Shown: in pieces, positions 1-49,967 of the stretch
Position numbering within the stretch: position 1 is the first letter of the stretch
Layout: every line of letters begins with the position of its first letter
NCBI GenBank assembly: GCA_002269645.1
Contig: NIVC01003199.1
Location: 1 to 49,967, forward strand
Direction of reading: 5' to 3'
DNA: 49,967 nt
Source of the DNA: Macrostomum lignano
Lineage: Eukaryota
Position numbers and translations under genes: made by a program
The notes under the pieces: model-generated
Databases searched by the model: none
What the model was told of the DNA's origin: nothing
The model's input: only the letters and a program-made list of their open reading frames with translations

Positions 1-261
1 AGTGACCGAATCGGCTTAGTGCTACGCAGCTGTAGACCCGGATGATGCTGATGTCACAACCTTCGCAGATAGCTAGCAGGTGATGATCTTAACCTTGATG
101 TTCGCTGCTGACGACCGGGGGAATTCGTCCTTGATGATGATGGGGGGGAGTCGCGATCCGGGGATCAAGAGACGACGGTCGAGCTCCGGGAGGTCTAAGT
201 TAGGCCAAAGTCCTAGGAGGTTACCGGGGTTTGAGGTCCGAGCGGGCCAAAAACACCGGTT

Positions 262-410
262 TAAATAGCCGCCAACTGGACCGCAATTTGTTATAATGCA
301 ACACCTTGACGCTGATTGGCTGAGCCGATTTGTTATAACTGACGTCGAATTTTCTGATTGGCTGAGCTTGTTGCCACCCAAACTCACGTGACCAGAAGAT
401 CTTATCAGTT
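262..410 (-). promoter_or_regulatory. Pol II promoter-like cluster (E-box, two CCAAT boxes, TATA-like), possibly an LTR/transposon promoter facing left
   Basis: Minus strand reads GGTCACGTG, then GCTCAGCCAATCAG twice (about 41 bp apart, each near TATAACAAAT), then CTATTTAAACC. No downstream gene is visible inside the window. Confidence 0.35.
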
Positions 411-1469
411 CCCTCATGGCCATAAAAATACGACAGGTGCGGTCATAAATCACTCAAAATCGCTATATAATGATTTATGACCTTTCGCGTAGGAATGACA
501 AAAATTAATGAAAAAATATGCATTAGAAAGATCTTATTAAGTAGAAAGTGAAGAGAAATCGCTAATCGCTAATCCGAAAGTACTTTTAGGAGTAAAACGC
601 ATAGCTGTCAAAGCTGTCAAACGCCTGAGTGAACACGAACAATAGGCCCTTACCTCATAAATCTGATGGCCTGTCAAAAATGATGAGAAAAAAGCTACCG
701 CCCGCATCCTCTGGCGCCAGCCTCAGCATTGAGTGAGGCGCAGGTGGCTGTCAGACGTGCTCAAAAGCAATGATTCATGACCCCAAAAGCAGCAAAACAC
801 CGCGCCTATTTTATTATAACTACAAGTATGGCCGATTCATATGGCTACAAAAGTCCTACTAGTATGAAGTCTAGAAAAGTTACATAAAAAGAAGAAAAAT
901 GCTCATAGCCTGCTGTTAGTAGGCTAGCAAGTTTGGAACCCATGTGCGAGCGTGAAATTTGGAAAAAAGTGCGTCCTCATCAATAACTTGATAGTATCGA
1001 TTTATTCCCCCAGCCCAAAAGGTCCGTAACAAATTGGTGACTCAGCGGTGGAATTCCATTTATACTCCCCATAACCCTATAACAAATCGGTGACAGCTGT
1101 AAGATTAATAAATTCAATATTTCCCCAGAACTTTCCCCTATAACAGTAGAAGCATTCACTTTTAGAAGCTCACAAGTATATAAATCGCTAACTTGGCCAG
1201 TTTGGGTATCGCTCATTGCCGCTCACTTTATATGTATATCGTGATTACTCTTTGCAGGAGCCCAGAAACAATGCAAAAAAAACTGCGAGCATGTTATAAG
1301 ACGCTGCGTGAGGGGTAGAAATGGGAGCTGCCGTGTGTAAAAAACTGTGTCCTTGGACCGTTCGCAAGCTGAGCGACGTAAATAGCCTACCAGTGAAGTA
1401 TGCTTGCTTCGCTTGATTCGCTTGAGCCAGAGAAAGAGTTGCTCGCATAAAACTCAAGTGTCGGCTCTC

Positions 1470-1660
1470 TCGGCGAGAAAATCACGTCTTTTATTCATCA
1501 GAAAGCAAGAAAATCTTTTCCTCGTGAGATTTTCTTGCCGAGCAAATCTTTTCTTGTGAAAGCTCGAGATTTTCTTGGCGAGAAAATCTTGCAAGAAACT
1601 CGCAGTTTTTTATTCTTATAAACGCAAGAAATTCTTGGATTTCTTGCAAGAAAAAAATTT
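1470..1660. repeat. Cluster of short inverted repeats (CAAGAAAATC / GATTTTCTTG)
   Basis: GAGAAAATC, GCAAGAAAATC, GAGATTTTCTTG and TCTTGCAAGA motifs recur in both orientations just upstream of the large ORF. Confidence 0.6.
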
Positions 1661-1735
1661 CTTTTTTTTATTCATACGGCTCTATACGTGGCGCTTATTG
1701 AGTTCCTGTTGGATACTGAAATCGCCGGCTGTAGC

Positions 1736-4637
1736 ATGGCCGAGGGCTTGTTCGAAAGCTTTGACGAAATCGAGTGCCACTCCAAGTGGCTGCCCGAGCT
1801 CAATTGCGACAGCCAAGAAGTTGACAAAATCCTCGAGGAGCTCCATTGGCAAAGCGACAATTATCCTTGGCTGAAAGGTTTATGCTTGCTCGCCATCGCG
1901 CACCTGCACACTCTGCCAGGGTCATGTGACATCGAAAAGGCACGAGAGAAACTCGAATCGATTAAGCCGTGTGAAGCAGTTTCAGGTGATCTGCCACAGC
2001 CGGATGTTAAATTTCTAGTTAAAGCAATGGAATGGAGTCACAACCAAGTCTGCCATCCAAATACAAAGACCGGCTGGAGGAATTGTCAACCTGTGGAAAG
2101 ATAAGTCAGTTCAGGCCACTTGCTTTGTTGCCAAAGGCTGGACAATGCACTGGTTTGCTGTCGGCAATAATCGAGAGGATTCTTTCCAAATTTGTGCTTC
2201 GTCTTTGTTAAAAGCGAAATCAATTATTGAAGGCGTAACTGGTGAAACTGAGAAGCTTAAAGTGGTTGAATTTATCTGCCTGCACAGTTTGGCGTTCGCC
2301 TTCTTCCGGAGACGAGAAAATCACCATCGACTGTGCAATGATGAGTTTGTCTGCTGGGACAATGCGTACAAAATTTTGACAGACAAAGAGTGGCGGCATC
2401 CAATTTTCTTGCTGGAGTTCGCTAGGGCAGTCTCTTGTTCACCTGGTCACGTAGAGTTGTGCAAAAAACTGTTAGCGGAAGAGAAAAAAAATCGAGAACA
2501 ACAGGAGAAGTATTATCAAACGTACATAATTTTGCCGGATATATTTTCGTGGCTGAAGAAGACACGAAAAAATGATAGCTTTTTGATCGAACTTGAAGTA
2601 GATATCAGCAGTTTGCTTGAAGAAGGAAGAAAAATCGAAAAACTACAACAACATAAAAAATTTTTGCGTCGAATAGTTGAGTTTCTAATCAGCTGCTCAA
2701 GACGAGAAGACGCCAGAGAGCTGTTGCAGAACACAAAGGAGGAGTGGAACACAGAGCTCTATAGGCCATCCAGCAAATACTGGTTCGAAACAACGCTGAT
2801 CGCTTTAGAAATACCCAAAACAGCCAAGGGATGCCAGAAGCTACAGCCTAAAGAGATCGAATCCTTCCTATACCGACTAGAAAACCTGTGCACAAACGTT
2901 CCGTCAAAAGCAAGGCAAGTTCGACTGACAAAAGGCATTTTTTTAATAAAGTGCGGCTACATCGATGAAGGCATGAAGTGCTTAGCGTGGGCCATGAATG
3001 ACTACCTGCATCCAGCACAAAGCTTCAAGCAGTTTTGGCCAAAAGAAATTAAAGAAGCTAAAACTGTTTTAGAAGAAACAACGGACAAAAAAAAGTACCT
3101 GAATTGGGTTGAAAGTCAATTCGAAACTCATTCGGCATTTTATCACGTCGATGACTCGATACAAAAGTACCAGACTGAGCTGAATAGGCAGGATTTAACA
3201 GAAGATGAGACATTTTTCATTACCGAGCACCTCGGAAGGCTGCTGTTGAGGAAGTACAGGTTTGAAGAGGCGGAGCAAAAGTTCAGGTCTCTGCCTGAGG
3301 CTCTGGAGCACAAAAACGCAGTGATTGCTGACTCCCTCTTGTGCCAGGCGGAAAGTTTGTCCAGCGGTGATGACGTCACAGAAGTTTGCAAGACTAAGTT
3401 TAAAGCAGAGCCAGATAATGCAGTCCACACAACCAGCATCGGGATGCGGCTGTACCTGCTGAACGAGTGTGCAAAGCTGGGCTGCAGAGACGCCATTCAT
3501 GAGGCGCTGCTTCTGCTGGAGGACATCCGGAAGCAGAGTGGCAGAGGTCACTTGTTACAGCAAGCTCCAGACAGTGACAGCGGTCACTTGTTGCAGCAAG
3601 CTCCAAACCATTTGTTCCTGCACAGCAGTCGCGTCTACGTGTTTTGCTCCCGGCTGCTTCGGCTGAGAGAGCGGGGCTTCCAAATTGAGCGAAGAAAAAG
3701 CTTTTTGGACTCTGGCGGTGACCAGATGGGTGACATGCTGGACAAAGTAGAGCAAATCTTGGCCACTGAGTTGTATCCAAGAAGAATTCGACTGAAAATG
3801 ACACAGCTGAGCTTGAAGTATGAATCAGTAGAGGACATGCTTCAGAGTCCCGAGGCTGAGCGCAGCATTTGGCACACGCTGGAGGAGTCCCGAAAAGCAC
3901 TCGATAGCTTCTGGGCTCAATTCGTCTCTAAAGTGGAGAAGCAGAAAGGTTTCTCCCAGTCTAAAGCGATATATTATCCATATTATCCATTTGCCCGCCG
4001 TGATTTGAAAAGCAGCCCTGAAAGTTTTTTAGACCTTTTCAAAAAAAATTGGAGAGATCAAGCAAAACTGTTTACTTCACTTTTGGAAACCATGAAAAGC
4101 ACTATTGAATGCCTCGGCAAGGCTAAGGAGAAGGTACACGAACTTAATGAATGCTTGAAGAATCTGGAAAATATTGACAAAGTTAGGTTAAAAGAAGAAG
4201 TGTCAGGTGATCAGCTAAACGATTTCAAACAGCAGCTGGGGAAGCTCAAGAAATTTTTCGACCCTGCTACCACTGACGCAATTAATTCAAAGCAAGCAGA
4301 CTCAATTGACAAGCTTACAAAGTCCAGTAAGAAATTTTACGAAATGCTACAGAAACCATTCCCACTCGCGTTTCGAGCGAATGACGAAGTCTGTAAATGG
4401 ATGATCCGGAAGGAAAAAGACATTGATTCCAAACAAGGTTGTTGGCATGTACACTGGTGCAACGAAGTCAACTCCGATAAGCACATTTATCCGGTTGATG
4501 TTGCCAAATTCAACGAAAAAATCAAAGAAAGATTTACTGGTAATCAGAAGCAGAGTGGGCCAATAGATGTTCTGGCTTTGGCTCATTGCGCTGCGGAATT
4601 CGCTGAAGAGGCCAGGCTCGTTCTCGAAGAGTACACG
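1736..4637 (+). CDS. Large exon: alpha-helical/TPR-like protein region with C-terminal HEPN-like domain
   Basis: ORFs 1688-2104 and 2145-4652 overlap in two frames (second frame is open from 2019). TPR-like helices include FITEHLGRLLLRKYRFEEAEQKF and LTKGIFLIKCGYIDEGMKCLAWAM. C-terminal motifs are EESRKALD, YYPF, LQKPF and NSDKH. Confidence 0.7.
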
Positions 4638-6977
4638 GTAAGTTTTTCTTAATTCTATGTTTTAAGAATCAAAGTATCTGTTTTTTGATTAGACATTGTA
4701 AAATGGAGATCACCAAACAAAGATGATTCAAATGCTGTTTTTAAGCTCTTTTCGATAGTGTAGCAGGTGTAATTTTACTTATTTGTTCGATCTCGCAATT
4801 TCCACTAAATACCACCAAGTTGTAGCAGATTTATTTGTTCTGCCTAATTGAATCACTCCGTTTGTCAACAAGTTACCAACGTATGACTCTTTTCTAGGAA
4901 ATTTCCTGGTTCACTAGATTTCTTTGGTAAGACACTGGTCTAAATTGCTAAATTAAGTCCAAAATTACAGCGTTTCCGGGGACCAAGGGTGTCCAGCGGC
5001 GAGCCTTAATACCTAATATTTGTCTGTCTTCTAATGCCTAATAATTAACATCTAATCTTATGACCTTCTTAATACCCCTTGAGGCTGTACGGCTTTATCT
5101 CTACTGGGTCTGTTCGACCTCTATTGCCTGTGCGGCCTTTTTCCTACTTCTGGGTCTGTACGACCTTTATTGCCTGTACGGTCGTTTCCCTACTTCTGGG
5201 ATAAGAAATGAATAAGCAAAGATCATCTGTCAGCAGAAATTTCCTTTATCAAAAGAGGCAAGCTAGGAACAAACTGGAGCTTGCTCAAGTTAGCTAGTTT
5301 TATTTTCATGCCAGGCGAAGCCTTTTTATAGTAAACAAAGGGGTGTGGGGTGCATCGTAATTGGCGGGGACAACTTAAAACAAAATTAGATGAAAATTTT
5401 ATCAGAAATAGGATTTACAACAAATAATACCGTATTAAAACAAAAAATTTATTTTTGGTTGCTAAATTAGCAACCATTGCGATTTTTGGTCGCATGTAGC
5501 TACTTATAGTAATGAAATGGGGATTGGCAGACCCCACTTTAATAGCGAAAGGTAGACGTGTGAAATACTTTGCTAAGCTATGATATCAGCATAAATTTAA
5601 ATTCACCTAGAAGCTCGGCTGGAAATAAAAAATACGGATTCTATTCAACTTTTTCTATTCTCAAACACTGTTTTCAAGCTCTTATAGATTAATTTGAGAA
5701 CCGAAAGTAGTGGGTTAAAATTTGCATACATTTAATTTACCGACTGATTTATAAGACTCGGTTTACAATCAATCTACCCTTGTATCATAAAACTAAATTC
5801 GGTTTGCAGTACCCGGAGGTAACCATTCCAACGAAGCCAGACGCCATCGGTGAAAACTTCGAGTGGAGCCTTGTCTGCTACTCGTGTGCTCAGCCGAACG
5901 ACGTATTGCGCAGCAGATGGAGCCGCTTGCAGAATGAATGTGCCAACTGTGACAAGTGCATTCTGCTGGTCAGAGAGAAGGCCAGTACGGAACCAAGTGA
6001 CGTTTGGCAGCGGGTCCGACCCAGACCAAGGAAACTCGTCAAGCTGGACATGTGCAGGAGATACAGCGATATAGAATCCTGCAACGGTTGCAATCGTTCT
6101 GAATGCGACTTTGCCCATGGAGACGCGGAGCTGCGGCTGTGGGAGCTGGAGAGAATCGGCAAGTTCTCCTTCAACAAGCTGCTGAAGTCCAATCGATCAG
6201 CTGGGTCAGAACTGCCGCTGATTCTCTGCGAGCGGCCTGCGGTCGAAGGAGGCTCGGAGACCCGAATTTTCTACACGGGTCCGGAGCCGCTTCCCGCCAG
6301 ACTCCCTGTGAAACAACAAAGATTCTACTATCCGCTCTGCGAATCGCTTTTTGATGGAACTGAGTGTCAACATTATAATCGAGGCAAATGCTTCAGTGCA
6401 CACTGTGCTGAGGAGGAGCAGCTGTGGAACATCATGCAACAGAAAAGAGGTAAAACCAAGAAGCTTCATCTACATGTAAATGTACGAGTATATGGGATGA
6501 AGTTCAAGTGTGTTAAGTATAATATTACAATGACAAAGTTAACGCTCGTATTGCAATTCATTAACCTGTTTAGATAGTTGGCCCGAACATCTGGCTTCAA
6601 GAATAGATAAAATCGAGCCCGAACTCATTGGCTGGAGCCTCGAATCGAGCTGCGACTACAAGCTGACCTGCTACAGGTGCTCCGAATCACTGGATCCTCT
6701 GAGAAGCAGATTCAAGCTGAAGGAAACACAGAACTGTGAGCGGTGCGACCAGAGCATCCTGCTGGTCAGATCGAAGAACAATCAAATCAACAAGTGGCAA
6801 CGCATCCGAGACAGACAAGGACATCTGGTCATATGTGATCTCTACCAATCAAACAAATGCAGGCGCTCCGAATGTGACTTCGCTCATGGCGATGTGGAAC
6901 TGAAGCTGTGGAAGCTGGAGAGAATCGGCAAGTTCTCTTTCAACAAGCTGCTGAAGTCCAATCGATCAGCTATGTAA
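1736..6977 (+). CDS. Putative spliced gene: helical/TPR-like region + HEPN-like domain + tandem ZC3H7/RoXaN-type CCCH zinc-finger modules (exons 1736-4637, 5810-6449, 6574-6977; one frameshift at ~2019-2104)
   Basis: Donor ACG|GTAAGT at 4638 (phase 0) matches acceptor TTTGCAG|TAC at 5810 (phase 0). Donor AGAG|GTAAAA at 6450 (phase 1) matches TTTAG|AT at 6574 with an open frame. The start (ATG 1736) is uncertain. Confidence 0.6.
5085..5200 (+). repeat. 46-bp tandem repeat, ~2.5 copies (intronic)
   Basis: TGGGTCTGT at 5105 and 5151; TGCCTG at 5125 and 5171. Confidence 0.75.
5810..6449 (+). CDS. Exon encoding a ZC3H7/RoXaN/HELZ2-N-type zinc-binding module plus a second degenerate CCCH finger
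   Basis: LVCYSC...CANCDKCILLV...WQRVRPRP...DMC...C...CDFAHGDAELRLWELER, then LCESLFDGTECQHYNRGKCFSAHCAEEEQLW. Canonical AG/GT boundaries. Confidence 0.8.
6574..6977 (+). CDS. Exon encoding a second copy of the ZC3H7-type CCCH module
   Basis: Hand translation: (D)SWPEHLASRIDKIEPELIGWSLESSCDYKLTCYRCSESLDPLRSRFKLKETQNCERCDQSILLVRSKNNQINKWQRIRDRQGHLVICDLYQSNKCRRSECDFAHGDVELKLWKLERIGKFSFNKLLKSNRSAM*. Missed by the ORF track. A possible donor AT|GTAAG at 6974 overlaps the stop. Confidence 0.8.
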
Positions 6978-9256
6978 GAAGTGTATTCTTAGTTACCAGA
7001 GATATACTGTGTGGCGACTAAATCATGTTACCCTTCCCATTCTAATCGAGAAACACATTTTTGTGGCCTCATTACCCACATGTACAACACAGTATTGCCT
7101 CTTATACCAGTGGCTCGTATCCAACACGCCCAATTAAATTTAGAGAAGTGGCCTCAGGAGCTGCGAGCACTGATCGACCAAATCCAGCAGTCTCAGCCAC
7201 TGCAGCAGCAGTAGCAGCAAGGAAGTCGTCAAGCTGAAGTTTGGGATCCTCTTACCCACCATAACAGCAAGGAAGTCGGCCGCCAGCAACAGCAGGTCAG
7301 CAGGACAAATTCGCCAGCAGAGCTCCAAGAGAAAACAGATGTGCAAACCTGCTCGAAGTTGATGGCGTTTAACTTTTCATAGTGGTCGACAAGCAAAACA
7401 TTTCTCTTACAATTTTCTGATTATAGTTAATAACTTAACCCACATTATATAGCCGTCATTTTGATAGAAGCATCGTTTACTAGGATTCTATTAGAAGTAA
7501 GTGATATTGTTTTGCAGCTCTGCTATTATTACTCATGCTCATGACAGCGACTTTTTCTTCAAGTTTCGGTTGATAAATAGTTGCAGTTTTTCCGGGATCG
7601 GAACTTCGTCTCTGTAAGGGTTTTGATGATGCTGATTAAGATTTTTATGTAGCTTCAATCCAAGTCTATGTAGCCTAAAGCCAACCCCGGGGCATGATAA
7701 ATGAGGGGTTTTAGGGTGGCTAGATTCTTAGTGGGAATTAATTTTATATATCAATTTAAACTTGAAGAGAGGCATAGAGACCTATTCTAGTTTAGGTAGA
7801 TTCATTCTTGGCTTAATTTTTTTAGTTACTAGTGTTAAGATAGTGGCGTTGCTTTAGGTGTAATTGCCAATAGCTGATATGTTCTATTTCAATAGGTGAA
7901 TTCGTATTCCTCTTTTACATGTATAATGCTTCTTAACTTCGTGCAGTACACAGCTTTGTCTATACCGGTATGTTTGCATTCTCCGTAGTTAATCTTTTAT
8001 TCTTTCTGAGACAACTTATATATTTATATATATAGTTTTAGCACTAGAAAACTTGAGCTCTGAACTCACAAGCCGATATTTATAATACGAGCTGCTTTGA
8101 GCTGCCCTCTAGCCTCAAAAACACTTAAGGCTGTTTGATGCGCTATAGTTTTTTGGGCTAAAATGTACTTTTCAGTATAATCAGTTATTATATATCTATA
8201 TATGATCGAGAAACACGATGAAAATTTCATCAGCTCTGGGTCTTGAAACAAAGTCTATACTGCACAACACAAAAAGCACTATGGGTTTAAAATAATGATG
8301 CACACTAATTACAAAATAAAGGGTCATCACGTTCAAATAAAGGATTGGCCAAAAAAGTAAATACAGCGAATGTACACTGTCATACGGCGACATTCATTTC
8401 GTGATTATCTGTTGCACATTTTAATTTTAAATACGTCTACACAATTTTGGTGATGGATAACGCGAATATTCCTTTGAAGTTTTGCCTTCCTGCGCAAAAA
8501 AATTGTCTAAGGTTTTATCGCATTGTGTTTTTGTGTTTGCTTTCTGTATGTTTCTGCGTTATTTGCGATGAGGTTTTTGCATCCCCTGTTCGAATGTTTT
8601 TTTTCCAATTTTTCAGCGCTTATCTCCTTTGCTTACTTACTCGCACGTACACTACGTTTTTAATCGCCCTTTTGTTAATCTAGATTGACTATTTATCCTA
8701 TCCTGTACTCCGTTTACTTGACATGTACCTAATTATTTGATCCAATTTTCACTTTGTTATTTCGCCATGAGTATACTTTATCATAGCGATTACGAACTAC
8801 CGTGTATACCCATGATCGCCTAATGCACCTGCCGCCTTCGCTTCACGTACGCCCACCTTTTTCACCTTATCCGTTCTGATTTGTTATAATCGTAAATTTT
8901 AAGTCTTACCACTCTTACCAACTTCCGTTAAAGCCTGTGTCGACCCCACTTTCTATTCAATTGAGAATCGAGATAAACCCAGCACAAGCCGAGACTTCGT
9001 TTTATTTAATTTGCTTTTTCTAAATATAGCTAGCTCACTACTTTCAGTTCTCGGCACAAACTAACTGCGTCACAGATGCCCAAGACTTTTCTTTCTTTTT
9101 AACGTAAGACAAACTTTGAGACAAAATCGATGCATTATCATCAATGGCAGTTCAGCAAGCATAAATTTGAGTCATATATCCGCATAACAACTGCAGAGGC
9201 TTTTATGTCAATAAAATGAGGGTTGTGTTGTGTCATAAGCTTGCTGACAACTGCAG

Positions 9257-9404
9257 GGATCGATTTCATAAAAAAGCTACAAGTGACAAGTCGACAAATG
9301 ACAAGTGACAAGTGTCAACGATTGGGGTTTCATAAACATCACGCGTTACAGTGTTAAAAATAACTCATTTTTGTGTATGGTTTAACCACCGTTTGAAATC
9401 GATC
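9257..9404. mobile_element. Possible small MITE (12-bp inverted ends)
   Basis: GGATCGATTTCA at 9257 and TGAAATCGATCC ending at 9404; internal GACAAGT repeats. No clear TSD. Confidence 0.35.
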
Positions 9405-9786
9405 CAGCCTTTAAACTGGAGTCTGAAGGACGGACTGAAGACCTGGACGAAGGTGGTGCCGTTCGACCAATTTCTACAGAAGTTGTTGCCGACTATATCT
9501 GATAAGAACGAGCCGATCAAGCGGAAACCCCACGGCGTCGCCTGATGTGCTAATGTGGGGCCTGTGCGACGATGTGACGCGCGGCACAGTGATTTTAATG
9601 CCGCAGATCATGAGACAAATCAGGCAGTTGATCCCAAGTTTGGAGGCCAGAGCAGGAGATCGTATAACCTTCGTCCACGTGGCCATGATAAACTATCGTA
9701 TCATATCTAGGTCTGTGCGTTTGATAGTTAAATACAAAATATCAGAGCTGGCTGACTGAGAACTTTATTGTTCGTGTTATCTAAGA

Positions 9787-10088
9787 AATAATAATAATTG
9801 ATTACACCCGCCCCAATGGGCAGATGTGCAACCGACAGCTCAGCCGCAGCTATTGCGCGGCGCATCTGAAGGCTGCGTACGGCTGTTCAGTCCAAGGACT
9901 GGGGGGTCGCCACACACACCCTCAATTACCCCAGCTAATGCTGGCACCCATTTTACAGCTGGGTGAACTGAAGCAATACAGAGTTAAGTGTCTTGCTCAA
10001 AGACACAAATTGTTCCGAGAAGGATCGGGAATCGAACCACCGACTTTCAAGTCGTAAGTCCGACGCTCAACCGCTAGGCTACAACCCC
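9787..10088 (-). mobile_element. tRNA-derived SINE, near full length, with conserved CORE/Deu-like central domain
   Basis: Minus strand head GGGGTTGTAGCCTAGCGG (A box)...GGTTCGATTCCC (B box); central GAGCAAGACACTTAACTC...TTCACCCAGCTGTAAAATGGGT; 3' (ATT)n tail. A second copy lies at 19255-19445. Confidence 0.85.
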
Positions 10089-11054
10089 TACTAATGCTAG
10101 TGTTATCTAGCACTTGTCAAGTCTTGCTCTCGGCTCTTACAACTACTAATAGTAATAGTAAAATAGCTAAAAAAGTAAAACCCCAGACTCAAGAGTCAAT
10201 ATTAGACTCCGTTTTCGTTTTTTTGCGGCTGCGCAAATAGCGTTGCGACACAGGTAGGCAGACGGGCAGGCATATCGAGATGGGGGATTGGGCTGGTGCT
10301 TTGTCAAGCGTTAACGGCATTATCGATATATTTTGTAATTTATAATTAATATGCATACATAAAAATCTTGCGGATAGTGTAGTAGACATGAAATAGTTAT
10401 GATAGTAATAACAACAGTAGCATAAAATTATGCCAATCATAATCGGCTAAGCAACACTTATTAAGCCTGTCAGTTATTAATGCTTATATAAAGGCTAAAG
10501 CTAGGGGAGAGCTTAAAGGATATTGCATAGTTATGGGCTAAATAACTTGTAATAACTGCCATAAACTGGCTCGACTTTCGGACCTCCCGAAAAAAACAGT
10601 TCTTAAATGTTGAGAGAAAAACGCAGACTGTAAACCAGCGACTAGAAAAATAAAAGCAAAAAGATTTCAACTGTTTTTGTGCTGTAATTAAACTTAAAAA
10701 ATTAAATACGAAAATTCAAGTACAGACTGTGCAACGCTTACTACTTACTTATTATTATAGCGGAGGTAATTACGAATATTATTGCACTACAAATATAGAT
10801 TAGTATAAAAGGGCTGGGCAGCTGGTAAAAAGGTTGCTTAACAAACCAAAATGTTATCATGGAGAAGCGATGTATTAATAAATTGCACTTTATAACCGGG
10901 GTCGAGAAGCCAAAAGCCAATGAATAAATTTCTAAATTTACGAGTTGTATACCACTGGACAACAGCTGCTTAATAATGCACGAAAAATGGGTTTATTAAT
11001 AAATTGAACAAGTACAGGTTGTTTACTTTAATTGCGCCAGGCTAGTTAAATAAA

Positions 11055-11430
11055 TTTCTGTAGTCTATGTATGGCCAGGCCTAAGTGGGGAATATATACA
11101 TTTCTGTAGTCTTTGGCCAGGCCCAAGTGGGAAATAAATACATTTCTGTAGTCTATGGCCAGGCCGAAGCGGGGAATAAATACATTTCTGTAGTCTTTGG
11201 CCAGGCCTAAGTGGGGAATAAATACGTTTCTGTAGTCTATGGCCAGGCCGAAGTGGGAAATAAATACATTTCTGTAGTCTATGGCCAGACCCAAGTGGGG
11301 AATAAATACATTTCTGTAGTCTATGGCCAGGCCCAAGTGGGGAATAAATAAATTTCTGTAGTCTATGGCCAGGCCGAAGTGGGGAATAAATACATTTCTG
11401 TAGTCTATGGCCAGGCCCAAGTGGGGAATA
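11055..11430 (+). repeat. 42-bp minisatellite, ~9 copies
   Basis: Unit TTTCTGTAGTCTATGGCCAGGCCCAAGTGGGGAATAAATACA; produces spurious 14-aa periodic ORFs. Confidence 0.95.
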
Positions 11431-12037
11431 AATATAAATATAATTCTCCACATTCTAGTAGACTAGTTTTGTAAGCTACTAAAAAAGCTATAATTGCATA
11501 TTAAATAGTAAATTTTTGTTTAACTTAACGGTTCAAACAGTTGATAATAAAGATTATATAAATTGATTATAGCATATTAGAATGGCTGACGAACTTATAG
11601 ACTGTGATGACTGACTAGCCATAGGAAAAAGTAACGCAAAACGGCTAGATTTTTTGTTTTCAAAAACTAAGAAAAAAGCAAATGGTTTATGAGACAGCTG
11701 TGATTTAATTAAAAACGCACACACAGCAATAAATTTATGATGCACACACATGGTAACTAAGCAAGCTGCAGAGGAACACAACAAAAGACACAAAAAGCAA
11801 ACGAAAAGCAAGGCATAATTACAATACGCAGTTCAATTGTTATTATATATATATTAGTAAACAGTTCTTATAAAACAAAGATGTTGTAGTAACTTCAATC
11901 AACTCCCATATTGCAACAATTTCAATCACAGGGCAATATTATTATTATTATTATTCTTAAAGGGATTAATTTTGATATAATAACAAACACTAAGCTTGAA
12001 ACGATGGAAGTGCAAGATACGAGCTGTTCCCAGTCAC

Positions 12038-15000
12038 TCAAATATCGCTCTCGTGATGCTTATTGCCCTTCTTCCTATTGTCTATGGTTGACATGCTGAA
12101 ATCGTTCACATTGTCGTCAAGAATTTTGTCCTCCTTGCTGAAGCCCGTCTGCTGGTAGATGATGTCATTTAGTAGCTGAAATGAAAAACAATGCGACAAT
12201 AAAACCAAGGTCAGTTTCTTCAGTTGTGACACTTGCGGATGAAGAAAATAGAAATGATTTTTTTGTTCTGTAGAGTCTATGGCCAGAACTCTCCTTTCTA
12301 GCTTTGATCTGCTGTCTATGGCCAGAACTCTCCTTTCTAGCTTTGATCTGCTGTCTATGGCCAGAACTCTCCTTTCTAGCTCTGATCTGCTGTCTATGGC
12401 CAGAACTCTCCTTTCTAGCTTTGATCTGCTGTCTATGGCCAGAAATCTCCTTTCTAGCTTTGATCTGCTGTCTATGGCCATAACTTTTATTTCTAGCTTT
12501 GATATGCTGTCTATGGCCAGAACTTTCATTTCCAGCTTTGATATGCTGTCTATGGCCAGAACTTTCATTTCCAGCTTTGATCTGCTGTCTATGGCCAGAA
12601 CTTTCATTTCTAGCTTTGATATGCTGTCTATGGCCAGAACTTTCATTTCTAGCTTTGATCTGCTGTCTATGGCCAGAACTTTCATTTTCAGCTTCGATAT
12701 GCTGTCTATGGCCAGAACTTTCATTTCTAGCTTTGATATGCTGTCTATGGCCATAACTTTTATTTCTAGCTTTGATCTGCTGTCTATGGCCAGAACTTTC
12801 ATTTCTAGCTTTGATCTGCTGTCTATGGCCAAAACAGACAGACATTTAATCTTAGAATTTGATAGCAATAAATATGCTCAATAGATAGAAGCTGACGAGG
12901 CTGTTAAAAATGGCTATAAAGCGAGTGACCAATCAAATCTAGATCATAAAAAGCTATTAATACTACTTACATCGTCATCTTCGCCCTCCTCGGATACGAT
13001 TAGATTGCGTCTAGCGGCAGCTTTCGACTCGGTCTTGCGCACTGATGGCATTGGAGCTCCATTTAGCTGGTGGAGGTTGTCGATTTGGTGGCATTGATTA
13101 AATAAGCTTGGATCTATTAATAGTAGCACTTTCTATATATCAGTGTCTTTCGATCCATCTCACCCCTGTATCTCAGAGTCTAATCTCACCCCCTGTATCT
13201 TAGAGTCTATATCTCACCCATGTATCTCAGAGTCTATATCTCACCCATGTATCTCAGAGTCTATATCTCACCCCTGTATCTCAGAGTCTATATCTCACCC
13301 CTGTATCTCAGTCTATATCTCTCCCCCTGTATCTCAGAGTCTATATCTCACCCCTGTATCTCAGAGTCTATATCTCGCCCCTGTATCTCAGAGTCTATAT
13401 CTCACCCCTGTATCTCAGAGTCTATATCTCTCCCCCTGTATCTCAGAGTCTATATCTCGCCCCTGTATCTCAGAGTCTATATCTCACCCCTGTATCTCAG
13501 AGTCTATATCTCACTCCCTGTATCCCACAGTTTTTATCTCACCCCTGTATCTCAAAGTCTATATCTAACCCTGAGTCTCCCTGTAACTCAGGGGTCTCCC
13601 TGTATCTCAGGGGTCTCCCTGTATCTCAGGGGTCTCCCTGTATCTCAGGGGTCTCCCTGTATCTCAGGGGTCTCCCTGTATCTCAGGGGTCTCCCTGTAT
13701 CATTCCCCCCTCAACCCCCATGGCCCAGTCCTGTATCGCTCACAGATTTCTCTCGCCGCTCAGTCCCGGCAGCGCCAGCGGGCTCAATCTCATCAGTTGG
13801 ATGCTCATCATAGCATGGCGGTCCGTGCGATCCGTGAGTCTCCACCACTTTGCTAGTGACAACCTGGCGCACCTGTTTCCGTTTGACAATTCGTTTAGTG
13901 ACCTTGTTGCCATGCTCATCCGTGTAGGTTTCCACCTCTTCGACTGGGTCGCCGACTTGTTCGCTCTGTTAAATACAAATTCAGAAAGATGAAAGTCTGT
14001 GACTACTAGCAGTAGGGAAAATGCTAAATATGTTTAAAAAAAAACGGAAAAGCTACTAACATTAATCAAATGATAGAACAGAACTACAGATCGACATATA
14101 GGTACAAAATTAATATAAACATGCTATACGAATACTTACATATAAATAATAAAAGAAAATATAAACAGAGCCATGCACAAAAAACTGCAAAAACGCAAGA
14201 AATCGCTTAAGAATCATTTTATAATCGATAAAAACGGCAGACGACCACACAGGAAGGTTGTAAGCCAGGGATCGGCAAACTCCGGCTCTCGGGTCCTTCG
14301 ATCAACTTCGCAATAGCAATTCAGTCAGCTTAAGGTTTGTGTCTCTTTTCGCCTCCTTCTCTTTTCTCTTTTCTTATAATATGAGATATTCGACATATCG
14401 GCACTTTGCTTAACACATCTCTGCATTACTGCATCATTTTCTCTCCTCCCTCTGTCTTTTCTCCTCTTTCCCTTCTCCCCTATCTCCTCTCTTCTCCTTC
14501 CTCTCTCCCGTCTTTTCTCTTTTCCTTCTGTCTTCTCTCCTCTCTCCCTTTTTCTCCCCTTTCCTCTCTCCCCTCTTCTCTCCTCCCCCTGTCTTCTCTC
14601 CTCTCTTCTTTTTCCTCTCTCCCTTCTCCTCTCCTCCCCCCTGTCTTCTCTCCTCTCTTCTTTTTCCTCTCTCCCTTCTCCTCTCCTCCCCCTGTCTTCT
14701 CTCCTCTCTTCTTTTTCCTCTCTCCCTTCTCCTCTCCTCCCCCTGTCTTCTCTCCTCTCTCCCTTTTTCTCCCCTTTCCTCTCTCCCCTCTTCTCTCCTC
14801 CCCCTGTCTTCTCTCCTCTCTTCTTTTTCCTCTCTCCCTTCTCCTCTCCTCCCCCCTGTCTTCTCTCCTCTCTTCTTTTTCCTCTCTCCCTTCTCCTCTC
14901 CTCTCCCTGTCTTCTCTCCTCTCTTCTTTTTCCTCTCTCCCTTCTCCTCTCCTCCCCCCTGTCTTCTCTCCTCTCTTCTTTTTCCTCTCTCCCCTCTCCT

Positions 15001-18000
15001 CTCCTCCCCCCTGTCTTCTCTCCTCTCTTCTTTTTCCTCTCTCCCCTCTCCTCTCCTCCCCCCTGTCTTCTCTCCTCTCTTCTTTTTCCTCTCTCCCCTC
15101 TCCTCTCCTCCCCCCTGTCTTCTCTCCTCTCTTCTTTTTCCTCTCTCCCCTCTCCTCCCCTCCCCCCTGTCTTCTCTCCTCTCTTCTTTTTCCTCTCTCC
15201 CCTCTCCTCTCCTCCCCCCTGTCTTCTCTCCTCTCTTCTTTTTCCTCTCTCCCCTCTCCTCTCCTCCCCCTGTCTTCTCTCCTCTCTTCTTTTTCCTCTC
15301 TCCCTTCTCCTCTCCTCCCCCTGTCTTCTCTCCTCTCTTCTTTTTCCTCTCTCCCCTCTCCTCTCCTCCCCCTGTCTTCTCTCCTCTCTTCTTTTTCCTC
15401 TCTCCCCTCTCCTCTCCTCCCCCTGTCTTCTCTCCTCTCTTCTTTTTCCTCTCTCTCCATTCCTCTCCTCCCCCTGTCTTCTCTCCTCTCTTCTTTTTCC
15501 TCTCTCCCCTCTCCTCTCCTCCCCCTGTCTTCTCTCCTCTCTTCTTTTTCCTCTCTCCCCTCTCCTCTCCCCCCTGTCTTCTCTCCTCTCTTCTTTTTCC
15601 TCTCTCCCCTCTCCTCTCCTCCCCCTGTCTTCTCTCCTCTCTTCTTTTTCCTCTCTCCCCTCTCCTCTCCTCCCCCTGTCTTCTCTCCTCTCTTCTTTTT
15701 CCTCTCTCCCCTCTCCTTTCGCTTCTCCCTCCCCTATTATCTCCTCACATCCTCCATCTTTTCTCTCATCCTACCTGCGTATCGCTTCTGCCCACCCCTC
15801 TCTCCTCTTATCTACTATTCCCTCTCCTTATCAGTCTAATCTGGCCCGCGGCCATGAGCTGGATTCTTTACTATCTAGCCATTGGCTTAAGGTAAAAAAG
15901 TTTGCAGACCCACTTGCTATAAACAATGATACGTGCATCAAGCAAGGTAAACTACAGGAGGGTAATAGAGGTACAATTAGTAGGCTAGGAAGCTAATAAA
16001 CCGGCTCTAATCCAGATACGCAAGCAGCTAGCAAAGGATTACTTGAGTGACAAAGGTTCGCTCTTTCGGATCGCCCTGGAAATGATGATGATGCTTCGGA
16101 TAGCCCTGATGCTCGCAGCCTCCTCCGTCGCCTGCGGCACCGGCCTCGGCCATCTCCATCATGGCCATGGACTTGGAGATATTGTCATCGGAGTAGTCCG
16201 CAGGCTTTTATTGGAAAAAAATAAGTACGCATTGAACTTTTCAAGTGATAAAATTTTATTAGGGGACATTTGAAGGTCACGGATACAAACAAGACAATGT
16301 ACTGTTGATCAGACAGTCGCTATAAACTCTCTCACCTCCGTTCGGTGCTCGTGAACGGCAGTTCCACCACCGCCGCCATTGTAGCCGCCGTGCAATTGGC
16401 CGGCGTGAATCTGCTGCTTGTTCTCACGGATGACGTCATATTTGTGATCAACAGACGGCAGGTTGGAGTTCTGCGTTGCGTGATTGGTTGAGATTATTTT
16501 AGAGACAAGTGAAGCGAAGAATTTCAACAATTATATATTGCAGTTACAGCTTATCACCACCCAGCTTACCCTCTTTGTGAGGCTTTCCTGAAGCATTCTA
16601 GGATCAACGTAGGTAAATCCTTTGGACTTGCGCTGCAATGCAATTTGTGACGGGTGATGATTAGGGATCTGTGTAGATTGCTTAGGGATCTGTGCAGATT
16701 GCTTAGGGATCTGTGTAGATTGCTTAGGGATCTGTGTAGATTGCTTAGGGATCTGTGTAGATTGCTTAGGGATCTGTGTAGATTGCTTAGGGATCTGTGC
16801 AGATTGCTTAGGGATCTGAGTAGATTGCTTAGGGATCTGTGTAGATTGCTTAGGGATCTGTGTAGATTGCTTAGGGATCTGTGTAGATTGCTTTGGGATC
16901 TGTGTAGATTGCTTAGGGATCTGTGTAGATTGCTAAGGGATCTGAGTAGATTGCTTAGGGATCTGTGTAGATTGCTTAGGGATCTGTGTAGATTGCTTTG
17001 GGATCTGTGTAGATTGCTTTGGGATCTGTGTAGATTTCTTAGTGATCTGTGTAGGGGACCACTAAAAAGGGATCTGTGGGGATCACTAATAAGGGATCTG
17101 TGGGGATCACTAAAAAGGGATCTGTGGGGATCACTAACAAGGGATCTGTGGGGATCACTAAAAAGGGATCTGTGGGGATCACTAAAAAGGGATCTGTGGG
17201 GATCACTAACAAGGGATCTGTGGGGATCACTAATAAGGGATCTGTGGGGACCACAAAAAAGGGATCTGTGGGGATCACTAAAAAGGGATCTGTGGGGATC
17301 ACTAATAAGGGATCTGTGGGGACCACAAAAAAGGGATCTGTGGGGATCACTAATAAGGGATCTGTGGGGATCACTAAAAAGGGATCTGTGGGGACCACTA
17401 AAAAGGGATCTGTGGGGATCACTAAAAAGGGATCTGTGGGGATCACTAATAAGGGATCTGTGGGGATCACTAATAAGGGATCTGTGGGGATCACTAACAA
17501 GGGATCTGTGGGGATCACTAATAAGGGATCTGTGGGGACCACTAACAAGGGATCTGTGGGGACCACTAAAAAGGGATCTGTGGGGATCTTAAAAGATCTG
17601 ATGGGGATTTTTATGATCCCAACCAGTTTTTTAGGATTGACTTCAATTTTGAAGGGATTTTTGGGAACTATTATAGATAGGAATAATTTCAAGATTTAGG
17701 GCTAAGTTTAAAGAATGATACACAATAGAAATCAGCACTCACGTCCATAACTCCGGTCTTTCCGCTTCGCCGTACGGAATCCTCGCTAGCCAGACACACT
17801 GGAGTCCACTCGTCGCCAGGAGGATATTTGAAGGGCGTCTGGCCGAGATTGACAAACAGAGTCTGGTCCCGCATGCTCACTGTGGGATAGAATGCCTCCT
17901 GGCTGAGCACTTGGCTGGGCAGCTGGTAGGCGGGGCCCATCAGGGCGCTGTTGCGAGCGAACTGCATCTGGCCGTGGTCCAGATCTAAGAAGCAGCCAAC

Positions 18001-21000
18001 AACGTCGCCTTTGCCAAACGGTTCGCCATAGCTGTCAATCTCGTCTGAGTGCATCTTTTTGCCTTGATTGCCGGCCAGCCCGAAGCCGTCGGGATCGGCG
18101 CCGTAGCCCCAGCCGGCGGCGTCTCGGCCGATGTCCAGGCCGCCCGACTCGGTGGTCCAGCCGGCTCTGGACAGGCCGCGGGCCTCCTGCGGCTCCACCT
18201 CGTAGTAGAACCGGCCGCCAGCCCGACCGCGGAGACCTTTGTTGGCGCGGACGCCCTGGTTGGTGTTGACGGTTGGATGACTGATTTATGCTTGATTGAT
18301 GACTGGTTGATGACGATTGACAAGAGGTTGATGATGGTTGATGATGGCTGATGATGATTGATGATGATTGTTGATGGTCAATGATGATTGATGATAGCTA
18401 ATGGTGTTTGGTGATGATTGATGACGGTTGATAATAGATTTACAGTGAGAGCTGATAGATAACTGATTGCTAGTTGACTATAGATGCCGGCTGATGCAAA
18501 TGCACAACAGTTGCAACTCCCGCGCCCACCTGCCAGCCGAAGCCCAGCTGACTCTGCGCAGAGGCACCGTCGGGTCCCAGCGTCAGTCCGGGGCCGCTGG
18601 TGTCGTGCTGATTCAGCCGCCAGGCGCGCGGATTCTCGGCCTGTTGATTGGCCGGCGCCAAACCGACGGGCCGCCAGACGCCGGCCGGCCGGTACAGCAG
18701 CGGCCTGGCCGGATCGTCGCCGAAGTTCCAGTGGGCGGCGGCGCCGGGGGCGAGGCAGGCGGCCGGGTAGAACACCTCACGGCGCATGTCGTGCGGCAAT
18801 TCGTAGGCGAGGCCCAACTCTTTGCCATTGACTGAGTACAGCACAGAGCCGCCGTCTAAGTCGACGAAAACTCCGACAACGTCGCCGCTGGCTAGACGAT
18901 CGCCGTAGGCCTCGGCGACGCCGCGGTTGTACTTTTCGCCGTTGGCCCCGTAGCCGAAACCGTGGGCGTCGTCGCCTAGGCGCAGACTGGCGGAGCTGGT
19001 CGACCAGCCAACTCTGGCTGGCACAGGCTGATCGCCGGCAGGTGTTGCCATGGTAACCGTGGCTTCGTAGTACCACTGGCCGCCGTTGCAAACTCCGCGA
19101 TCGGTACGGCAGCCCTGGGATAGGAATGCGTCATTGTTGATAAATGCAGTTTTTAATACCATTGACTCTATCAAATTAAAGTACACGTGTGACTAAAGTA
19201 CAAATGTGCCAGTTCTAGAGTACAGATGTATTAGTTTAAAAGTTTTTTATTACAGGGTCGCCACACACACCCTCAATTACCCTAGCTAAAACCTGATACC
19301 CATTTTGCAGCTGGGTGAACTGAAGCAATGCAGAGTTACGAGTAAGTGTCTTGCTTAAGGACACGAGTTGTTCCAAGTAGGTTGATAATCGAATCCCCGA
19401 CTTTTCAGTGGTAAGCCCGACACTAAACTACTAGGCTGAAATCCCTCAAAACACACACTAGTACACATGTACTAGTTCAAAAAGTACACATGTACTAGTT
19501 CAAAAAGTACACATGCACTAGTTCAAAAAGTACACATGTACTAGTTCAAAAAGTACACATGCACTAATTCAAAAAGTACACATGTACTTGTTCAAAAAGT
19601 ACACATGTACTAGTTCAAAAAGTACACATGTACTAGTTCAAAAAGTACACATGTACTAGTTCAAAAAGTACACATGTACTAGCTCAAAAAGCACATTTAA
19701 ATAGTGAACACAGCAGAGCTTATAGCTGATGGAAAATTAAAGCAGCTCACCTGCCAATCAGGCGCCCCGACGGGACAGGCGCCAACTGATCGGCCAGAGT
19801 CCAGACTGGCTGACAGCATTGGCTCAGCGTCGGCCGGAGACATGTGCCAACGGGACGGCCGTTCAACCACCAGCTCAGGTCGACGGTCCATCTGATCGCG
19901 TTGCTGCTGCTGCTGCATTTGCATCTGTTGCTGGCGCCACAAGGTGACGTCGCTAATAGTGCCGTCCCCGGCGCCGCCGTAGATGTTGCCGCGAGATCCG
20001 TTGGCAGCGGCGGCTCGCAGCTCGCGATTGTAGGCGTCCTCTGAGGAATTTGAATTCAATGTTACAAGGATTTGCAATTTGGAATGAAATTGAAGCCTGC
20101 AGCATTGAGACTTAATTTTGAAGGATTTTATACCTGAGAAGGGTTTTGGATTAGGGATTTGGGGAGGATTATGGATAAGAAAATTATGGAGTTGAATAGG
20201 ATTAGGGACTTGAGGAGGATTAGGGATTTGAGAACTAGGGATTTTAAAAGGATTGGGGATTTAAAGACTACGGATTTAAATAGGATTAGGGATTTGAGGA
20301 AGATTAGGGATTTGAGGACGACTAGGGATTTGAATAGGATTAAGGATTTGAGGAGGAGGATTAGGGATTTAAAGACTACGGATTTGAATAGGATTAGGGA
20401 TCTGGGGAGGACTAGGGATTTAAAAAGGATTACGGATTCGAAGATAATTAGAGATTTGAAGTCAACTACAGAATTATACTGAAGTATAAGGACAGTCAGA
20501 GAAATTGAGATTCAATACCAAGGATTTTGAATTTGAAGGATTTTGGATTTGAAGGGGCTCAGGGTTCGGGATTCTTAACTGGGATTCGAATTGCATAATA
20601 TTTGAATCACACCTTTCTGTCTGAAGCTCTTGCGCATATCGCTAGTAACGGGCATCTCCTGATAGTTGCCGTAGGTCTGATCGTTGAGCTGGTCGCGAGT
20701 CGGCCCAGTGTAATTCCATTTGTTCTTGAATGTGCCAGGAATCAGCGGCTTGGACGGCTTCTCCGGCGATTTGAGTCTGCGCGGGTTGAGCCATAGTAAC
20801 GGATTAGGCGAGCTTTAGATTGTGCAGAGATGAATACGGTAGGGAATTAACAATGACTATAGGGAGAGGCCGATGGGACGGCTCAGAGGGAAATAACAGC
20901 TTGGATAATCCAGGCATTAATCCAGTAGATATTATTGATTATCTAAGGGTTAATCCAGTAGGGATTATCGATAAAGGATTATTGATTATTGAAGAATTAA

Positions 21001-24000
21001 CCAGTAGAGATTATCTATAATCCAAGATTATTGATTATCTAAGGATTAATCCGGTAGAGATTATCGATAATCCAACGATTATTGATTATCTAAGGATTAA
21101 TTCAGTAGAGATGATCTATATTTAAGGATTATTGATTATTCAATAAAGATTATTGATTATCCAGTAAAGATTACCGATAATCCAAGGATTATTGATTATT
21201 GAAGGATTAATCCAGTAGAGATTATCTATAATCCAAGGATTATTGCTAGTCTAAGGATTAATCCAGTAAAGATTATTGATAATCCGGAAGCGAACGTCAA
21301 TAATCCAAGGATTAACTAAGCAAGGATTAGCCATAATCCAGGGATAAGCACTTCGGGGATGAAAAAAAGTCTTGAACTTCAAGCAAAGCAAAGCGTTAAA
21401 CCAAAGCTCTCAAAGTTATTCCTCACCGGAAGAAGCCGTGATGCTCAACCACAGCCCGCCACAACCGCTTGGCCAGCTTAGCCGAGGCGCACTTGAACTC
21501 AACCACAGTCTCAGCTTTCGAGTCGCGCTCCGACTCAGTCCTGATGCCAATCTTGAGCGTATTCCGCTTATAGGACACTTTGAGAATCTTTGGCCAAGAG
21601 TAGCGACCAATCCGCAGGCTGTTGCGGTACACCAGCACGCCCGAATGATACACGCCAACAAAGACCTCCTCGCCCATGCTGTCCTTGGCCTCGTGCATGT
21701 CCAATCCGTACATAGCCAGCTTCTTGGCATTCTGCAAGAAATGCATATCGGCCTCCTCTGGCGTCATGCCCTGGTGAGTTTTGTGCAACTCGCTGACTCG
21801 TTCCATGAGTTCGCGATGACTGCGGAATTCCTCCGGACAGAATGGACAGTCCTGCAGGTACAGCAGGCTGGTCATCTTCTCGTCGCTTGGCTCGAAATCG
21901 CCGATCTCGGATTGGACAACGTAGCTGCCCAAGATGATGTAGGTGATGAAGGAGCAGGGCAAGGCGTCGGCCATGAGATTCTGGCGAATCTGGAGAGCCA
22001 TGTAGTAGCGGGTGAGATTCTCGCGGAGATTCTCCGGATCGGGCGGATAGAACTTCACCATGAAGTCCAGCTTCCATTCGTTCTCTGCGGATTTTTAGGG
22101 GGGGGGGTGGGTGTCGAGCTGCCTGTTTTGCTGCGGTTAATTAAAGTGCTCTTTGTACTCTAATTTCCCTTTTCTACATCAGAAGCGTCCAGAGTGACAG
22201 TGGCGTGACAATCACGTGACGGTATCGTGGCAATCACGTGACGGTATCGTGACAATCACGTGACAGTATCGTGGCAATCACGTGACAGTATCGTGGCAAT
22301 CACGTGACGGTATTGTGACAATCACGTGACGGTATTGTGACAATCACGTGACAGTGTCGTGACAATCACGTGACAGTGTCGTCGTAATCACGTGACAGTA
22401 TCGTGACAATTATGTGACAGTATCGTGACAATATCGTGACAATCACGTGACAGTATCGTGACAATCACGTGACAGTATTGTGACAAAAAACACGTGATGG
22501 GAGTCAGGATACAAGCTATTTTTACACAATCACTTGACAGACACAAACAACCTGGAAAATTGTATTTTATAGGAAATACGGTACTCTAAGATAACGAAAA
22601 ATATGTTGATAATGCCATAACTATTGATAGAACGGATTTCCAGGCACGCCAAGGAAACTCTCAATAGTAAATACCAAGCAACAATACTGAGATAAAAGTA
22701 CAGCGCTAGGTTCTATAGTATTAGCGGGCAGGCAGACAGACAGACAGATCCCAGACAGGGAGATCGGGGGAGAAATGTACAGAGCAGAGAAGAGGGATAG
22801 AAAAGATCAATGTGGGTTTGGTGGCTCAGCGCGCATCGCATCTGACAGTCCACTCACACTGCTCAAACTTCTTATATAAAAATGTGAGCAATAGGAAATA
22901 CTGTTAGTACGTATGCATCATAATCATTTTTTCTAAAATCTAAATCCCTAAGGGAGATTCCGCTAGGCGCAGAATTGAACCCACCTACCCGACTAAGCCT
23001 TCTACTTAAACTGTGTGTTCCCCCAAAAATGGCAGCCTTAAAAATATCCCTCTTGCATCTGGGGGAGTGAGGGAAACAGAAGGGCTGGGGGATGGGAGGG
23101 GAGACGCGTTAAGGCAGCTCTCTGACTCAGCCAGTGGTGGTTGAGCTGTGCAGAGAAACGTAGAATGCTGTCGATGATTGTGCAGGCAAACCCAATTCAT
23201 CTCCTCATCTGACTGTCCCGACAGACTCCGATAATGCCTTAAACATAGCAATAGTGATCCTCAAGTGTGACCATGATGTGACCGTCAATTTGACTTGCGA
23301 AAGATGAAAATACTGTCATTGTGACCCTTGTGTGTTATTCCAGTCACATTTGACGGTCACATTTGAGGGCCACATGAGTGACCATTTGTTTGGCGGTCAC
23401 ATTTGAGGGCCACATGAGTGACCATTTGTTTGACGGTCACATCGCAGGGTCACATGAGCGACCATTTGTTTGGCGGTCACATTTGAGGGCCACATGAGTG
23501 ACCATTTGTTTGACGGTCACATCGCAGGGTCACATGAGTGACCATTTGTTTGACGGTCACATTTGAGGGCCACATGAGTGACCATTTGTTTGACGGTCAC
23601 ATTTGAGGGCCACATGAGTGACCATTTGTTTGACGGTCACATTTGAGGGCCACATGAGTGACCATTTGTTTGACGGTCACATTTGAGGGCCACATGAGTG
23701 ACCATTTGTTTGACGGTCACATAAGCGACCGTTAATTTGACGGTTACATCCAAGCGTCACAATAAAGGGTCACATGCAATTTGCTTTGTTTTAACTGTCA
23801 TCAAAACGGTCACATAGTCAAAATGTGACCGGTCCCAGTTTTATACAGGACAGAAAGCCGAAAACAGTGAAAGCGAAAGTCGAAATGAGGTCGAATGGGA
23901 AGATGCAAAAGCCCCCCTTCCCCTAATTCCTATAGAACGCCAGACGGGCCTGTTAAGATCTCTTAACAACCCCCTCTAGTTGATGGCTACCAGAGTCGGG

Positions 24001-27000
24001 CAGGCAGACAGGCAGGCCGCATGTGTCAGGGTGTGTGGAGTGGAGCCGATTGGAGAGGAGGGTAGGGTAAGGGTGTAGAAAATAGCTGCACATATTGTGA
24101 AGGGGAGAGAAAAGGGAGTATATACATACATACATACATACATATATATCCCTTATGATATATAAGCCATAGTCCGCCCAGCATAACCTATAGGCTGGCT
24201 ACAAGATCTGCTGACTGCCAATGCACAAAGCATTCCTTTTAACAAATGGCAACAAATGCTTTTTTAGTCTGCAGTAGTATCCTAACCACAACTGTATTCA
24301 TCATATATATATAAGCCATATATATGGTATAGTAAAAATAGATTTACACATCTTAGTATAGGTGTTGAATAGATACTAACACGGGTCTAACCTTTGCTAA
24401 AAAAGATATATTTACTTCCTAAAATTAGCATCTAGTCAGCAGACTCCATGCGTACATTATATAGATTACTAAAACTAAAATACGAACTAGCTCAGCTTTC
24501 AAGGACTACTGTGATTTATTATTAGAGACAGGGAGCTGTGTGCACCCATGGCGCACTTTAAGCGACATTGTCAACACAACCGGTAAGAGGCAGTCATTCC
24601 ACGGACTCCCTGAGCAGGCAGCACACAAGCACACAGTGGTGTACAGCGGCCCCAACTTTATTTATCGTCAGCCATGTACACTTCACTGCGCCTTAGTGGG
24701 TTGGGTTGGCTCTTAAAGGCGCAAATAAACAAATAAACAAACAGCAAACACTTACTGCCAATCTGCTTGCCAAGTTTCTTCTCGCCGTTAAGCCAGTACT
24801 GTAATAAAAATAATAAGTATACAATAGAATTAATTTTGACACTTAAAATGATAAAAAAACCAACAAGTTCAACATCTTACAGTACAATAAGTAAAGTAAT
24901 TGGATTTGAGAGTTGTAGTTGCACTATCAAAGAGCATGACCTCAAGGCTTAGAGGGGTATAGAGAGAGAGGGAGATGCTTTTACAGGCATGCAATAAATC
25001 ACATGGCAACCGAGAATAGGAAAGAGGAGAGGGGAGAGGCAGAAAGAGCACAGTCGCATTATGATTCAGTCTGTTTGATTCCCTCCACATTAGCGATAAG
25101 CCAGTTCACAGTGAAGACATATGCATCAATTTTATTTGACAATACTTACAAATATATTGTTTGAGTCGCGATAGCACAAGCCGAAGTACTCTTTCTCGTG
25201 TAGGCCCAGCGTGATGCAGGTCTCGTCGAATAGTTCTTGAGCCTTGGCGTTGGTCTGAAATTGGATTAATAGTAATATAGTGCTCAATGGCTCACTGTTT
25301 AGGGACCTGAGTTGGGGCTCAGGATCTCACTGAGGGACCTGAGTTGGGGCTCAGGATCTCACTGAGGGACACCTGAGTTGGGGCTCAGGATCTCACTGAG
25401 GGACACCTGAGTTGAGGTTCAGGATCTCACTGAGGGACCTGAGTTGGGGCTCAGGAAATCACTGAGGGACACCTGAGTTGGGGTTCAGGATTTCACTGAG
25501 GGACCGCTGAGTTGGGGTTCAGGATCTCACTGAGGGACCTGAGTTGGGGCTCAGGATCTCACTGAGGGACCTGAGTTGGGGCTCAGGATCTCACTGAGGG
25601 ACACCTGAGTTGGGGCTCAGGATCTCACTGAGGGACACCTGAGTTGAGGTTCAGGATCTCACTGAGGGACCTGAGTTGGGGCTCAGGAAATCACTGAGGG
25701 ACACCTGAGTTGGGGTTCAGGATTTCACTGAGGGACCGCTGAGTTGGGGTTCAGGATCTCACTGAGGGACCTGAGTTGGGGCTCAGGATCTCACTGAGGG
25801 ACCTGAGTTGGGGCTCAGGATCTCACTGAGGGACACCTGAGTTGGGGCTCAGGATCTCACTGAGGGACCTGAGTTGGGGCTCAGGATCTCACTGAGGGAC
25901 CTGAGTTGGGGCTCAGGATCTCACTGAGGGACCTGAGTTGGGGCTCAGGATCTCACTGAAGACACCTGAGTTGAGGTTCAGGATCTCACTGAGGGACCTG
26001 AGTTGGGGCTCAGGATCTCACTGAGGGATCTGAGTTGAGGTTCAGGATCTCACTGAGGGACCTGAGCTGGGGCTCAGGATCTCACTGAGGGACCTGAGTT
26101 GGGGCTCAGGATCTCACTGAGGGATCTGAGTTGGGGCTCAGGATCTCACTGAGGGATCTGAGTTGAGGTTCAGGATCTCACTGAGAGACTTGAGTTGAGG
26201 TTCAGGATCTCACTGAGGGACACCTGAGTTGGGGCTCAGGATCTCACTGAGGGATCTGACTTGAGGTTAGGATCTCACTGAGGGATCTGAGTTGAGGTTC
26301 AGGATCTCACTGAGAGACTTGAGTTGAGGTTCAGGATCTCACTGAGGGATCTGAGTTGGGGTTCAGGATCTCACTGAGAGACTTGAGTTGAGGTTCAGGA
26401 TCTCACTGAGGGATCTGAGTTGAGGTTCAGGATCTCACTGAGAGACTTGAGTTGAGGTTCAGGATCTCACTGAGGGATCTGAGTTGAGGTTCAGGATCTC
26501 ACTGAGAGACTTGAGTTGAGGTTCAGGATCTCACTGAGGGATATGAGTTGAGGTTCTCTCTCTCACTGAGGGATCCTAGTTGAGGTTCAGGATCTCACTG
26601 AGGGATATGAGTTGAGGTTCAGGATCTCATTGAGGGATATGAGTTGAGGTTCAGGATCTCATTGAGGGATATGAGTTGAGGTTCAGGATTTCACTGAAGT
26701 GTATGCAATACAACAAAAGTACATTCAGTTTAAAAATGTAAAACTTCAACCACCAGAGACAGTAGAGATACTAGAAAACGGAGAAAACCCTCCAAAATAC
26801 AAATTTTATCAATATATCAAAGGGCTAAAGCAGAGAGCTAGAACAGACAGATAGTGGAGAAGAGGACTGCAGAAGAGAGATTATTATGCGGGATCTAAGG
26901 CACGAGGGAAAAATCCAATTTACTAGATAGGACCGAGCGAAGCCTGGGTCAGAGACTGTAAAAATGGAGAAGCTCCACTGTCTGTACTACAGGCTGCCTC

Positions 27001-30000
27001 TCCCGCCCAAGCGTAGCCATCATACTGTCAGGGGGAGAGGGTCAAACTAATTCCCAAAATGAACTGTGAGCCAGTCTGAGTCAGTCTTAGCGGAACTCAA
27101 AGGGAAGAAAATTTATAAGAATAATATTTCGGAGTTTGCAGGTTTTTGTGCAATTTCTTTAAAGTACATTGACATGATCTATATTGAAATCTAATGATTT
27201 TTTGCAAAAACTTGGTTTCTTATATACGATAATTATTCTGCAATCTAGTACGCCATGATCCTGCAATCTAGTATGCCATAATCCTGCAATCTAGTATGCC
27301 ATAATCCCTGCAATCTAGTATGCCATAATCCCTGAAATCTAGTATGCCATAATCCCTGCAATCTAGTATGCCGTGATCCTGCAATCTAGTATGCCATGAT
27401 TCAGATTCTGCAATCTAGTATGCCATGATTCAGATTCTGCAATCTAGTATGCCATGAGTCTGCAATCTAGTATGCCATGAGTCTGCAATCTAGTATGCCA
27501 TAATCCTGCAATCTAGTATGCCATGATTCTGCAATCTAGTATGCCATAATCCTGCAATCTAGTATGCCATGATCCTGCAATCTAGTATGCCATGATTCTG
27601 CAATCTAGTATGCCATGATCCTGCAATCTAGTATGCCATAATCCCTGCAATCTAGTATGCCGTGATCCTGCAATCTAGTATGCCATAATCCTGCAATCTA
27701 GTATGCCATGATCCTGCAATCTAGTATGCCGTGATCCTGCAATCTAGTATGCCATAATCCTGCAATCTAGTATGCCATGATTCTGCAATCTAGTATGCCA
27801 TGATCCTGCAATCTAGTATGCCATAATCTCTGCAATCTAGTATGCCGTGATCCTGCAATCTAGTATGCCATGAGTCTGCAATATAGTATGCCATAATCCT
27901 GCAATCTAGTATGCCATGATCCTGCAATCTAGTATGCCATGATCCTGCAATCTAGTATGCCATAATCCTGCAATCTAGTATGCCATGATTCTGCAATCTA
28001 GTATGCCATGATTCTGCAATCTAGTATGCCATGATCCTGCAATCTAGTATGCCATGATTCAGATTCTGCAATCTAGTATGCCATGATCCTGCAATCTAGT
28101 ATGCCATAATCCTGCAATCTAGTGTGCCATGATTCTGCAATCTAGTATGCCATGTTTCAGATTCTGCAATCTAGTATGCCATGATTCAGATTCTGCAATC
28201 TAGTATGCCATGATTCAGATTCTGCAATCTAGTATGCCATGATCCTGCAATCTAGTATGCCATAATCCTGCAATCTAGTATGCCATGATCCTGCAATCTA
28301 GTATGCCATGATTCAAATTCTGCAATCTAGTATGCCATGATCCTGCAATCTAGTATGCCATGATTCTGCAATGCAGCCCTTTAAAATATTAAGCATTTAA
28401 AGTGGCCAATTAAATTCGGGACGCCAAACGGTCTGATAGCTGGTGCTTAATTTAGCCATTTGAAAATCATAAAACATGAGGGGCCATCTCTTCTCTTAAT
28501 CACTAAACAAATAGCAGTGCAGTGCGGTAAGGGAGGGAGCTTTTAAAATGCTTGTTAGCAGCAACAGCAAGTATAGTTGTGCCCTCACTATGATGCCTCA
28601 GTGTATTTAGTGGATTAGCCTAATAGTAGAATAGAAGTGATGAATGACTGATGCAGGATTGGATTTCAAATGCAGCCCAGTTGCCTGCGTAAATTAACTT
28701 TCGGGTTACAAAAAATAAGCTTTAAATATCAGCTTAGTAGCTTCAGTTCCCGCTACCAATGCTAACTTCTCTTTAGCAATAAAGGTCGAAGTCCCATCCA
28801 GATTCTTATCGGGTATTGCTTTCTTCATTTCTTGATATATATTGGCATCCCCAATGAGATGAATTCTCATATTTAGGATTTGAATTTTCAGTTTAGATCT
28901 AGATCTGAATTATTATAGTTTAAGAACAGAATTCTTATTGATAATTAAGATCTGATTCTAAATTATAGTTGAAGTCGGAATTATCATTGTTGTGGTCTGA
29001 ATTCTCCCAGTAAGGATCTGAATTCTCACAGTAAGGATCTGAATTCTTACAGTAAGGATCTGAATTCTCACAGTAAGGATCTGAATTCTTACAGTAAGGA
29101 TCTGAATTCTCCCAGTAAGGATCTGAATTCTCCCAGTAAGGATCTGAATTCTCACAGTAAGGATCTGAATTCTTACAGTAAGGATCTGAATTCTTACAGT
29201 AAGGATCTGAATTCTTACAGTAAGGATCTGAATTCTCACAGTAAGGATCTGAATTCTCACAGTAAGGATCGGAATTCTCATAGTAAGGATCTGAATTCTC
29301 ACAGTAAGGATCTGAATTCTCACAGTAAGGATCTGAATTCTCATAGTTGAGATATGAATTTGCATATTTGAGATCTGAATTCTCATTGTTGAAATTTAAA
29401 TTCTCATAGTTAAGACCTGAATTCTCACAGTTTTTTAATTTAAATTCTTATAGTTGAGATCTAAATTCCCACAGTTGAGATCTAAATTCTCATAGTTAAG
29501 ACCTGAATTCTTTTAGTTGAGACCTGAATTCTCTTAGTTGAGACCTGAATTCTCACAGCTTACTAAACCCGAATTCTTATAGTTGAGATCTGAATTTTCA
29601 TAGTTAAGACCTGAATTCTCATAATTAAGACCTGAATTCTCATAGTTAAGACCTGAATTCTCTTAGTTAAGACCTGAATTCTCATAGTTGAGACCTGAAT
29701 TCTCTTAGTTGAGACCTGAATTCTCACAGCTTACTAAGACCCGAATTCTCATAGTTGATATCTAAATTCTCATAGTTAAGACCTGAATTCTCATTATTGA
29801 GATCTGAATTCTTATCTTTTGAGATCTAAATTTGTATCATAAGAATATTGATTTTCATCATTACAGTTGGAATTAGGAATTCTTACCAACCCAGAGAGAA
29901 ATCCCCATACTGATTATCCCCAAATACAATACTATAAATATGCCATAGGATATAATGAAAAGCTCACATCAACATCAAACGAGTGCACAGATCCATCCAG

Positions 30001-30345
30001 CATAACAACTTGGCAGGGCCGCAGTTTCCCAGCCGGTGTATTCTGTTTACTAGGCGGCAGAGAAGAGCCGGGTGTGCCAATAATGCCGCCAGCCGAAGCG
30101 GAGCCATGCCGAGCCATTGTGCCGCTAATCTGTGGCGAAGCGGCGGCGGCCTGATGCAGTGACATGCCTTTGTCGCGCAGAGTGTAATAATCCTTCTTAG
30201 ACATTGTATTAGCTTCGCTGTAGTCCATTGGCAAGGTGGCGCTCTGTTGGGCAGCCAGTGGTTGCGACTGCTGGTGCTGGTACTGGCGACTGTTATCTAG
30301 GCTAGCCAGGTTCATGCTGCCCTGGGTGGTTTCCCCGTCTGACAT
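12038..30345 (-). CDS. Band 4.1/coracle-like FERM-FA protein fused to two DDX1-type SPRY domains; 14 exons (30345-29968, 25254-25150, 24798-24756, 22084-21427, 20776-20613, 20040-19751, 19114-18530, 18255-17743, 16632-16570, 16470-16336, 16204-16043, 13965-13744, 13066-12971, 12175-12038), ~1183 aa
   Basis: All junctions are GT-AG and phase-consistent (exon sum 3552 nt). FERM motifs: CQVVMLDGS, KEYFGL, YWLNGEKKL, FMVKFYPPDP, MYGLDMH, WPKILKVSYKR, KRLWRAVVEHHGFFR. The last four to six small exons are less certain. Confidence 0.8.
12275..12830 (+). repeat. 39-bp minisatellite, ~14 copies (FERM gene intron 13)
   Basis: Unit TGTCTATGGCCAGAACTTTCATTTCTAGCTTTGATCTGC; gives 13-aa periodic ORFs. Confidence 0.95.
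13158..13700 (+). repeat. 27-bp minisatellite (13158-13568) followed by related 19-bp minisatellite (13575-13700)
   Basis: Units ATCTCACCCCTGTATCTCAGAGTCTAT and TCTCCCTGTATCTCAGGGG share CCCTGTATCTCAG. Confidence 0.9.
14440..15720 (+). repeat. ~51-bp polypyrimidine minisatellite (~1.3 kb)
   Basis: Unit CCTGTCTTCTCTCCTCTCTTCTTTTTCCTCTCTCCCCTCTCCTCTCCTCCC; almost only C/T with about one G per unit (TGTC at 15271 and 15322). Confidence 0.95.
16662..17590 (+). repeat. 21-bp minisatellite (16662-17040) switching to a 24-bp minisatellite (17045-17590)
   Basis: TTAGGGATCTGTGTAGATTGC and AAGGGATCTGTGGGGATCACTAAA; shared core AGGGATCTGTG. Confidence 0.95.
17743..18255 (-). CDS. SPRY domain 2 exon (DDX1-type SPRY)
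   Basis: GVRANKG...FYYEV...RAGWTT...IGRD...GKKMH...YGEPFGKGDVVGCFLDLDHG...FYPTV...NLGQTPFKYPP. Acceptor ACCAG|GGC, donor GAC|GTGAGT. Confidence 0.9.
18275..18470 (+). repeat. Degenerate (GAT)n/(TGATTGA) low-complexity tract in the intron between the SPRY exons
   Basis: gatgattgatgatgattgttgatgg... run. Confidence 0.75.
18530..19114 (-). CDS. SPRY domain 1 exon (DDX1/hnRNP-U-type SPRY)
   Basis: GCRTDRGV...WYYEATV...RVGWST...LGDDAHGFGYG...GDVVGVFVDLD...NGKELGLAY...FYPA...NFG. Acceptor CCCAG|GGC, donor CAG|GTGGGC. Confidence 0.9.
19255..19445 (-). mobile_element. Second, more diverged and 3'-truncated copy of the tRNA-derived SINE
   Basis: GGGTCGCCACACACACCCTCAATTACC...CAGCTGGGTGAACTGAAGCAAT... 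matches 9903-10088. Confidence 0.85.
19460..19695 (+). repeat. 23-bp minisatellite, ~10 copies
   Basis: Unit AGTACACATGTACTAGTTCAAAA containing the inverted repeat AGTAC-ACAT-GTACT. Confidence 0.95.
20150..20480 (+). repeat. Degenerate GGATTAGGGATTT(G/A)A repeat
   Basis: Recurring AGGATTAGGGATTT units of variable length. Confidence 0.8.
20900..21310 (+). repeat. Degenerate ~50-bp AT-rich repeat
   Basis: Recurring GATTATTGATTAT...AAGGATTAATCCAGTAGAGATTATC...ATAATCCAAG. Confidence 0.8.
21427..22084 (-). CDS. FERM central and C-lobe exon
   Basis: ORF 21423-22061, with classic band 4.1 motifs (TRYYMALQIRQNL, LGSYVVQSEIGDF, FLQNAKKLAMYG, GVYHSGVLVYRN). Confidence 0.95.
22204..22497 (+). repeat. 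22-bp minisatellite, ~12 copies, each with a TCACGTGA palindrome
   Basis: Unit TCGTGACAATCACGTGACAGTA; AATCACG at 22210 and 22232. Confidence 0.9.
23352..23720 (+). repeat. 40-bp minisatellite, ~9 copies
   Basis: Unit GACGGTCACATTTGAGGGCCACATGAGTGACCATTTGTTT; CGGTCAC at 23354 and 23394. Confidence 0.95.
25300..26698 (+). repeat. 32-34-bp minisatellite, ~43 copies
   Basis: Unit GAGGGACCTGAGTTGGGGCTCAGGATCTCACT, with internal inverted repeat CCTGAG/CTCAGG. Confidence 0.95.
27238..28372 (+). repeat. 23-bp minisatellite (24- and 29-bp variants), ~47 copies
   Basis: Unit CTGCAATCTAGTATGCCATGATC. Confidence 0.95.
28995..29810 (+). repeat. 21-bp minisatellite, homogeneous left half and diverged right half
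   Basis: Unit TCTGAATTCTCACAGTAAGGA; gives the spurious (VRIQILT)n ORF. Confidence 0.95.
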
Positions 30346-30731
30346 GCCGCCGTGATCTGTGTCATCCTGAGCGATGGTGGTAAGGCAATCATAGAATTAT
30401 AGTTCTGAGTTCTGATTCTAAGCTACTTCACGATATGTTAACACCCAGCTGATTAAATGAGTCTATCATGCAATTCATTAGAACTAAAGCTTAAAAAAGA
30501 TTATTGAAGATTGGCAACTACATTAGAAAAAAGGGAGATTAGCCAAAGAAGTTGAATTAATATTAAGAGTTTGGAATGGATCAAATTTTTTGGGATTGGA
30601 ATTCTAATTTTACTATAATCTTAGGATTTGATTTTTTAATAGAAAAATTATACATAAACCTGACCCTAAGTTATTTAGGTATTTAACAGTTAGTATAAAA
30701 ATTGATTCATAACAATTATACATAAAAAGTA

Positions 30732-31527
30732 CCCGTTGGAAAAGTTATGCACCTGCAGAGGCATAAAAGGTGAACGAGGTGCACAAAAGAGGCACTTTGG
30801 TGGCCTATTTCGAGCATGTTTTGGAAATGCACCTGAGTGCACCTTTTATGCCTAAATGTCACCACCAATATTTTTGAAGAGGCATAAAAGGTGTAAAATC
30901 GGTGAAGTGGTCAGGCAGTAGATGAATTCTCAATTTTGATTGGTTGCGGCGGTAGGGGCAGTAAAGGTGTATAAGGGGCAACTGGAGGTGCGCAAAAGTT
31001 CCAATGACTTTCAAATACTGAAGAAAAGTTTCGAAAAAGTGGTGAAAAGTTTTGCATTAGTGAGGAAAAGTTTCGAATCTTTCCAAAGAGAGAATAGTAA
31101 GGAAAAGTAGCTAAGAACTTTTGCAAGTTGGAAGGCCCCTGCATACCTTTTATGCCTTACGTGCCCATTGTAACCTTTTGTTCACCTTTTGTGCCTCCAA
31201 TGCACACTGTACACCTTTTATGCACCTCCACCGCGGCAAACTTTTTGTTCACTTTTCACTCCACCAATACCCCCAATTCCTACTTTGTTCACCTTTTGTG
31301 CCTCCAATGCACACTCTGCACCTTTAATGCACCTAATTCCCCTATGACACCTGTGCCCCTATTGCTTATTTCATGCCTTAAATTCACGTTTTGACCCTGC
31401 AGAGGCATTCATGTGAACATGCGGTGCACAAGTGGAACATAATAGGCATAAGAGAGGCAAAAGTGAGGCAGAATGTGCAAAACTCTTCACCTTTAATGCC
31501 TACTTTAGAAAATAAAAATCCAACGGG
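30732..31527. mobile_element. Non-autonomous DNA transposon (CMC/EnSpm-like), 796 bp
   Basis: TIR CCCGTTGGA...TCCAACGGG flanked by 3-bp direct repeat GTA; many subterminal AGGCATAAAAGGTG / CACCTTTTATGC motifs in both orientations. Confidence 0.75.
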
Positions 31528-34500
31528 GTACCCATGGCAACTCACAACAAATATATCAATTAAAAATCTTTTTATAACTATAACTATACAATTCTAGTGA
31601 TTTAATAAAAAGCCATAGTTTTCTATATCTGACTATAACCATAATTAAAAGCCTCATTATAAGTGAAAAACTATATAGATCTATGATTTATCATATATAT
31701 AAACTAGACAATTATGATACATCTTAAACACTAGATGAAAAGATTATTGCACTAGATGGAAATAGGATTATTGCATTGGCTAAGACATGGATTATTGCAC
31801 TACCTGAGAAAGCAATTATTGCATTAGTGGAGGAAATATAAATATTGCTGCATGCATTAGCATTTTGCTATCTGGGGGATGCTTGCTATTGTATTTGGGA
31901 AGGGGGGACTGGGGGTGCTTACTATTAGGGGGCACTATATTGCTAGTAAATAAATTATAAAAATTAGCAGAAAACTAATATTCTGATATCCTAATATACA
32001 TTATATCTATATAAGCAATTAACAAATAAAAAGTATCAAAGTAAAAAGGTCTATATAGTAATGTTCTTTCTTTATTAATTCCAAATATAGGCCTATTTGG
32101 TATGAGAACTTTCCTTTATTGCAAGCTTTTCAAAAGGTGAAATTGACACTATTGTCTATTATATTCCTGTTTTGGTTCCAACCCAATTTGACAAATGAAT
32201 TTTTGGCAAAAATCAATAATGGCAAAAAATACTTTCATAATGACTATTTTGTCTATTCTAAAGCTGGCCTTTTTGGCAAACAATTTGCTAAGATTGATCC
32301 AAGCTTTGGCAAAGAGTGAAGAGTTTTTTGTTGCAGAAAAGTCCAAATAAAAAAGTTGAACTTTAAAAAAACTATTTTATTGTCATATATATGATTAGTA
32401 AAATATTTATTAGGTACCATTATAGTATGATAAGGTTTTAAAGTACAATTTAGGAATTAGAACTAAAAACACATTGTCATTCCTAAATAATCTATCAATT
32501 GCACTTTGCATATACATTTATATGCATTTTAAAAAATTATAATTTACAAACTACAAATACTTGTATATGCAAAGCATTCAATAAATAATTTCTTAATTAA
32601 GCTATAACCACCAAAGTGGTATATTATAATTATAAGATAAGTAGTATATCTTTTTTGCCAAACTGGTCACATTTTTTGCTAAAATTTATATCTATATAAA
32701 CAAAAACTCACTTTTACTTAAGTGTCTTTAGTAAAAATGGGCTATACCCTTTGTTTTAATGTACTTTTTTGTTTGTATGTAATGTAATATATGCAATGTT
32801 TTAATCACTATTAGATTATTAAAAAAAACCATTGCTAATAGTAAAACTATGCAAAAATTAAGATAAATAGGCATATGCAGCAAGGTATTTATTTTGTGCT
32901 AGGCTACTTGCTTTATATAATGTTAAATATCTATAGGTCAGGCTACAATAAAAGCTAAAGCCAAAAGGAATGATTATAATATAATACAATTCCAATATAG
33001 CATTTTTTCCTAATTATTACTAATAGGAAGTGAGTGAAATATAGACCTAGACTTACTATCTATTTAGACACTTAGAACTGTGGCCATCTTGGTCATGTGC
33101 CACTCTCCCAAAGATGTTGTTTTCTCCACAAATTTGCAATATACATGGCATGAGGGTTTTTGGCCTTTGCACTGTGTACATTATTGTATGCAATAAGACT
33201 TTGTATATAATGGATAAATAATCAGTGGTCCAAGTGCTTGACGATTGTCTAGCAAGCGCCAGTAGGTGCAAGCTATAGACAAATCGTTGTCATATGCTGC
33301 CACACTCTGGATCATATAGTATGCACCCAAAAATTTGGGCTTGCATTGGCCTTGCATGCCAAAATTAGGCATGCACAGTTGGTGTGCATCACTCCTGAGA
33401 AAATAGTATGCGTGCACACCTGGAGTGCACTTTATAGAATCCCGCGTAAGAGTTATTGTGAAGTAGAAAACAGATGAAAAAGTTCATTTTAAGCACAAAT
33501 TTCAAGCTTTCCAGTTTTTTTAAGCTTGTAAAAGAGCATTTAAACAAATCTTTTTGTGTATACATTTTCCGCTCTAAATAGTATTGCCGAAAAGCAACCA
33601 AATTATCTAGTAATAAAGGTCTATTATATTATGCAATTTAAAAAGGTATTTTATTGTCACAATGTAAAAAAGGTCATTTATTGTCGCAACACCAGTGTAT
33701 TTTTGAGAATGGGCATGCACTACATTTTTTTCGGTGTGCATTTGTAATTATTCAATTTTTGTTTGGGCGTGCACCCAGCATGATCCGGACTATAGACGTT
33801 CTACGACCACTGATTCTTCGCATTGTTTTTCTATTTGACAATCCTACAGCCAATGCATTGTTTGTAGTAATGAATTGTTTTGCATTAAAAATATGAATTA
33901 TGATAGTCAAATTGCAAGACAATGGTGTATACAAAAAATGTAGTATGCAGTTGCATGCTAAATGGATTTGGAAATAAAATAAAGGCTATAATTTGGCTAA
34001 ACCCAGACTCCGGATGGTATACATATATGCAAGAATTTTCTGGCATACAGAAGGACCTAGATACACCATTGGCATACAACTTGGCATACAAAGGGGCCTA
34101 GTATGCCCTCTTGGTGTATAGCTTGGTGTATAGAGATTGCCAAGACTAGCAGGTAGAACCAAAAGTTCAAAGTCCCAACAAACAATCTACACAATTAGCA
34201 TACAAAAATGATTAAGTTTGCATTTGGCATAGTCTCTATATACATAGTTACAGTAGCTAAATTTTGATCAGAAAGAATAGCTAGCCTTTTAGGAAAAAAT
34301 GGAAAACTAAACTAAAAAAACTAGGTTTAACTTTTCTAAGAAATTTAAAGTAAAACAAAAATAGCTAAAATGAACTAGTTCTTTACAGTTTAATAAAAAA
34401 ATTCAGTTTCGAAGTTTGTAATTGGTAATGTCTTATGCCTGATTTAAATTGTTTTTTTTAGATTTCTGAATAATCTTGGCATGTGGCCTGCAGATTCAAA

Positions 34501-34924
34501 AAGTTTTGTGGCATGCATAGGCCCTAGAACATATTTGGGACTAGGCCCTATGCTATGGATGGGTCATGCACCTTGGTTTAGGATTAAAAACTAAAAATTA
34601 TATGCCTTGGTTTAATTAATATTGAGGCAGGCCCAATATTCTTATATTTATACCATTTCAAATTTACGCCAAATTTCTTAGTTACTGAATTATTTTGTTT
34701 AAGTGAAACATTTGTTATACTTATAGCGAAGAAGAATTATTTTGTTTAAATTGATGAAGCAATATTTTGTTTAAACACATCCTGCGCACCCGTCCTCCCC
34801 CCCCCCAGTAAAAACCTATAAATACAAGCGTTTTTCGGGCTTTAAAACTTCGCCCACCGTTTCCTTGATTTGGTTAAGCAAAGCAAAACATGTTGTCTTA
34901 GTCATTGGAAAGCAAGACAGGAGA

Positions 34925-35062
34925 GAAAGCTGTTAGAAGCAAGAAAAGCAGAAAAAGGCCAAAGGAGCTGTAAGAAGCCAAAAAAAGCCGTAAGAGGCCA
35001 GGAAAGCTGTAAGAAGCCAGAAGAAGCCGTAAGAGGCCAGGAAAGCTGTGAGAAGCCAGAAA
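34925..35062 (+). repeat. 39-bp purine-rich tandem repeat, ~3 degenerate copies
   Basis: GCTGTAAG at 34967 and 35006. Confidence 0.7.
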
Positions 35063-36341
35063 TAGACGGTTGACGAGTCGGGCAACTCCTTCCCAGGGAG
35101 CTCGCAACTAACTATAGGGGATTAATAGTAGTAATAATAATAGTGGTGAAATTCATAACTACATGTAGACTAGTGTTTGTTGCTTGACACTGCTACCAGG
35201 GCGACTTGCATAGATTCAAGGAGTCCTTAGATTAGAATTCTAGACTTGATATTCTCTAAGTCTAAGAAACAATAATTGACTAAGCAATTTTATGGAGTAA
35301 TAACTATTCTAAACTATAACAACTTGATTCAACAGCGTGATTATAAACTAGGAAGTAGTTACCCCTACAACAACTTGGTGGCATAGTGAGACATTATTAA
35401 AAAGGACAGGAGTTTTCCCTACAACAATATATTAGGATTTTTTTTTAAATTTTAGTCAAAAAATTAAAAAAATGTTAGCTTACCATTTTAATTAGTTGTA
35501 GGCCCTAGGCAGTGTAGCTGCTGAGTTAAATATTAACTTTCAATACAACAAATACCAAATAACTTTGCTTGATTAAAGCAAATAGTTTGATTTTTTTTAA
35601 GAATTATCTTCTAAAGCGCACTAATTCGCAGGTGGTTTCTTATGCAAAGATTTTAAAGAGCTGAATTAAGTCTGGGCTTTAGTGTGGTGGCCTTTTTGTT
35701 TTGGCTTCAAGTCACCTGAGCTGCAGCTGGAGGGTGAGGGAATAAGTATATGGAACACAACAATAGATATTTAATTTTAAAGCAAAAATGGAACACAACA
35801 ATAGATATTAGAAAACGACAAGACGCTCTCCAAACTTAATACTAGCCTAATTCAAAATAATTAAGCCGTTAGGCTCACAGTAGCGCCTGACACAATTGTT
35901 CTTAACCCCCTATTTTTTTTCGTTCTTTAGATGCCTTTCCTGACTGACTGGGTGACTAATTTCTTTATTTTCTGAGTAATTTAATTTACAATTCTATACA
36001 GCTTAAAAAATCTATTCTAAGTTTACGGAAGTTAAACTTATTCATTTATTAAACCATTTTATTAGACAATTTTATTTTATTTGGATCAGAAAAATTAGAA
36101 GTTTGTTTAATTAAATCGCGTGTTTACGCTCCCACAATTGCCCTTTAAATCCGCCAAGCCTATATGCATGAATAACTTAAATCACATTGGTTTCAAATGC
36201 GATTCCGAATAAAAATACTTCTGGAATCTTCATGATTTTATCATGTTTTTTGCATACGCTTTCAAACAACGAGGACTGCCCTGTTCTAGCCCAATGACCA
36301 CTAGAAGTACTGTACTGCAGCTGTTCATGTATCTTACAACA

Positions 36342-37005
36342 GAAACAACAACAACAACAACAACAAAGTACGTAGCTCCGCATTCAAGGTCACAGTCAAA
36401 GCAGGGCGCGTCAGATTGCGTGCCGTAGACCCTGAGAGTCCGCCTCATTGGCAGCCTCGGCTGTGCCCCAGCGTCGAATGGGAGCTGGCGGGCCACGTAT
36501 CGACGGGTTTGAGGCTGACCCCGCTTGAACGGGCCCTGCAAGGTGAGCAGCAGAACGTTTTGAACAGGTTGGGGGCAGTATAGCTTTCGATCGGCCCGGT
36601 TTACGTGGCCCCAGTTTACGTCGCCGCCGGCGCAGGATGATGGACGCGTCCGGGTTTTACTGGCTAGGCTGCAGCTTTGGTCCGATCGTACAGGGGCCTC
36701 GGTCCCGACGCTCTCGTCAGCTCGAAGGCCGCACGGAGCAGCCCTGAGTGCGCCGAGTCTAACTTCCGCTCCAGCGTAGCCGTCAACGTCCACGCCTCGG
36801 CGTTGTACGTTATTAGCAGGACGGTTTCGACCGCAGCCTTCACAGCTAGCCAAGCCTCTGGTGGTTGGGCAGCGCTTCGGACTGGAGGACGGCCCGGATC
36901 GAACGGAAGGCCGCTCAGGCAAGTCTTCTGCGCCGCTGAAGGTCTTCCTCCACGTGGGGCCTTAGACCCAGCACGTGCGATCGAGCTACGTCGGCCGGCA
37001 CAGTA
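36342..37005 (-). mobile_element. 5'-truncated, decayed RTE-like non-LTR retrotransposon (RT C-terminus, 3' end, (GTT)n tail)
   Basis: Frameshifted translation EDLQRRRRLA*AAFRSI...KAAVETVLL..YNAEAWTLTATLERKLDSAHSGLLRAAF...LRRRRRKL.HV.RA..YCPQPVQNVLLLTLQGPFKRGQ; ends in (GTT)n. Confidence 0.8.
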
Positions 37006-37573
37006 TGTATTTGAGCATGCTGTTCAATAAATATATGTAATACTAATATGTAATATACAATTAGCTAACCCGCAAAAATTACTGTTGTATACTGTATACC
37101 TTGTAGCAAACACGATCAGATATTGCCCAATTATTTGAAGGCCTGCTTTTTTGCATTGGGGTTTAAAGATTTTATAAATGGCATACTCTGGATCATGGTT
37201 AATTTTGCACTTAATAATATTTTTGCGGCGGGTTGTTCGAAATTTTAATCTTTTTCAAAAATCACGCAAAATTATGCCTGCACTTCATTATAAATGTATG
37301 TACGTACATTACGAGCGAACATGTAGGAATAGAGCTCATGGCTATGTGCAATATTTGGTGCAGTCAAACTGAACATAATATTATAATGAACAGAATGCTT
37401 TTTTGAAGGCAAACATTGCTAAATACACGCAAACATGCAAGCGAGCCTAGAAACTTGCATTATTTACGAGTGTACGAAAGGCATGCAGGCACGCGCAAAA
37501 AGCGCGTGGCGCTGAACCTGGCCGGCGACCGGAGGAGCGCAGAAATGAATTGCGCGACTTCTTTGCCAGCATT

Positions 37574-37666
37574 GAAAACGCTTCATCAGGATCGTTCTGC
37601 AGGGCGACACGCTAGCGCCGTTTCTCTTCGTCCTGCTGATGGACTGAGTGCTTCGGACCGCACTCA
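37574..37666 (+). mobile_element. Small reverse transcriptase fragment of a non-LTR element
   Basis: CTGCAGGGCGACACGCTAGCGCCGTTTCTCTTCGTCCTGCTG... translates to LQGDTLAPFLFVLLMD*VLRTAL (RT QGD motif). Confidence 0.75.
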
Positions 37667-38130
37667 ACTCGGCTAGCGACATGGATTTAACCAAAAAAAA
37701 CAAGCAAAACCATATTTAGCCCTGTAACAGTATATGCATATACATTGTAATGTGCCGTTTGTCGAACTAGTTCTGCTATTTAGGTAGCTCATACCTTCAA
37801 AAGAGTAGTCTCAGATCGGTCAACACAAAACATTGAAAGTACTTTAGTAAAGACCTAGCAGAGCTACAGAAAAGGCCTTGACAATGTGTTAGTTAAACTT
37901 GAGATTCCATCAGACGCGTACCTAATAGATGAGATCAGAGGAAACTCCCTATCCGCCAACTGCTTCAAGCCGATCTCTCGGATTTTGACAACAACATATC
38001 GTTGATACATGTACATGTAAGTGCAGGTTGCTTCGAATTGTTTGCACGCACAAAATTTATTTAGAAAGGGGTCGCAACTCTAAAAGGAGCTTGTATTTGA
38101 TGTCGTTAGATCCCAATCTTCCTGTCGATC

Positions 38131-38535
38131 TTTGTGGGCGTTCCTGTCTCTTGGTGGGCGCCACTGTCTCTTGGTGGGCGCTCCTGTCTATTGGTGGGTC
38201 CCACTTTCTCTTGGTGGGCGCCACTGTCTCTTGGTGGGCGCCACTGTCTCTTGGTTAGCGCTCCTGTCTCTTGGTTGGCGCCACTGTCTCTTGGTGGGCG
38301 CTCCTGTCTATTGGTGGGTCCCACTTTCTCTTGGTGGGCGCCCTGTCTCTTGGTGGGCGCCACTGTCTCTTGGTGGGCGCAACTGTCTCTTGGTGGGCGC
38401 CCTGTCTCTTGGTGGGCGCCCTGTCTCTTGGTGGGCGCCACTGTCTCTTGGTGGGCACCACTGTCTCTTGGTTGGCGCTTCTGTCTCTTGGTGGGCGCCA
38501 CTGTCTCTTGGTTAGCGCTCCTGTCTCTTGGTGGG
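38131..38535 (+). repeat. 19-20-bp minisatellite, ~20 copies with recurring variant blocks
   Basis: TTGGTGGGCGCCACTGTCTC with variants ...CTCCTGTCTA and ...GTCCCACTTTCTC. Confidence 0.95.
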
Positions 38536-39505
38536 CCGCAACTCTAAAAGGTGCCAAATATTTTATGTCTTGGTTGGGCTCTCAATCTCCCTGTCTCCTG
38601 GTGAGCGGGTGCCGCAGTCCCTGTCTCCCAGGCTAGTTGATGTCACGTCCAAAAGAGTTGGCACGAGTTGAGCTCATGTTATTCGTCGAGTTGTTTAAAT
38701 CTTAACTTATTATTGTCGGAATCAAATTTCGACAATATCGGTAGGGCGGAATCAAACTCGATGACTTTAATTAGATACCTTCAATTTAGTTTGAGCTTCA
38801 CTAGAAATCCAAAACGCAATCAGGTGTTTTTTCGAATTCCAGAATCACAATGCAGTTTTATAACCGATTCAAGTTCCGGATATATTGTTCTTGTTCTAGT
38901 TTCTGGAACAGTCTATATGAGATGCCTCAATGCAGGGAGTCTTAAATTGCTTCCATCTAATGAATATTTATATAAATTTCCAAACTTTCGTGAACTTGCT
39001 TAGTATCGGAGTACATTAAAATTTAGAATATCCAAATGAATTTACAGTAGCATCAAATCTGTCCCGAATCGAAATAGCTTGCAAAACTAGAATTGGGCCT
39101 GGAGAAGTAGTTTAAAAGTGCATGAAAGGGAAGGACACAAAATAAATTTAGCTTCATACTGCTAGCAAATAAGTCACTAGATAAGTGTTCTGATCCTGCG
39201 GGTCCCTTTGTAGTCTGTTGCACGCTTTGTCGGCGAATTTGTCGGCAACTTCTTTACTAAGTCGGCACTAACAGCGGAGGAAATCCGGTGCAGAAATGAA
39301 CCAGACAAAGCGATAAATCTTCAAATTTAAAAGTGTAGCCATTTTCGATTTGAAATTCGGAATGCTCAATAAAATTAAAATTAGACACAAACTTTCGTCA
39401 ACACGCGTTAGAAGAGGAGCATTAGCAAAGCGTATTTAAAGGACTAATGATAGTTGCGACAAACACATTGATATACGGATAAAGATTGTTTTGATAATTG
39501 TCAAG

Positions 39506-42500
39506 ATGAAGATTGTCAGCCTAGCCTTTCTCGTACACCTGTTCATCCTAGGGCATTTGCATCGACCGGTTAGGTCTCAGCAGGACACCGACCTGCAGCT
39601 TCAGTCTGGCCAATTCCAACGGCTGCTCATCTTCGTGGAGGATCGGCGAGGTGTTCAGAAGACTGCCAGTGAGCTACTTCGGCTGATTAAGGAGATAAAG
39701 GTCCGTCGGGACTATTTCCTGGCATACGGGGAGGATTGCTGAGATATCAAGGCTTTACGGGAGGAATTGTTGTGATGTCAAGACTTACAGGGGGAATGGC
39801 TGAGAAGTGAAGAATGGGGTCAGAAGCTACATGTAATTTATTGAAAAAAATTATTGTATCTCTTGTTGTGCCCTAAAGTGGGAGGGGGCGCTGATTGCTA
39901 GTTTATTTACTTATATTTGCTAGAATCGACTTATTGCTACTGATATTGGTAGGCTATAGTTAAAAATTTTTGAAATTTTTGAATACTGATTCGTGAATTG
40001 ACAAATCGGTATTACATTTTGTCGGTTTGAGTAGCACCTAATAAGATTTAACATTTAGCAAGCACAGGTCTAATTCTTCAGCGCAAATTTACAATGAAAG
40101 CTAGATTTTATTCATTTGAAATACAAAATGCACCAGCGATAACCAGCTTTACGCATAAACTGCACCAAAATCTAGTGTGGAATACTCAGACAACCAATAC
40201 CGGTATGGATCGCCAGCCAGTAAAAGAAATCCTTGAGGTTTCATGAAAAGTCAAGATGCACTACCAATTTGAATCTTCACATACAATGTCGCTGAACTTC
40301 CTGTTTCAGCAGTTTGGCATTTAATTGTTGATAAATTATCATTGTTGTCGCTTTATTAATGAATATAAAACTTATTTTCCCCAGACACAACCGCTTAGCC
40401 AAAGAAAACTGATCGACCCTATTGTTGCAATTTACTTACCAGGTCGGTTTCAATGCGGCCTCCAGGCTGCTGCAGAACTTGACCACTGCTGTTGGCCGCC
40501 CGATGAGGCTCGGCAGCGCCAGCGTCCTGGTGTCCGCCAGACTCGGCCGCGAGCTTCGAGCCGCCGGACTCCCGGTCGGAGACGCCAGGTGGCAGCGCCG
40601 GAACCGAGCCGACTTCGTTGTTACCCACGACGTCGACGCCGATACCGAGGGCTCGGTCGCCATGGAGACCGGATGCGGCAAGCCCGGCAAGAAAGTCGTC
40701 ATGCAGGATGCGAGCTTCACGAATGACTCAAACAGCATTGGTGAGTGCTCAGTTGGTAATTGGTACTGAGCCAGAGCCCTAATATTCGCACACAATCAAC
40801 TGACCGAGTCCAGTGTGGAACCCCAATTGCAGTGCACCGCAAGGTCGCTCTGTTCTTCTCGCAGTATCGCTGGGGTCTGCTGAGCGAGCAGCCGGTCGGC
40901 AGTCCGATCGAGACGGGTCCCGACGGAGAGCTGCGAGTCTCCGCCTGCTCCGCTGAGCTCAGGGTCCGACTGGCCGCCGCGGACGGCAGCTCGACGTGCG
41001 AGTTCGACGTGAACTCGCGTCGAACGTCTCGAGGCTGCGCGCCGAAGCTGAGCCGGACGGTTATCCGGACGGTTTATCCGGACGGTCCGCTTGCGTCGTT
41101 CATGTTCGCTCCGTTCCACCGAGCCGTGAACCGCTTCTGCGATGCAAGGTCGAAGGAGCCTCAGCTGCAGCACAACGGCATGGTGGACAGTCTGATGAAC
41201 AGGCAGTGCGACGGGCTGAGCGCAGCTGAAGTGCTGCGGAATCACCGAGACTTCTGGGGAACTCCAGACGGTACTCGGCCAGCACCTGGCGACATAAGTT
41301 TCGACGTCGTCGCTGAGAAGTCCAACAGACGCGTAGTTGTCGTCATGGACACCTCTGGTAGCATGAGTGTGAGTTTGGCTTTTTTACAAATACCTTCTTG
41401 ACTGCAATAGTTGAATTATTTTGTAAGGTTTTTTGAAATCATGAAATTATTTCACTATAGGGACTCAGAATTGCGATGATGATCAGCGCCGTGAACCAGT
41501 TTCTACTGGAAATAATCGAAGACGGTTCCGAATGCGCTTTGATCAGCTTTACAAACAGACATTCGGTTCTGTCAAATTTTGTAAGCATTCAGTCAAGAAG
41601 AGACCGAGAACGCCTGTCGAGTCTTGTGTCGAGACTCCATGCTAACGGAGGAACGTGCATTGGAGGGGCCGTTTCCGCAGCAGCTTCCGTAATTCACAAA
41701 GCTGTTAATGTCAGGATTTGTATTGAATTTGTATTAAGCATGCAGACTTTGTATTTTAGATGCTAGGCTATCACGGTCCGGCTTCTGCATCTGCTACAGG
41801 TCAGATAATTCTTCTCTCTGATGGCGTAGAAGGCTGTCCCGGACGGCTTAACAGCATGGTTAGCTTCCTGGCTCATAGCAGCCTTGAGGTGGTGTCCATT
41901 CGCTACGGTGACAAAGCCGATTCGCGAATGGACCGATTGGCGGAGGTTACTGGCGGCCAGAAGTTCTTCGGTGGCACGTCAATCGCTGACAGCAGCGGCC
42001 TAAGACTGGCGCTGGGCGCTACGACAACCGCGATCGACGAGTCAAAGAGGACATTGACGGTGGGCTTGAATAGATAATTGCTTTTCATAATTTGTAAATG
42101 CACAAAAGTGACTGTGATTTTAAGTTCTTTTTTAATTTTTTTACAGCTCACCTCGGAAGAGATCGGCAGTAGATTCGTGCGTCGAAGGTTTAACGTCGAC
42201 GAGTCAGTCAGACGCGACCTGGTGTTCCGAGTGACAGTGCCATCAAACACGGGTGCCGTGACGCAGCTTCGGCTGCTGCTAAATGCGCCGTCGGGTCGTG
42301 AGTTCGGCTACAGAAACCGCTCTGACATCTACGAAGCGAATGCAGCGATTGGGACTGTTGCAATCCGGGTACCGGACAGCCAAATTCAGGTAAACAAATT
42401 AATTTTCATGGCTATTCGCTATTTGATTTTTTTACTCCATTCAGTAACTATTCCGCAAGCAGAAAGGTATTTGGATACTGCGAGATGAAGCCAGCGAAAG

Positions 42501-43775
42501 CCAACCAGAAAGTCACCCGTCGACGGGAGCTGGAGGCTCCATCGTTGTCACGGGACGGTCGTCTGAGGATTCCGTTGAAGCTCCCGTAGTCCTAACGGCT
42601 GAAGTGCATCCGAGCATCGTTCAAAGAATTTCTGAGGAAACCAAAATTGCCGTCTTTGCTCAGCTACTCAGAGGTCACACGCCTGTAAGGGGCGGAAGGC
42701 TGTACGCCTCAGTGCGGTCAGATTCCAATTTGGTAGCTTCCTTCGATCTCATGGACAACGGTGCTGGTATGCTTGGGCTTCATTCGAATAAAACAATTCA
42801 CGAGCGTTACAGAAAATACAGATACAATTAATACATAATTATATAATACAGGGGCCGATCTGAAGGCCGGAGACGGCACGTATTCCGCCTACCTGCCTGT
42901 CGCTGAACTAAATGAGCCTCGAGACTTCTCTGTCTCAGTGAAGTCACTTTCCCCAGTGAGCCGCGTCACATCCGCTGGCAAGGTGACAGTTCGCTATCGG
43001 AATCCGAGCTTCAACAGGCAGCTGGTCCCACCGCCGAAGGTCATTGACTTCCGAGTGACGGTGAACACGCTGAACAACTCAGCTGTTCTCATGTGGACTG
43101 CAGTAGAAGATCCGACAGTGAAGAATGCATGTAAGTTCTTTTTTGAAGTAGTAGCTGAATCAGTATGTTTAATAACAATTCTAACTTTTAAGACACCGCA
43201 TTAACGCCCGAATTTCAGCCGCAAAGTACGAGATCCGGTACTCCAGCTCTCGCGAGCAGCTCATTAAAAACTTCTCAACTTGCCCGATTCTGACGGTTCT
43301 GTCCGAAGGTCTCGGAGCTCCGGGCTCGACTGTGCAGCTGAACGCGTTTCATCAGCTCGCAGGCCGCGGCGCCGTCTTTGTCGCTGTCTCGGGCGTCTCC
43401 GCGCTCAACGTCAGCGGGCCGCAGTCAAATCTGATCGGCGTCGACCTGACTCCGCCCTCGGTGACGCAGCTGACGCACATCGGACTGCTGCCTGTCGGAG
43501 ACGGGATGGGCGCGACGGAGCCTCCGTCTAGAATGAGCGTTCCAGGCCTGATTGTCGGTGTGACAGCCTCGGTGGCAGCTGCAGCCGGTCTGGCCTACCT
43601 GTCGATGGTGCTGCACCGCAGGGCAAGCTCGGCTCAACCAGCTTCGCTGACTAAACCAGCCGACACCGACACGAAGCAAGGCAAGGCACCAAGGTCGCAG
43701 AGTGCCAGCAATGTCTCTGTTCGCTATGCCGACGAGTTTTTCGACGGTTCCACTTTGCTCACACCGGCAATTTGA
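39506..43775 (+). CDS. CLCA: CLCA-like type I membrane protein A; 9 exons (39506-39700, 40443-40740, 40833-41368, 41461-41688, 41760-42059, 42147-42389, 42463-42766, 42852-43130, 43219-43775), ~979 aa
   Basis: Signal peptide; CLCA-N motifs (GCGKPG, YRWG..SE, FAPFH...FCD...HN....LMNRQC); VWA RRVVVVMDTSGSM, GGTCIG, IILLSDG; DNGAGADL..GDGTYSAY; FN3-like PPPKVIDFRV...LMWTA; C-terminal TM helix. Phases are consistent (2940 nt). The symbol is family-level only. Confidence 0.88.
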
Positions 43776-44404
43776 ACGAGCCGTGGAAAGAATGGAAAAC
43801 AAAAAGTTCGTTTTTATCTGTTGTAGTGACGAGGAGAAATTTATTGCTTTTTTAATAATGAGTTGGTTGGTATCCTTTTCCCAACTCAATGCGACTAAGC
43901 ATGGATTGAGAGTTCGTATAAAAACAGGGACAATTAACTGTCTTTTAGTTGTCCCTGATAAAAAACTTCAATATATATGATTACGAAGGTATTAAATTTA
44001 ATACTTTTTTGTATTCAGAATTACGTTTATGTAAGTGAAAAGTTCGATTTTTTTGACATACTTGCCACCAGCAAAAGTTTAACAACTACGAACTATAAAA
44101 TTGAGAAAGTCGACTACTTATTTAGCGTTTATTCAGAACTTTCTGTATCGTTTTATTCGGAGAGATTTTTTTTCATTTTTTTCATTTTCTAATCGGTCTG
44201 TGCTCTCAAGAAATTTAAATTCAATTCAAACTACCATTTGCTTCGACTCTGTAGCATTTATCTATTTGTTTAAGTTATACAGTACAAGCCCGTAAATGAT
44301 TGTGTTGCATTCGGATTTGAGCATATATTCACGGAATTACGCTACGCCTTATACTGAAGTATTATGAGCACTAGTACGAGCGTAGTAGTAATAAATAAAT
44401 GTCA

Positions 44405-44560
44405 CATATACGAGGCAGTAGTAGTCGTAGTGGTAGTAGTAGTAGTAGTTGTTGTGTTGTTGTTGTTGTAGTTGCAGTAGTAGTAGGAGTAGGAGTAGTA
44501 GTAAGATTAGTAGTAGTAGTAGGAGTAGTAGTAGTAGGAGTAGTAGTAGTAGTCGTCGTT
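44405..44560 (+). repeat. Compound (GTA)n/(GTT)n/(GGAGTA)n microsatellite
   Basis: Direct inspection; source of the poly-T and poly-V ORFs. Confidence 0.9.
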
Positions 44561-44781
44561 TTTTGGACTTTTCGAATGAACATTATTGTTCCCATCCATA
44601 AATACTCGTAGCAACTACTGATTTTGGTGAAACAGGAGGCGCGGCCACAGTCATCAACTGATAGCTTACCAGTACGATGGAATTGACTTCCTACTAAATT
44701 GCCGGTGTATGATAGTGACAAACTGCTAACTATAATTTAGGAAAGCTCCTTGTTTAGATAAGCAGCAATCTGAGACAAACA

Positions 44782-45170
44782 CCCTAGAGGACATTCTGTT
44801 TCTCAAACTTAGCAGATCTTTTCTCTGTGCCATTCTTAGCAGATTTTCTCAATCTGCTCGGTTCTTGCAGGATCTTCTAAGATGGGAGGTAAATTTGTTT
44901 TATTATTCATTTGGCTAAAGTGTTCTAGCTGAAATATATTTCTTTTATGACAAAAAGGGACAATAAATTTAAGAAAATATGCGATTCGAAGCTATAAAAA
45001 GATATAAAAGCTAAGATCTTGTACCATGTAGCAAGTCGCCCAGATCTGGTAAGTTTACCTAAGTATTATTATAGCGAAGATCTTGCACGTTCTTGCAAGT
45101 ACTTGCGCAGCAACCCAAGAAGATAGATCACAAGATCTGCTAAGAATCAACAAGTCAATGTCTTTTAGGG
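44782..45170. mobile_element. MITE / non-autonomous DNA transposon, 389 bp, between the CLCA paralogs
   Basis: Imperfect TIR CCCTAGAGGACATT / AATGTCTTTTAGGG (12/14); inner inverted repeat CTTAGCAGATCTT (44808) / AAGATCTGCTAAG (45132); 2-bp flanking CA duplication. Confidence 0.7.
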
Positions 45171-45405
45171 CATTAACTTTCTAGGTTTACAAAGCTGGAA
45201 GTGATAATTGCAAAGCTGGCTAGAATCATCACAATGCAATGGGGGGACAGTGATGAAACGTAAACATACTAAACTTACTATCTGCGTGTACATGCATAAA
45301 TAAAAGTATAATTAGCTGCGGTTTCTTCATTATTTTAAGTTCTAGAAATAAGTTATAAGAAAATCGACCAAATATTTTGTTAGCCTCGTTTTATCACTGA
45401 CCAGG

Positions 45406-48400
45406 ATGCAGCTAAGAACGCTGTTAGTGCTTCTGCTTGCTGCACTGGAGCTGTCCGAGGCTCAGCAGGACACGGAGCTGCATCTGCAATCCAACCAGTT
45501 CCACCGGCTGCTCATCTTCGTAGAGGATCACCGAACTGGCCAGCCGCCTGTCGGTCAATCGCGCCACCTGATTGAGAAGATCAAGGTGAGAATCAATTAA
45601 GGTCTTAACAAGAAGTTCATGCACAAACGTCACTTAAGGATGAGTCACAGGTGCTCAATCAATCCGCAGAAAGGATTTAATGACGCCTCCAGGCTGCTGC
45701 AGAACTTGACCGCTGCCGTTGGCCGCCCGATGAGGCTCGGCAGCGCCAGCGTCCTGGTGTCCGCCAGACTCGGCCGCGAGCTTCGAACCGCCGGACTGCG
45801 CGTCGGAGACGCCCGGTGGCAGCGCCGGAACCGAGCCGACTTCGTCGTCACTCACGAAGTCGACGCCGATACCGAGGGCTCGGTCGCCATGGAGACCGGA
45901 TGCGGCAAGCCCGGCAAGAAAGTCGTCATGCAGGATGCGAGCTTCATGAATGACTCAAACAGCATCGGTGAGTGCTCAGTTGGTAATTGGTACTGAGCCA
46001 GAGCCCTACTAGTCTCACACAATCAACTGACCGAGTCCAGTGTTGAACCCCAATTGCAGTGCACCGCAAGGTCGCTCTGTTCTTCTCGCAGTACCGCTGG
46101 GGTCTGCTGAGCGAGCAGCCGGTCGCAGTCCGATCGAGACGGGTCCCGACGGAGAGCTGCGAGTCTCCGCCTGCTCCGCTGAGCTCAGGGTCCGACTGGC
46201 CGCCGCGGACGGCAGCTCGACGTGCGAGTTCGACGTGAACTCGCGTCGAACGTCTCGGGGCTGCGCGCGAAGCTGAGCGAGTCGCAGCCGGACGGTCCGC
46301 TTGCGTCGTTCATTGTTCGCTCCGTTCCACCGAGCCGTGAACCGCTTCTTCGATGCAAGGTCGAAGGAGCCTCAGCTGCAGCACAACGGCATGGTGGACA
46401 GTCTGATGAACAGGCAGTGCGACGGTCTGAGCGCAGCTGAAGTGCTGCGGAATCACCGAGACTTCTGGGGAACTCCAGACGGTACTCGGCCAGCACCTGG
46501 CGACATAAGTTTCGACATCGTCGCTGAGAAGTCAAACAGACGCGTAGTTGTTGTCATGGACACCTCTGGTAGCATGAGTAGAGTGAGTGACTTTAGCTTC
46601 GAGAACTCAATTCTTTGTGGCGAGTGTGCTGAGTATGAGGACCCTAGAGCTAATATGAAACCAATTGTTAGATCTACGAGCTATCGGCATCTCAACAATC
46701 GACTAATGTCATTCAAATTTTCGGCTTTGATTTTTAATCGCGCTGACTGAAATTACATATATTGTATTAATTCATTTATTTAATCATTAGGGAAATCGTT
46801 GACTATGATGAAGAGCGCAGTCAGCCAGTTCCTTATGGAGATTCTTGAAGATGGCTCCGAATGCGCATTGATCAGCTTCACGAATGGGCATCAATTGCTT
46901 TCCGGATTCACGAAAATTAGGTCCAGGGAGGACAGAGAGAATTTGTCCAGAACTGGTTGAAGCATTGAATGCGTCAGGAAGCACCTGTATTGCTGGAGCT
47001 GTCCGTGCAGCTGCATCTGTGAGTACTAAGGATATAGCAGATATGTACGTACATGTACCAGTACGTACGCTCGTATATATCCCTCAGGCACTTTCACCAA
47101 GAAAATACGAGCCAGCAAATTTGATTGCGTTTTGCAGCTCCTTGGCTATAAGAACTCGGCCGGCCATCTGCGACGACTACTGGACAAATCATTCTTCTTT
47201 CTGACGGTGAGGAAGGCTGCAATGGGAGAGGAGGTCTGAACGGCCTCATCAACTCATTGTCCGATTCGAGCATTCAAGTGGTCTCCATTCGCTACGGAGA
47301 CTCCGCTGAAATGCTAATGGACAGGCTAGCCGACGCGACAGGCGGTCAAAAGTTTTTCCAAAGCACAAACATCTTTGATGCCAGCGGACTGCGACTGGCT
47401 CTGGGCGGGACAATCATGGAGCTTGAGGAGTCCAAGAGGTCGCTGACGGTGAGCTGTGCTGAAATACTGTTTGAACTCTGTTGATTGTTAGTTTATCTAT
47501 ATGCTGACGATATGGATTGCTTCTGAATTGATTTTCTCAAATTGCGGAAGTGTGCAACGAAGTCTTTACCACACCTAGACCGTATTTATAATCCTTTTGG
47601 CAGCTGATCTCTGAAGTTATCGAAGGCCGCCTGACGCGTCGCAGGTTCTACGTTGACCACTCGGTGCGGCGAGACCTCGTGTTCCGGGTGTCTGCACCGG
47701 CCAATCTTCGTAGAGTGCAGCAGCTTCGACTGGTGCTGACGTCTCCGTCAGGAGCGAACTTCAGCTATCGAAATTCTTCAAGTACATATGAAATCAATGC
47801 TAAGCTCGGAACCATTGCGATCAGGGTTCCTGACTTGTACATTGAGGTAAGCCGAATCCAGCTGTGGCTGATGCCCATGCAGTCCGTGAAGTTTATAAAG
47901 TAGCGCAATTGCCACTCATATGGACACTTCAGAACGGTACGTGGACACTAAGAAACGAATACAACTCATCGGATGTCGGATTTGTCAGCAGCGATGGCGG
48001 CTTCATCGCTGTGACTGGGAGAGCAGCTGACAATGCCACTGAAGCCCCCGTTGTTCTCACCGCTGAGGTCAGTCCGAGAAAAGTTGACAAAATCTTTGTA
48101 AACACCACAATTGTCGTGTACGCTCGTCTGTTGAGAGGTCATTCGCCCGTGACAGCTGGGAAATTGTTTGCCACTGTGAAATCCGATGCAGAACTGGTTG
48201 CCACTGTTGATTTGAGTGACAATGGAGCTGGTAAGGGAGTAAAGCATAAGAAAACATAATTGCATTGTACTTTGCACCTTTGAAGCAAAAAAATTATACA
48301 ACTGATTCTTGCGCAATTTAGGAGCCGATCTGAAGATCAGAGATGGCACCTACTCCGCCTACCTGCCCATCGATAAACTCAACGAAGCTCGCGACTTCTC

Positions 48401-49255
48401 CGTCTCGGTGACGTCACTGTCGCCTGTGAGTCGCGTCGCACCTGCTGGCAAAGTCACAGTTGATAAGGTGAATGCAGGATTCAACAGGCAGCAAGTGCCA
48501 CCGGCTAAGGTGATCGACCTGAGAGTGACAGTGAATGCGATGGACCAAACAGCCATGTTAATTTGGACGGCGATGGAAGATCCGGTCAGACCTAATACCT
48601 GTGAGCCGCGTCTTGCTCTGGTTGGAAATATATCAATGTAAAGTTTGTAATTCAGCGAAATTCCTTCCATTTTTGGTATCCCTGTTTATTCCAGCTGTCA
48701 GCTATCAAATTAGATACTCAAAATCGCGTAGTCAGTTGATTGACAACTTTTCAAAGTGCAAAAAACTGAGCTCTGTGTCCAGTGGTCTGACCGGCCCGGA
48801 CTCCACAATCGAGATGAACATCTTCTCTCTGCTGTCAGATAAAGGCGCCGTGTTTCTCGCCGTCGCCGGCGTCTCATCCGCCCGAGTCGTCGGACTGCAG
48901 TCTAACATCGTCGGCGTTGACGTGACGCACCATCGGCTTTGGAGCTGAGTAGGCTGGAGAAGCTCGGTTTGAATGTCGACGGCATTCACCTGCCGGCCGG
49001 TACGGCTGACTTCTCCGCCGTAGTGGCGGAGTGTGCGCCGCAGTGGCGGCTGTGAGTAGTCTCGTTACTCTGTCGCTGGTGCTGCAGAGACGGCTGGGCC
49101 CGATGGCGATGTTTGCCTCGGCTGGAGCAGATACAGGTCAAGCAGTGGGCCAGATGACCCTCAGCCGTGCGGCGGCGATGCCTCAGCAGGTGTGTGTGGA
49201 CGAGAGCGACTTTACTAATGATGTCTACGATGCTGTCGCCTTCGTGAACGACTAA
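45406..49255 (+). CDS. CLCA: CLCA-like protein B (tandem paralog); 9 exons (45406-45585, 45670-45967, 46060-46582, 46791-47018, 47138-47448, 47604-47846, 47933-48230, 48322-48600, 48695-49255), interrupted by about eight 1-bp indels (assembly error or pseudogene)
   Basis: Same exon structure and phases as paralog A, with all splice sites intact. Frame changes at ~46125, ~46268, ~46313, ~46800, ~46950, ~47163, ~48927 and ~49028. Confidence 0.8.
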
Positions 49256-49967
49256 AAGGAAAGCTCTAAAGAGAAGAAGTCGTCCTCATTAAGAGTTTGT
49301 CGTTGAAAGTGTTTTGTTGAACAATATTTGAAATTGAAATTGGCTGTTTTTTGAAATTAAGAGCTGAAGAAAAGAGAATTTTCAAGATATTTATCTATTT
49401 AACGCACGACATTTTTTTGCAGTTTGATTGGAGAATCGTTGGTTTAAATTTGTAACAGCCTTACTATAACAAATCAAAGTATTTTACTATACGCTCGTAC
49501 TACTGTTGCTCCAAAGTCTATGCTAATCTGCTTAACGAGAAAAGATTAGGTCTAATATTACCTGTTCCGTACTGTGTCGGAAAGTCTATAATTATATACT
49601 AGAACATATAAATTTATTTATTTATTTAAAGCCAAATTTTCAGATATACATGCCCGTAATTCAGAGATCAATGTTTTCACATTACATCGGATAACTACGT
49701 GATACGTCGGCTGTACATGCAGCGGTGTAATGTAAAAGTATCCCATTTGTTAGCGACATCGATAAGGCGTCGGATTGTTTTTTCGGATATCCAGTCGGCA
49801 TACTAGTATTTAATAATAATAGCATTCATGCCATCCATTTTAAGAAGCTGCAACTTCTTACCTTATTGGGTATATTTATACTGTATCGTCTATTATCTAG
49901 CTATAGTTATACTCCAGGGTATTATATGATTACAGTAATTTAATAAATCTAACAGTCTTTTCCGTTA

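What the first reader, a model, noticed from the sequence alone, without database searches (positions are those of the whole stretch)
1736..6977. Candidate RNA-sensing nuclease: TPR-like scaffold + HEPN-like domain spliced to tandem ZC3H7-type CCCH fingers
Seen: the 835-aa ORF ends at EEYT|GTAAGT (perfect donor, phase 0, 4638) and the zinc-finger exon starts at TTTGCAG|TAC (phase 0, 5810), so the two apparently separate ORFs join in frame. Known: ZC3H7A/B (RoXaN) combine TPRs with these CCCH RNA-binding modules but have no nuclease; HEPN domains are RNases used in antiviral defence (RNase L, Cas13, toxin-antitoxin systems). Inference: a single polypeptide coupling a protein-sensing helical region, a putative RNase and RNA-binding fingers, possibly an undescribed invertebrate antiviral or RNA-decay effector. 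I do not recognise this architecture from any characterised protein.
Basis: partly seen in the sequence, partly recalled or inferred. Interest (0 to 1): 0.85.

Follow-up and report, generated by a model that had tools for sequence, protein, structure and literature searches.

The report
Flatworm IFIT-like protein with zinc fingers

Summary
The long ORF ends at a GT donor (4637|4638) and the zinc-finger exon starts after an AG (5809|5810), in phase 0. Five Macrostomum lignano protein models, including a 44%-identical paralog, read straight across this junction. A second intron (6450-6573) leads to a last exon that stops at 6975-6977.

- **Zinc fingers:** they are ~108-residue modules shared with ZC3H7B and a HELZ2-like helicase/RNB protein.
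- **"TPR-like scaffold":** a 220-position family profile hits only IFIT5, IFIT1 and IFIT3 in the PDB (E=1e-6 for IFIT5). Paralogs carry the IFIT signature CHFTW at the same N-terminal position; this copy has CHSKW.
- **"HEPN-like domain":** not supported. No family member has the Arg of Rx4-6H, no HEPN model matches, and an AlphaFold model matches nothing in the PDB. It is a conserved ~95-residue helical domain of unknown function (invariant E, W, W, N, K, H, H, E).

Paralogs end at this domain or carry RGG repeats instead of fingers, which fits an RNA-binding role. In this copy the N-terminal exon has two frameshifting deletions relative to the closest homolog, so it may be truncated, degenerate or mis-assembled.

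The parts
1736..2104 (+). N-terminal coding exon, start of the IFIT-like region. It carries E-C-H-S-K-W at 1772-1789, this copy's version of the IFIT CHFTW signature. The reading frame is broken relative to the closest homolog near 2031 (16-nt deletion) and near 2087 (1-nt deletion), giving TAA at 2102-2104.
   Evidence: tblastn of P0001 switches frame 2 -> 1 -> 3 across 2032-2139. The family alignments A4 and A6 have invariant E-C-(H)-x-x-W-x-P.
2145..3500 (+). Remainder of the IFIT-like TPR region, the first 452 codons of the long ORF. The ORF is open from 2019 and homologous to P0001 from 2082.
   Evidence: The family profile hits IFIT5, IFIT1 and IFIT3. An AF2 model of the 91%-identical P0001 region is all helical hairpins, and its best TM-scores are to IFIT1 and IFIT5. 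The paralog P0010 has Pfam TPR hits.
3501..4319 (+). Family-specific helical middle region. Conserved blocks include LFLHS..VY.FC, SIWHTLEESRK.LD and YYPFA. A variable, coiled-coil-like stretch follows. This copy has a 12-codon tandem duplication at 3546-3605.
   Evidence: Alignments A1 and A2. No Pfam or PDB match beyond TPR-like or low-complexity helices. Duplication.
4320..4637 (+). The invariant residues are E (4413), W (4443), W (4455), N (4470), K (4479), H (4482), H (4584) and E (4605). It ends at the GT donor 4638.
   Evidence: Alignment A3 of 12 members. AF2 gives pLDDT 78.6 and 5 helices. No Foldseek match in the PDB or BFVD. No Pfam or PDB profile match. No Rx4-6H motif.
4638..5809 (+). 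Intron 1 (1172 nt, gtaagt...tttgcag, phase 0). It sits exactly at the boundary between the conserved domain and the zinc-finger tail.
5810..6449 (+). Zinc-finger exon 1. It holds a full ZC3H7/HELZ2-type module at 5858-6187 (CxxC...CxxC, LLVR, WQRVRP, CCCH, FAHGDAEL..W). A CCCH-only partial module starts at 6308 and runs to the exon end.
   Evidence: Local HMM iteration found modules at residues 848-957 and 998-1048. Alignment A7. PDB CCCH hits.
6450..6573 (+). Intron 2 (124 nt, gtaaaa...ctgtttag, phase 1).
   Evidence: The in-frame product matches P0003/P0004 (...QQKRDNWPEHL...).
6574..6977 (+). Zinc-finger exon 2, with the second full module at 6651-6956 and the stop TAA at 6975-6977.
   Evidence: The last 112 residues are 100% identical to P0001.

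Best explanation
The locus is a Macrostomum (flatworm) gene of a lineage-expanded family. The core of the family has three parts: (1) an N-terminal half homologous to vertebrate IFIT proteins, which are TPR clamps that bind the 5' ends of RNA; (2) a family-specific helical region; (3) a conserved ~95-residue helical domain with invariant E, W, W, N, K, H, H, E.

In this gene a phase-0 intron placed exactly after that domain adds a tail of two and a half ZC3H7/HELZ2-type zinc-finger modules. Each module is a CxxC..CxxC knuckle plus an RNA-binding CCCH finger.

Shown here: the gene structure, the IFIT homology, the identity of the zinc-finger modules, and the lack of support for a HEPN domain (its Rx4-6H motif is absent and no HEPN model or structure matches).

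Inferred: the protein binds RNA through both the IFIT-like clamp and the CCCH modules. It would then act by sequestering or marking RNAs, possibly foreign ones, or by recruiting partners, rather than by cutting RNA itself. The role of the conserved C-terminal domain is open: a metal or ligand site, an oligomerisation domain or a new enzyme.

This particular copy may make only an N-terminally truncated product, or may be a decaying or mis-assembled paralog.
For: - **Splice junctions:** confirmed by query-contiguous tblastn HSPs of P0001 and of the 44% paralog P0002, and by P0003-P0005.
- **IFIT homology, sequence:** the 220-position N-terminal profile finds only IFITs below E=0.8 in the PDB: IFIT5 at 1e-6 (profile 7-174 against residues 13-174), IFIT1 at 1.5e-4 and 1.2e-3, IFIT3 at 0.58. 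The 562-position profile gives IFIT5 as top hit at 1.6e-5.
- **IFIT signature:** P0010 and P0063 carry 'LECHFTW' at residues about 11-17. CHFTW is described as invariant in all IFITs, in loop L1 (PMC11462223).
- **IFIT homology, structure:** Foldseek of the AF2 model gives the highest TM-scores of all PDB hits to IFIT1 5udl and IFIT5 3zgq (TMq 0.42, TMt 0.50).
- **Zinc-finger modules:** hits to ZC3H7B (N. furzeri), ZC3H7B-like (Gigantopelta), a hagfish TPR+CCCH+jaz protein and a HELZ2-like helicase+RNB protein. The CCCH half matches TTP, Roquin and ZC3H7A fingers.
- **Interchangeable tails:** P0010 and P0012 replace the fingers with RGG repeats, and P0025 has no tail. This fits interchangeable RNA-binding tails on a common core.
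- **Family expansion:** at least five lineages below 50% identity in M. lignano, and tandem paralogs in a second assembly.
Against: - No expression data could be examined. Transcript support is indirect, through gene models of other copies.
- IFIT RNA-contact residues are not visibly conserved. For example IFIT5 K150 aligns with W, C or S in the alignment. Binding of RNA 5' ends is therefore not shown, and the TPR part could bind protein instead.
- Foldseek E-values for IFITs (3e-3 to 1e-2) are no better than those for other long TPR proteins.
- The AF2 models rest on shallow alignments of 10-12 sequences, with pLDDT 76-79.
- The window's own N-terminal exon is frameshifted and has CHSKW instead of CHFTW.
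- The invariant polar residues of the C-terminal domain look like an active or metal-binding site, so a catalytic role, even a nuclease, is not excluded.
Confidence: 0.65

Rival explanations
1. One reading: the C-terminal domain of the long ORF is a HEPN RNase. The protein would then be an RNA-sensing nuclease guided by the TPR and CCCH parts.
For: The domain is all-helical with four core helices. Its N-x-x-x-H spacing matches the 'N...H' part of the common RNxxxH HEPN motif (from memory of IRE1 and RNase L). N, K and H are invariant. The same zinc-finger module is fused to a true RNase (RNB) in the HELZ2-like protein P0009.
Against: The Arg that defines the motif is absent in all 12 members, where the -5 position is V, I or H. 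No conserved R-x(4-6)-H exists anywhere in the C-terminal half. No HEPN Pfam family appears even at E up to 10. The PDB profile search gives only chance hits. Foldseek against the PDB, which holds many HEPN structures, gives nothing better than E=6 and TM 0.30. In the model the motif sits at the C-terminal end of a helix and is followed by two more helices. In minimal HEPN domains (from memory) it sits at the N-terminus of the last core helix.
Confidence: 0.07
2. This copy is a non-functional or decaying paralog, or the assembly has indel errors here. The intact gene would then be another copy such as the one encoding P0001.
For: Two frameshifting deletions relative to P0001 lie within 55 nt of the N-terminal exon and give a stop at 2102-2104. 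The closely related model P0005 also reads part of its zinc-finger region in the wrong frame. That points to either pseudogenes or indel-prone assembly in this family. This copy also has a 12-codon tandem duplication. It has CHSKW instead of CHFTW.
Against: 1178 codons downstream of M2145 are open across three exons with intact splice sites. All eight invariant residues of the C-terminal domain and all zinc ligands are kept. The last 112 residues are identical to P0001. A GT..AG interval 1986-2136 (151 nt) would restore the frame if it were spliced, though it would remove conserved residues.
Confidence: 0.3
3. The protein is simply a divergent ZC3H7 orthologue, with generic TPR plus CCCH, acting in miRNA or mRNA regulation and with no specific link to IFIT.
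For: ZC3H7 proteins also combine N-terminal TPRs with several copies of the same ~108-residue module.
Against: The ZC3H7 TPR part is a short three-repeat domain hit by Pfam TPR_1, and it lacks CHFTW. Here the pre-finger region is about 960 residues and its N-terminus matches only IFITs in the PDB. No C2H2-jaz finger is present. Most paralogs of the core family have no zinc fingers at all, so the fingers are an add-on. M. lignano has separate multi-module proteins such as P0007.
Confidence: 0.08
4. The conserved C-terminal domain is a new kind of effector enzyme or metal-binding switch. The IFIT-like and zinc-finger parts would only deliver it to RNA.
For: Eight invariant residues are kept across members that are 24-31% identical to the window's copy. 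Six of them are polar or charged (E, N, K, H, H, E) and they are spread over three helices. The domain is kept in every family member whatever the tail.
Against: There is no similarity to any known catalytic fold. Small helical bundles are more often binding or oligomerisation modules. The 3D clustering of the invariant residues could not be inspected.
Confidence: 0.15

Closest known systems
IFIT proteins (IFIT1, IFIT5, IFIT3; interferon-induced proteins with tetratricopeptide repeats)
   Same: The N-terminal ~170 residues align collinearly, including the family signature (L-E-C-H-F-T-W in paralogs), the LAY..HL.G block and the KG....F block. The fold is an all-helical TPR array whose best global structural matches are IFIT1 and IFIT5. 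Like IFITs, the genes form a lineage-specific, partly tandem family.
   Different: The protein is roughly twice as long before the fingers, and it carries an extra helical region, a conserved C-terminal domain, and tails of zinc fingers or RGG repeats. IFIT RNA-contact residues such as K150 are not conserved. The organism is a flatworm with no known interferon system, whereas IFITs were reported to be absent from invertebrates (PMC3688568). This copy has CHSKW.
ZC3H7A/ZC3H7B (RoXaN)
   Same: It has the same ~108-residue repeated module: a CxxC...[CH]x(1-2)C knuckle, W.R[VI]RP, then CCCH followed by E...W. ZC3H7A finger 2d9m is the solved structure covering most of the CCCH half. Both proteins combine TPRs with these modules.
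   Different: ZC3H7 has a short canonical 3-TPR domain, 3-4 modules and a C2H2-jaz finger. It has no IFIT-like N-terminus and no equivalent of the conserved C-terminal domain.
HELZ2-like helicase / RNB exoribonuclease (Batillaria protein P0009)
   Same: It carries four copies of the same zinc-finger module at its N-terminus. The module therefore recurs as an RNA-targeting add-on in RNA-metabolism proteins.
   Different: P0009 has real catalytic domains (AAA_11/AAA_12 helicase, RNB, OB_HELZ2). The window protein has none that can be recognised.
HEPN RNases (RNase L/IRE1 KEN domain, Cas13, HepT)
   Same: It is a small all-helical domain with a conserved His preceded by Asn at position -4.
   Different: It has no Arg of the Rx4-6H motif and no sequence, profile or structural match. 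The motif also sits differently in the helix topology.

Membership tests
IFIT | CHFTW pentapeptide near the N-terminus (loop L1), described as invariant among IFITs (PMC11462223) | tested here: met
   Exact CHFTW in the paralogs P0010, P0057, P0062 and P0063; CHFKW in P0025 and P0061; CPFVW in a second ENA paralog. The window and P0001 have CHSKW at 1775-1789, with C, H and W kept. All lie at residues about 12-28 of the protein.
IFIT | Sequence homology to IFITs that is specific, not generic TPR similarity | tested here: met
   With profile A6, the seven best PDB hits are all IFIT5, IFIT1 or IFIT3 (1e-6, 1.5e-4, 1.2e-3, 0.58). The alignment is collinear over about 165 residues starting at the N-terminus. 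Single sequences do not reach IFITs.
IFIT | Clamp-shaped superhelix of about 9 TPRs in three subdomains | tested here: inconclusive
   The AF2 model (pLDDT 75.7) is all helical hairpins. IFIT1 and IFIT5 give the best TM-scores (0.42/0.50), but rmsd is 9.5-13 A and the E-values are similar to those of other TPR proteins.
IFIT | Conserved residues of the RNA 5'-end pocket (e.g. IFIT5 K150; residue list from memory) | tested here: not met
   In the alignment IFIT5 K150 aligns with W, C or S in family members. Other pocket residues fall in poorly aligned stretches.
IFIT | Induction by virus, interferon or dsRNA; binding of PPP- or cap0-RNA | not testable with these tools
   No expression or biochemical data were available.
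HEPN | R-x(4-6)-H catalytic motif | tested here: not met
   The motif is [VIH]-N-x-[DE]-K-H in 12 of 12 members. There are no conserved R..H column pairs in alignment A2, and the last 135 residues of the window protein contain no R-x(4-6)-H.
HEPN | Match to HEPN sequence models or HEPN structures | tested here: not met
   Pfam at E up to 10 gives no HEPN family. The PDB profile search gives only chance hits. The best Foldseek PDB hit has E=6 and TM 0.30, and BFVD gives none.
ZC3H7-type zinc-finger module | Homology of the whole ~108-residue module to those of named ZC3H7 proteins | tested here: met
   P0015 (ZC3H7B, N. furzeri) E=3.1e-7, P0024 (ZC3H7B-like, Gigantopelta) E=3.3e-6 and P0021 E=1.2e-6 in the whole-library search. 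A local HMM finds 3-4 modules in each of them, and 2 full plus 1 partial module in the window protein.
ZC3H7-type zinc-finger module | CCCH ligand set | tested here: met
   The C, C, C and H columns are invariant or at least 90% conserved in alignment A7. The PDB profile hits TTP, TIS11d, Roquin and ZC3H7A fingers at 1e-8 to 5e-6. Pfam zf-CCCH itself did not fire on the window sequence.
ZC3H7 orthologue (whole protein) | Short N-terminal 3-TPR domain plus C2H2-jaz finger | tested here: not met
   The window protein has no TPR_1 or zf-C2H2_jaz hits, whereas P0015 and P0021 do. Its N-terminus is IFIT-like instead.

The most novel reading that the evidence does not exclude
IFIT-type RNA-binding clamps predate vertebrates and interferon. 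In flatworms they would form an expanded family of innate RNA-surveillance proteins. In these, the IFIT-like sensor is coupled to a previously undescribed conserved helical domain (invariant E, N, K, H, H, E) that acts as a new effector such as an enzyme, and to interchangeable RNA-binding tails (ZC3H7/HELZ2-type fingers or RGG repeats).
Probability: 0.15. Interest if true: 0.8.

Novelty: new variant of a known kind. Interest (0 to 1): 0.6.

Why it matters
A genome survey reported that IFITs arose with jawed vertebrates and the interferon system and are absent from invertebrates (PMC3688568). Here a flatworm family carries the IFIT signature and gives IFIT-specific profile matches, which suggests an older origin or a much wider distribution. 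This would parallel what was recently argued for Mx proteins (PMC11789081).

The fusion to ZC3H7/HELZ2-type fingers or to RGG tails gives a testable hypothesis: the IFIT-like fold was already used for RNA recognition in invertebrates.

The conserved C-terminal domain has no detectable relative and a clear set of invariant polar residues, so it is a tractable unknown.

For annotation, the work replaces an attractive but unsupported 'HEPN nuclease' label with one that rests on evidence.

Tried and rejected
- **Family libraries on the window's exons.** Pfam and NCBIfam gave nothing significant.
- **PADLOC.** It gave one hit, PbeC at E=2e-5, in the variable coiled-coil-like stretch 620-702. The hit is absent from the paralogs, so I treated it as compositional.
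- **phmmer of the C-terminal 279 residues against the PDB.** It hit apolipoprotein A-I and similar amphipathic helices. I rejected these as low-complexity matches.
- **Profile of the C-terminal domain against the PDB.** It gave connexin-43 and SaeR at E of 0.04-0.2, which are chance hits.
- **Profile of residues 340-835.** It gave only a weak TPR-like match to LapB.
- **Single-sequence PDB searches with P0010 and P0025.** They found designed consensus TPRs or nothing, and no IFITs. The IFIT link needs a profile.
- **Word-indexed homolog searches.** All three returned only close M. lignano proteins. The wider family came from the representative search.
- **The look-up of encoding contigs for P0001, P0002 and P0003.** None is on record, so intron positions in the paralogs could not be compared at DNA level.
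- **Literature searches for invertebrate or Macrostomum IFITs.** They found no description.
- **Continuation of the gene past 6977.** I considered and rejected this. The downstream frame has stops and no homology.

Full report
**Source and gene structure**

The window is eukaryotic. The best protein matches are Macrostomum lignano (free-living flatworm) entries at 91-97% identity, so it comes from that species or a very close relative.

The long ORF 2145-4652 is followed by a consensus donor (GAGTACACG|gtaagt, exon end 4637). The next ORF is entered after tttgcag| at 5810, and both boundaries are in phase 0. A second donor lies at 6449|6450 and an acceptor at 6573|6574 (phase 1). These join a last exon that stops at TAA 6975-6977.

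The junctions are more than plausible. tblastn HSPs of UniRef A0A1I8J5T1 (P0001, 1346 aa, 91% identical) and of a 44%-identical paralog (P0002) are contiguous in the protein and break exactly at 4637|5810. P0003, P0004 and P0005 show the same junction peptide.

The ATG at 1736 corresponds to Met44 of P0001. Compared with P0001, the window lacks 16 nt near 2031 and 1 nt near 2087. The frame from 1736 therefore ends at TAA 2102-2104, and the long ORF is in a different frame.

A GT..AG interval at 1986-2136 (151 nt) would restore the frame, but it would delete residues that are invariant in the family.

Downstream, 1178 codons from M2145 are open, and all conserved residues are kept. I cannot tell whether this copy is truncated, decaying or mis-assembled. 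A sister model, P0005, also reads part of its finger region in the wrong frame.

**The zinc fingers**

Pfam does not recognise them. An exhaustive HMMER search of 1.84 billion representative proteins does find relatives:
- ZC3H7B of Nothobranchius (P0015, E=3e-7)
- a ZC3H7B-like protein of the snail Gigantopelta (P0024)
- a hagfish protein with the TPR + CCCH + C2H2-jaz architecture (P0021)
- a 3172-aa Batillaria protein with AAA_11/AAA_12 helicase, RNB and OB_HELZ2 domains (P0009)

A locally iterated HMM defines a unit of about 108 residues: CxxC...[C/H]x(1-2)C, LLV, W.R[VI]RP, then C...C...C.FAH..E...W. It is present 3-7 times in those proteins. In the window protein there are two full copies and one CCCH-only copy.

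The CCCH half matches solved RNA-binding fingers: TTP, TIS11d, Roquin and ZC3H7A 2d9m.

**The 'HEPN-like' domain**

The representative search also showed that the last ~95 residues of the long ORF form a domain shared with other M. lignano proteins (P0010, P0012, P0033/P0063) and with proteins from one ENA assembly (P0019, P0025, P0032, P0037).

Across 12 members, eight residues are invariant: E, W, W, N, K, H, H, E. The non-window-group members are 24-31% identical to the window's copy.

The defining HEPN motif is Rx4-6H. No member has the Arg, and there is no conserved R..H pair anywhere in the C-terminal half.

The other tests were also negative:
- Pfam at E up to 10 lists no HEPN family.
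- A profile search of all PDB sequences gives only chance hits.
- An AlphaFold2 model built on the 12-sequence alignment (pLDDT 78.6, five helices) has no Foldseek match in the PDB (best E=6, TM 0.30) or in BFVD.

The HEPN assignment fails the tests I could run. The domain is real and conserved, and its function is unknown.

**The 'TPR-like scaffold' is IFIT-like**

Full-length family members start with ...L-E-C-H-F-T-W-x-P... (P0010, P0063). Variants are CHFKW (P0025), CPFVW (a second ENA paralog) and CHSKW (P0001 and the window, 1775-1789). CHFTW is the pentapeptide described as invariant in all IFIT proteins, in loop L1 between helices 1 and 2 (PMC11462223).

I tested the resemblance in three ways.
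- A profile of the N-terminal ~560 residues of five members finds IFIT5 as the top PDB hit (E=1.6e-5). The alignment is collinear from the N-terminus.
- A profile restricted to the first 220 positions returns only IFITs below E=0.8: IFIT5 at 1e-6, IFIT1 at 1.5e-4 and 1.2e-3, IFIT3 at 0.58. The alignments span about 165 residues and include the LAY..HL.G and KG....F blocks.
- An AF2 model of P0001 residues 44-640 (pLDDT 75.7) is a continuous array of helical hairpins. Foldseek lists many long TPR proteins with similar E-values, but the highest TM-scores of all hits belong to IFIT1 5udl and IFIT5 3zgq (0.42 normalised by query, 0.50 by target).

Pfam TPR models fire on the paralog P0010. I conclude that the N-terminal half is a homolog of IFITs, not a generic TPR.

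There is a caveat. IFIT RNA-contact residues are not visibly conserved; for example K150 of IFIT5 aligns with W, C or S. The same ligand specificity cannot be assumed.

**Family architecture**

The core (IFIT-like half, helical region, conserved C-terminal domain) occurs with different tails:
- no tail (P0025)
- long RGG/GRGGS repeats (P0010, P0012)
- ZC3H7-type modules (the window, P0001-P0005)

In the window the finger tail is attached through a phase-0 intron placed exactly at the end of the conserved domain. This is what exon shuffling would produce (inference). RGG repeats and CCCH fingers are both RNA-binding elements (established knowledge), which supports an RNA-related role for the core.

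The family has at least five lineages below 50% identity in M. lignano. It also forms a tandem pair on a 491-kb contig of ENA assembly ERZ25074608. That assembly holds three loci on three contigs, and its organism is unknown.

**Most likely mechanism**

The protein is probably a cytoplasmic RNA-binding protein. The IFIT-like clamp and the CCCH modules would together recognise RNAs, possibly non-self RNAs by analogy with IFIT1/5 and HELZ2. The protein would then sequester them or recruit partners.

No catalytic domain is recognisable. The conserved C-terminal domain, with its invariant polar residues, could be a metal or ligand site, an oligomerisation module or a new enzyme.

The steps shown here are the gene structure, the IFIT homology, the identity of the finger modules and the failure of the HEPN assignment. 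RNA binding by the clamp, an antiviral role and the function of the C-terminal domain are inferred.

**Novelty**

The proteins already exist in UniProt as uncharacterised models. I found no paper describing IFIT homologs in flatworms or other invertebrates. One systematic survey states that IFITs are absent from invertebrates (PMC3688568).

I rate this as a new variant of a known kind: an IFIT-like protein with a new architecture. It is of moderate to high interest for the evolution of innate immunity. It is not the novel nuclease that was proposed.

Noticed in passing
window 1468-1661: A short palindromic GAAA-rich motif (GCAAGAAAATCT / AGATTTTCTTGC) is clustered just upstream of the ATG at 1736. 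Seven of the 17 window matches (2 mismatches or fewer) lie within 1473-1635, against 8.5 matches expected by chance for the whole window. Part of this stretch is included in the P0001 model as translated 5' leader. It could be a regulatory element or a small repeat.
   Followed up: partly
window 3546-3605: The long ORF holds a 12-codon tandem duplication (GHLLQQAPDSDS-GHLLQQAP) that is absent from P0001 and P0002.
   Followed up: partly
window 11047-17588: A block of satellite arrays with periods of 42, 39, 27/82, 19, 51, 21 and 24 nt. It includes a 1.3-kb CT-rich array (14441-15717, 51 nt x 25), which explains the extreme GC skew of -0.72. The long 'ORFs' listed here are repeat artefacts.
   Followed up: partly
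window 17689-19186 (- strand): Two ORFs that each hit the Pfam SPRY domain (E=2e-15 and 2e-20). They are probably exons of one gene with two SPRY domains.
   Followed up: partly
window 21423-22061 (- strand): An ORF with FERM_M and FERM_C domains (E=7e-22 and 2e-20), an exon of a FERM-domain gene.
   Followed up: partly
window 40760-41401 (+ strand): An ORF with a sub-threshold match to the CLCA N-terminal domain (E=2.7e-5, 24.2 bits against a cut-off of 25.6).
   Followed up: no
L001 8001-18590 (ENA ERZ25074608, contig ctg185430): Two paralogs of the same family lie in tandem in an unidentified eukaryote. One is intronless (P0025, 869 aa). The other is split into at least three exons: an N-terminal exon with LECPFVW, the main body, and the C-terminal domain (identical to P0032). 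Neither has a zinc-finger tail.
   Followed up: partly
protein P0005 (M. lignano A0A1I8G528), corresponding to window ~6300-6800: This gene model, 96% identical to the window's protein over the matched stretches, reads the middle of the finger region in a shifted frame. Its peptide ...ATKILLSALRTRF... resembles the window's alternative-frame ORF 6103-6354. This suggests frameshifted copies or indel errors in this gene family in the public assemblies.
   Followed up: no

What the first reader, a model, noticed from the sequence alone, without database searches (positions are those of the whole stretch)
3860..4637. HEPN-like domain resembling a bacterial 'RSALD...FP...QPY...NxDKH' family, with a long coiled-coil insert
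Seen, in order: WHTLEESRKALDSFWAQ (3882, an Ex3K motif), IYYPYYPF, ~110 aa of K/E-rich coiled coil, EMLQKPF, WHVHWCNEVNSDKHIYP (4470). Known: HEPN domains carry an Ex3[KR] helix and an R-N/x-x3-5-H catalytic motif. From memory, many uncharacterised bacterial proteins have the same motif series HNLRSALD-x-FP-x-LQPY-x-W-x-N-x-DKH. The canonical Arg is absent (VNSDKH), so Lys may substitute or the domain may be inactive. The family match is recollection, not a search result.
Basis: inference. Interest (0 to 1): 0.72.

Follow-up and report, generated by a model that had tools for sequence, protein, structure and literature searches.

The report
Conserved unclassified domain in flatworm IFIT-like protein
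The flagged stretch is a real, conserved but unclassified helical domain at the end of a flatworm protein whose front half resembles vertebrate antiviral IFIT RNA sensors; it may be an RNA-cutting module, but its HEPN identity and bacterial relatives could not be confirmed.

Summary
They lie in the large exon of a Macrostomum lignano-type gene, 91% identical to UniRef A0A1I8J5T1.

A profile search of 1.84 billion proteins found only 16 relatives. They are M. lignano paralogs plus ORFs on long contigs of an unidentified organism that looks eukaryotic.

- **Conservation:** W219, W223, K231, H232, H266 and E273 are invariant. [R/K]208, E209, N228 and E270 are nearly so. NSDKH is therefore a conserved N-x2-K-H.
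- **Insert:** the roughly 100-aa helical insert is real and lineage-specific. Minimal relatives lack it, and it evolves fastest.
- **HEPN:** not confirmed. There was no Pfam, PADLOC, PDB or Foldseek match. The defining Arg is missing in every member.
- **Bacterial relatives:** none found.
- **New context:** the family's N-terminal part matches IFIT5 and IFIT1. Its tails are CCCH or RGG modules.

Best guess: an RNA-directed effector domain, possibly a divergent HEPN-like RNase. Confidence is low.

The parts
1736..2090 (+). Start of the gene (ATG 1736, MAEGLFESFDEIECHSKW...) and the N-terminal IFIT-like segment. Compared with paralog P0001 it is out of frame with the main ORF, through two 1-nt losses in A-runs near 2030 and 2088.
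   Evidence: tblastn of P0001 and three-frame translation. The ECH[FS][KT]W motif aligns with CHFTW of IFIT5/IFIT1.
2082..3848 (+). TPR-like / IFIT-like helical array in the large exon.
   Evidence: Full-length family alignment A3. Profile A3 hits IFIT5 3zgq at E 7.6e-5 and IFIT1 4hou at E 0.009. Paralogs P0008, P0015 and P0026 have Pfam TPR hits.
3849..4016 (+). N-block of the domain: long helix alphaA carrying L-E-E-S-R-K-A-L-D (3879-3905), then the YYPFA loop (3981-3995).
   Evidence: Conserved as L-x-[ED]-[SAV]-[RKH]-x2-L-D and YP[FH]A in all 12 members that include this part. AF2 helix 21-52, pLDDT 70-85.
4017..4313 (+). Lineage-specific helical (coiled-coil-like) insert, residues 77-175 of window:3789-4637.
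   Evidence: Absent from minimal relatives: the LD-to-NxxKH distance is about 95 aa in P0009, P0011, P0012 and P0016, against 196-213 here and in P0002. AF2 gives long helices 77-136, 140-156 and 159-188. Best Foldseek matches are SMC, HlyD and AhlC coiled coils, none significant. It is the fastest-evolving part: 69% identity to P0001, against 96% and 90% for the flanks.
4314..4637 (+). C-block, the conserved core (about 110 aa, 4-5 helices). It contains E185-x3-K189 (4341-4355), K208-E209 (4410-4415), W219/W223 (4443-4457), N228-S-D-K231-H232 (4470-4484) and H266/E270/E273 (4584-4607).
   Evidence: Alignments A2 and A4. This is the segment matched in all distant relatives (profile positions about 196-296). 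In the AF2 model, helix 219-229 ends just before D-K-H, which lie in the following loop.
4638..5809 (+). Intron (GTAAGT ... TTTGCAG).
   Evidence: Sequence and tblastn junction EEYT|YPEVTIPTK.
5810..6449 (+). Exon encoding the first Cys-rich module: zinc-ribbon-like CxxC...CxxC plus a CCCH-type C..C..CDFAHG finger.
   Evidence: tblastn to P0001 and P0002. Exon ends located. UniRef names P0001 'C3H1-type domain-containing protein'.
6574..6977 (+). Last exon, after intron 6450-6573: second Cys-rich/CCCH module and stop codon TAA at 6975-6977.
   Evidence: Translation and junction QQKR-D|SWPEHL as in P0003. The corresponding part of P0001 (1287-1337) hits ZC3H7A zinc finger 2d9m at E 0.0012.

Best explanation
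Positions 3849-4637 encode the C-terminal domain of a multi-domain protein. The protein consists of an IFIT-like TPR array, then this domain, then repeated zinc-ribbon/CCCH modules. I propose the domain is the effector end of an RNA-directed sensor-effector protein. The IFIT-like array and the CCCH (or, in paralogs, RGG) tails would hold RNA. The conserved C-block would act on that RNA, most likely as a divergent HEPN-like, metal-independent endoribonuclease. In that model H232 is the general base, N228 and K231 replace the missing Arg, and E209 sits on the preceding helix. The lineage-specific helical insert would serve as a dimerisation or regulatory arm. Shown: the domain, its conservation, the insert, the IFIT-like N-terminus and the RNA-binding-type tails. 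Inferred: RNA as the substrate, catalysis, the HEPN fold and dimerisation.
For: (1) The invariant or near-invariant polar residues (N228, K231, H232, H266, E270, E273, E209, [R/K]208) persist across sequences only 20-30% identical overall. That suggests an active or ligand site rather than a scaffold. (2) phi-N-x2-K-H has the N-to-H spacing of the canonical R-N-x3-H. In the AF2 model it sits at the end of a helix and the start of the next loop, where HEPN places Rx4-6H (PMC3710099). (3) A near-invariant Glu (E209) lies on the helix just before it, as HEPN has an acidic residue on helix 2. (4) The C-block is about 110 aa and all-alpha, which is HEPN-sized. (5) Context fits. TPR fusions recur among HEPN families such as DZIP3/hRUL138, C6orf70 and LA2681. 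The N-terminus here is IFIT-like. The tails are CCCH or RGG. (6) One relative (P0013) carries two copies in tandem, an arrangement seen in Swt1. (7) There are many diverged paralogs in one genome, with variable tails and a fast-evolving insert. This is typical of conflict or immune genes.
Against: No HEPN family or structure was hit by any search. The Arg that defines Rx4-6H is V, I, H or D in all 15 members, and in characterised HEPN RNases that Arg is needed for activity. A second invariant His and a Glu stripe on the last helix (H266, E270, E273) are not HEPN features and could indicate a metal site. The AF2 model is only moderate (pLDDT 67.7, pTM 0.53), and its core could not be searched apart from the insert. 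No RNA binding or cleavage was tested. This copy carries two apparent frameshifts upstream.
Confidence: 0.3

Rival explanations
1. It is a non-catalytic RNA- or protein-binding helical domain. It could be a degenerate HEPN or a relative of the bacterial DUF1722 (YbgA/RudS C-terminal) tRNA-binding domain. It would add RNA affinity or specificity to the IFIT-like array without cutting.
For: The HEPN Arg is absent. HEPN domains without the motif are thought to be binding modules. Paralog P0026 passes Pfam's DUF1722 threshold (29.2 bits against 22.5, E 1.2e-6) over the N-block region, and P0007 and P0019 match weakly. DUF1722 helps RudS bind the tRNA anticodon arm (PMC11417400).
Against: The window protein and the family consensus do not hit DUF1722. 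My own 15-sequence DUF1722 HMM gives P0026 only 8.8 bits. hhalign of family against DUF1722 gives probability 1.4%, and in a different register. The matched stretch is helical and K/E/L-rich, so composition bias is likely. An invariant N..KH/H/E/E constellation is more than a binding domain usually keeps.
Confidence: 0.25
2. It is a new metal-dependent enzyme or metal-binding helical bundle. H232, H266, E270, E273 and E209 would bind the metal, and the domain would be unrelated to HEPN.
For: There are two invariant His and three conserved Glu. H266-x3-E270-x2-E273 lie on one face of the last helix. There is no similarity to any known family.
Against: No recognised metal-site motif (HExxH, HD, ExxH pairs) is present. 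No structural evidence brings the residues together. Nothing supports it beyond residue types.
Confidence: 0.15
3. It is a structural continuation of the TPR/helical solenoid, serving as a scaffold or oligomerisation module with no ligand chemistry of its own.
For: It is all-alpha, directly follows a TPR array, and contains a long helical hairpin that could mediate assembly.
Against: It has no TPR signature, and Pfam TPR models stop well before it. Invariant charged and polar residues are not what a packing module conserves.
Confidence: 0.15
4. It is a domain recently acquired from bacteria: the reader's 'bacterial NxDKH family'.
Against: The profile search of 1.84 billion proteins returned only Macrostomum proteins and ORFs on long contigs of an unidentified organism. 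The one locus I inspected, P0010's, carries retrotransposon genes. Pattern plus tblastn scans of 185,579 bacterial and archaeal genomes, of JGI metagenomes and of IMG/VR found nothing.
Confidence: 0.03

Closest known systems
HEPN superfamily (Anantharaman et al. [quoted passage not shown]
   Same: A small all-alpha unit. A conserved polar motif ending in His, placed at a helix end and loop start. The Asn sits four residues before the His, as in R-N-x3-H. An acidic residue lies on the preceding helix. The domain is fused to TPR repeats and RNA-binding modules. One relative has a tandem dyad.
   Different: The defining Arg is absent in every member. There is no profile or structure match to any HEPN family. 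It has an extra invariant His/Glu stripe on the last helix. The large insert lies before the C-block rather than between helices 2 and 3.
IFIT1/IFIT5 (interferon-induced proteins with tetratricopeptide repeats)
   Same: The family's N-terminal ~170 positions align with IFIT5 and IFIT1 (E 7.6e-5 and 0.009). The alignment includes the CHF[TK]W motif and the KG-x5-F-G block, and is followed by a TPR array.
   Different: IFITs end after the TPR array. This family adds the conserved C-terminal domain and CCCH or RGG tails. The hosts are a flatworm and an unidentified organism, whereas IFITs are described as starting in jawed vertebrates (PMC3688568). IFIT5 K150 is not conserved in the alignment. 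RNA binding was not tested.
DUF1722 (PF08349; E. coli YbgA, C-terminal domain of RudS tRNA 4-thiouridine desulfidase)
   Same: A helical domain. One paralog (P0026) scores above Pfam's threshold across the N-block region: H-x-x-G-x-F-K-K-x-L and S-x-T-E-R-x-x-[FL] resemble H-V-Q-G-Y-F-R and S-T-E-R-Q-Q-L of YbgA. It is RNA-associated.
   Different: The match is confined to one M. lignano subfamily. The window protein, the family consensus, my own HMM and hhalign do not support it. DUF1722 lacks the W..W....N..KH and AH.AAEF.E motifs.
ZC3H7A/ZC3H7B (TPR plus CCCH zinc-finger proteins)
   Same: The overall plan is TPR repeats followed by CCCH fingers. The last finger of P0001 hits the ZC3H7A finger 2d9m at E 0.0012.
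   Different: No match outside that finger. ZC3H7 is not known to me to have the intervening N..KH domain or the IFIT-type N-terminus.
RNase L (repeat-based sensor fused to a HEPN/KEN RNase), as a working analogy only
   Same: A single chain with a repeat-domain ligand sensor followed by a helical nuclease that acts as a dimer.
   Different: It has a different sensor (ankyrin repeats binding 2-5A), includes a pseudokinase, and its KEN domain is circularly permuted. No homology is shown.

Membership tests
HEPN superfamily | Four-helix up-down bundle of about 100-120 aa, often with an insert between helices 2 and 3 | tested here: inconclusive
   The AF2 model is all-alpha with core pLDDT 70-88. 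Foldseek against PDB and BFVD was dominated by the long helical insert and gave no hit at E<=0.001.
HEPN superfamily | Rx4-6H motif at the end of helix 3 / start of the following loop | tested here: not met
   His (H232) is invariant and sits in the right kind of position. The Arg position is V, I, H or D in all 15 members. The conserved motif is N-x2-K-H.
HEPN superfamily | Conserved acidic residue upstream, typically E-x3-[KR] on helix 2 | tested here: inconclusive
Family-wide there is [ED]-x-[RKH]-x2-L-D on alphaA, an E-x-[IV] helix before the C-block core, and near-invariant E209 on the helix before N..KH. Which of these, if any, is equivalent is unknown.
HEPN superfamily | Significant sequence-profile similarity to a recognised HEPN family | tested here: not met
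   No HEPN model was hit at E<=10 in Pfam-A. This held for 15 members, the insert-deleted window sequence and the family consensus. The same held for PADLOC, NCBIfam and PDB sequence profiles.
   The HMMER profile search of 1.84 billion proteins returned 16 hits. Those I looked up were M. lignano proteins or unnamed ORFs on long contigs of an unidentified organism, and none carried a bacterial name. Scans of GTDB genomes, JGI metagenomes and IMG/VR found none.
DUF1722 (PF08349) | Score above Pfam's gathering threshold | tested here: inconclusive
   Met by paralog P0026 (29.2 against 22.5 bits). It is weak in P0007 and P0019. It is not met by the window protein or the family consensus. It was not reproduced by my own HMM (8.8 bits) or by hhalign (probability 1.4%).
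IFIT family (applies to the N-terminal part of the same protein) | Specific similarity to IFIT N-terminal subdomain, including the CHFTW motif, followed by a TPR array | tested here: met
   Profile A3 hits IFIT5 at E 7.6e-5 and IFIT1 at E 0.009, ahead of all generic TPR proteins in the PDB. The CHF[TK]W and KG..F.G blocks are aligned. Paralogs have TPR Pfam hits.
IFIT family | Binding of 5'-triphosphate or cap0 RNA; induction by infection or interferon | not testable with these tools
In the alignment the position of IFIT5 K150 is not a conserved Lys.
CCCH (C3H1) zinc finger (applies to the C-terminal exons) | C-x-C-x-C-x3-H finger with significant similarity to known fingers | tested here: met
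   P0001 residues 1287-1337 hit the ZC3H7A finger 2d9m at E 0.0012. UniRef names the protein C3H1-type. Pfam zf-CCCH models did not hit.

The most novel reading that the evidence does not exclude
A flatworm, and at least one other unidentified organism, carries single-chain antiviral-type proteins. In them an IFIT-like RNA 5'-end sensor is fused directly to a previously undescribed catalytic domain (an Arg-less HEPN variant or a wholly new RNase/phosphoesterase fold) and to RNA-binding tails. If so, IFIT-type RNA sensing predates vertebrates and was once coupled to its own effector.
Probability: 0.2. Interest if true: 0.75.

Novelty: new variant of a known kind. Interest (0 to 1): 0.55.

Why it matters
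IFITs are described as a jawed-vertebrate invention that only binds RNA. Here an IFIT-like array is joined to a conserved, probably catalytic, unannotated domain and to CCCH or RGG modules in a flatworm. That would give a testable sensor-plus-effector arrangement. It would also provide a new domain family for RNA biology and a data point on the pre-vertebrate origin of IFIT-type proteins. If the domain proves to be a HEPN lacking the canonical Arg, it would widen the accepted active-site definition of that superfamily.

Tried and rejected
- **Direct family scans:** Pfam, NCBIfam and PADLOC scans of the window domain, with and without the insert, gave only coiled-coil noise: ApoA-I, EzrA, PbeC, LmuB, DpdI.
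- **First AF2 run:** with a 3-sequence alignment it was unusable, pLDDT 41.
- **Word-index homolog searches:** they recovered only close Macrostomum paralogs and P0010. All three were used.
- **Foldseek:** run on the full model against PDB and BFVD, it matched only coiled coils, none significant.
- **PDB profile searches:** A2 and A4 gave nothing, or a chance 'DDKH' match to a chain the PDB entry names 'Fimbrial protein'.
- **DUF1722 lead:** I built an HMM from E. coli ybgA, GTDB loci and eight plasmid homologs. It did not confirm the Pfam hit. The metagenome scan for diverse DUF1722 returned only E. coli-like copies.
- **HEPN paper supplement:** it is only an index page, so no HEPN family alignments were available for hhalign.
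- **Organism behind the unnamed contigs:** not identified. The accession is not in the literature library, and only retrotransposon genes flank P0010.
- **Rejected readings:** the pancreatic RNase hit of P0015 (E 0.11) and the DUF7943 hit (E 0.04) are treated as chance.
Full report
**Observation.** The + strand has one long ORF at 2145-4652.
- WHTLEESRKALDSFWAQ at 3870-3920
- IYYPYYPF at 3969-3992
- EMLQKPF at 4341-4361
- WHVHWCNEVNSDKHIYP at 4443-4493, with NSDKH at 4470-4484

The ORF ends in a canonical GTAAGT donor at 4638, so it is an exon.

**What gene this is.** The ORF is 91% identical to UniRef A0A1I8J5T1, a 1346-aa 'C3H1-type domain-containing protein' of the flatworm Macrostomum lignano (P0001). 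It is 44% identical to a second M. lignano protein, P0002. tblastn and translation give this gene model:
- ATG at 1736
- large exon ending at 4637
- intron 4638-5809
- exon 5810-6449
- intron 6450-6573
- last exon 6574-6977, ending in TAA

Compared with P0001, this copy has two single-base losses in A-runs near 2030 and 2088. They put the first ~100 codons out of frame. This could be long-read assembly error or a pseudogene. I could not tell which.

**Is the domain real and conserved?** I built a profile of 3750-4637 plus the two paralogs (A1) and searched 1.84 billion representative proteins. There were only 16 hits at E<=0.001.
- Three distant hits are M. lignano proteins (P0005, P0007, P0008).
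- The rest are unnamed ORFs on ENA contigs, most of them 50-730 kb long.
- The one locus I could fetch carries LTR-retrotransposon genes, so that organism looks eukaryotic. It remains unidentified.

In the 15-sequence alignment A2 the identities to the window sequence are 20-40%. Even so, W219, W223, K231, H232, H266 and E273 are invariant. [R/K]208, E209, N228, A265, A269, E270 and F271 are at least 90% conserved (numbering of window:3789-4637).

The core motif is [RK]-E-x3-I-x5-W-x3-W-x4-N-x2-K-H, followed about 33 residues later by A-H-x-A-A-E-F-A-E. The upstream block L-x-[ED]-[SAV]-[RKH]-x2-L-D ... Y-P-[FH]-A is shared by all 12 members that extend that far.

**The insert.** The distance from the L-D motif to N-x2-K-H varies across the family:
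- about 95 residues in P0009, P0011, P0012 and P0016
- 113-161 residues in P0015, P0007 and P0008
- 196-224 residues in this gene, P0002 and P0010

So roughly residues 77-175 (4017-4313) are an insertion relative to the minimal form. AF2 with the 15-sequence alignment gave mean pLDDT 67.7 and pTM 0.53. It predicts the insert as long helices 77-136, 140-156 and 159-188, and the conserved blocks as helices with pLDDT 70-88.

The insert is the fastest-evolving part. It is 69% identical to P0001, against 96% for the N-block and 90% for the C-block. Against P0002 the figures are 26% for the insert and 53% and 45% for the flanks. Its K/E content is only slightly above that of the flanks.

**Tests of the HEPN reading.** The defining features, taken from Anantharaman et al. 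2013, are:
- a four-helix bundle of 100-120 aa
- Rx4-6H at the end of helix 3
- an upstream acidic residue, often E-x3-[KR], on helix 2
- frequent inserts between helices 2 and 3

Sequence searches were all negative:
- Pfam-A on the ORF, on the insert-deleted domain, on all 15 members and on the family consensus
- PADLOC
- NCBIfam
- PDB sequences with single-sequence and profile queries

Foldseek with the AF2 model, against PDB and BFVD, returned only non-significant coiled-coil matches such as SMC arms, HlyD and AhlC. That says the insert dominates the search. It says nothing about the core.

The Arg of Rx4-6H is V, I, H or D in every member, so that defining feature is not met.

Some points remain in favour:
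- N228 is four residues before H232, as in R-N-x3-H.
- The model ends helix 219-229 just before D-K-H, which is the HEPN position for the motif.
- A near-invariant Glu (E209) is on the preceding helix.
- The C-block (176-283, about 110 aa) is HEPN-sized.
- TPR fusions recur among HEPN families.
- One relative, P0013, has two copies in one ORF.

I therefore keep HEPN-like RNase as the leading mechanism, but only at about 0.3.

**Tests of the 'bacterial family' reading.** The 1.84-billion-protein search includes prokaryotic and metagenomic proteins. None of its hits carried a bacterial name. Pattern-plus-tblastn scans with the C-block alignment A4 found no relative in any of three collections:
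- 185,579 bacterial and archaeal genomes
- JGI metagenomes
- IMG/VR viral contigs

YHPFAY ... W ... NDDKH'.

**One bacterial lead is unresolved.** Paralog P0026 passes Pfam's DUF1722 threshold (29.2 bits against 22.5, E 1.2e-6) over its N-block region. P0007 and P0019 score weakly there too, but they are nearly identical to P0026 in that region, so this is one observation. DUF1722 is the YbgA/RudS helper domain that binds the tRNA anticodon arm (PMC11417400).

I built a DUF1722 alignment from E. coli ybgA, GTDB loci and eight plasmid homologs reaching Thermus and Bacteroidota.
- The resulting HMM gives P0026 only 8.8 bits, in the same register.
- hhalign of family against DUF1722 gives probability 1.4%, in a different register.
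- The window protein and the family consensus do not hit DUF1722.

The matched stretch is helical and K/E/L-rich. I treat it as probably compositional, but it is not excluded.

Full-length members align along their whole length (A3). They begin with a motif E-C-H-F-[KT]-W; in this gene it is ECHSKW, near 1775. A profile of A3 searched against PDB sequences puts IFIT5 first (3zgq, E 7.6e-5) and IFIT1 second (4hou, E 0.009). The alignment covers the first ~170 positions and includes CHFTW and the K-G-x5-F-G block. Generic TPR proteins score worse. Paralogs also hit Pfam TPR models.

The family is therefore an IFIT-like TPR array followed by this domain. The tails differ:
- zinc-ribbon plus CCCH modules in this gene, P0001 and P0003 (ZC3H7A finger 2d9m, E 0.0012)
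- RGG repeats in P0005 and P0008
- a GEATGVQA repeat in P0026
- no tail in the members from the unidentified organism

Both CCCH and RGG are RNA-binding module types (established knowledge). A 2013 survey placed the origin of IFITs in jawed vertebrates and found no invertebrate members (PMC3688568).

**Mechanism.** The shown facts are an RNA-sensor-like front, a conserved polar constellation in a small helical domain, RNA-binding-type tails, and many diverged paralogs in one genome. The most economical reading is an RNA-directed sensor-effector protein whose effector is this domain.
- Leading version, about 0.3: a HEPN-like metal-independent RNase. It would use H232, with K231 and N228 compensating for the lost Arg. 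The helical insert would act as a dimerisation or regulatory arm.
- Rival 1, about 0.25: a non-catalytic RNA-binding domain, either a degenerate HEPN or DUF1722-like.
- Rival 2, about 0.15: a new metal-dependent enzyme using H232, H266, E270 and E273.
- Rival 3, about 0.15: a structural extension of the solenoid.
- Rival 4: bacterial origin, which is essentially excluded by the searches run.

**Verdict.** The domain has no Pfam model of its own and appears to be undescribed. The IFIT-like context is the more interesting result.

Noticed in passing
window 2020-2100: Compared with paralog P0001 there are two single-base losses in A-runs (GGAA-ATGG near 2030, TCAA-ACC near 2088) and a 15-nt in-frame difference (LKLRI missing). 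The first ~100 codons, including the IFIT-like ECHSKW motif, are therefore out of frame with the main ORF. This is either long-read assembly error or a pseudogenised copy.
   Followed up: partly
window 1736-3848 and family alignment A3: The N-terminal part of the family is IFIT-like, with CHF[TK]W and KG..F.G aligned to IFIT5 and IFIT1 (E 7.6e-5 and 0.009). A 2013 survey (PMC3688568) reports IFITs as starting in jawed vertebrates.
   Followed up: partly
window 3546-3605: There is an 11-residue tandem duplication (GHLLQQAPDSD / SGHLLQQAPN) that is single-copy in P0001.
   Followed up: no
window 11047-38536: More than 15 unrelated minisatellite arrays (periods 18-51 bp, up to 47 copies) fill the region downstream of the gene. 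A CT-rich 51-bp x25 array at 14441-15717 explains the GC skew of -0.72 in that 2-kb bin. Several repeat units contain TTAGGG (16661-17054, 20148-20461).
   Followed up: no
window 5810-6977: The C-terminal exons encode two copies of a composite module: CxxC...CxxC zinc-ribbon-like, then W-Q-R-[IV]-R, then C..C..C-D-F-A-H-G CCCH finger, then L-W-x-L-E-R-I-G-K-F-S-F. Pfam zf-CCCH models do not recognise it. The predicted protein P0001 differs from this window between QQKR and the SSCDYKLTCYRC block, where the window has the short intron 6450-6573; P0003 reads across that junction as the window does.
   Followed up: partly
P0026 residues 649-734 (locus L120): An M. lignano paralog scores above Pfam's threshold for the bacterial/archaeal tRNA-binding domain DUF1722, and UniRef names it accordingly. 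My own HMM and hhalign did not reproduce the match.
   Followed up: yes
P0013 (ENA contig, 570 aa): Two complete, nearly identical copies of the domain lie in a single ORF. This is either a tandem dyad or an assembly duplication.
   Followed up: no
L001 1-9900: The P0010 copy has only the C-terminal half of the family architecture, with an LTR retrotransposon (gag, protease, RT) immediately upstream. It may be a truncated copy.
   Followed up: partly
P0005 and P0008 C-termini: These paralogs replace the CCCH modules with long RGG/RGRGG repeat tails. That is a second, independent RNA-binding-type appendage on the same domain.
   Followed up: no

What the first reader, a model, noticed from the sequence alone, without database searches (positions are those of the whole stretch)
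12038..30345. Unusual domain fusion: band 4.1-type FERM-FA followed by two DDX1-type SPRY domains
Seen: phase-consistent splicing runs FERM (…HHGFF R|LKSPEKP…WNYTGPTRDQL, FA-like) through a Q-rich linker into W-H-M-S-P-A-D…PDWQ|GCRT, matching the DDX1 SPRY start (WQMNPYDR…EWHGCRAT), and then a second SPRY. Known: protein 4.1/coracle have FERM-FA followed by SAB/CTD regions, and DDX1's SPRY sits inside a DEAD-box helicase. I know of no characterised FERM+SPRY protein. Inference: a lineage-specific membrane-cortex adaptor that may recruit DDX1-SPRY partners (e.g. RNA-processing complexes) to junctions.
Basis: partly seen in the sequence, partly recalled or inferred. Interest (0 to 1): 0.7.

Follow-up and report, generated by a model that had tools for sequence, protein, structure and literature searches.

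The report
Flatworm protein 4.1 with two SPRY domains
This is a real 13-exon gene of the flatworm Macrostomum lignano encoding a protein-4.1-type membrane-skeleton adaptor with two DDX1-like SPRY domains inserted in its middle, an architecture found across flatworms, already in databases, and apparently never studied.

Summary
On the minus strand, 13 GT-AG exons (30366..12038) splice in frame. They reproduce the deposited Macrostomum lignano protein PAA52686.1 (1137 aa) exactly. The protein has FERM_N/M/C lobes, 50% identical to annelid protein 4.1. It then has a degenerate FA region, a Q-rich linker and two SPRY domains, each with the DDX1-type N-terminal extension.

The best solved-structure match is the human DDX1 SPRY domain (4XW3), by sequence (E 1e-33) and by fold (TM 0.84-0.86).

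So this looks like a 4.1/coracle-type gene with an inserted SPRY pair.

The fusion is not a gene-model artefact. Intron-free 3.5-4.4 kb run assemblies carry the whole ORF. In Schistosoma japonicum the FA-like sequence lies in the same exon as the SPRY gene's annotated start.

The architecture occurs in trematodes, cestodes, a monogenean and Macrostomum, and in no other phylum among the top matches. Several orthologues are mislabelled "DDX1". No paper describing it was found.

A role as a membrane-cortex adaptor is inferred. Recruitment of DDX1 partners is untested.

The parts
29968..30366 (-). Exon 1. N-terminal region with the conserved SKKDYYTLR motif and the start of FERM_N. The first in-exon ATG is at 30345. 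The deposited model adds one Met from an upstream exon that was not located.
   Evidence: FERM_N at residues 121-182
25150..25254 (-). Exon 2, FERM_N lobe (TNAKAQELFDETC...YRDSNNIF)
   Evidence: Pfam FERM_N E 2.9e-9 on this exon alone
24756..24798 (-). Exon 3, a 43-nt micro-exon at the end of FERM_N (YWLNGEKKLGKQIG)
21427..22084 (-). Exon 4, FERM_M and FERM_C lobes, ending ...VVEHHGFFR
   Evidence: Pfam FERM_M 8e-22 and FERM_C 1.8e-20; 50% identity to Capitella protein 4.1
20613..20776 (-). Exon 5, degenerate FA (FERM-adjacent) region: RLKSPEKPSKPLIPGTFKNKWNYTGPTRDQ...
   Evidence: No Pfam FA hit. BLASTP alignment to 4.1 runs through SKFRYSGRTQ. hhalign 93.5%, E 2.3e-7 over 44 columns.
19751..20040 (-). 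Exon 6, Q-rich linker plus the N-terminal extension of SPRY1 (RWHMSPADAEP...APDWQ)
   Evidence: aligns to DDX1 KWQMNPYD...EWHGCRA
18530..19114 (-). Exon 7 (phase 0/0), SPRY1 core plus the N-terminal extension of SPRY2 (RAWRLNQHD...FGWQ)
   Evidence: Pfam SPRY 1.6e-20; BLASTP to avian DDX1 36% identity, E 3e-24
17743..18255 (-). Exon 8 (phase 0/0), SPRY2 core
   Evidence: Pfam SPRY 2.7e-17; phmmer to PDB 4XW3 (DDX1 SPRY) E 1.2e-33; Foldseek TM 0.84-0.86
16570..16632 (-). Exon 9, the short conserved post-SPRY motif RKSKGFTYVDPRML. Parasitic flatworms carry a related (K/R)GWSY-x-(D/E)P version.
   Evidence: Absent from the paralogues P0002 and P0003, so possibly a cassette exon.
16336..16470 (-). 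Exon 10, tail (NSNLPSVDHKYDVIRENK...)
13744..13965 (-). Exon 11, tail with the family-conserved motif VETYTDEHGNKVTKRIVKRK
12971..13066 (-). Exon 12, tail, ending in the acidic run SEEGEDDD that begins the CTD-like block
12038..12175 (-). Exon 13, the CTD-like block LLNDIIYQQTGFSKEDKIL, the C-terminus ...HESDI and the stop codon
   Evidence: hhalign to the 4.1 CTD: 85%, E 6e-6 and 78%, E 1.8e-5, with a reversed control at 0.2%

Best explanation
The region is one protein-coding gene of Macrostomum lignano (PAA52686.1, BOX15_Mlig018785g1). It encodes a flatworm-specific form of the protein 4.1/coracle family.

Shown:
- Thirteen exons splice in frame into FERM (N, M, C lobes), a degenerate FA region, a Q-rich linker, SPRY1, SPRY2 and a roughly 230-residue tail.
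- The same order of parts is conserved in trematodes, cestodes, a monogenean and Macrostomum.
- Both SPRYs are closest to the SPRY insert of the RNA helicase DDX1.

Probable: the end of the tail is a remnant of the 4.1 C-terminal domain. If so, the SPRY pair was inserted into the variable middle of an ancestral 4.1 gene. The insertion and the SPRY duplication would predate the split of Macrostomorpha from the parasitic flatworms.

Inferred mechanism: like other 4.1 proteins, the FERM domain docks on the cytoplasmic tails of membrane proteins and on phosphoinositides at the cell cortex, and the C-terminal remnant adds a second binding site. The two SPRY beta-sandwiches are protein-binding modules. 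They give this adaptor extra binding surfaces that 4.1 proteins of other animals lack. Their partners are unknown.
For: Gene structure:
- Four consecutive in-frame GT-AG junctions join FERM to SPRY2.
- All 13 exons reproduce the deposited protein exactly.

Domains:
- Pfam finds FERM_N, FERM_M, FERM_C and two SPRYs.
- The FERM plus the first half of FA is 50% identical to Capitella protein 4.1 over 315 residues, E 8e-102.
- All top non-flatworm FERM hits are protein 4.1/coracle.
- FA-like region: hhalign 93.5%, E 2.3e-7.
- CTD remnant: hhalign 85% and 78%, with a reversed control at 0.2%.

Continuity of the message:
- Run-assembly contigs of 3.5 kb from two independent runs carry the whole 1088-residue FERM-SPRY-SPRY ORF of a close relative, with no intron.
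- Contigs of 3975 and 4380 nt carry 1105- and 1144-residue orthologues.
- In S. japonicum the FERM exons lie upstream on the same strand. The FA-like sequence RLRGSTRPKKPSLFPSFATRKYHYPG is in frame in the same exon as the annotated Met of the SPRY protein.
- The intron position GWQ|GCR is shared by Macrostomum and Schistosoma.

Distribution:
- An exhaustive profile search of 1.84 billion representatives put about ten FERM+SPRY clusters on top; every one that carries a source name is a flatworm. Scores then drop to FERM-only 4.1 proteins.

SPRY affinity:
- The nearest relatives outside the family are all DDX1.
- PDB 4XW3 matches at E 1.2e-33.
- SPRY1 matches avian DDX1 at 36% identity, E 3e-24.
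- The AlphaFold model has pLDDT 83, and 4XW3 is its top Foldseek hit at TM 0.84-0.86.
- SPRY2 orthologues form one clade across flatworms, with 91% bootstrap support.
Against: - No transcript of this exact gene copy was seen here. The run-assembly contigs are from a paralogue or congener (63% identity) and from parasitic species.
- The Pfam FA and 4_1_CTD models do not hit any family member, even at E 10. FA and CTD homology rests on profile-profile scores of moderate strength over short blocks.
- The neighbour-joining tree does not resolve whether the SPRYs branch from within or beside DDX1; deep nodes have bootstrap below 40.
- Whether flatworms also keep a SPRY-less 4.1 gene was not tested, so 'orthologue' versus 'paralogue' of 4.1 stays open.
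- Planarians were not identified among the hits.
- Nothing here bears on localisation, partners or phenotype; the mechanism is inference from family knowledge.
Confidence: 0.8

Rival explanations
1. Gene-model artefact. A FERM gene and a neighbouring SPRY gene on the same strand were fused by prediction or by read-through, and the cell makes two separate proteins.
For: Several database models carry only one half: S. japonicum P0122 and Paragonimus P0174 are SPRY-only, and P0172 is FERM-only. M. lignano is known to trans-splice, which could in principle yield a separate downstream message (own knowledge).
Against: All junctions are in phase, with no stop over 1137 codons. Single uninterrupted ORFs sit on intron-free contigs in three lineages. 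The S. japonicum 'SPRY-only' model is visibly truncated, because its first exon continues upstream in frame into FA-like sequence with the FERM exons before it. Full-length models exist in Echinostoma, Dicrocoelium, Cichlidogyrus, Sparganum and Mesocestoides.
Confidence: 0.04
2. The SPRY exons are alternative cassette exons. The main product would be a conventional 4.1 protein without SPRYs, and the FERM-SPRY form a minor or tissue-specific isoform.
For: Exons 7 to 13 are all phase 0/0 and multiples of three, so each can be skipped in frame. Exon 9 is absent from the paralogues P0002 and P0003. 4.1 genes are known for heavy alternative splicing (own knowledge; many isoforms are listed).
Against: Exon 6, which carries the first strands of SPRY1, is 290 nt and cannot be skipped in frame on its own. 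Every full-length model and every intron-free contig found has both SPRYs. No SPRY-less isoform turned up.
Confidence: 0.15
3. The SPRY pair binds the same partners as the DDX1 SPRY and brings RNA-processing complexes, for example the tRNA ligase complex, to the cell cortex or junctions.
For: DDX1 is the closest SPRY relative by sequence and by fold.
Against: Identity is only 33-47%. The flatworm SPRYs form their own clades, separate from flatworm DDX1. The partners of the DDX1 SPRY are themselves not established (own knowledge). No data on binding or localisation exist.
Confidence: 0.1
4. The SPRY pair did not come from DDX1. It would derive from another member of the same SPRY subgroup (hnRNP-U-like, RyR, Ash2L or RanBP9), with the DDX1 resemblance reflecting slow evolution of DDX1.
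For: Deep nodes of the tree are unresolved, with support for a DDX1 clade at only 32-40%. SPRY1's listed PDB matches after DDX1 are RyR and ASH2L.
Against: The hits from E 1e-34 down to about 1e-16 outside the family are DDX1 proteins or fragments; hnRNP-U-like hits start near 1e-11. Both SPRYs share the DDX1-type N-terminal extension W-x-M/L-N/S-P-x-D...W-Q/H-G-C-R.
Confidence: 0.2

Closest known systems
Protein 4.1 / coracle family (EPB41, EPB41L1-3; Drosophila coracle)
   Same: The three-lobed FERM is 50-54% identical. The start of the FA region is recognisable (RLxxPExPxK...KFRYSGRT against RLKSPEKPSK...KWNYTGPT). There is a variable middle, and a probable remnant of the last CTD block (IDHDxALAxAIxEATxMNPDMTV against EDDDLLNDIIYQQTGFSKEDKIL).
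   Different: Two SPRY domains sit between FA and the tail. The Pfam FA and CTD models fail. The second half of FA, which holds the kinase-site region, has diverged. There is no SAB, but among the hits SAB is seen only in vertebrate 4.1 proteins.
SPRY domain of the DEAD-box helicase DDX1 (PDB 4XW3)
   Same: It is the closest relative of both SPRYs by sequence (33-41% for Macrostomum and up to 47% for the parasite orthologues; E 1e-33 and 3e-24) and by predicted fold (TM 0.84-0.86). The shared features include the N-terminal extension strands.
   Different: There are no DEAD or Helicase_C domains. The SPRY is duplicated in tandem and sits in a membrane-skeleton protein. Flatworms keep a normal DDX1 as well (P0129, P0132 and P0151).
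Multi-SPRY proteins such as the ryanodine receptor (three SPRY domains)
   Same: More than one SPRY in a single chain. RyR SPRY domains are the next-best sequence and structure matches.
   Different: They are much more distant (E 1e-13, 16-19% identity in the structural alignment), sit in a different protein context, and are not arranged as an adjacent pair next to a FERM.

Membership tests
Protein 4.1 family | N-terminal three-lobed FERM domain of the 4.1 type | tested here: met
   Pfam FERM_N 2.3e-17, FERM_M 9.3e-21, FERM_C 3.9e-21. 50% identity over 315 residues to Capitella 4.1. All best non-flatworm hits are 4.1/coracle. No formal FERM phylogeny was made.
Protein 4.1 family | FA (FERM-adjacent) region directly after FERM_C | tested here: inconclusive
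   Pfam PF08736 does not hit, even at E 10. The first ~44 columns align by hhalign at 93.5%, E 2.3e-7, and a home-made FA HMM gives E 2.9e-6. The second half is not recognisable.
Protein 4.1 family | C-terminal domain (CTD, PF05902) | tested here: inconclusive
   No Pfam hit. hhalign of flatworm tails against 4.1 CTDs gives 85%, E 6e-6, and 78%, E 1.8e-5 over the last 25-column block. The reversed-sequence control gives 0.2%.
Protein 4.1 family | Spectrin-actin-binding domain (SAB, PF04382) | tested here: not met
   Absent. In one search, PF04382 is listed only for vertebrate hits, so it does not define invertebrate members.
DDX1 (DEAD-box helicase 1) | DEAD and Helicase_C core domains with the SPRY inserted in the first | tested here: not met
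   No PF00270 or PF00271 in P0001-P0004 or in the parasite orthologues. The GenBank name 'DDX1' on P0122, P0171 and P0175 is a mislabel caused by the SPRY similarity.
SPRY domain (PF00622), DDX1-like subgroup | SPRY beta-sandwich with the N-terminal extension W-x-M-x-P-x-D ... W-Q/H-G-C/V-R | tested here: met
   Two Pfam SPRY stretches, combined E 5.4e-38. Residue-level alignments to DDX1 include the extension. The predicted fold matches 4XW3 at TM 0.84-0.86.

The most novel reading that the evidence does not exclude
Flatworms as a phylum may have rebuilt their only 4.1/coracle-type membrane-skeleton adaptor around a tandem SPRY module captured from DDX1. In that case the cortex, the septate junctions or the syncytial tegument of free-living and parasitic flatworms would be organised through SPRY-mediated contacts that no host animal has. 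That would make this a phylum-specific, possibly essential protein and a parasite-selective target. It could also link the cortex to RNA-handling complexes.
Probability: 0.15. Interest if true: 0.7.

Novelty: new variant of a known kind. Interest (0 to 1): 0.45.

Why it matters
FERM-bearing 4.1 proteins are conserved organisers of the membrane skeleton and of junctions. Their middle region is where lineages differ. Here one animal phylum has placed two folded protein-binding domains there and kept them since before the free-living and parasitic lineages sampled here (Macrostomum and the Neodermata) diverged.

This has three consequences. It is a clean, datable example of domain capture into an old scaffold. 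It gives a testable handle on what the poorly understood DDX1-type SPRY binds. It also identifies a protein that is conserved in flukes, tapeworms and monogeneans but was not found with this architecture outside flatworms, hosts included. Macrostomum lignano offers transgenesis and RNAi to study it.

There is a practical point too. Several GenBank entries for this family are mislabelled as DDX1 or split into halves, and they should be corrected.

Tried and rejected
- Pfam scans for FA (PF08736) and 4_1_CTD (PF05902) on the exons, on four full-length proteins and on seven orthologues, at E up to 10, gave no hits. I therefore turned to profile-profile comparison.
- The full-length family profile did not detect the tail in non-flatworm 4.1 proteins; the best domain E-value was 0.11.
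- A neighbour-joining bootstrap tree of SPRY domains was meant to place the pair relative to DDX1. The orthologue groups were well supported, but the deep nodes were unresolved.
- I looked up the S. japonicum DDX1 locus to see whether it lies near the FERM-SPRY gene on the same 87.6-Mb chromosome. Neither isoform is on record.
- Four literature searches found nothing on this architecture or these genes: FERM+SPRY+flatworm; FERM/SPRY with parasite names; 'SPRY domain'+'FERM domain'+4.1; and the Mlig gene identifiers.
- I looked for a SPRY-less isoform among the database copies of the gene. The one model lacking exon 6 (P0328) would be out of frame if spliced that way, so it looks like an older prediction artefact.
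- I considered and rejected the idea that the window is arthropod, which the many simple repeats had suggested. The 100% match is to Macrostomum lignano.


Full report
**What the window is.** The window matches at 100% the deposited protein PAA52686.1, 'hypothetical protein BOX15_Mlig018785g1' of the free-living flatworm Macrostomum lignano. That protein's only contig on record is 49,967 bases long, the length of this window. The gene lies on the minus strand.

**Checking the observation.** Pfam scans of the minus-strand open stretches find four kinds of domain:
- FERM_N at 25135-25326.
- FERM_M and FERM_C at 21426-22094.
- One SPRY at 18470-19186.
- A second SPRY at 17692-18285.

- ...HHGFF-CG|gtgagg to cag|A-CTC (R|LKSPEKP).
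- ...CAGAAAG|gtgtga to cag|AG-GAC.
- ...GATTGGCAG|gtgagc to cag|GGCTGCCGT (PDWQ|GCRT).
- ...GGCTGGCAG|gtgggc to cag|GGCGTCCGC (FGWQ|GVRA).

Joining exons 4 to 8 gives one open frame of 735 codons. A search over donor and acceptor sites then rebuilt residues 2-1137 plus the stop of the deposited protein from 13 exons, all GT-AG, spanning 30366..12038.

**Whether the fusion is real or a prediction artefact.** Four lines of evidence say it is real.
1. Paralogues in the same genome have the same order of parts. Examples are P0003 (Mlig026758g1, 63% identical) and a third group, P0121/P0005/P0006.
2. P0002, an 80%-identical relative of P0003, is encoded as one uninterrupted 3,267-nt ORF. It sits on 3.5-kb contigs assembled independently from two sequencing runs, SRR28338163 and SRR28338164. 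The genomic gene here has 12 introns, so such contigs are best read as transcripts. Intron-free contigs of 3,975 and 4,380 nt likewise carry the 1,105- and 1,144-residue orthologues of Dicrocoelium and a diphyllobothriid tapeworm.
3. Full-length FERM plus two-SPRY models exist in Echinostoma caproni, Dicrocoelium dendriticum, the monogenean Cichlidogyrus casuarinus, Sparganum proliferum, Spirometra and Mesocestoides corti (two paralogues). Partial models exist in Clonorchis, Paragonimus, Schistocephalus and Dibothriocephalus.
4. The Schistosoma japonicum protein P0122 looks at first like a SPRY-only gene and is named 'DDX1'. In its locus, however, FERM_M, FERM_C and FA-like exons lie upstream on the same strand. 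Translating its first exon upstream gives RLRGSTRPKKPSLFPSFATRKYHYPGAT-MNSSSMDG... in one frame without a stop. The annotated start is therefore internal to an exon that begins with the sequence following FERM_C.

The intron between GWQ and GCR in SPRY1 sits at the same position and phase in Schistosoma and Macrostomum.

**What kind of FERM protein it is.** The FERM and the first part of the following region are 50% identical to Capitella teleta protein 4.1 over 315 residues (E 8e-102). Every top non-flatworm hit is a protein 4.1/coracle homologue at about 45-54% identity.

The FA region is only half there. Pfam's FA model does not hit. The segment RLKSPEKPSKPLIPGTFKNKWNYTGPTRDQ does align to RLxxPEPPxK...GSKFRYSGRTQxQ of 4.1 proteins, with hhalign at 93.5%, E 2.3e-7 over 44 columns. 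The second half is not recognisable.

The flatworm proteins share three motifs after SPRY2:
- (K/R)G(W/F)(S/T)Y-x-(D/E)P directly after SPRY2.
- E-x-Y-x-(D/E)-x-x-G-x-x-V-x-K, here VETYTDEHGNKVTKRIVKRK.
- An acidic run followed by a-L-N-x-A-I-x-e-T-x-L-x-p-D-x-x-V, here EDDDLLNDIIYQQTGFSKEDKIL.

The third motif aligns with the last conserved block of the 4.1 C-terminal domain, IDHDxALAEAIxEATxMNPDMTVEK. hhalign gives 85%, E 6e-6 with nine flatworm tails against sixteen CTDs. With larger sets it gives 78%, E 1.8e-5, while a reversed-sequence control scores 0.2%. Pfam's CTD model itself does not hit. I take the CTD remnant as probable, not proven.

In one search the SAB domain (PF04382) appears only in vertebrate hits. 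Invertebrate 4.1 proteins show FERM, FA and CTD with a variable middle. So the SPRY pair sits in that variable middle; it does not replace SAB and CTD.

**What kind of SPRY domains these are.** A search with the SPRY pair alone first returns flatworm family members. After those it returns only DDX1 proteins from animals, algae and protists (E 1e-34 and weaker), before any hnRNP-U-like hit at about 1e-11. Further evidence:
- Against solved structures, the human DDX1 SPRY (4XW3) is far ahead: E 1.2e-33 on SPRY2, against 2e-13 for a ryanodine-receptor SPRY.
- SPRY1 aligns to avian DDX1 at 36% identity over 171 residues (E 3e-24).
- An AlphaFold2 model of the pair, built from a 7-sequence alignment, has mean pLDDT 83 and pTM 0.77.
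- Its best Foldseek match in the PDB is again 4XW3, at E 4.5e-19 and target TM 0.84-0.86, followed by ryanodine receptors.

In a neighbour-joining tree the SPRY2 domains of all flatworms form one clade (91% bootstrap). The SPRY1 domains form two well-supported groups, one for Macrostomum and one for the parasitic species. Flatworm DDX1 SPRYs cluster with each other, not with the FERM protein's SPRYs. The duplication into two SPRYs therefore predates the Macrostomum-Neodermata split. The deep nodes are unresolved, so descent from DDX1 itself is the likeliest reading but is not demonstrated.

**Distribution and novelty.** The exhaustive profile search of 1.84 billion cluster representatives put about ten clusters carrying both parts on top (bit scores 2108 down to 411). 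Scores then fell to FERM-only 4.1 proteins (about 400 and below). Every cluster that carries a source name is a flatworm, and Pfam confirms the architecture.

None has a functional name. Three are called DDX1 and one 'cortical actin cytoskeleton organization'. Four full-text literature searches found no paper on a FERM-SPRY protein or on these gene identifiers.

The architecture is thus already in databases, restricted to Platyhelminthes as far as this search shows, and uncharacterised. I rate it a new variant of a known kind.

**How it most likely works.** What is shown is the anatomy and its conservation. What is inferred comes from established knowledge of 4.1 proteins. The FERM lobes bind the cytoplasmic tails of membrane proteins, membrane-associated guanylate kinases and phosphoinositides at the cortex. 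The C-terminal remnant may keep a second binding site.

SPRY domains are protein-binding beta-sandwiches, so the tandem pair would add two binding surfaces in the middle of the adaptor. The pTM of 0.77 hints that they pack as one unit, but with seven sequences in the alignment that hint is weak.

Identity to DDX1 is 33-47%, and the partners of the DDX1 SPRY are not established (own knowledge).

Exons 7-13 are all phase 0/0 and exon 9 is missing from two paralogues. Isoforms that drop individual tail exons, or even a SPRY core, are therefore possible, although none was seen.

**Limits.**
- No transcript of this exact copy was examined.
- Whether flatworms keep a SPRY-less 4.1 gene was not tested.
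- Planarians were not identified among the hits; one family member, P0123, has no named source.
- FA and CTD homology rest on short profile-profile alignments.

Noticed in passing
window 11047-29812 (introns and 3' flank of the gene): Most of the gene's introns, and the flank just beyond its last exon, hold a long minisatellite array. Periods run from 18 to 51 bp, with up to 47 copies and 0.2-1.4 kb each. Examples are 25301-26697 (32 bp x 43), 27238-28372 (23 bp x 47) and 14441-15717 (CT-rich, 51 bp x 25). These arrays create the long spurious ORFs seen in both strands.
   Followed up: partly
window 40422-41401 and 45619-46750, + strand: Two similar copies of a segment whose ORFs resemble the N-terminal part of calcium-activated chloride channel regulators. 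The Pfam CLCA match is E 2.7e-5, just under the curated cut-off, and is followed by a VWA-like VVVVMDTSGSM motif. This suggests a tandemly duplicated CLCA-like gene upstream of the FERM-SPRY gene.
   Followed up: partly
window 2145-4652 and 5780-6577, + strand: An uninterrupted 835-codon ORF and a 265-codon Cys/His-rich ORF with no Pfam match. They are probably exons of an unannotated or lineage-specific gene.
   Followed up: partly
L003 (S. japonicum CM038289.1, 12.13-12.20 Mb), 2951-10105: The GenBank protein called 'ATP-dependent RNA helicase DDX1' (P0122) has no helicase domains. It is an N-terminally truncated model of the FERM-SPRY gene, and the FERM exons and in-frame FA-like sequence lie just upstream. 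The Clonorchis (GAA30691.2) and Cichlidogyrus (KAL3319268.1) orthologues are likewise misnamed DDX1.
   Followed up: yes
P0001 residues 56-66 (window exon 1) and residues 920-933 (exon 9, 16570-16632): Two short family-specific motifs are conserved from Macrostomum to the parasitic species. (S/P)K(K/R/Q)(D/E)YY-x-(S)LR lies ahead of the FERM and is kept in cestodes, trematodes and the monogenean. The second, RKSKGFTYVDP here and a related (K/R)GWSY-x-(D/E)P version in Schistosoma, the monogenean and diphyllobothriid cestodes, lies right after SPRY2. Neither was seen in the canonical 4.1 proteins inspected.
   Followed up: no
window 12038-12055 (C-terminus): The Macrostomum proteins end in HESDI or HESEI, and the S. 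japonicum protein ends in SESVL. Both fit a class I PDZ-binding motif (S/T-x-hydrophobic). Other orthologues end differently, so this may be lineage-specific or coincidental.
   Followed up: no
window exons 7-13 (19114..12038): All seven downstream exons are in phase 0 at both ends, with lengths 585, 513, 63, 135, 222, 96 and 138. Each internal one (exons 7-12) is individually skippable in frame. The two SPRY units are cut at the equivalent point (GWQ|G), as expected for duplication of an exon unit.
   Followed up: partly
M. lignano assembly (P0326, P0327, P0003, P0331, P0121): The genome holds at least three near-identical copies of this gene (98-99.9% identical, on other contigs) plus two more divergent paralogue groups. 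This fits the known recent genome duplication of this species (own knowledge).
   Followed up: partly
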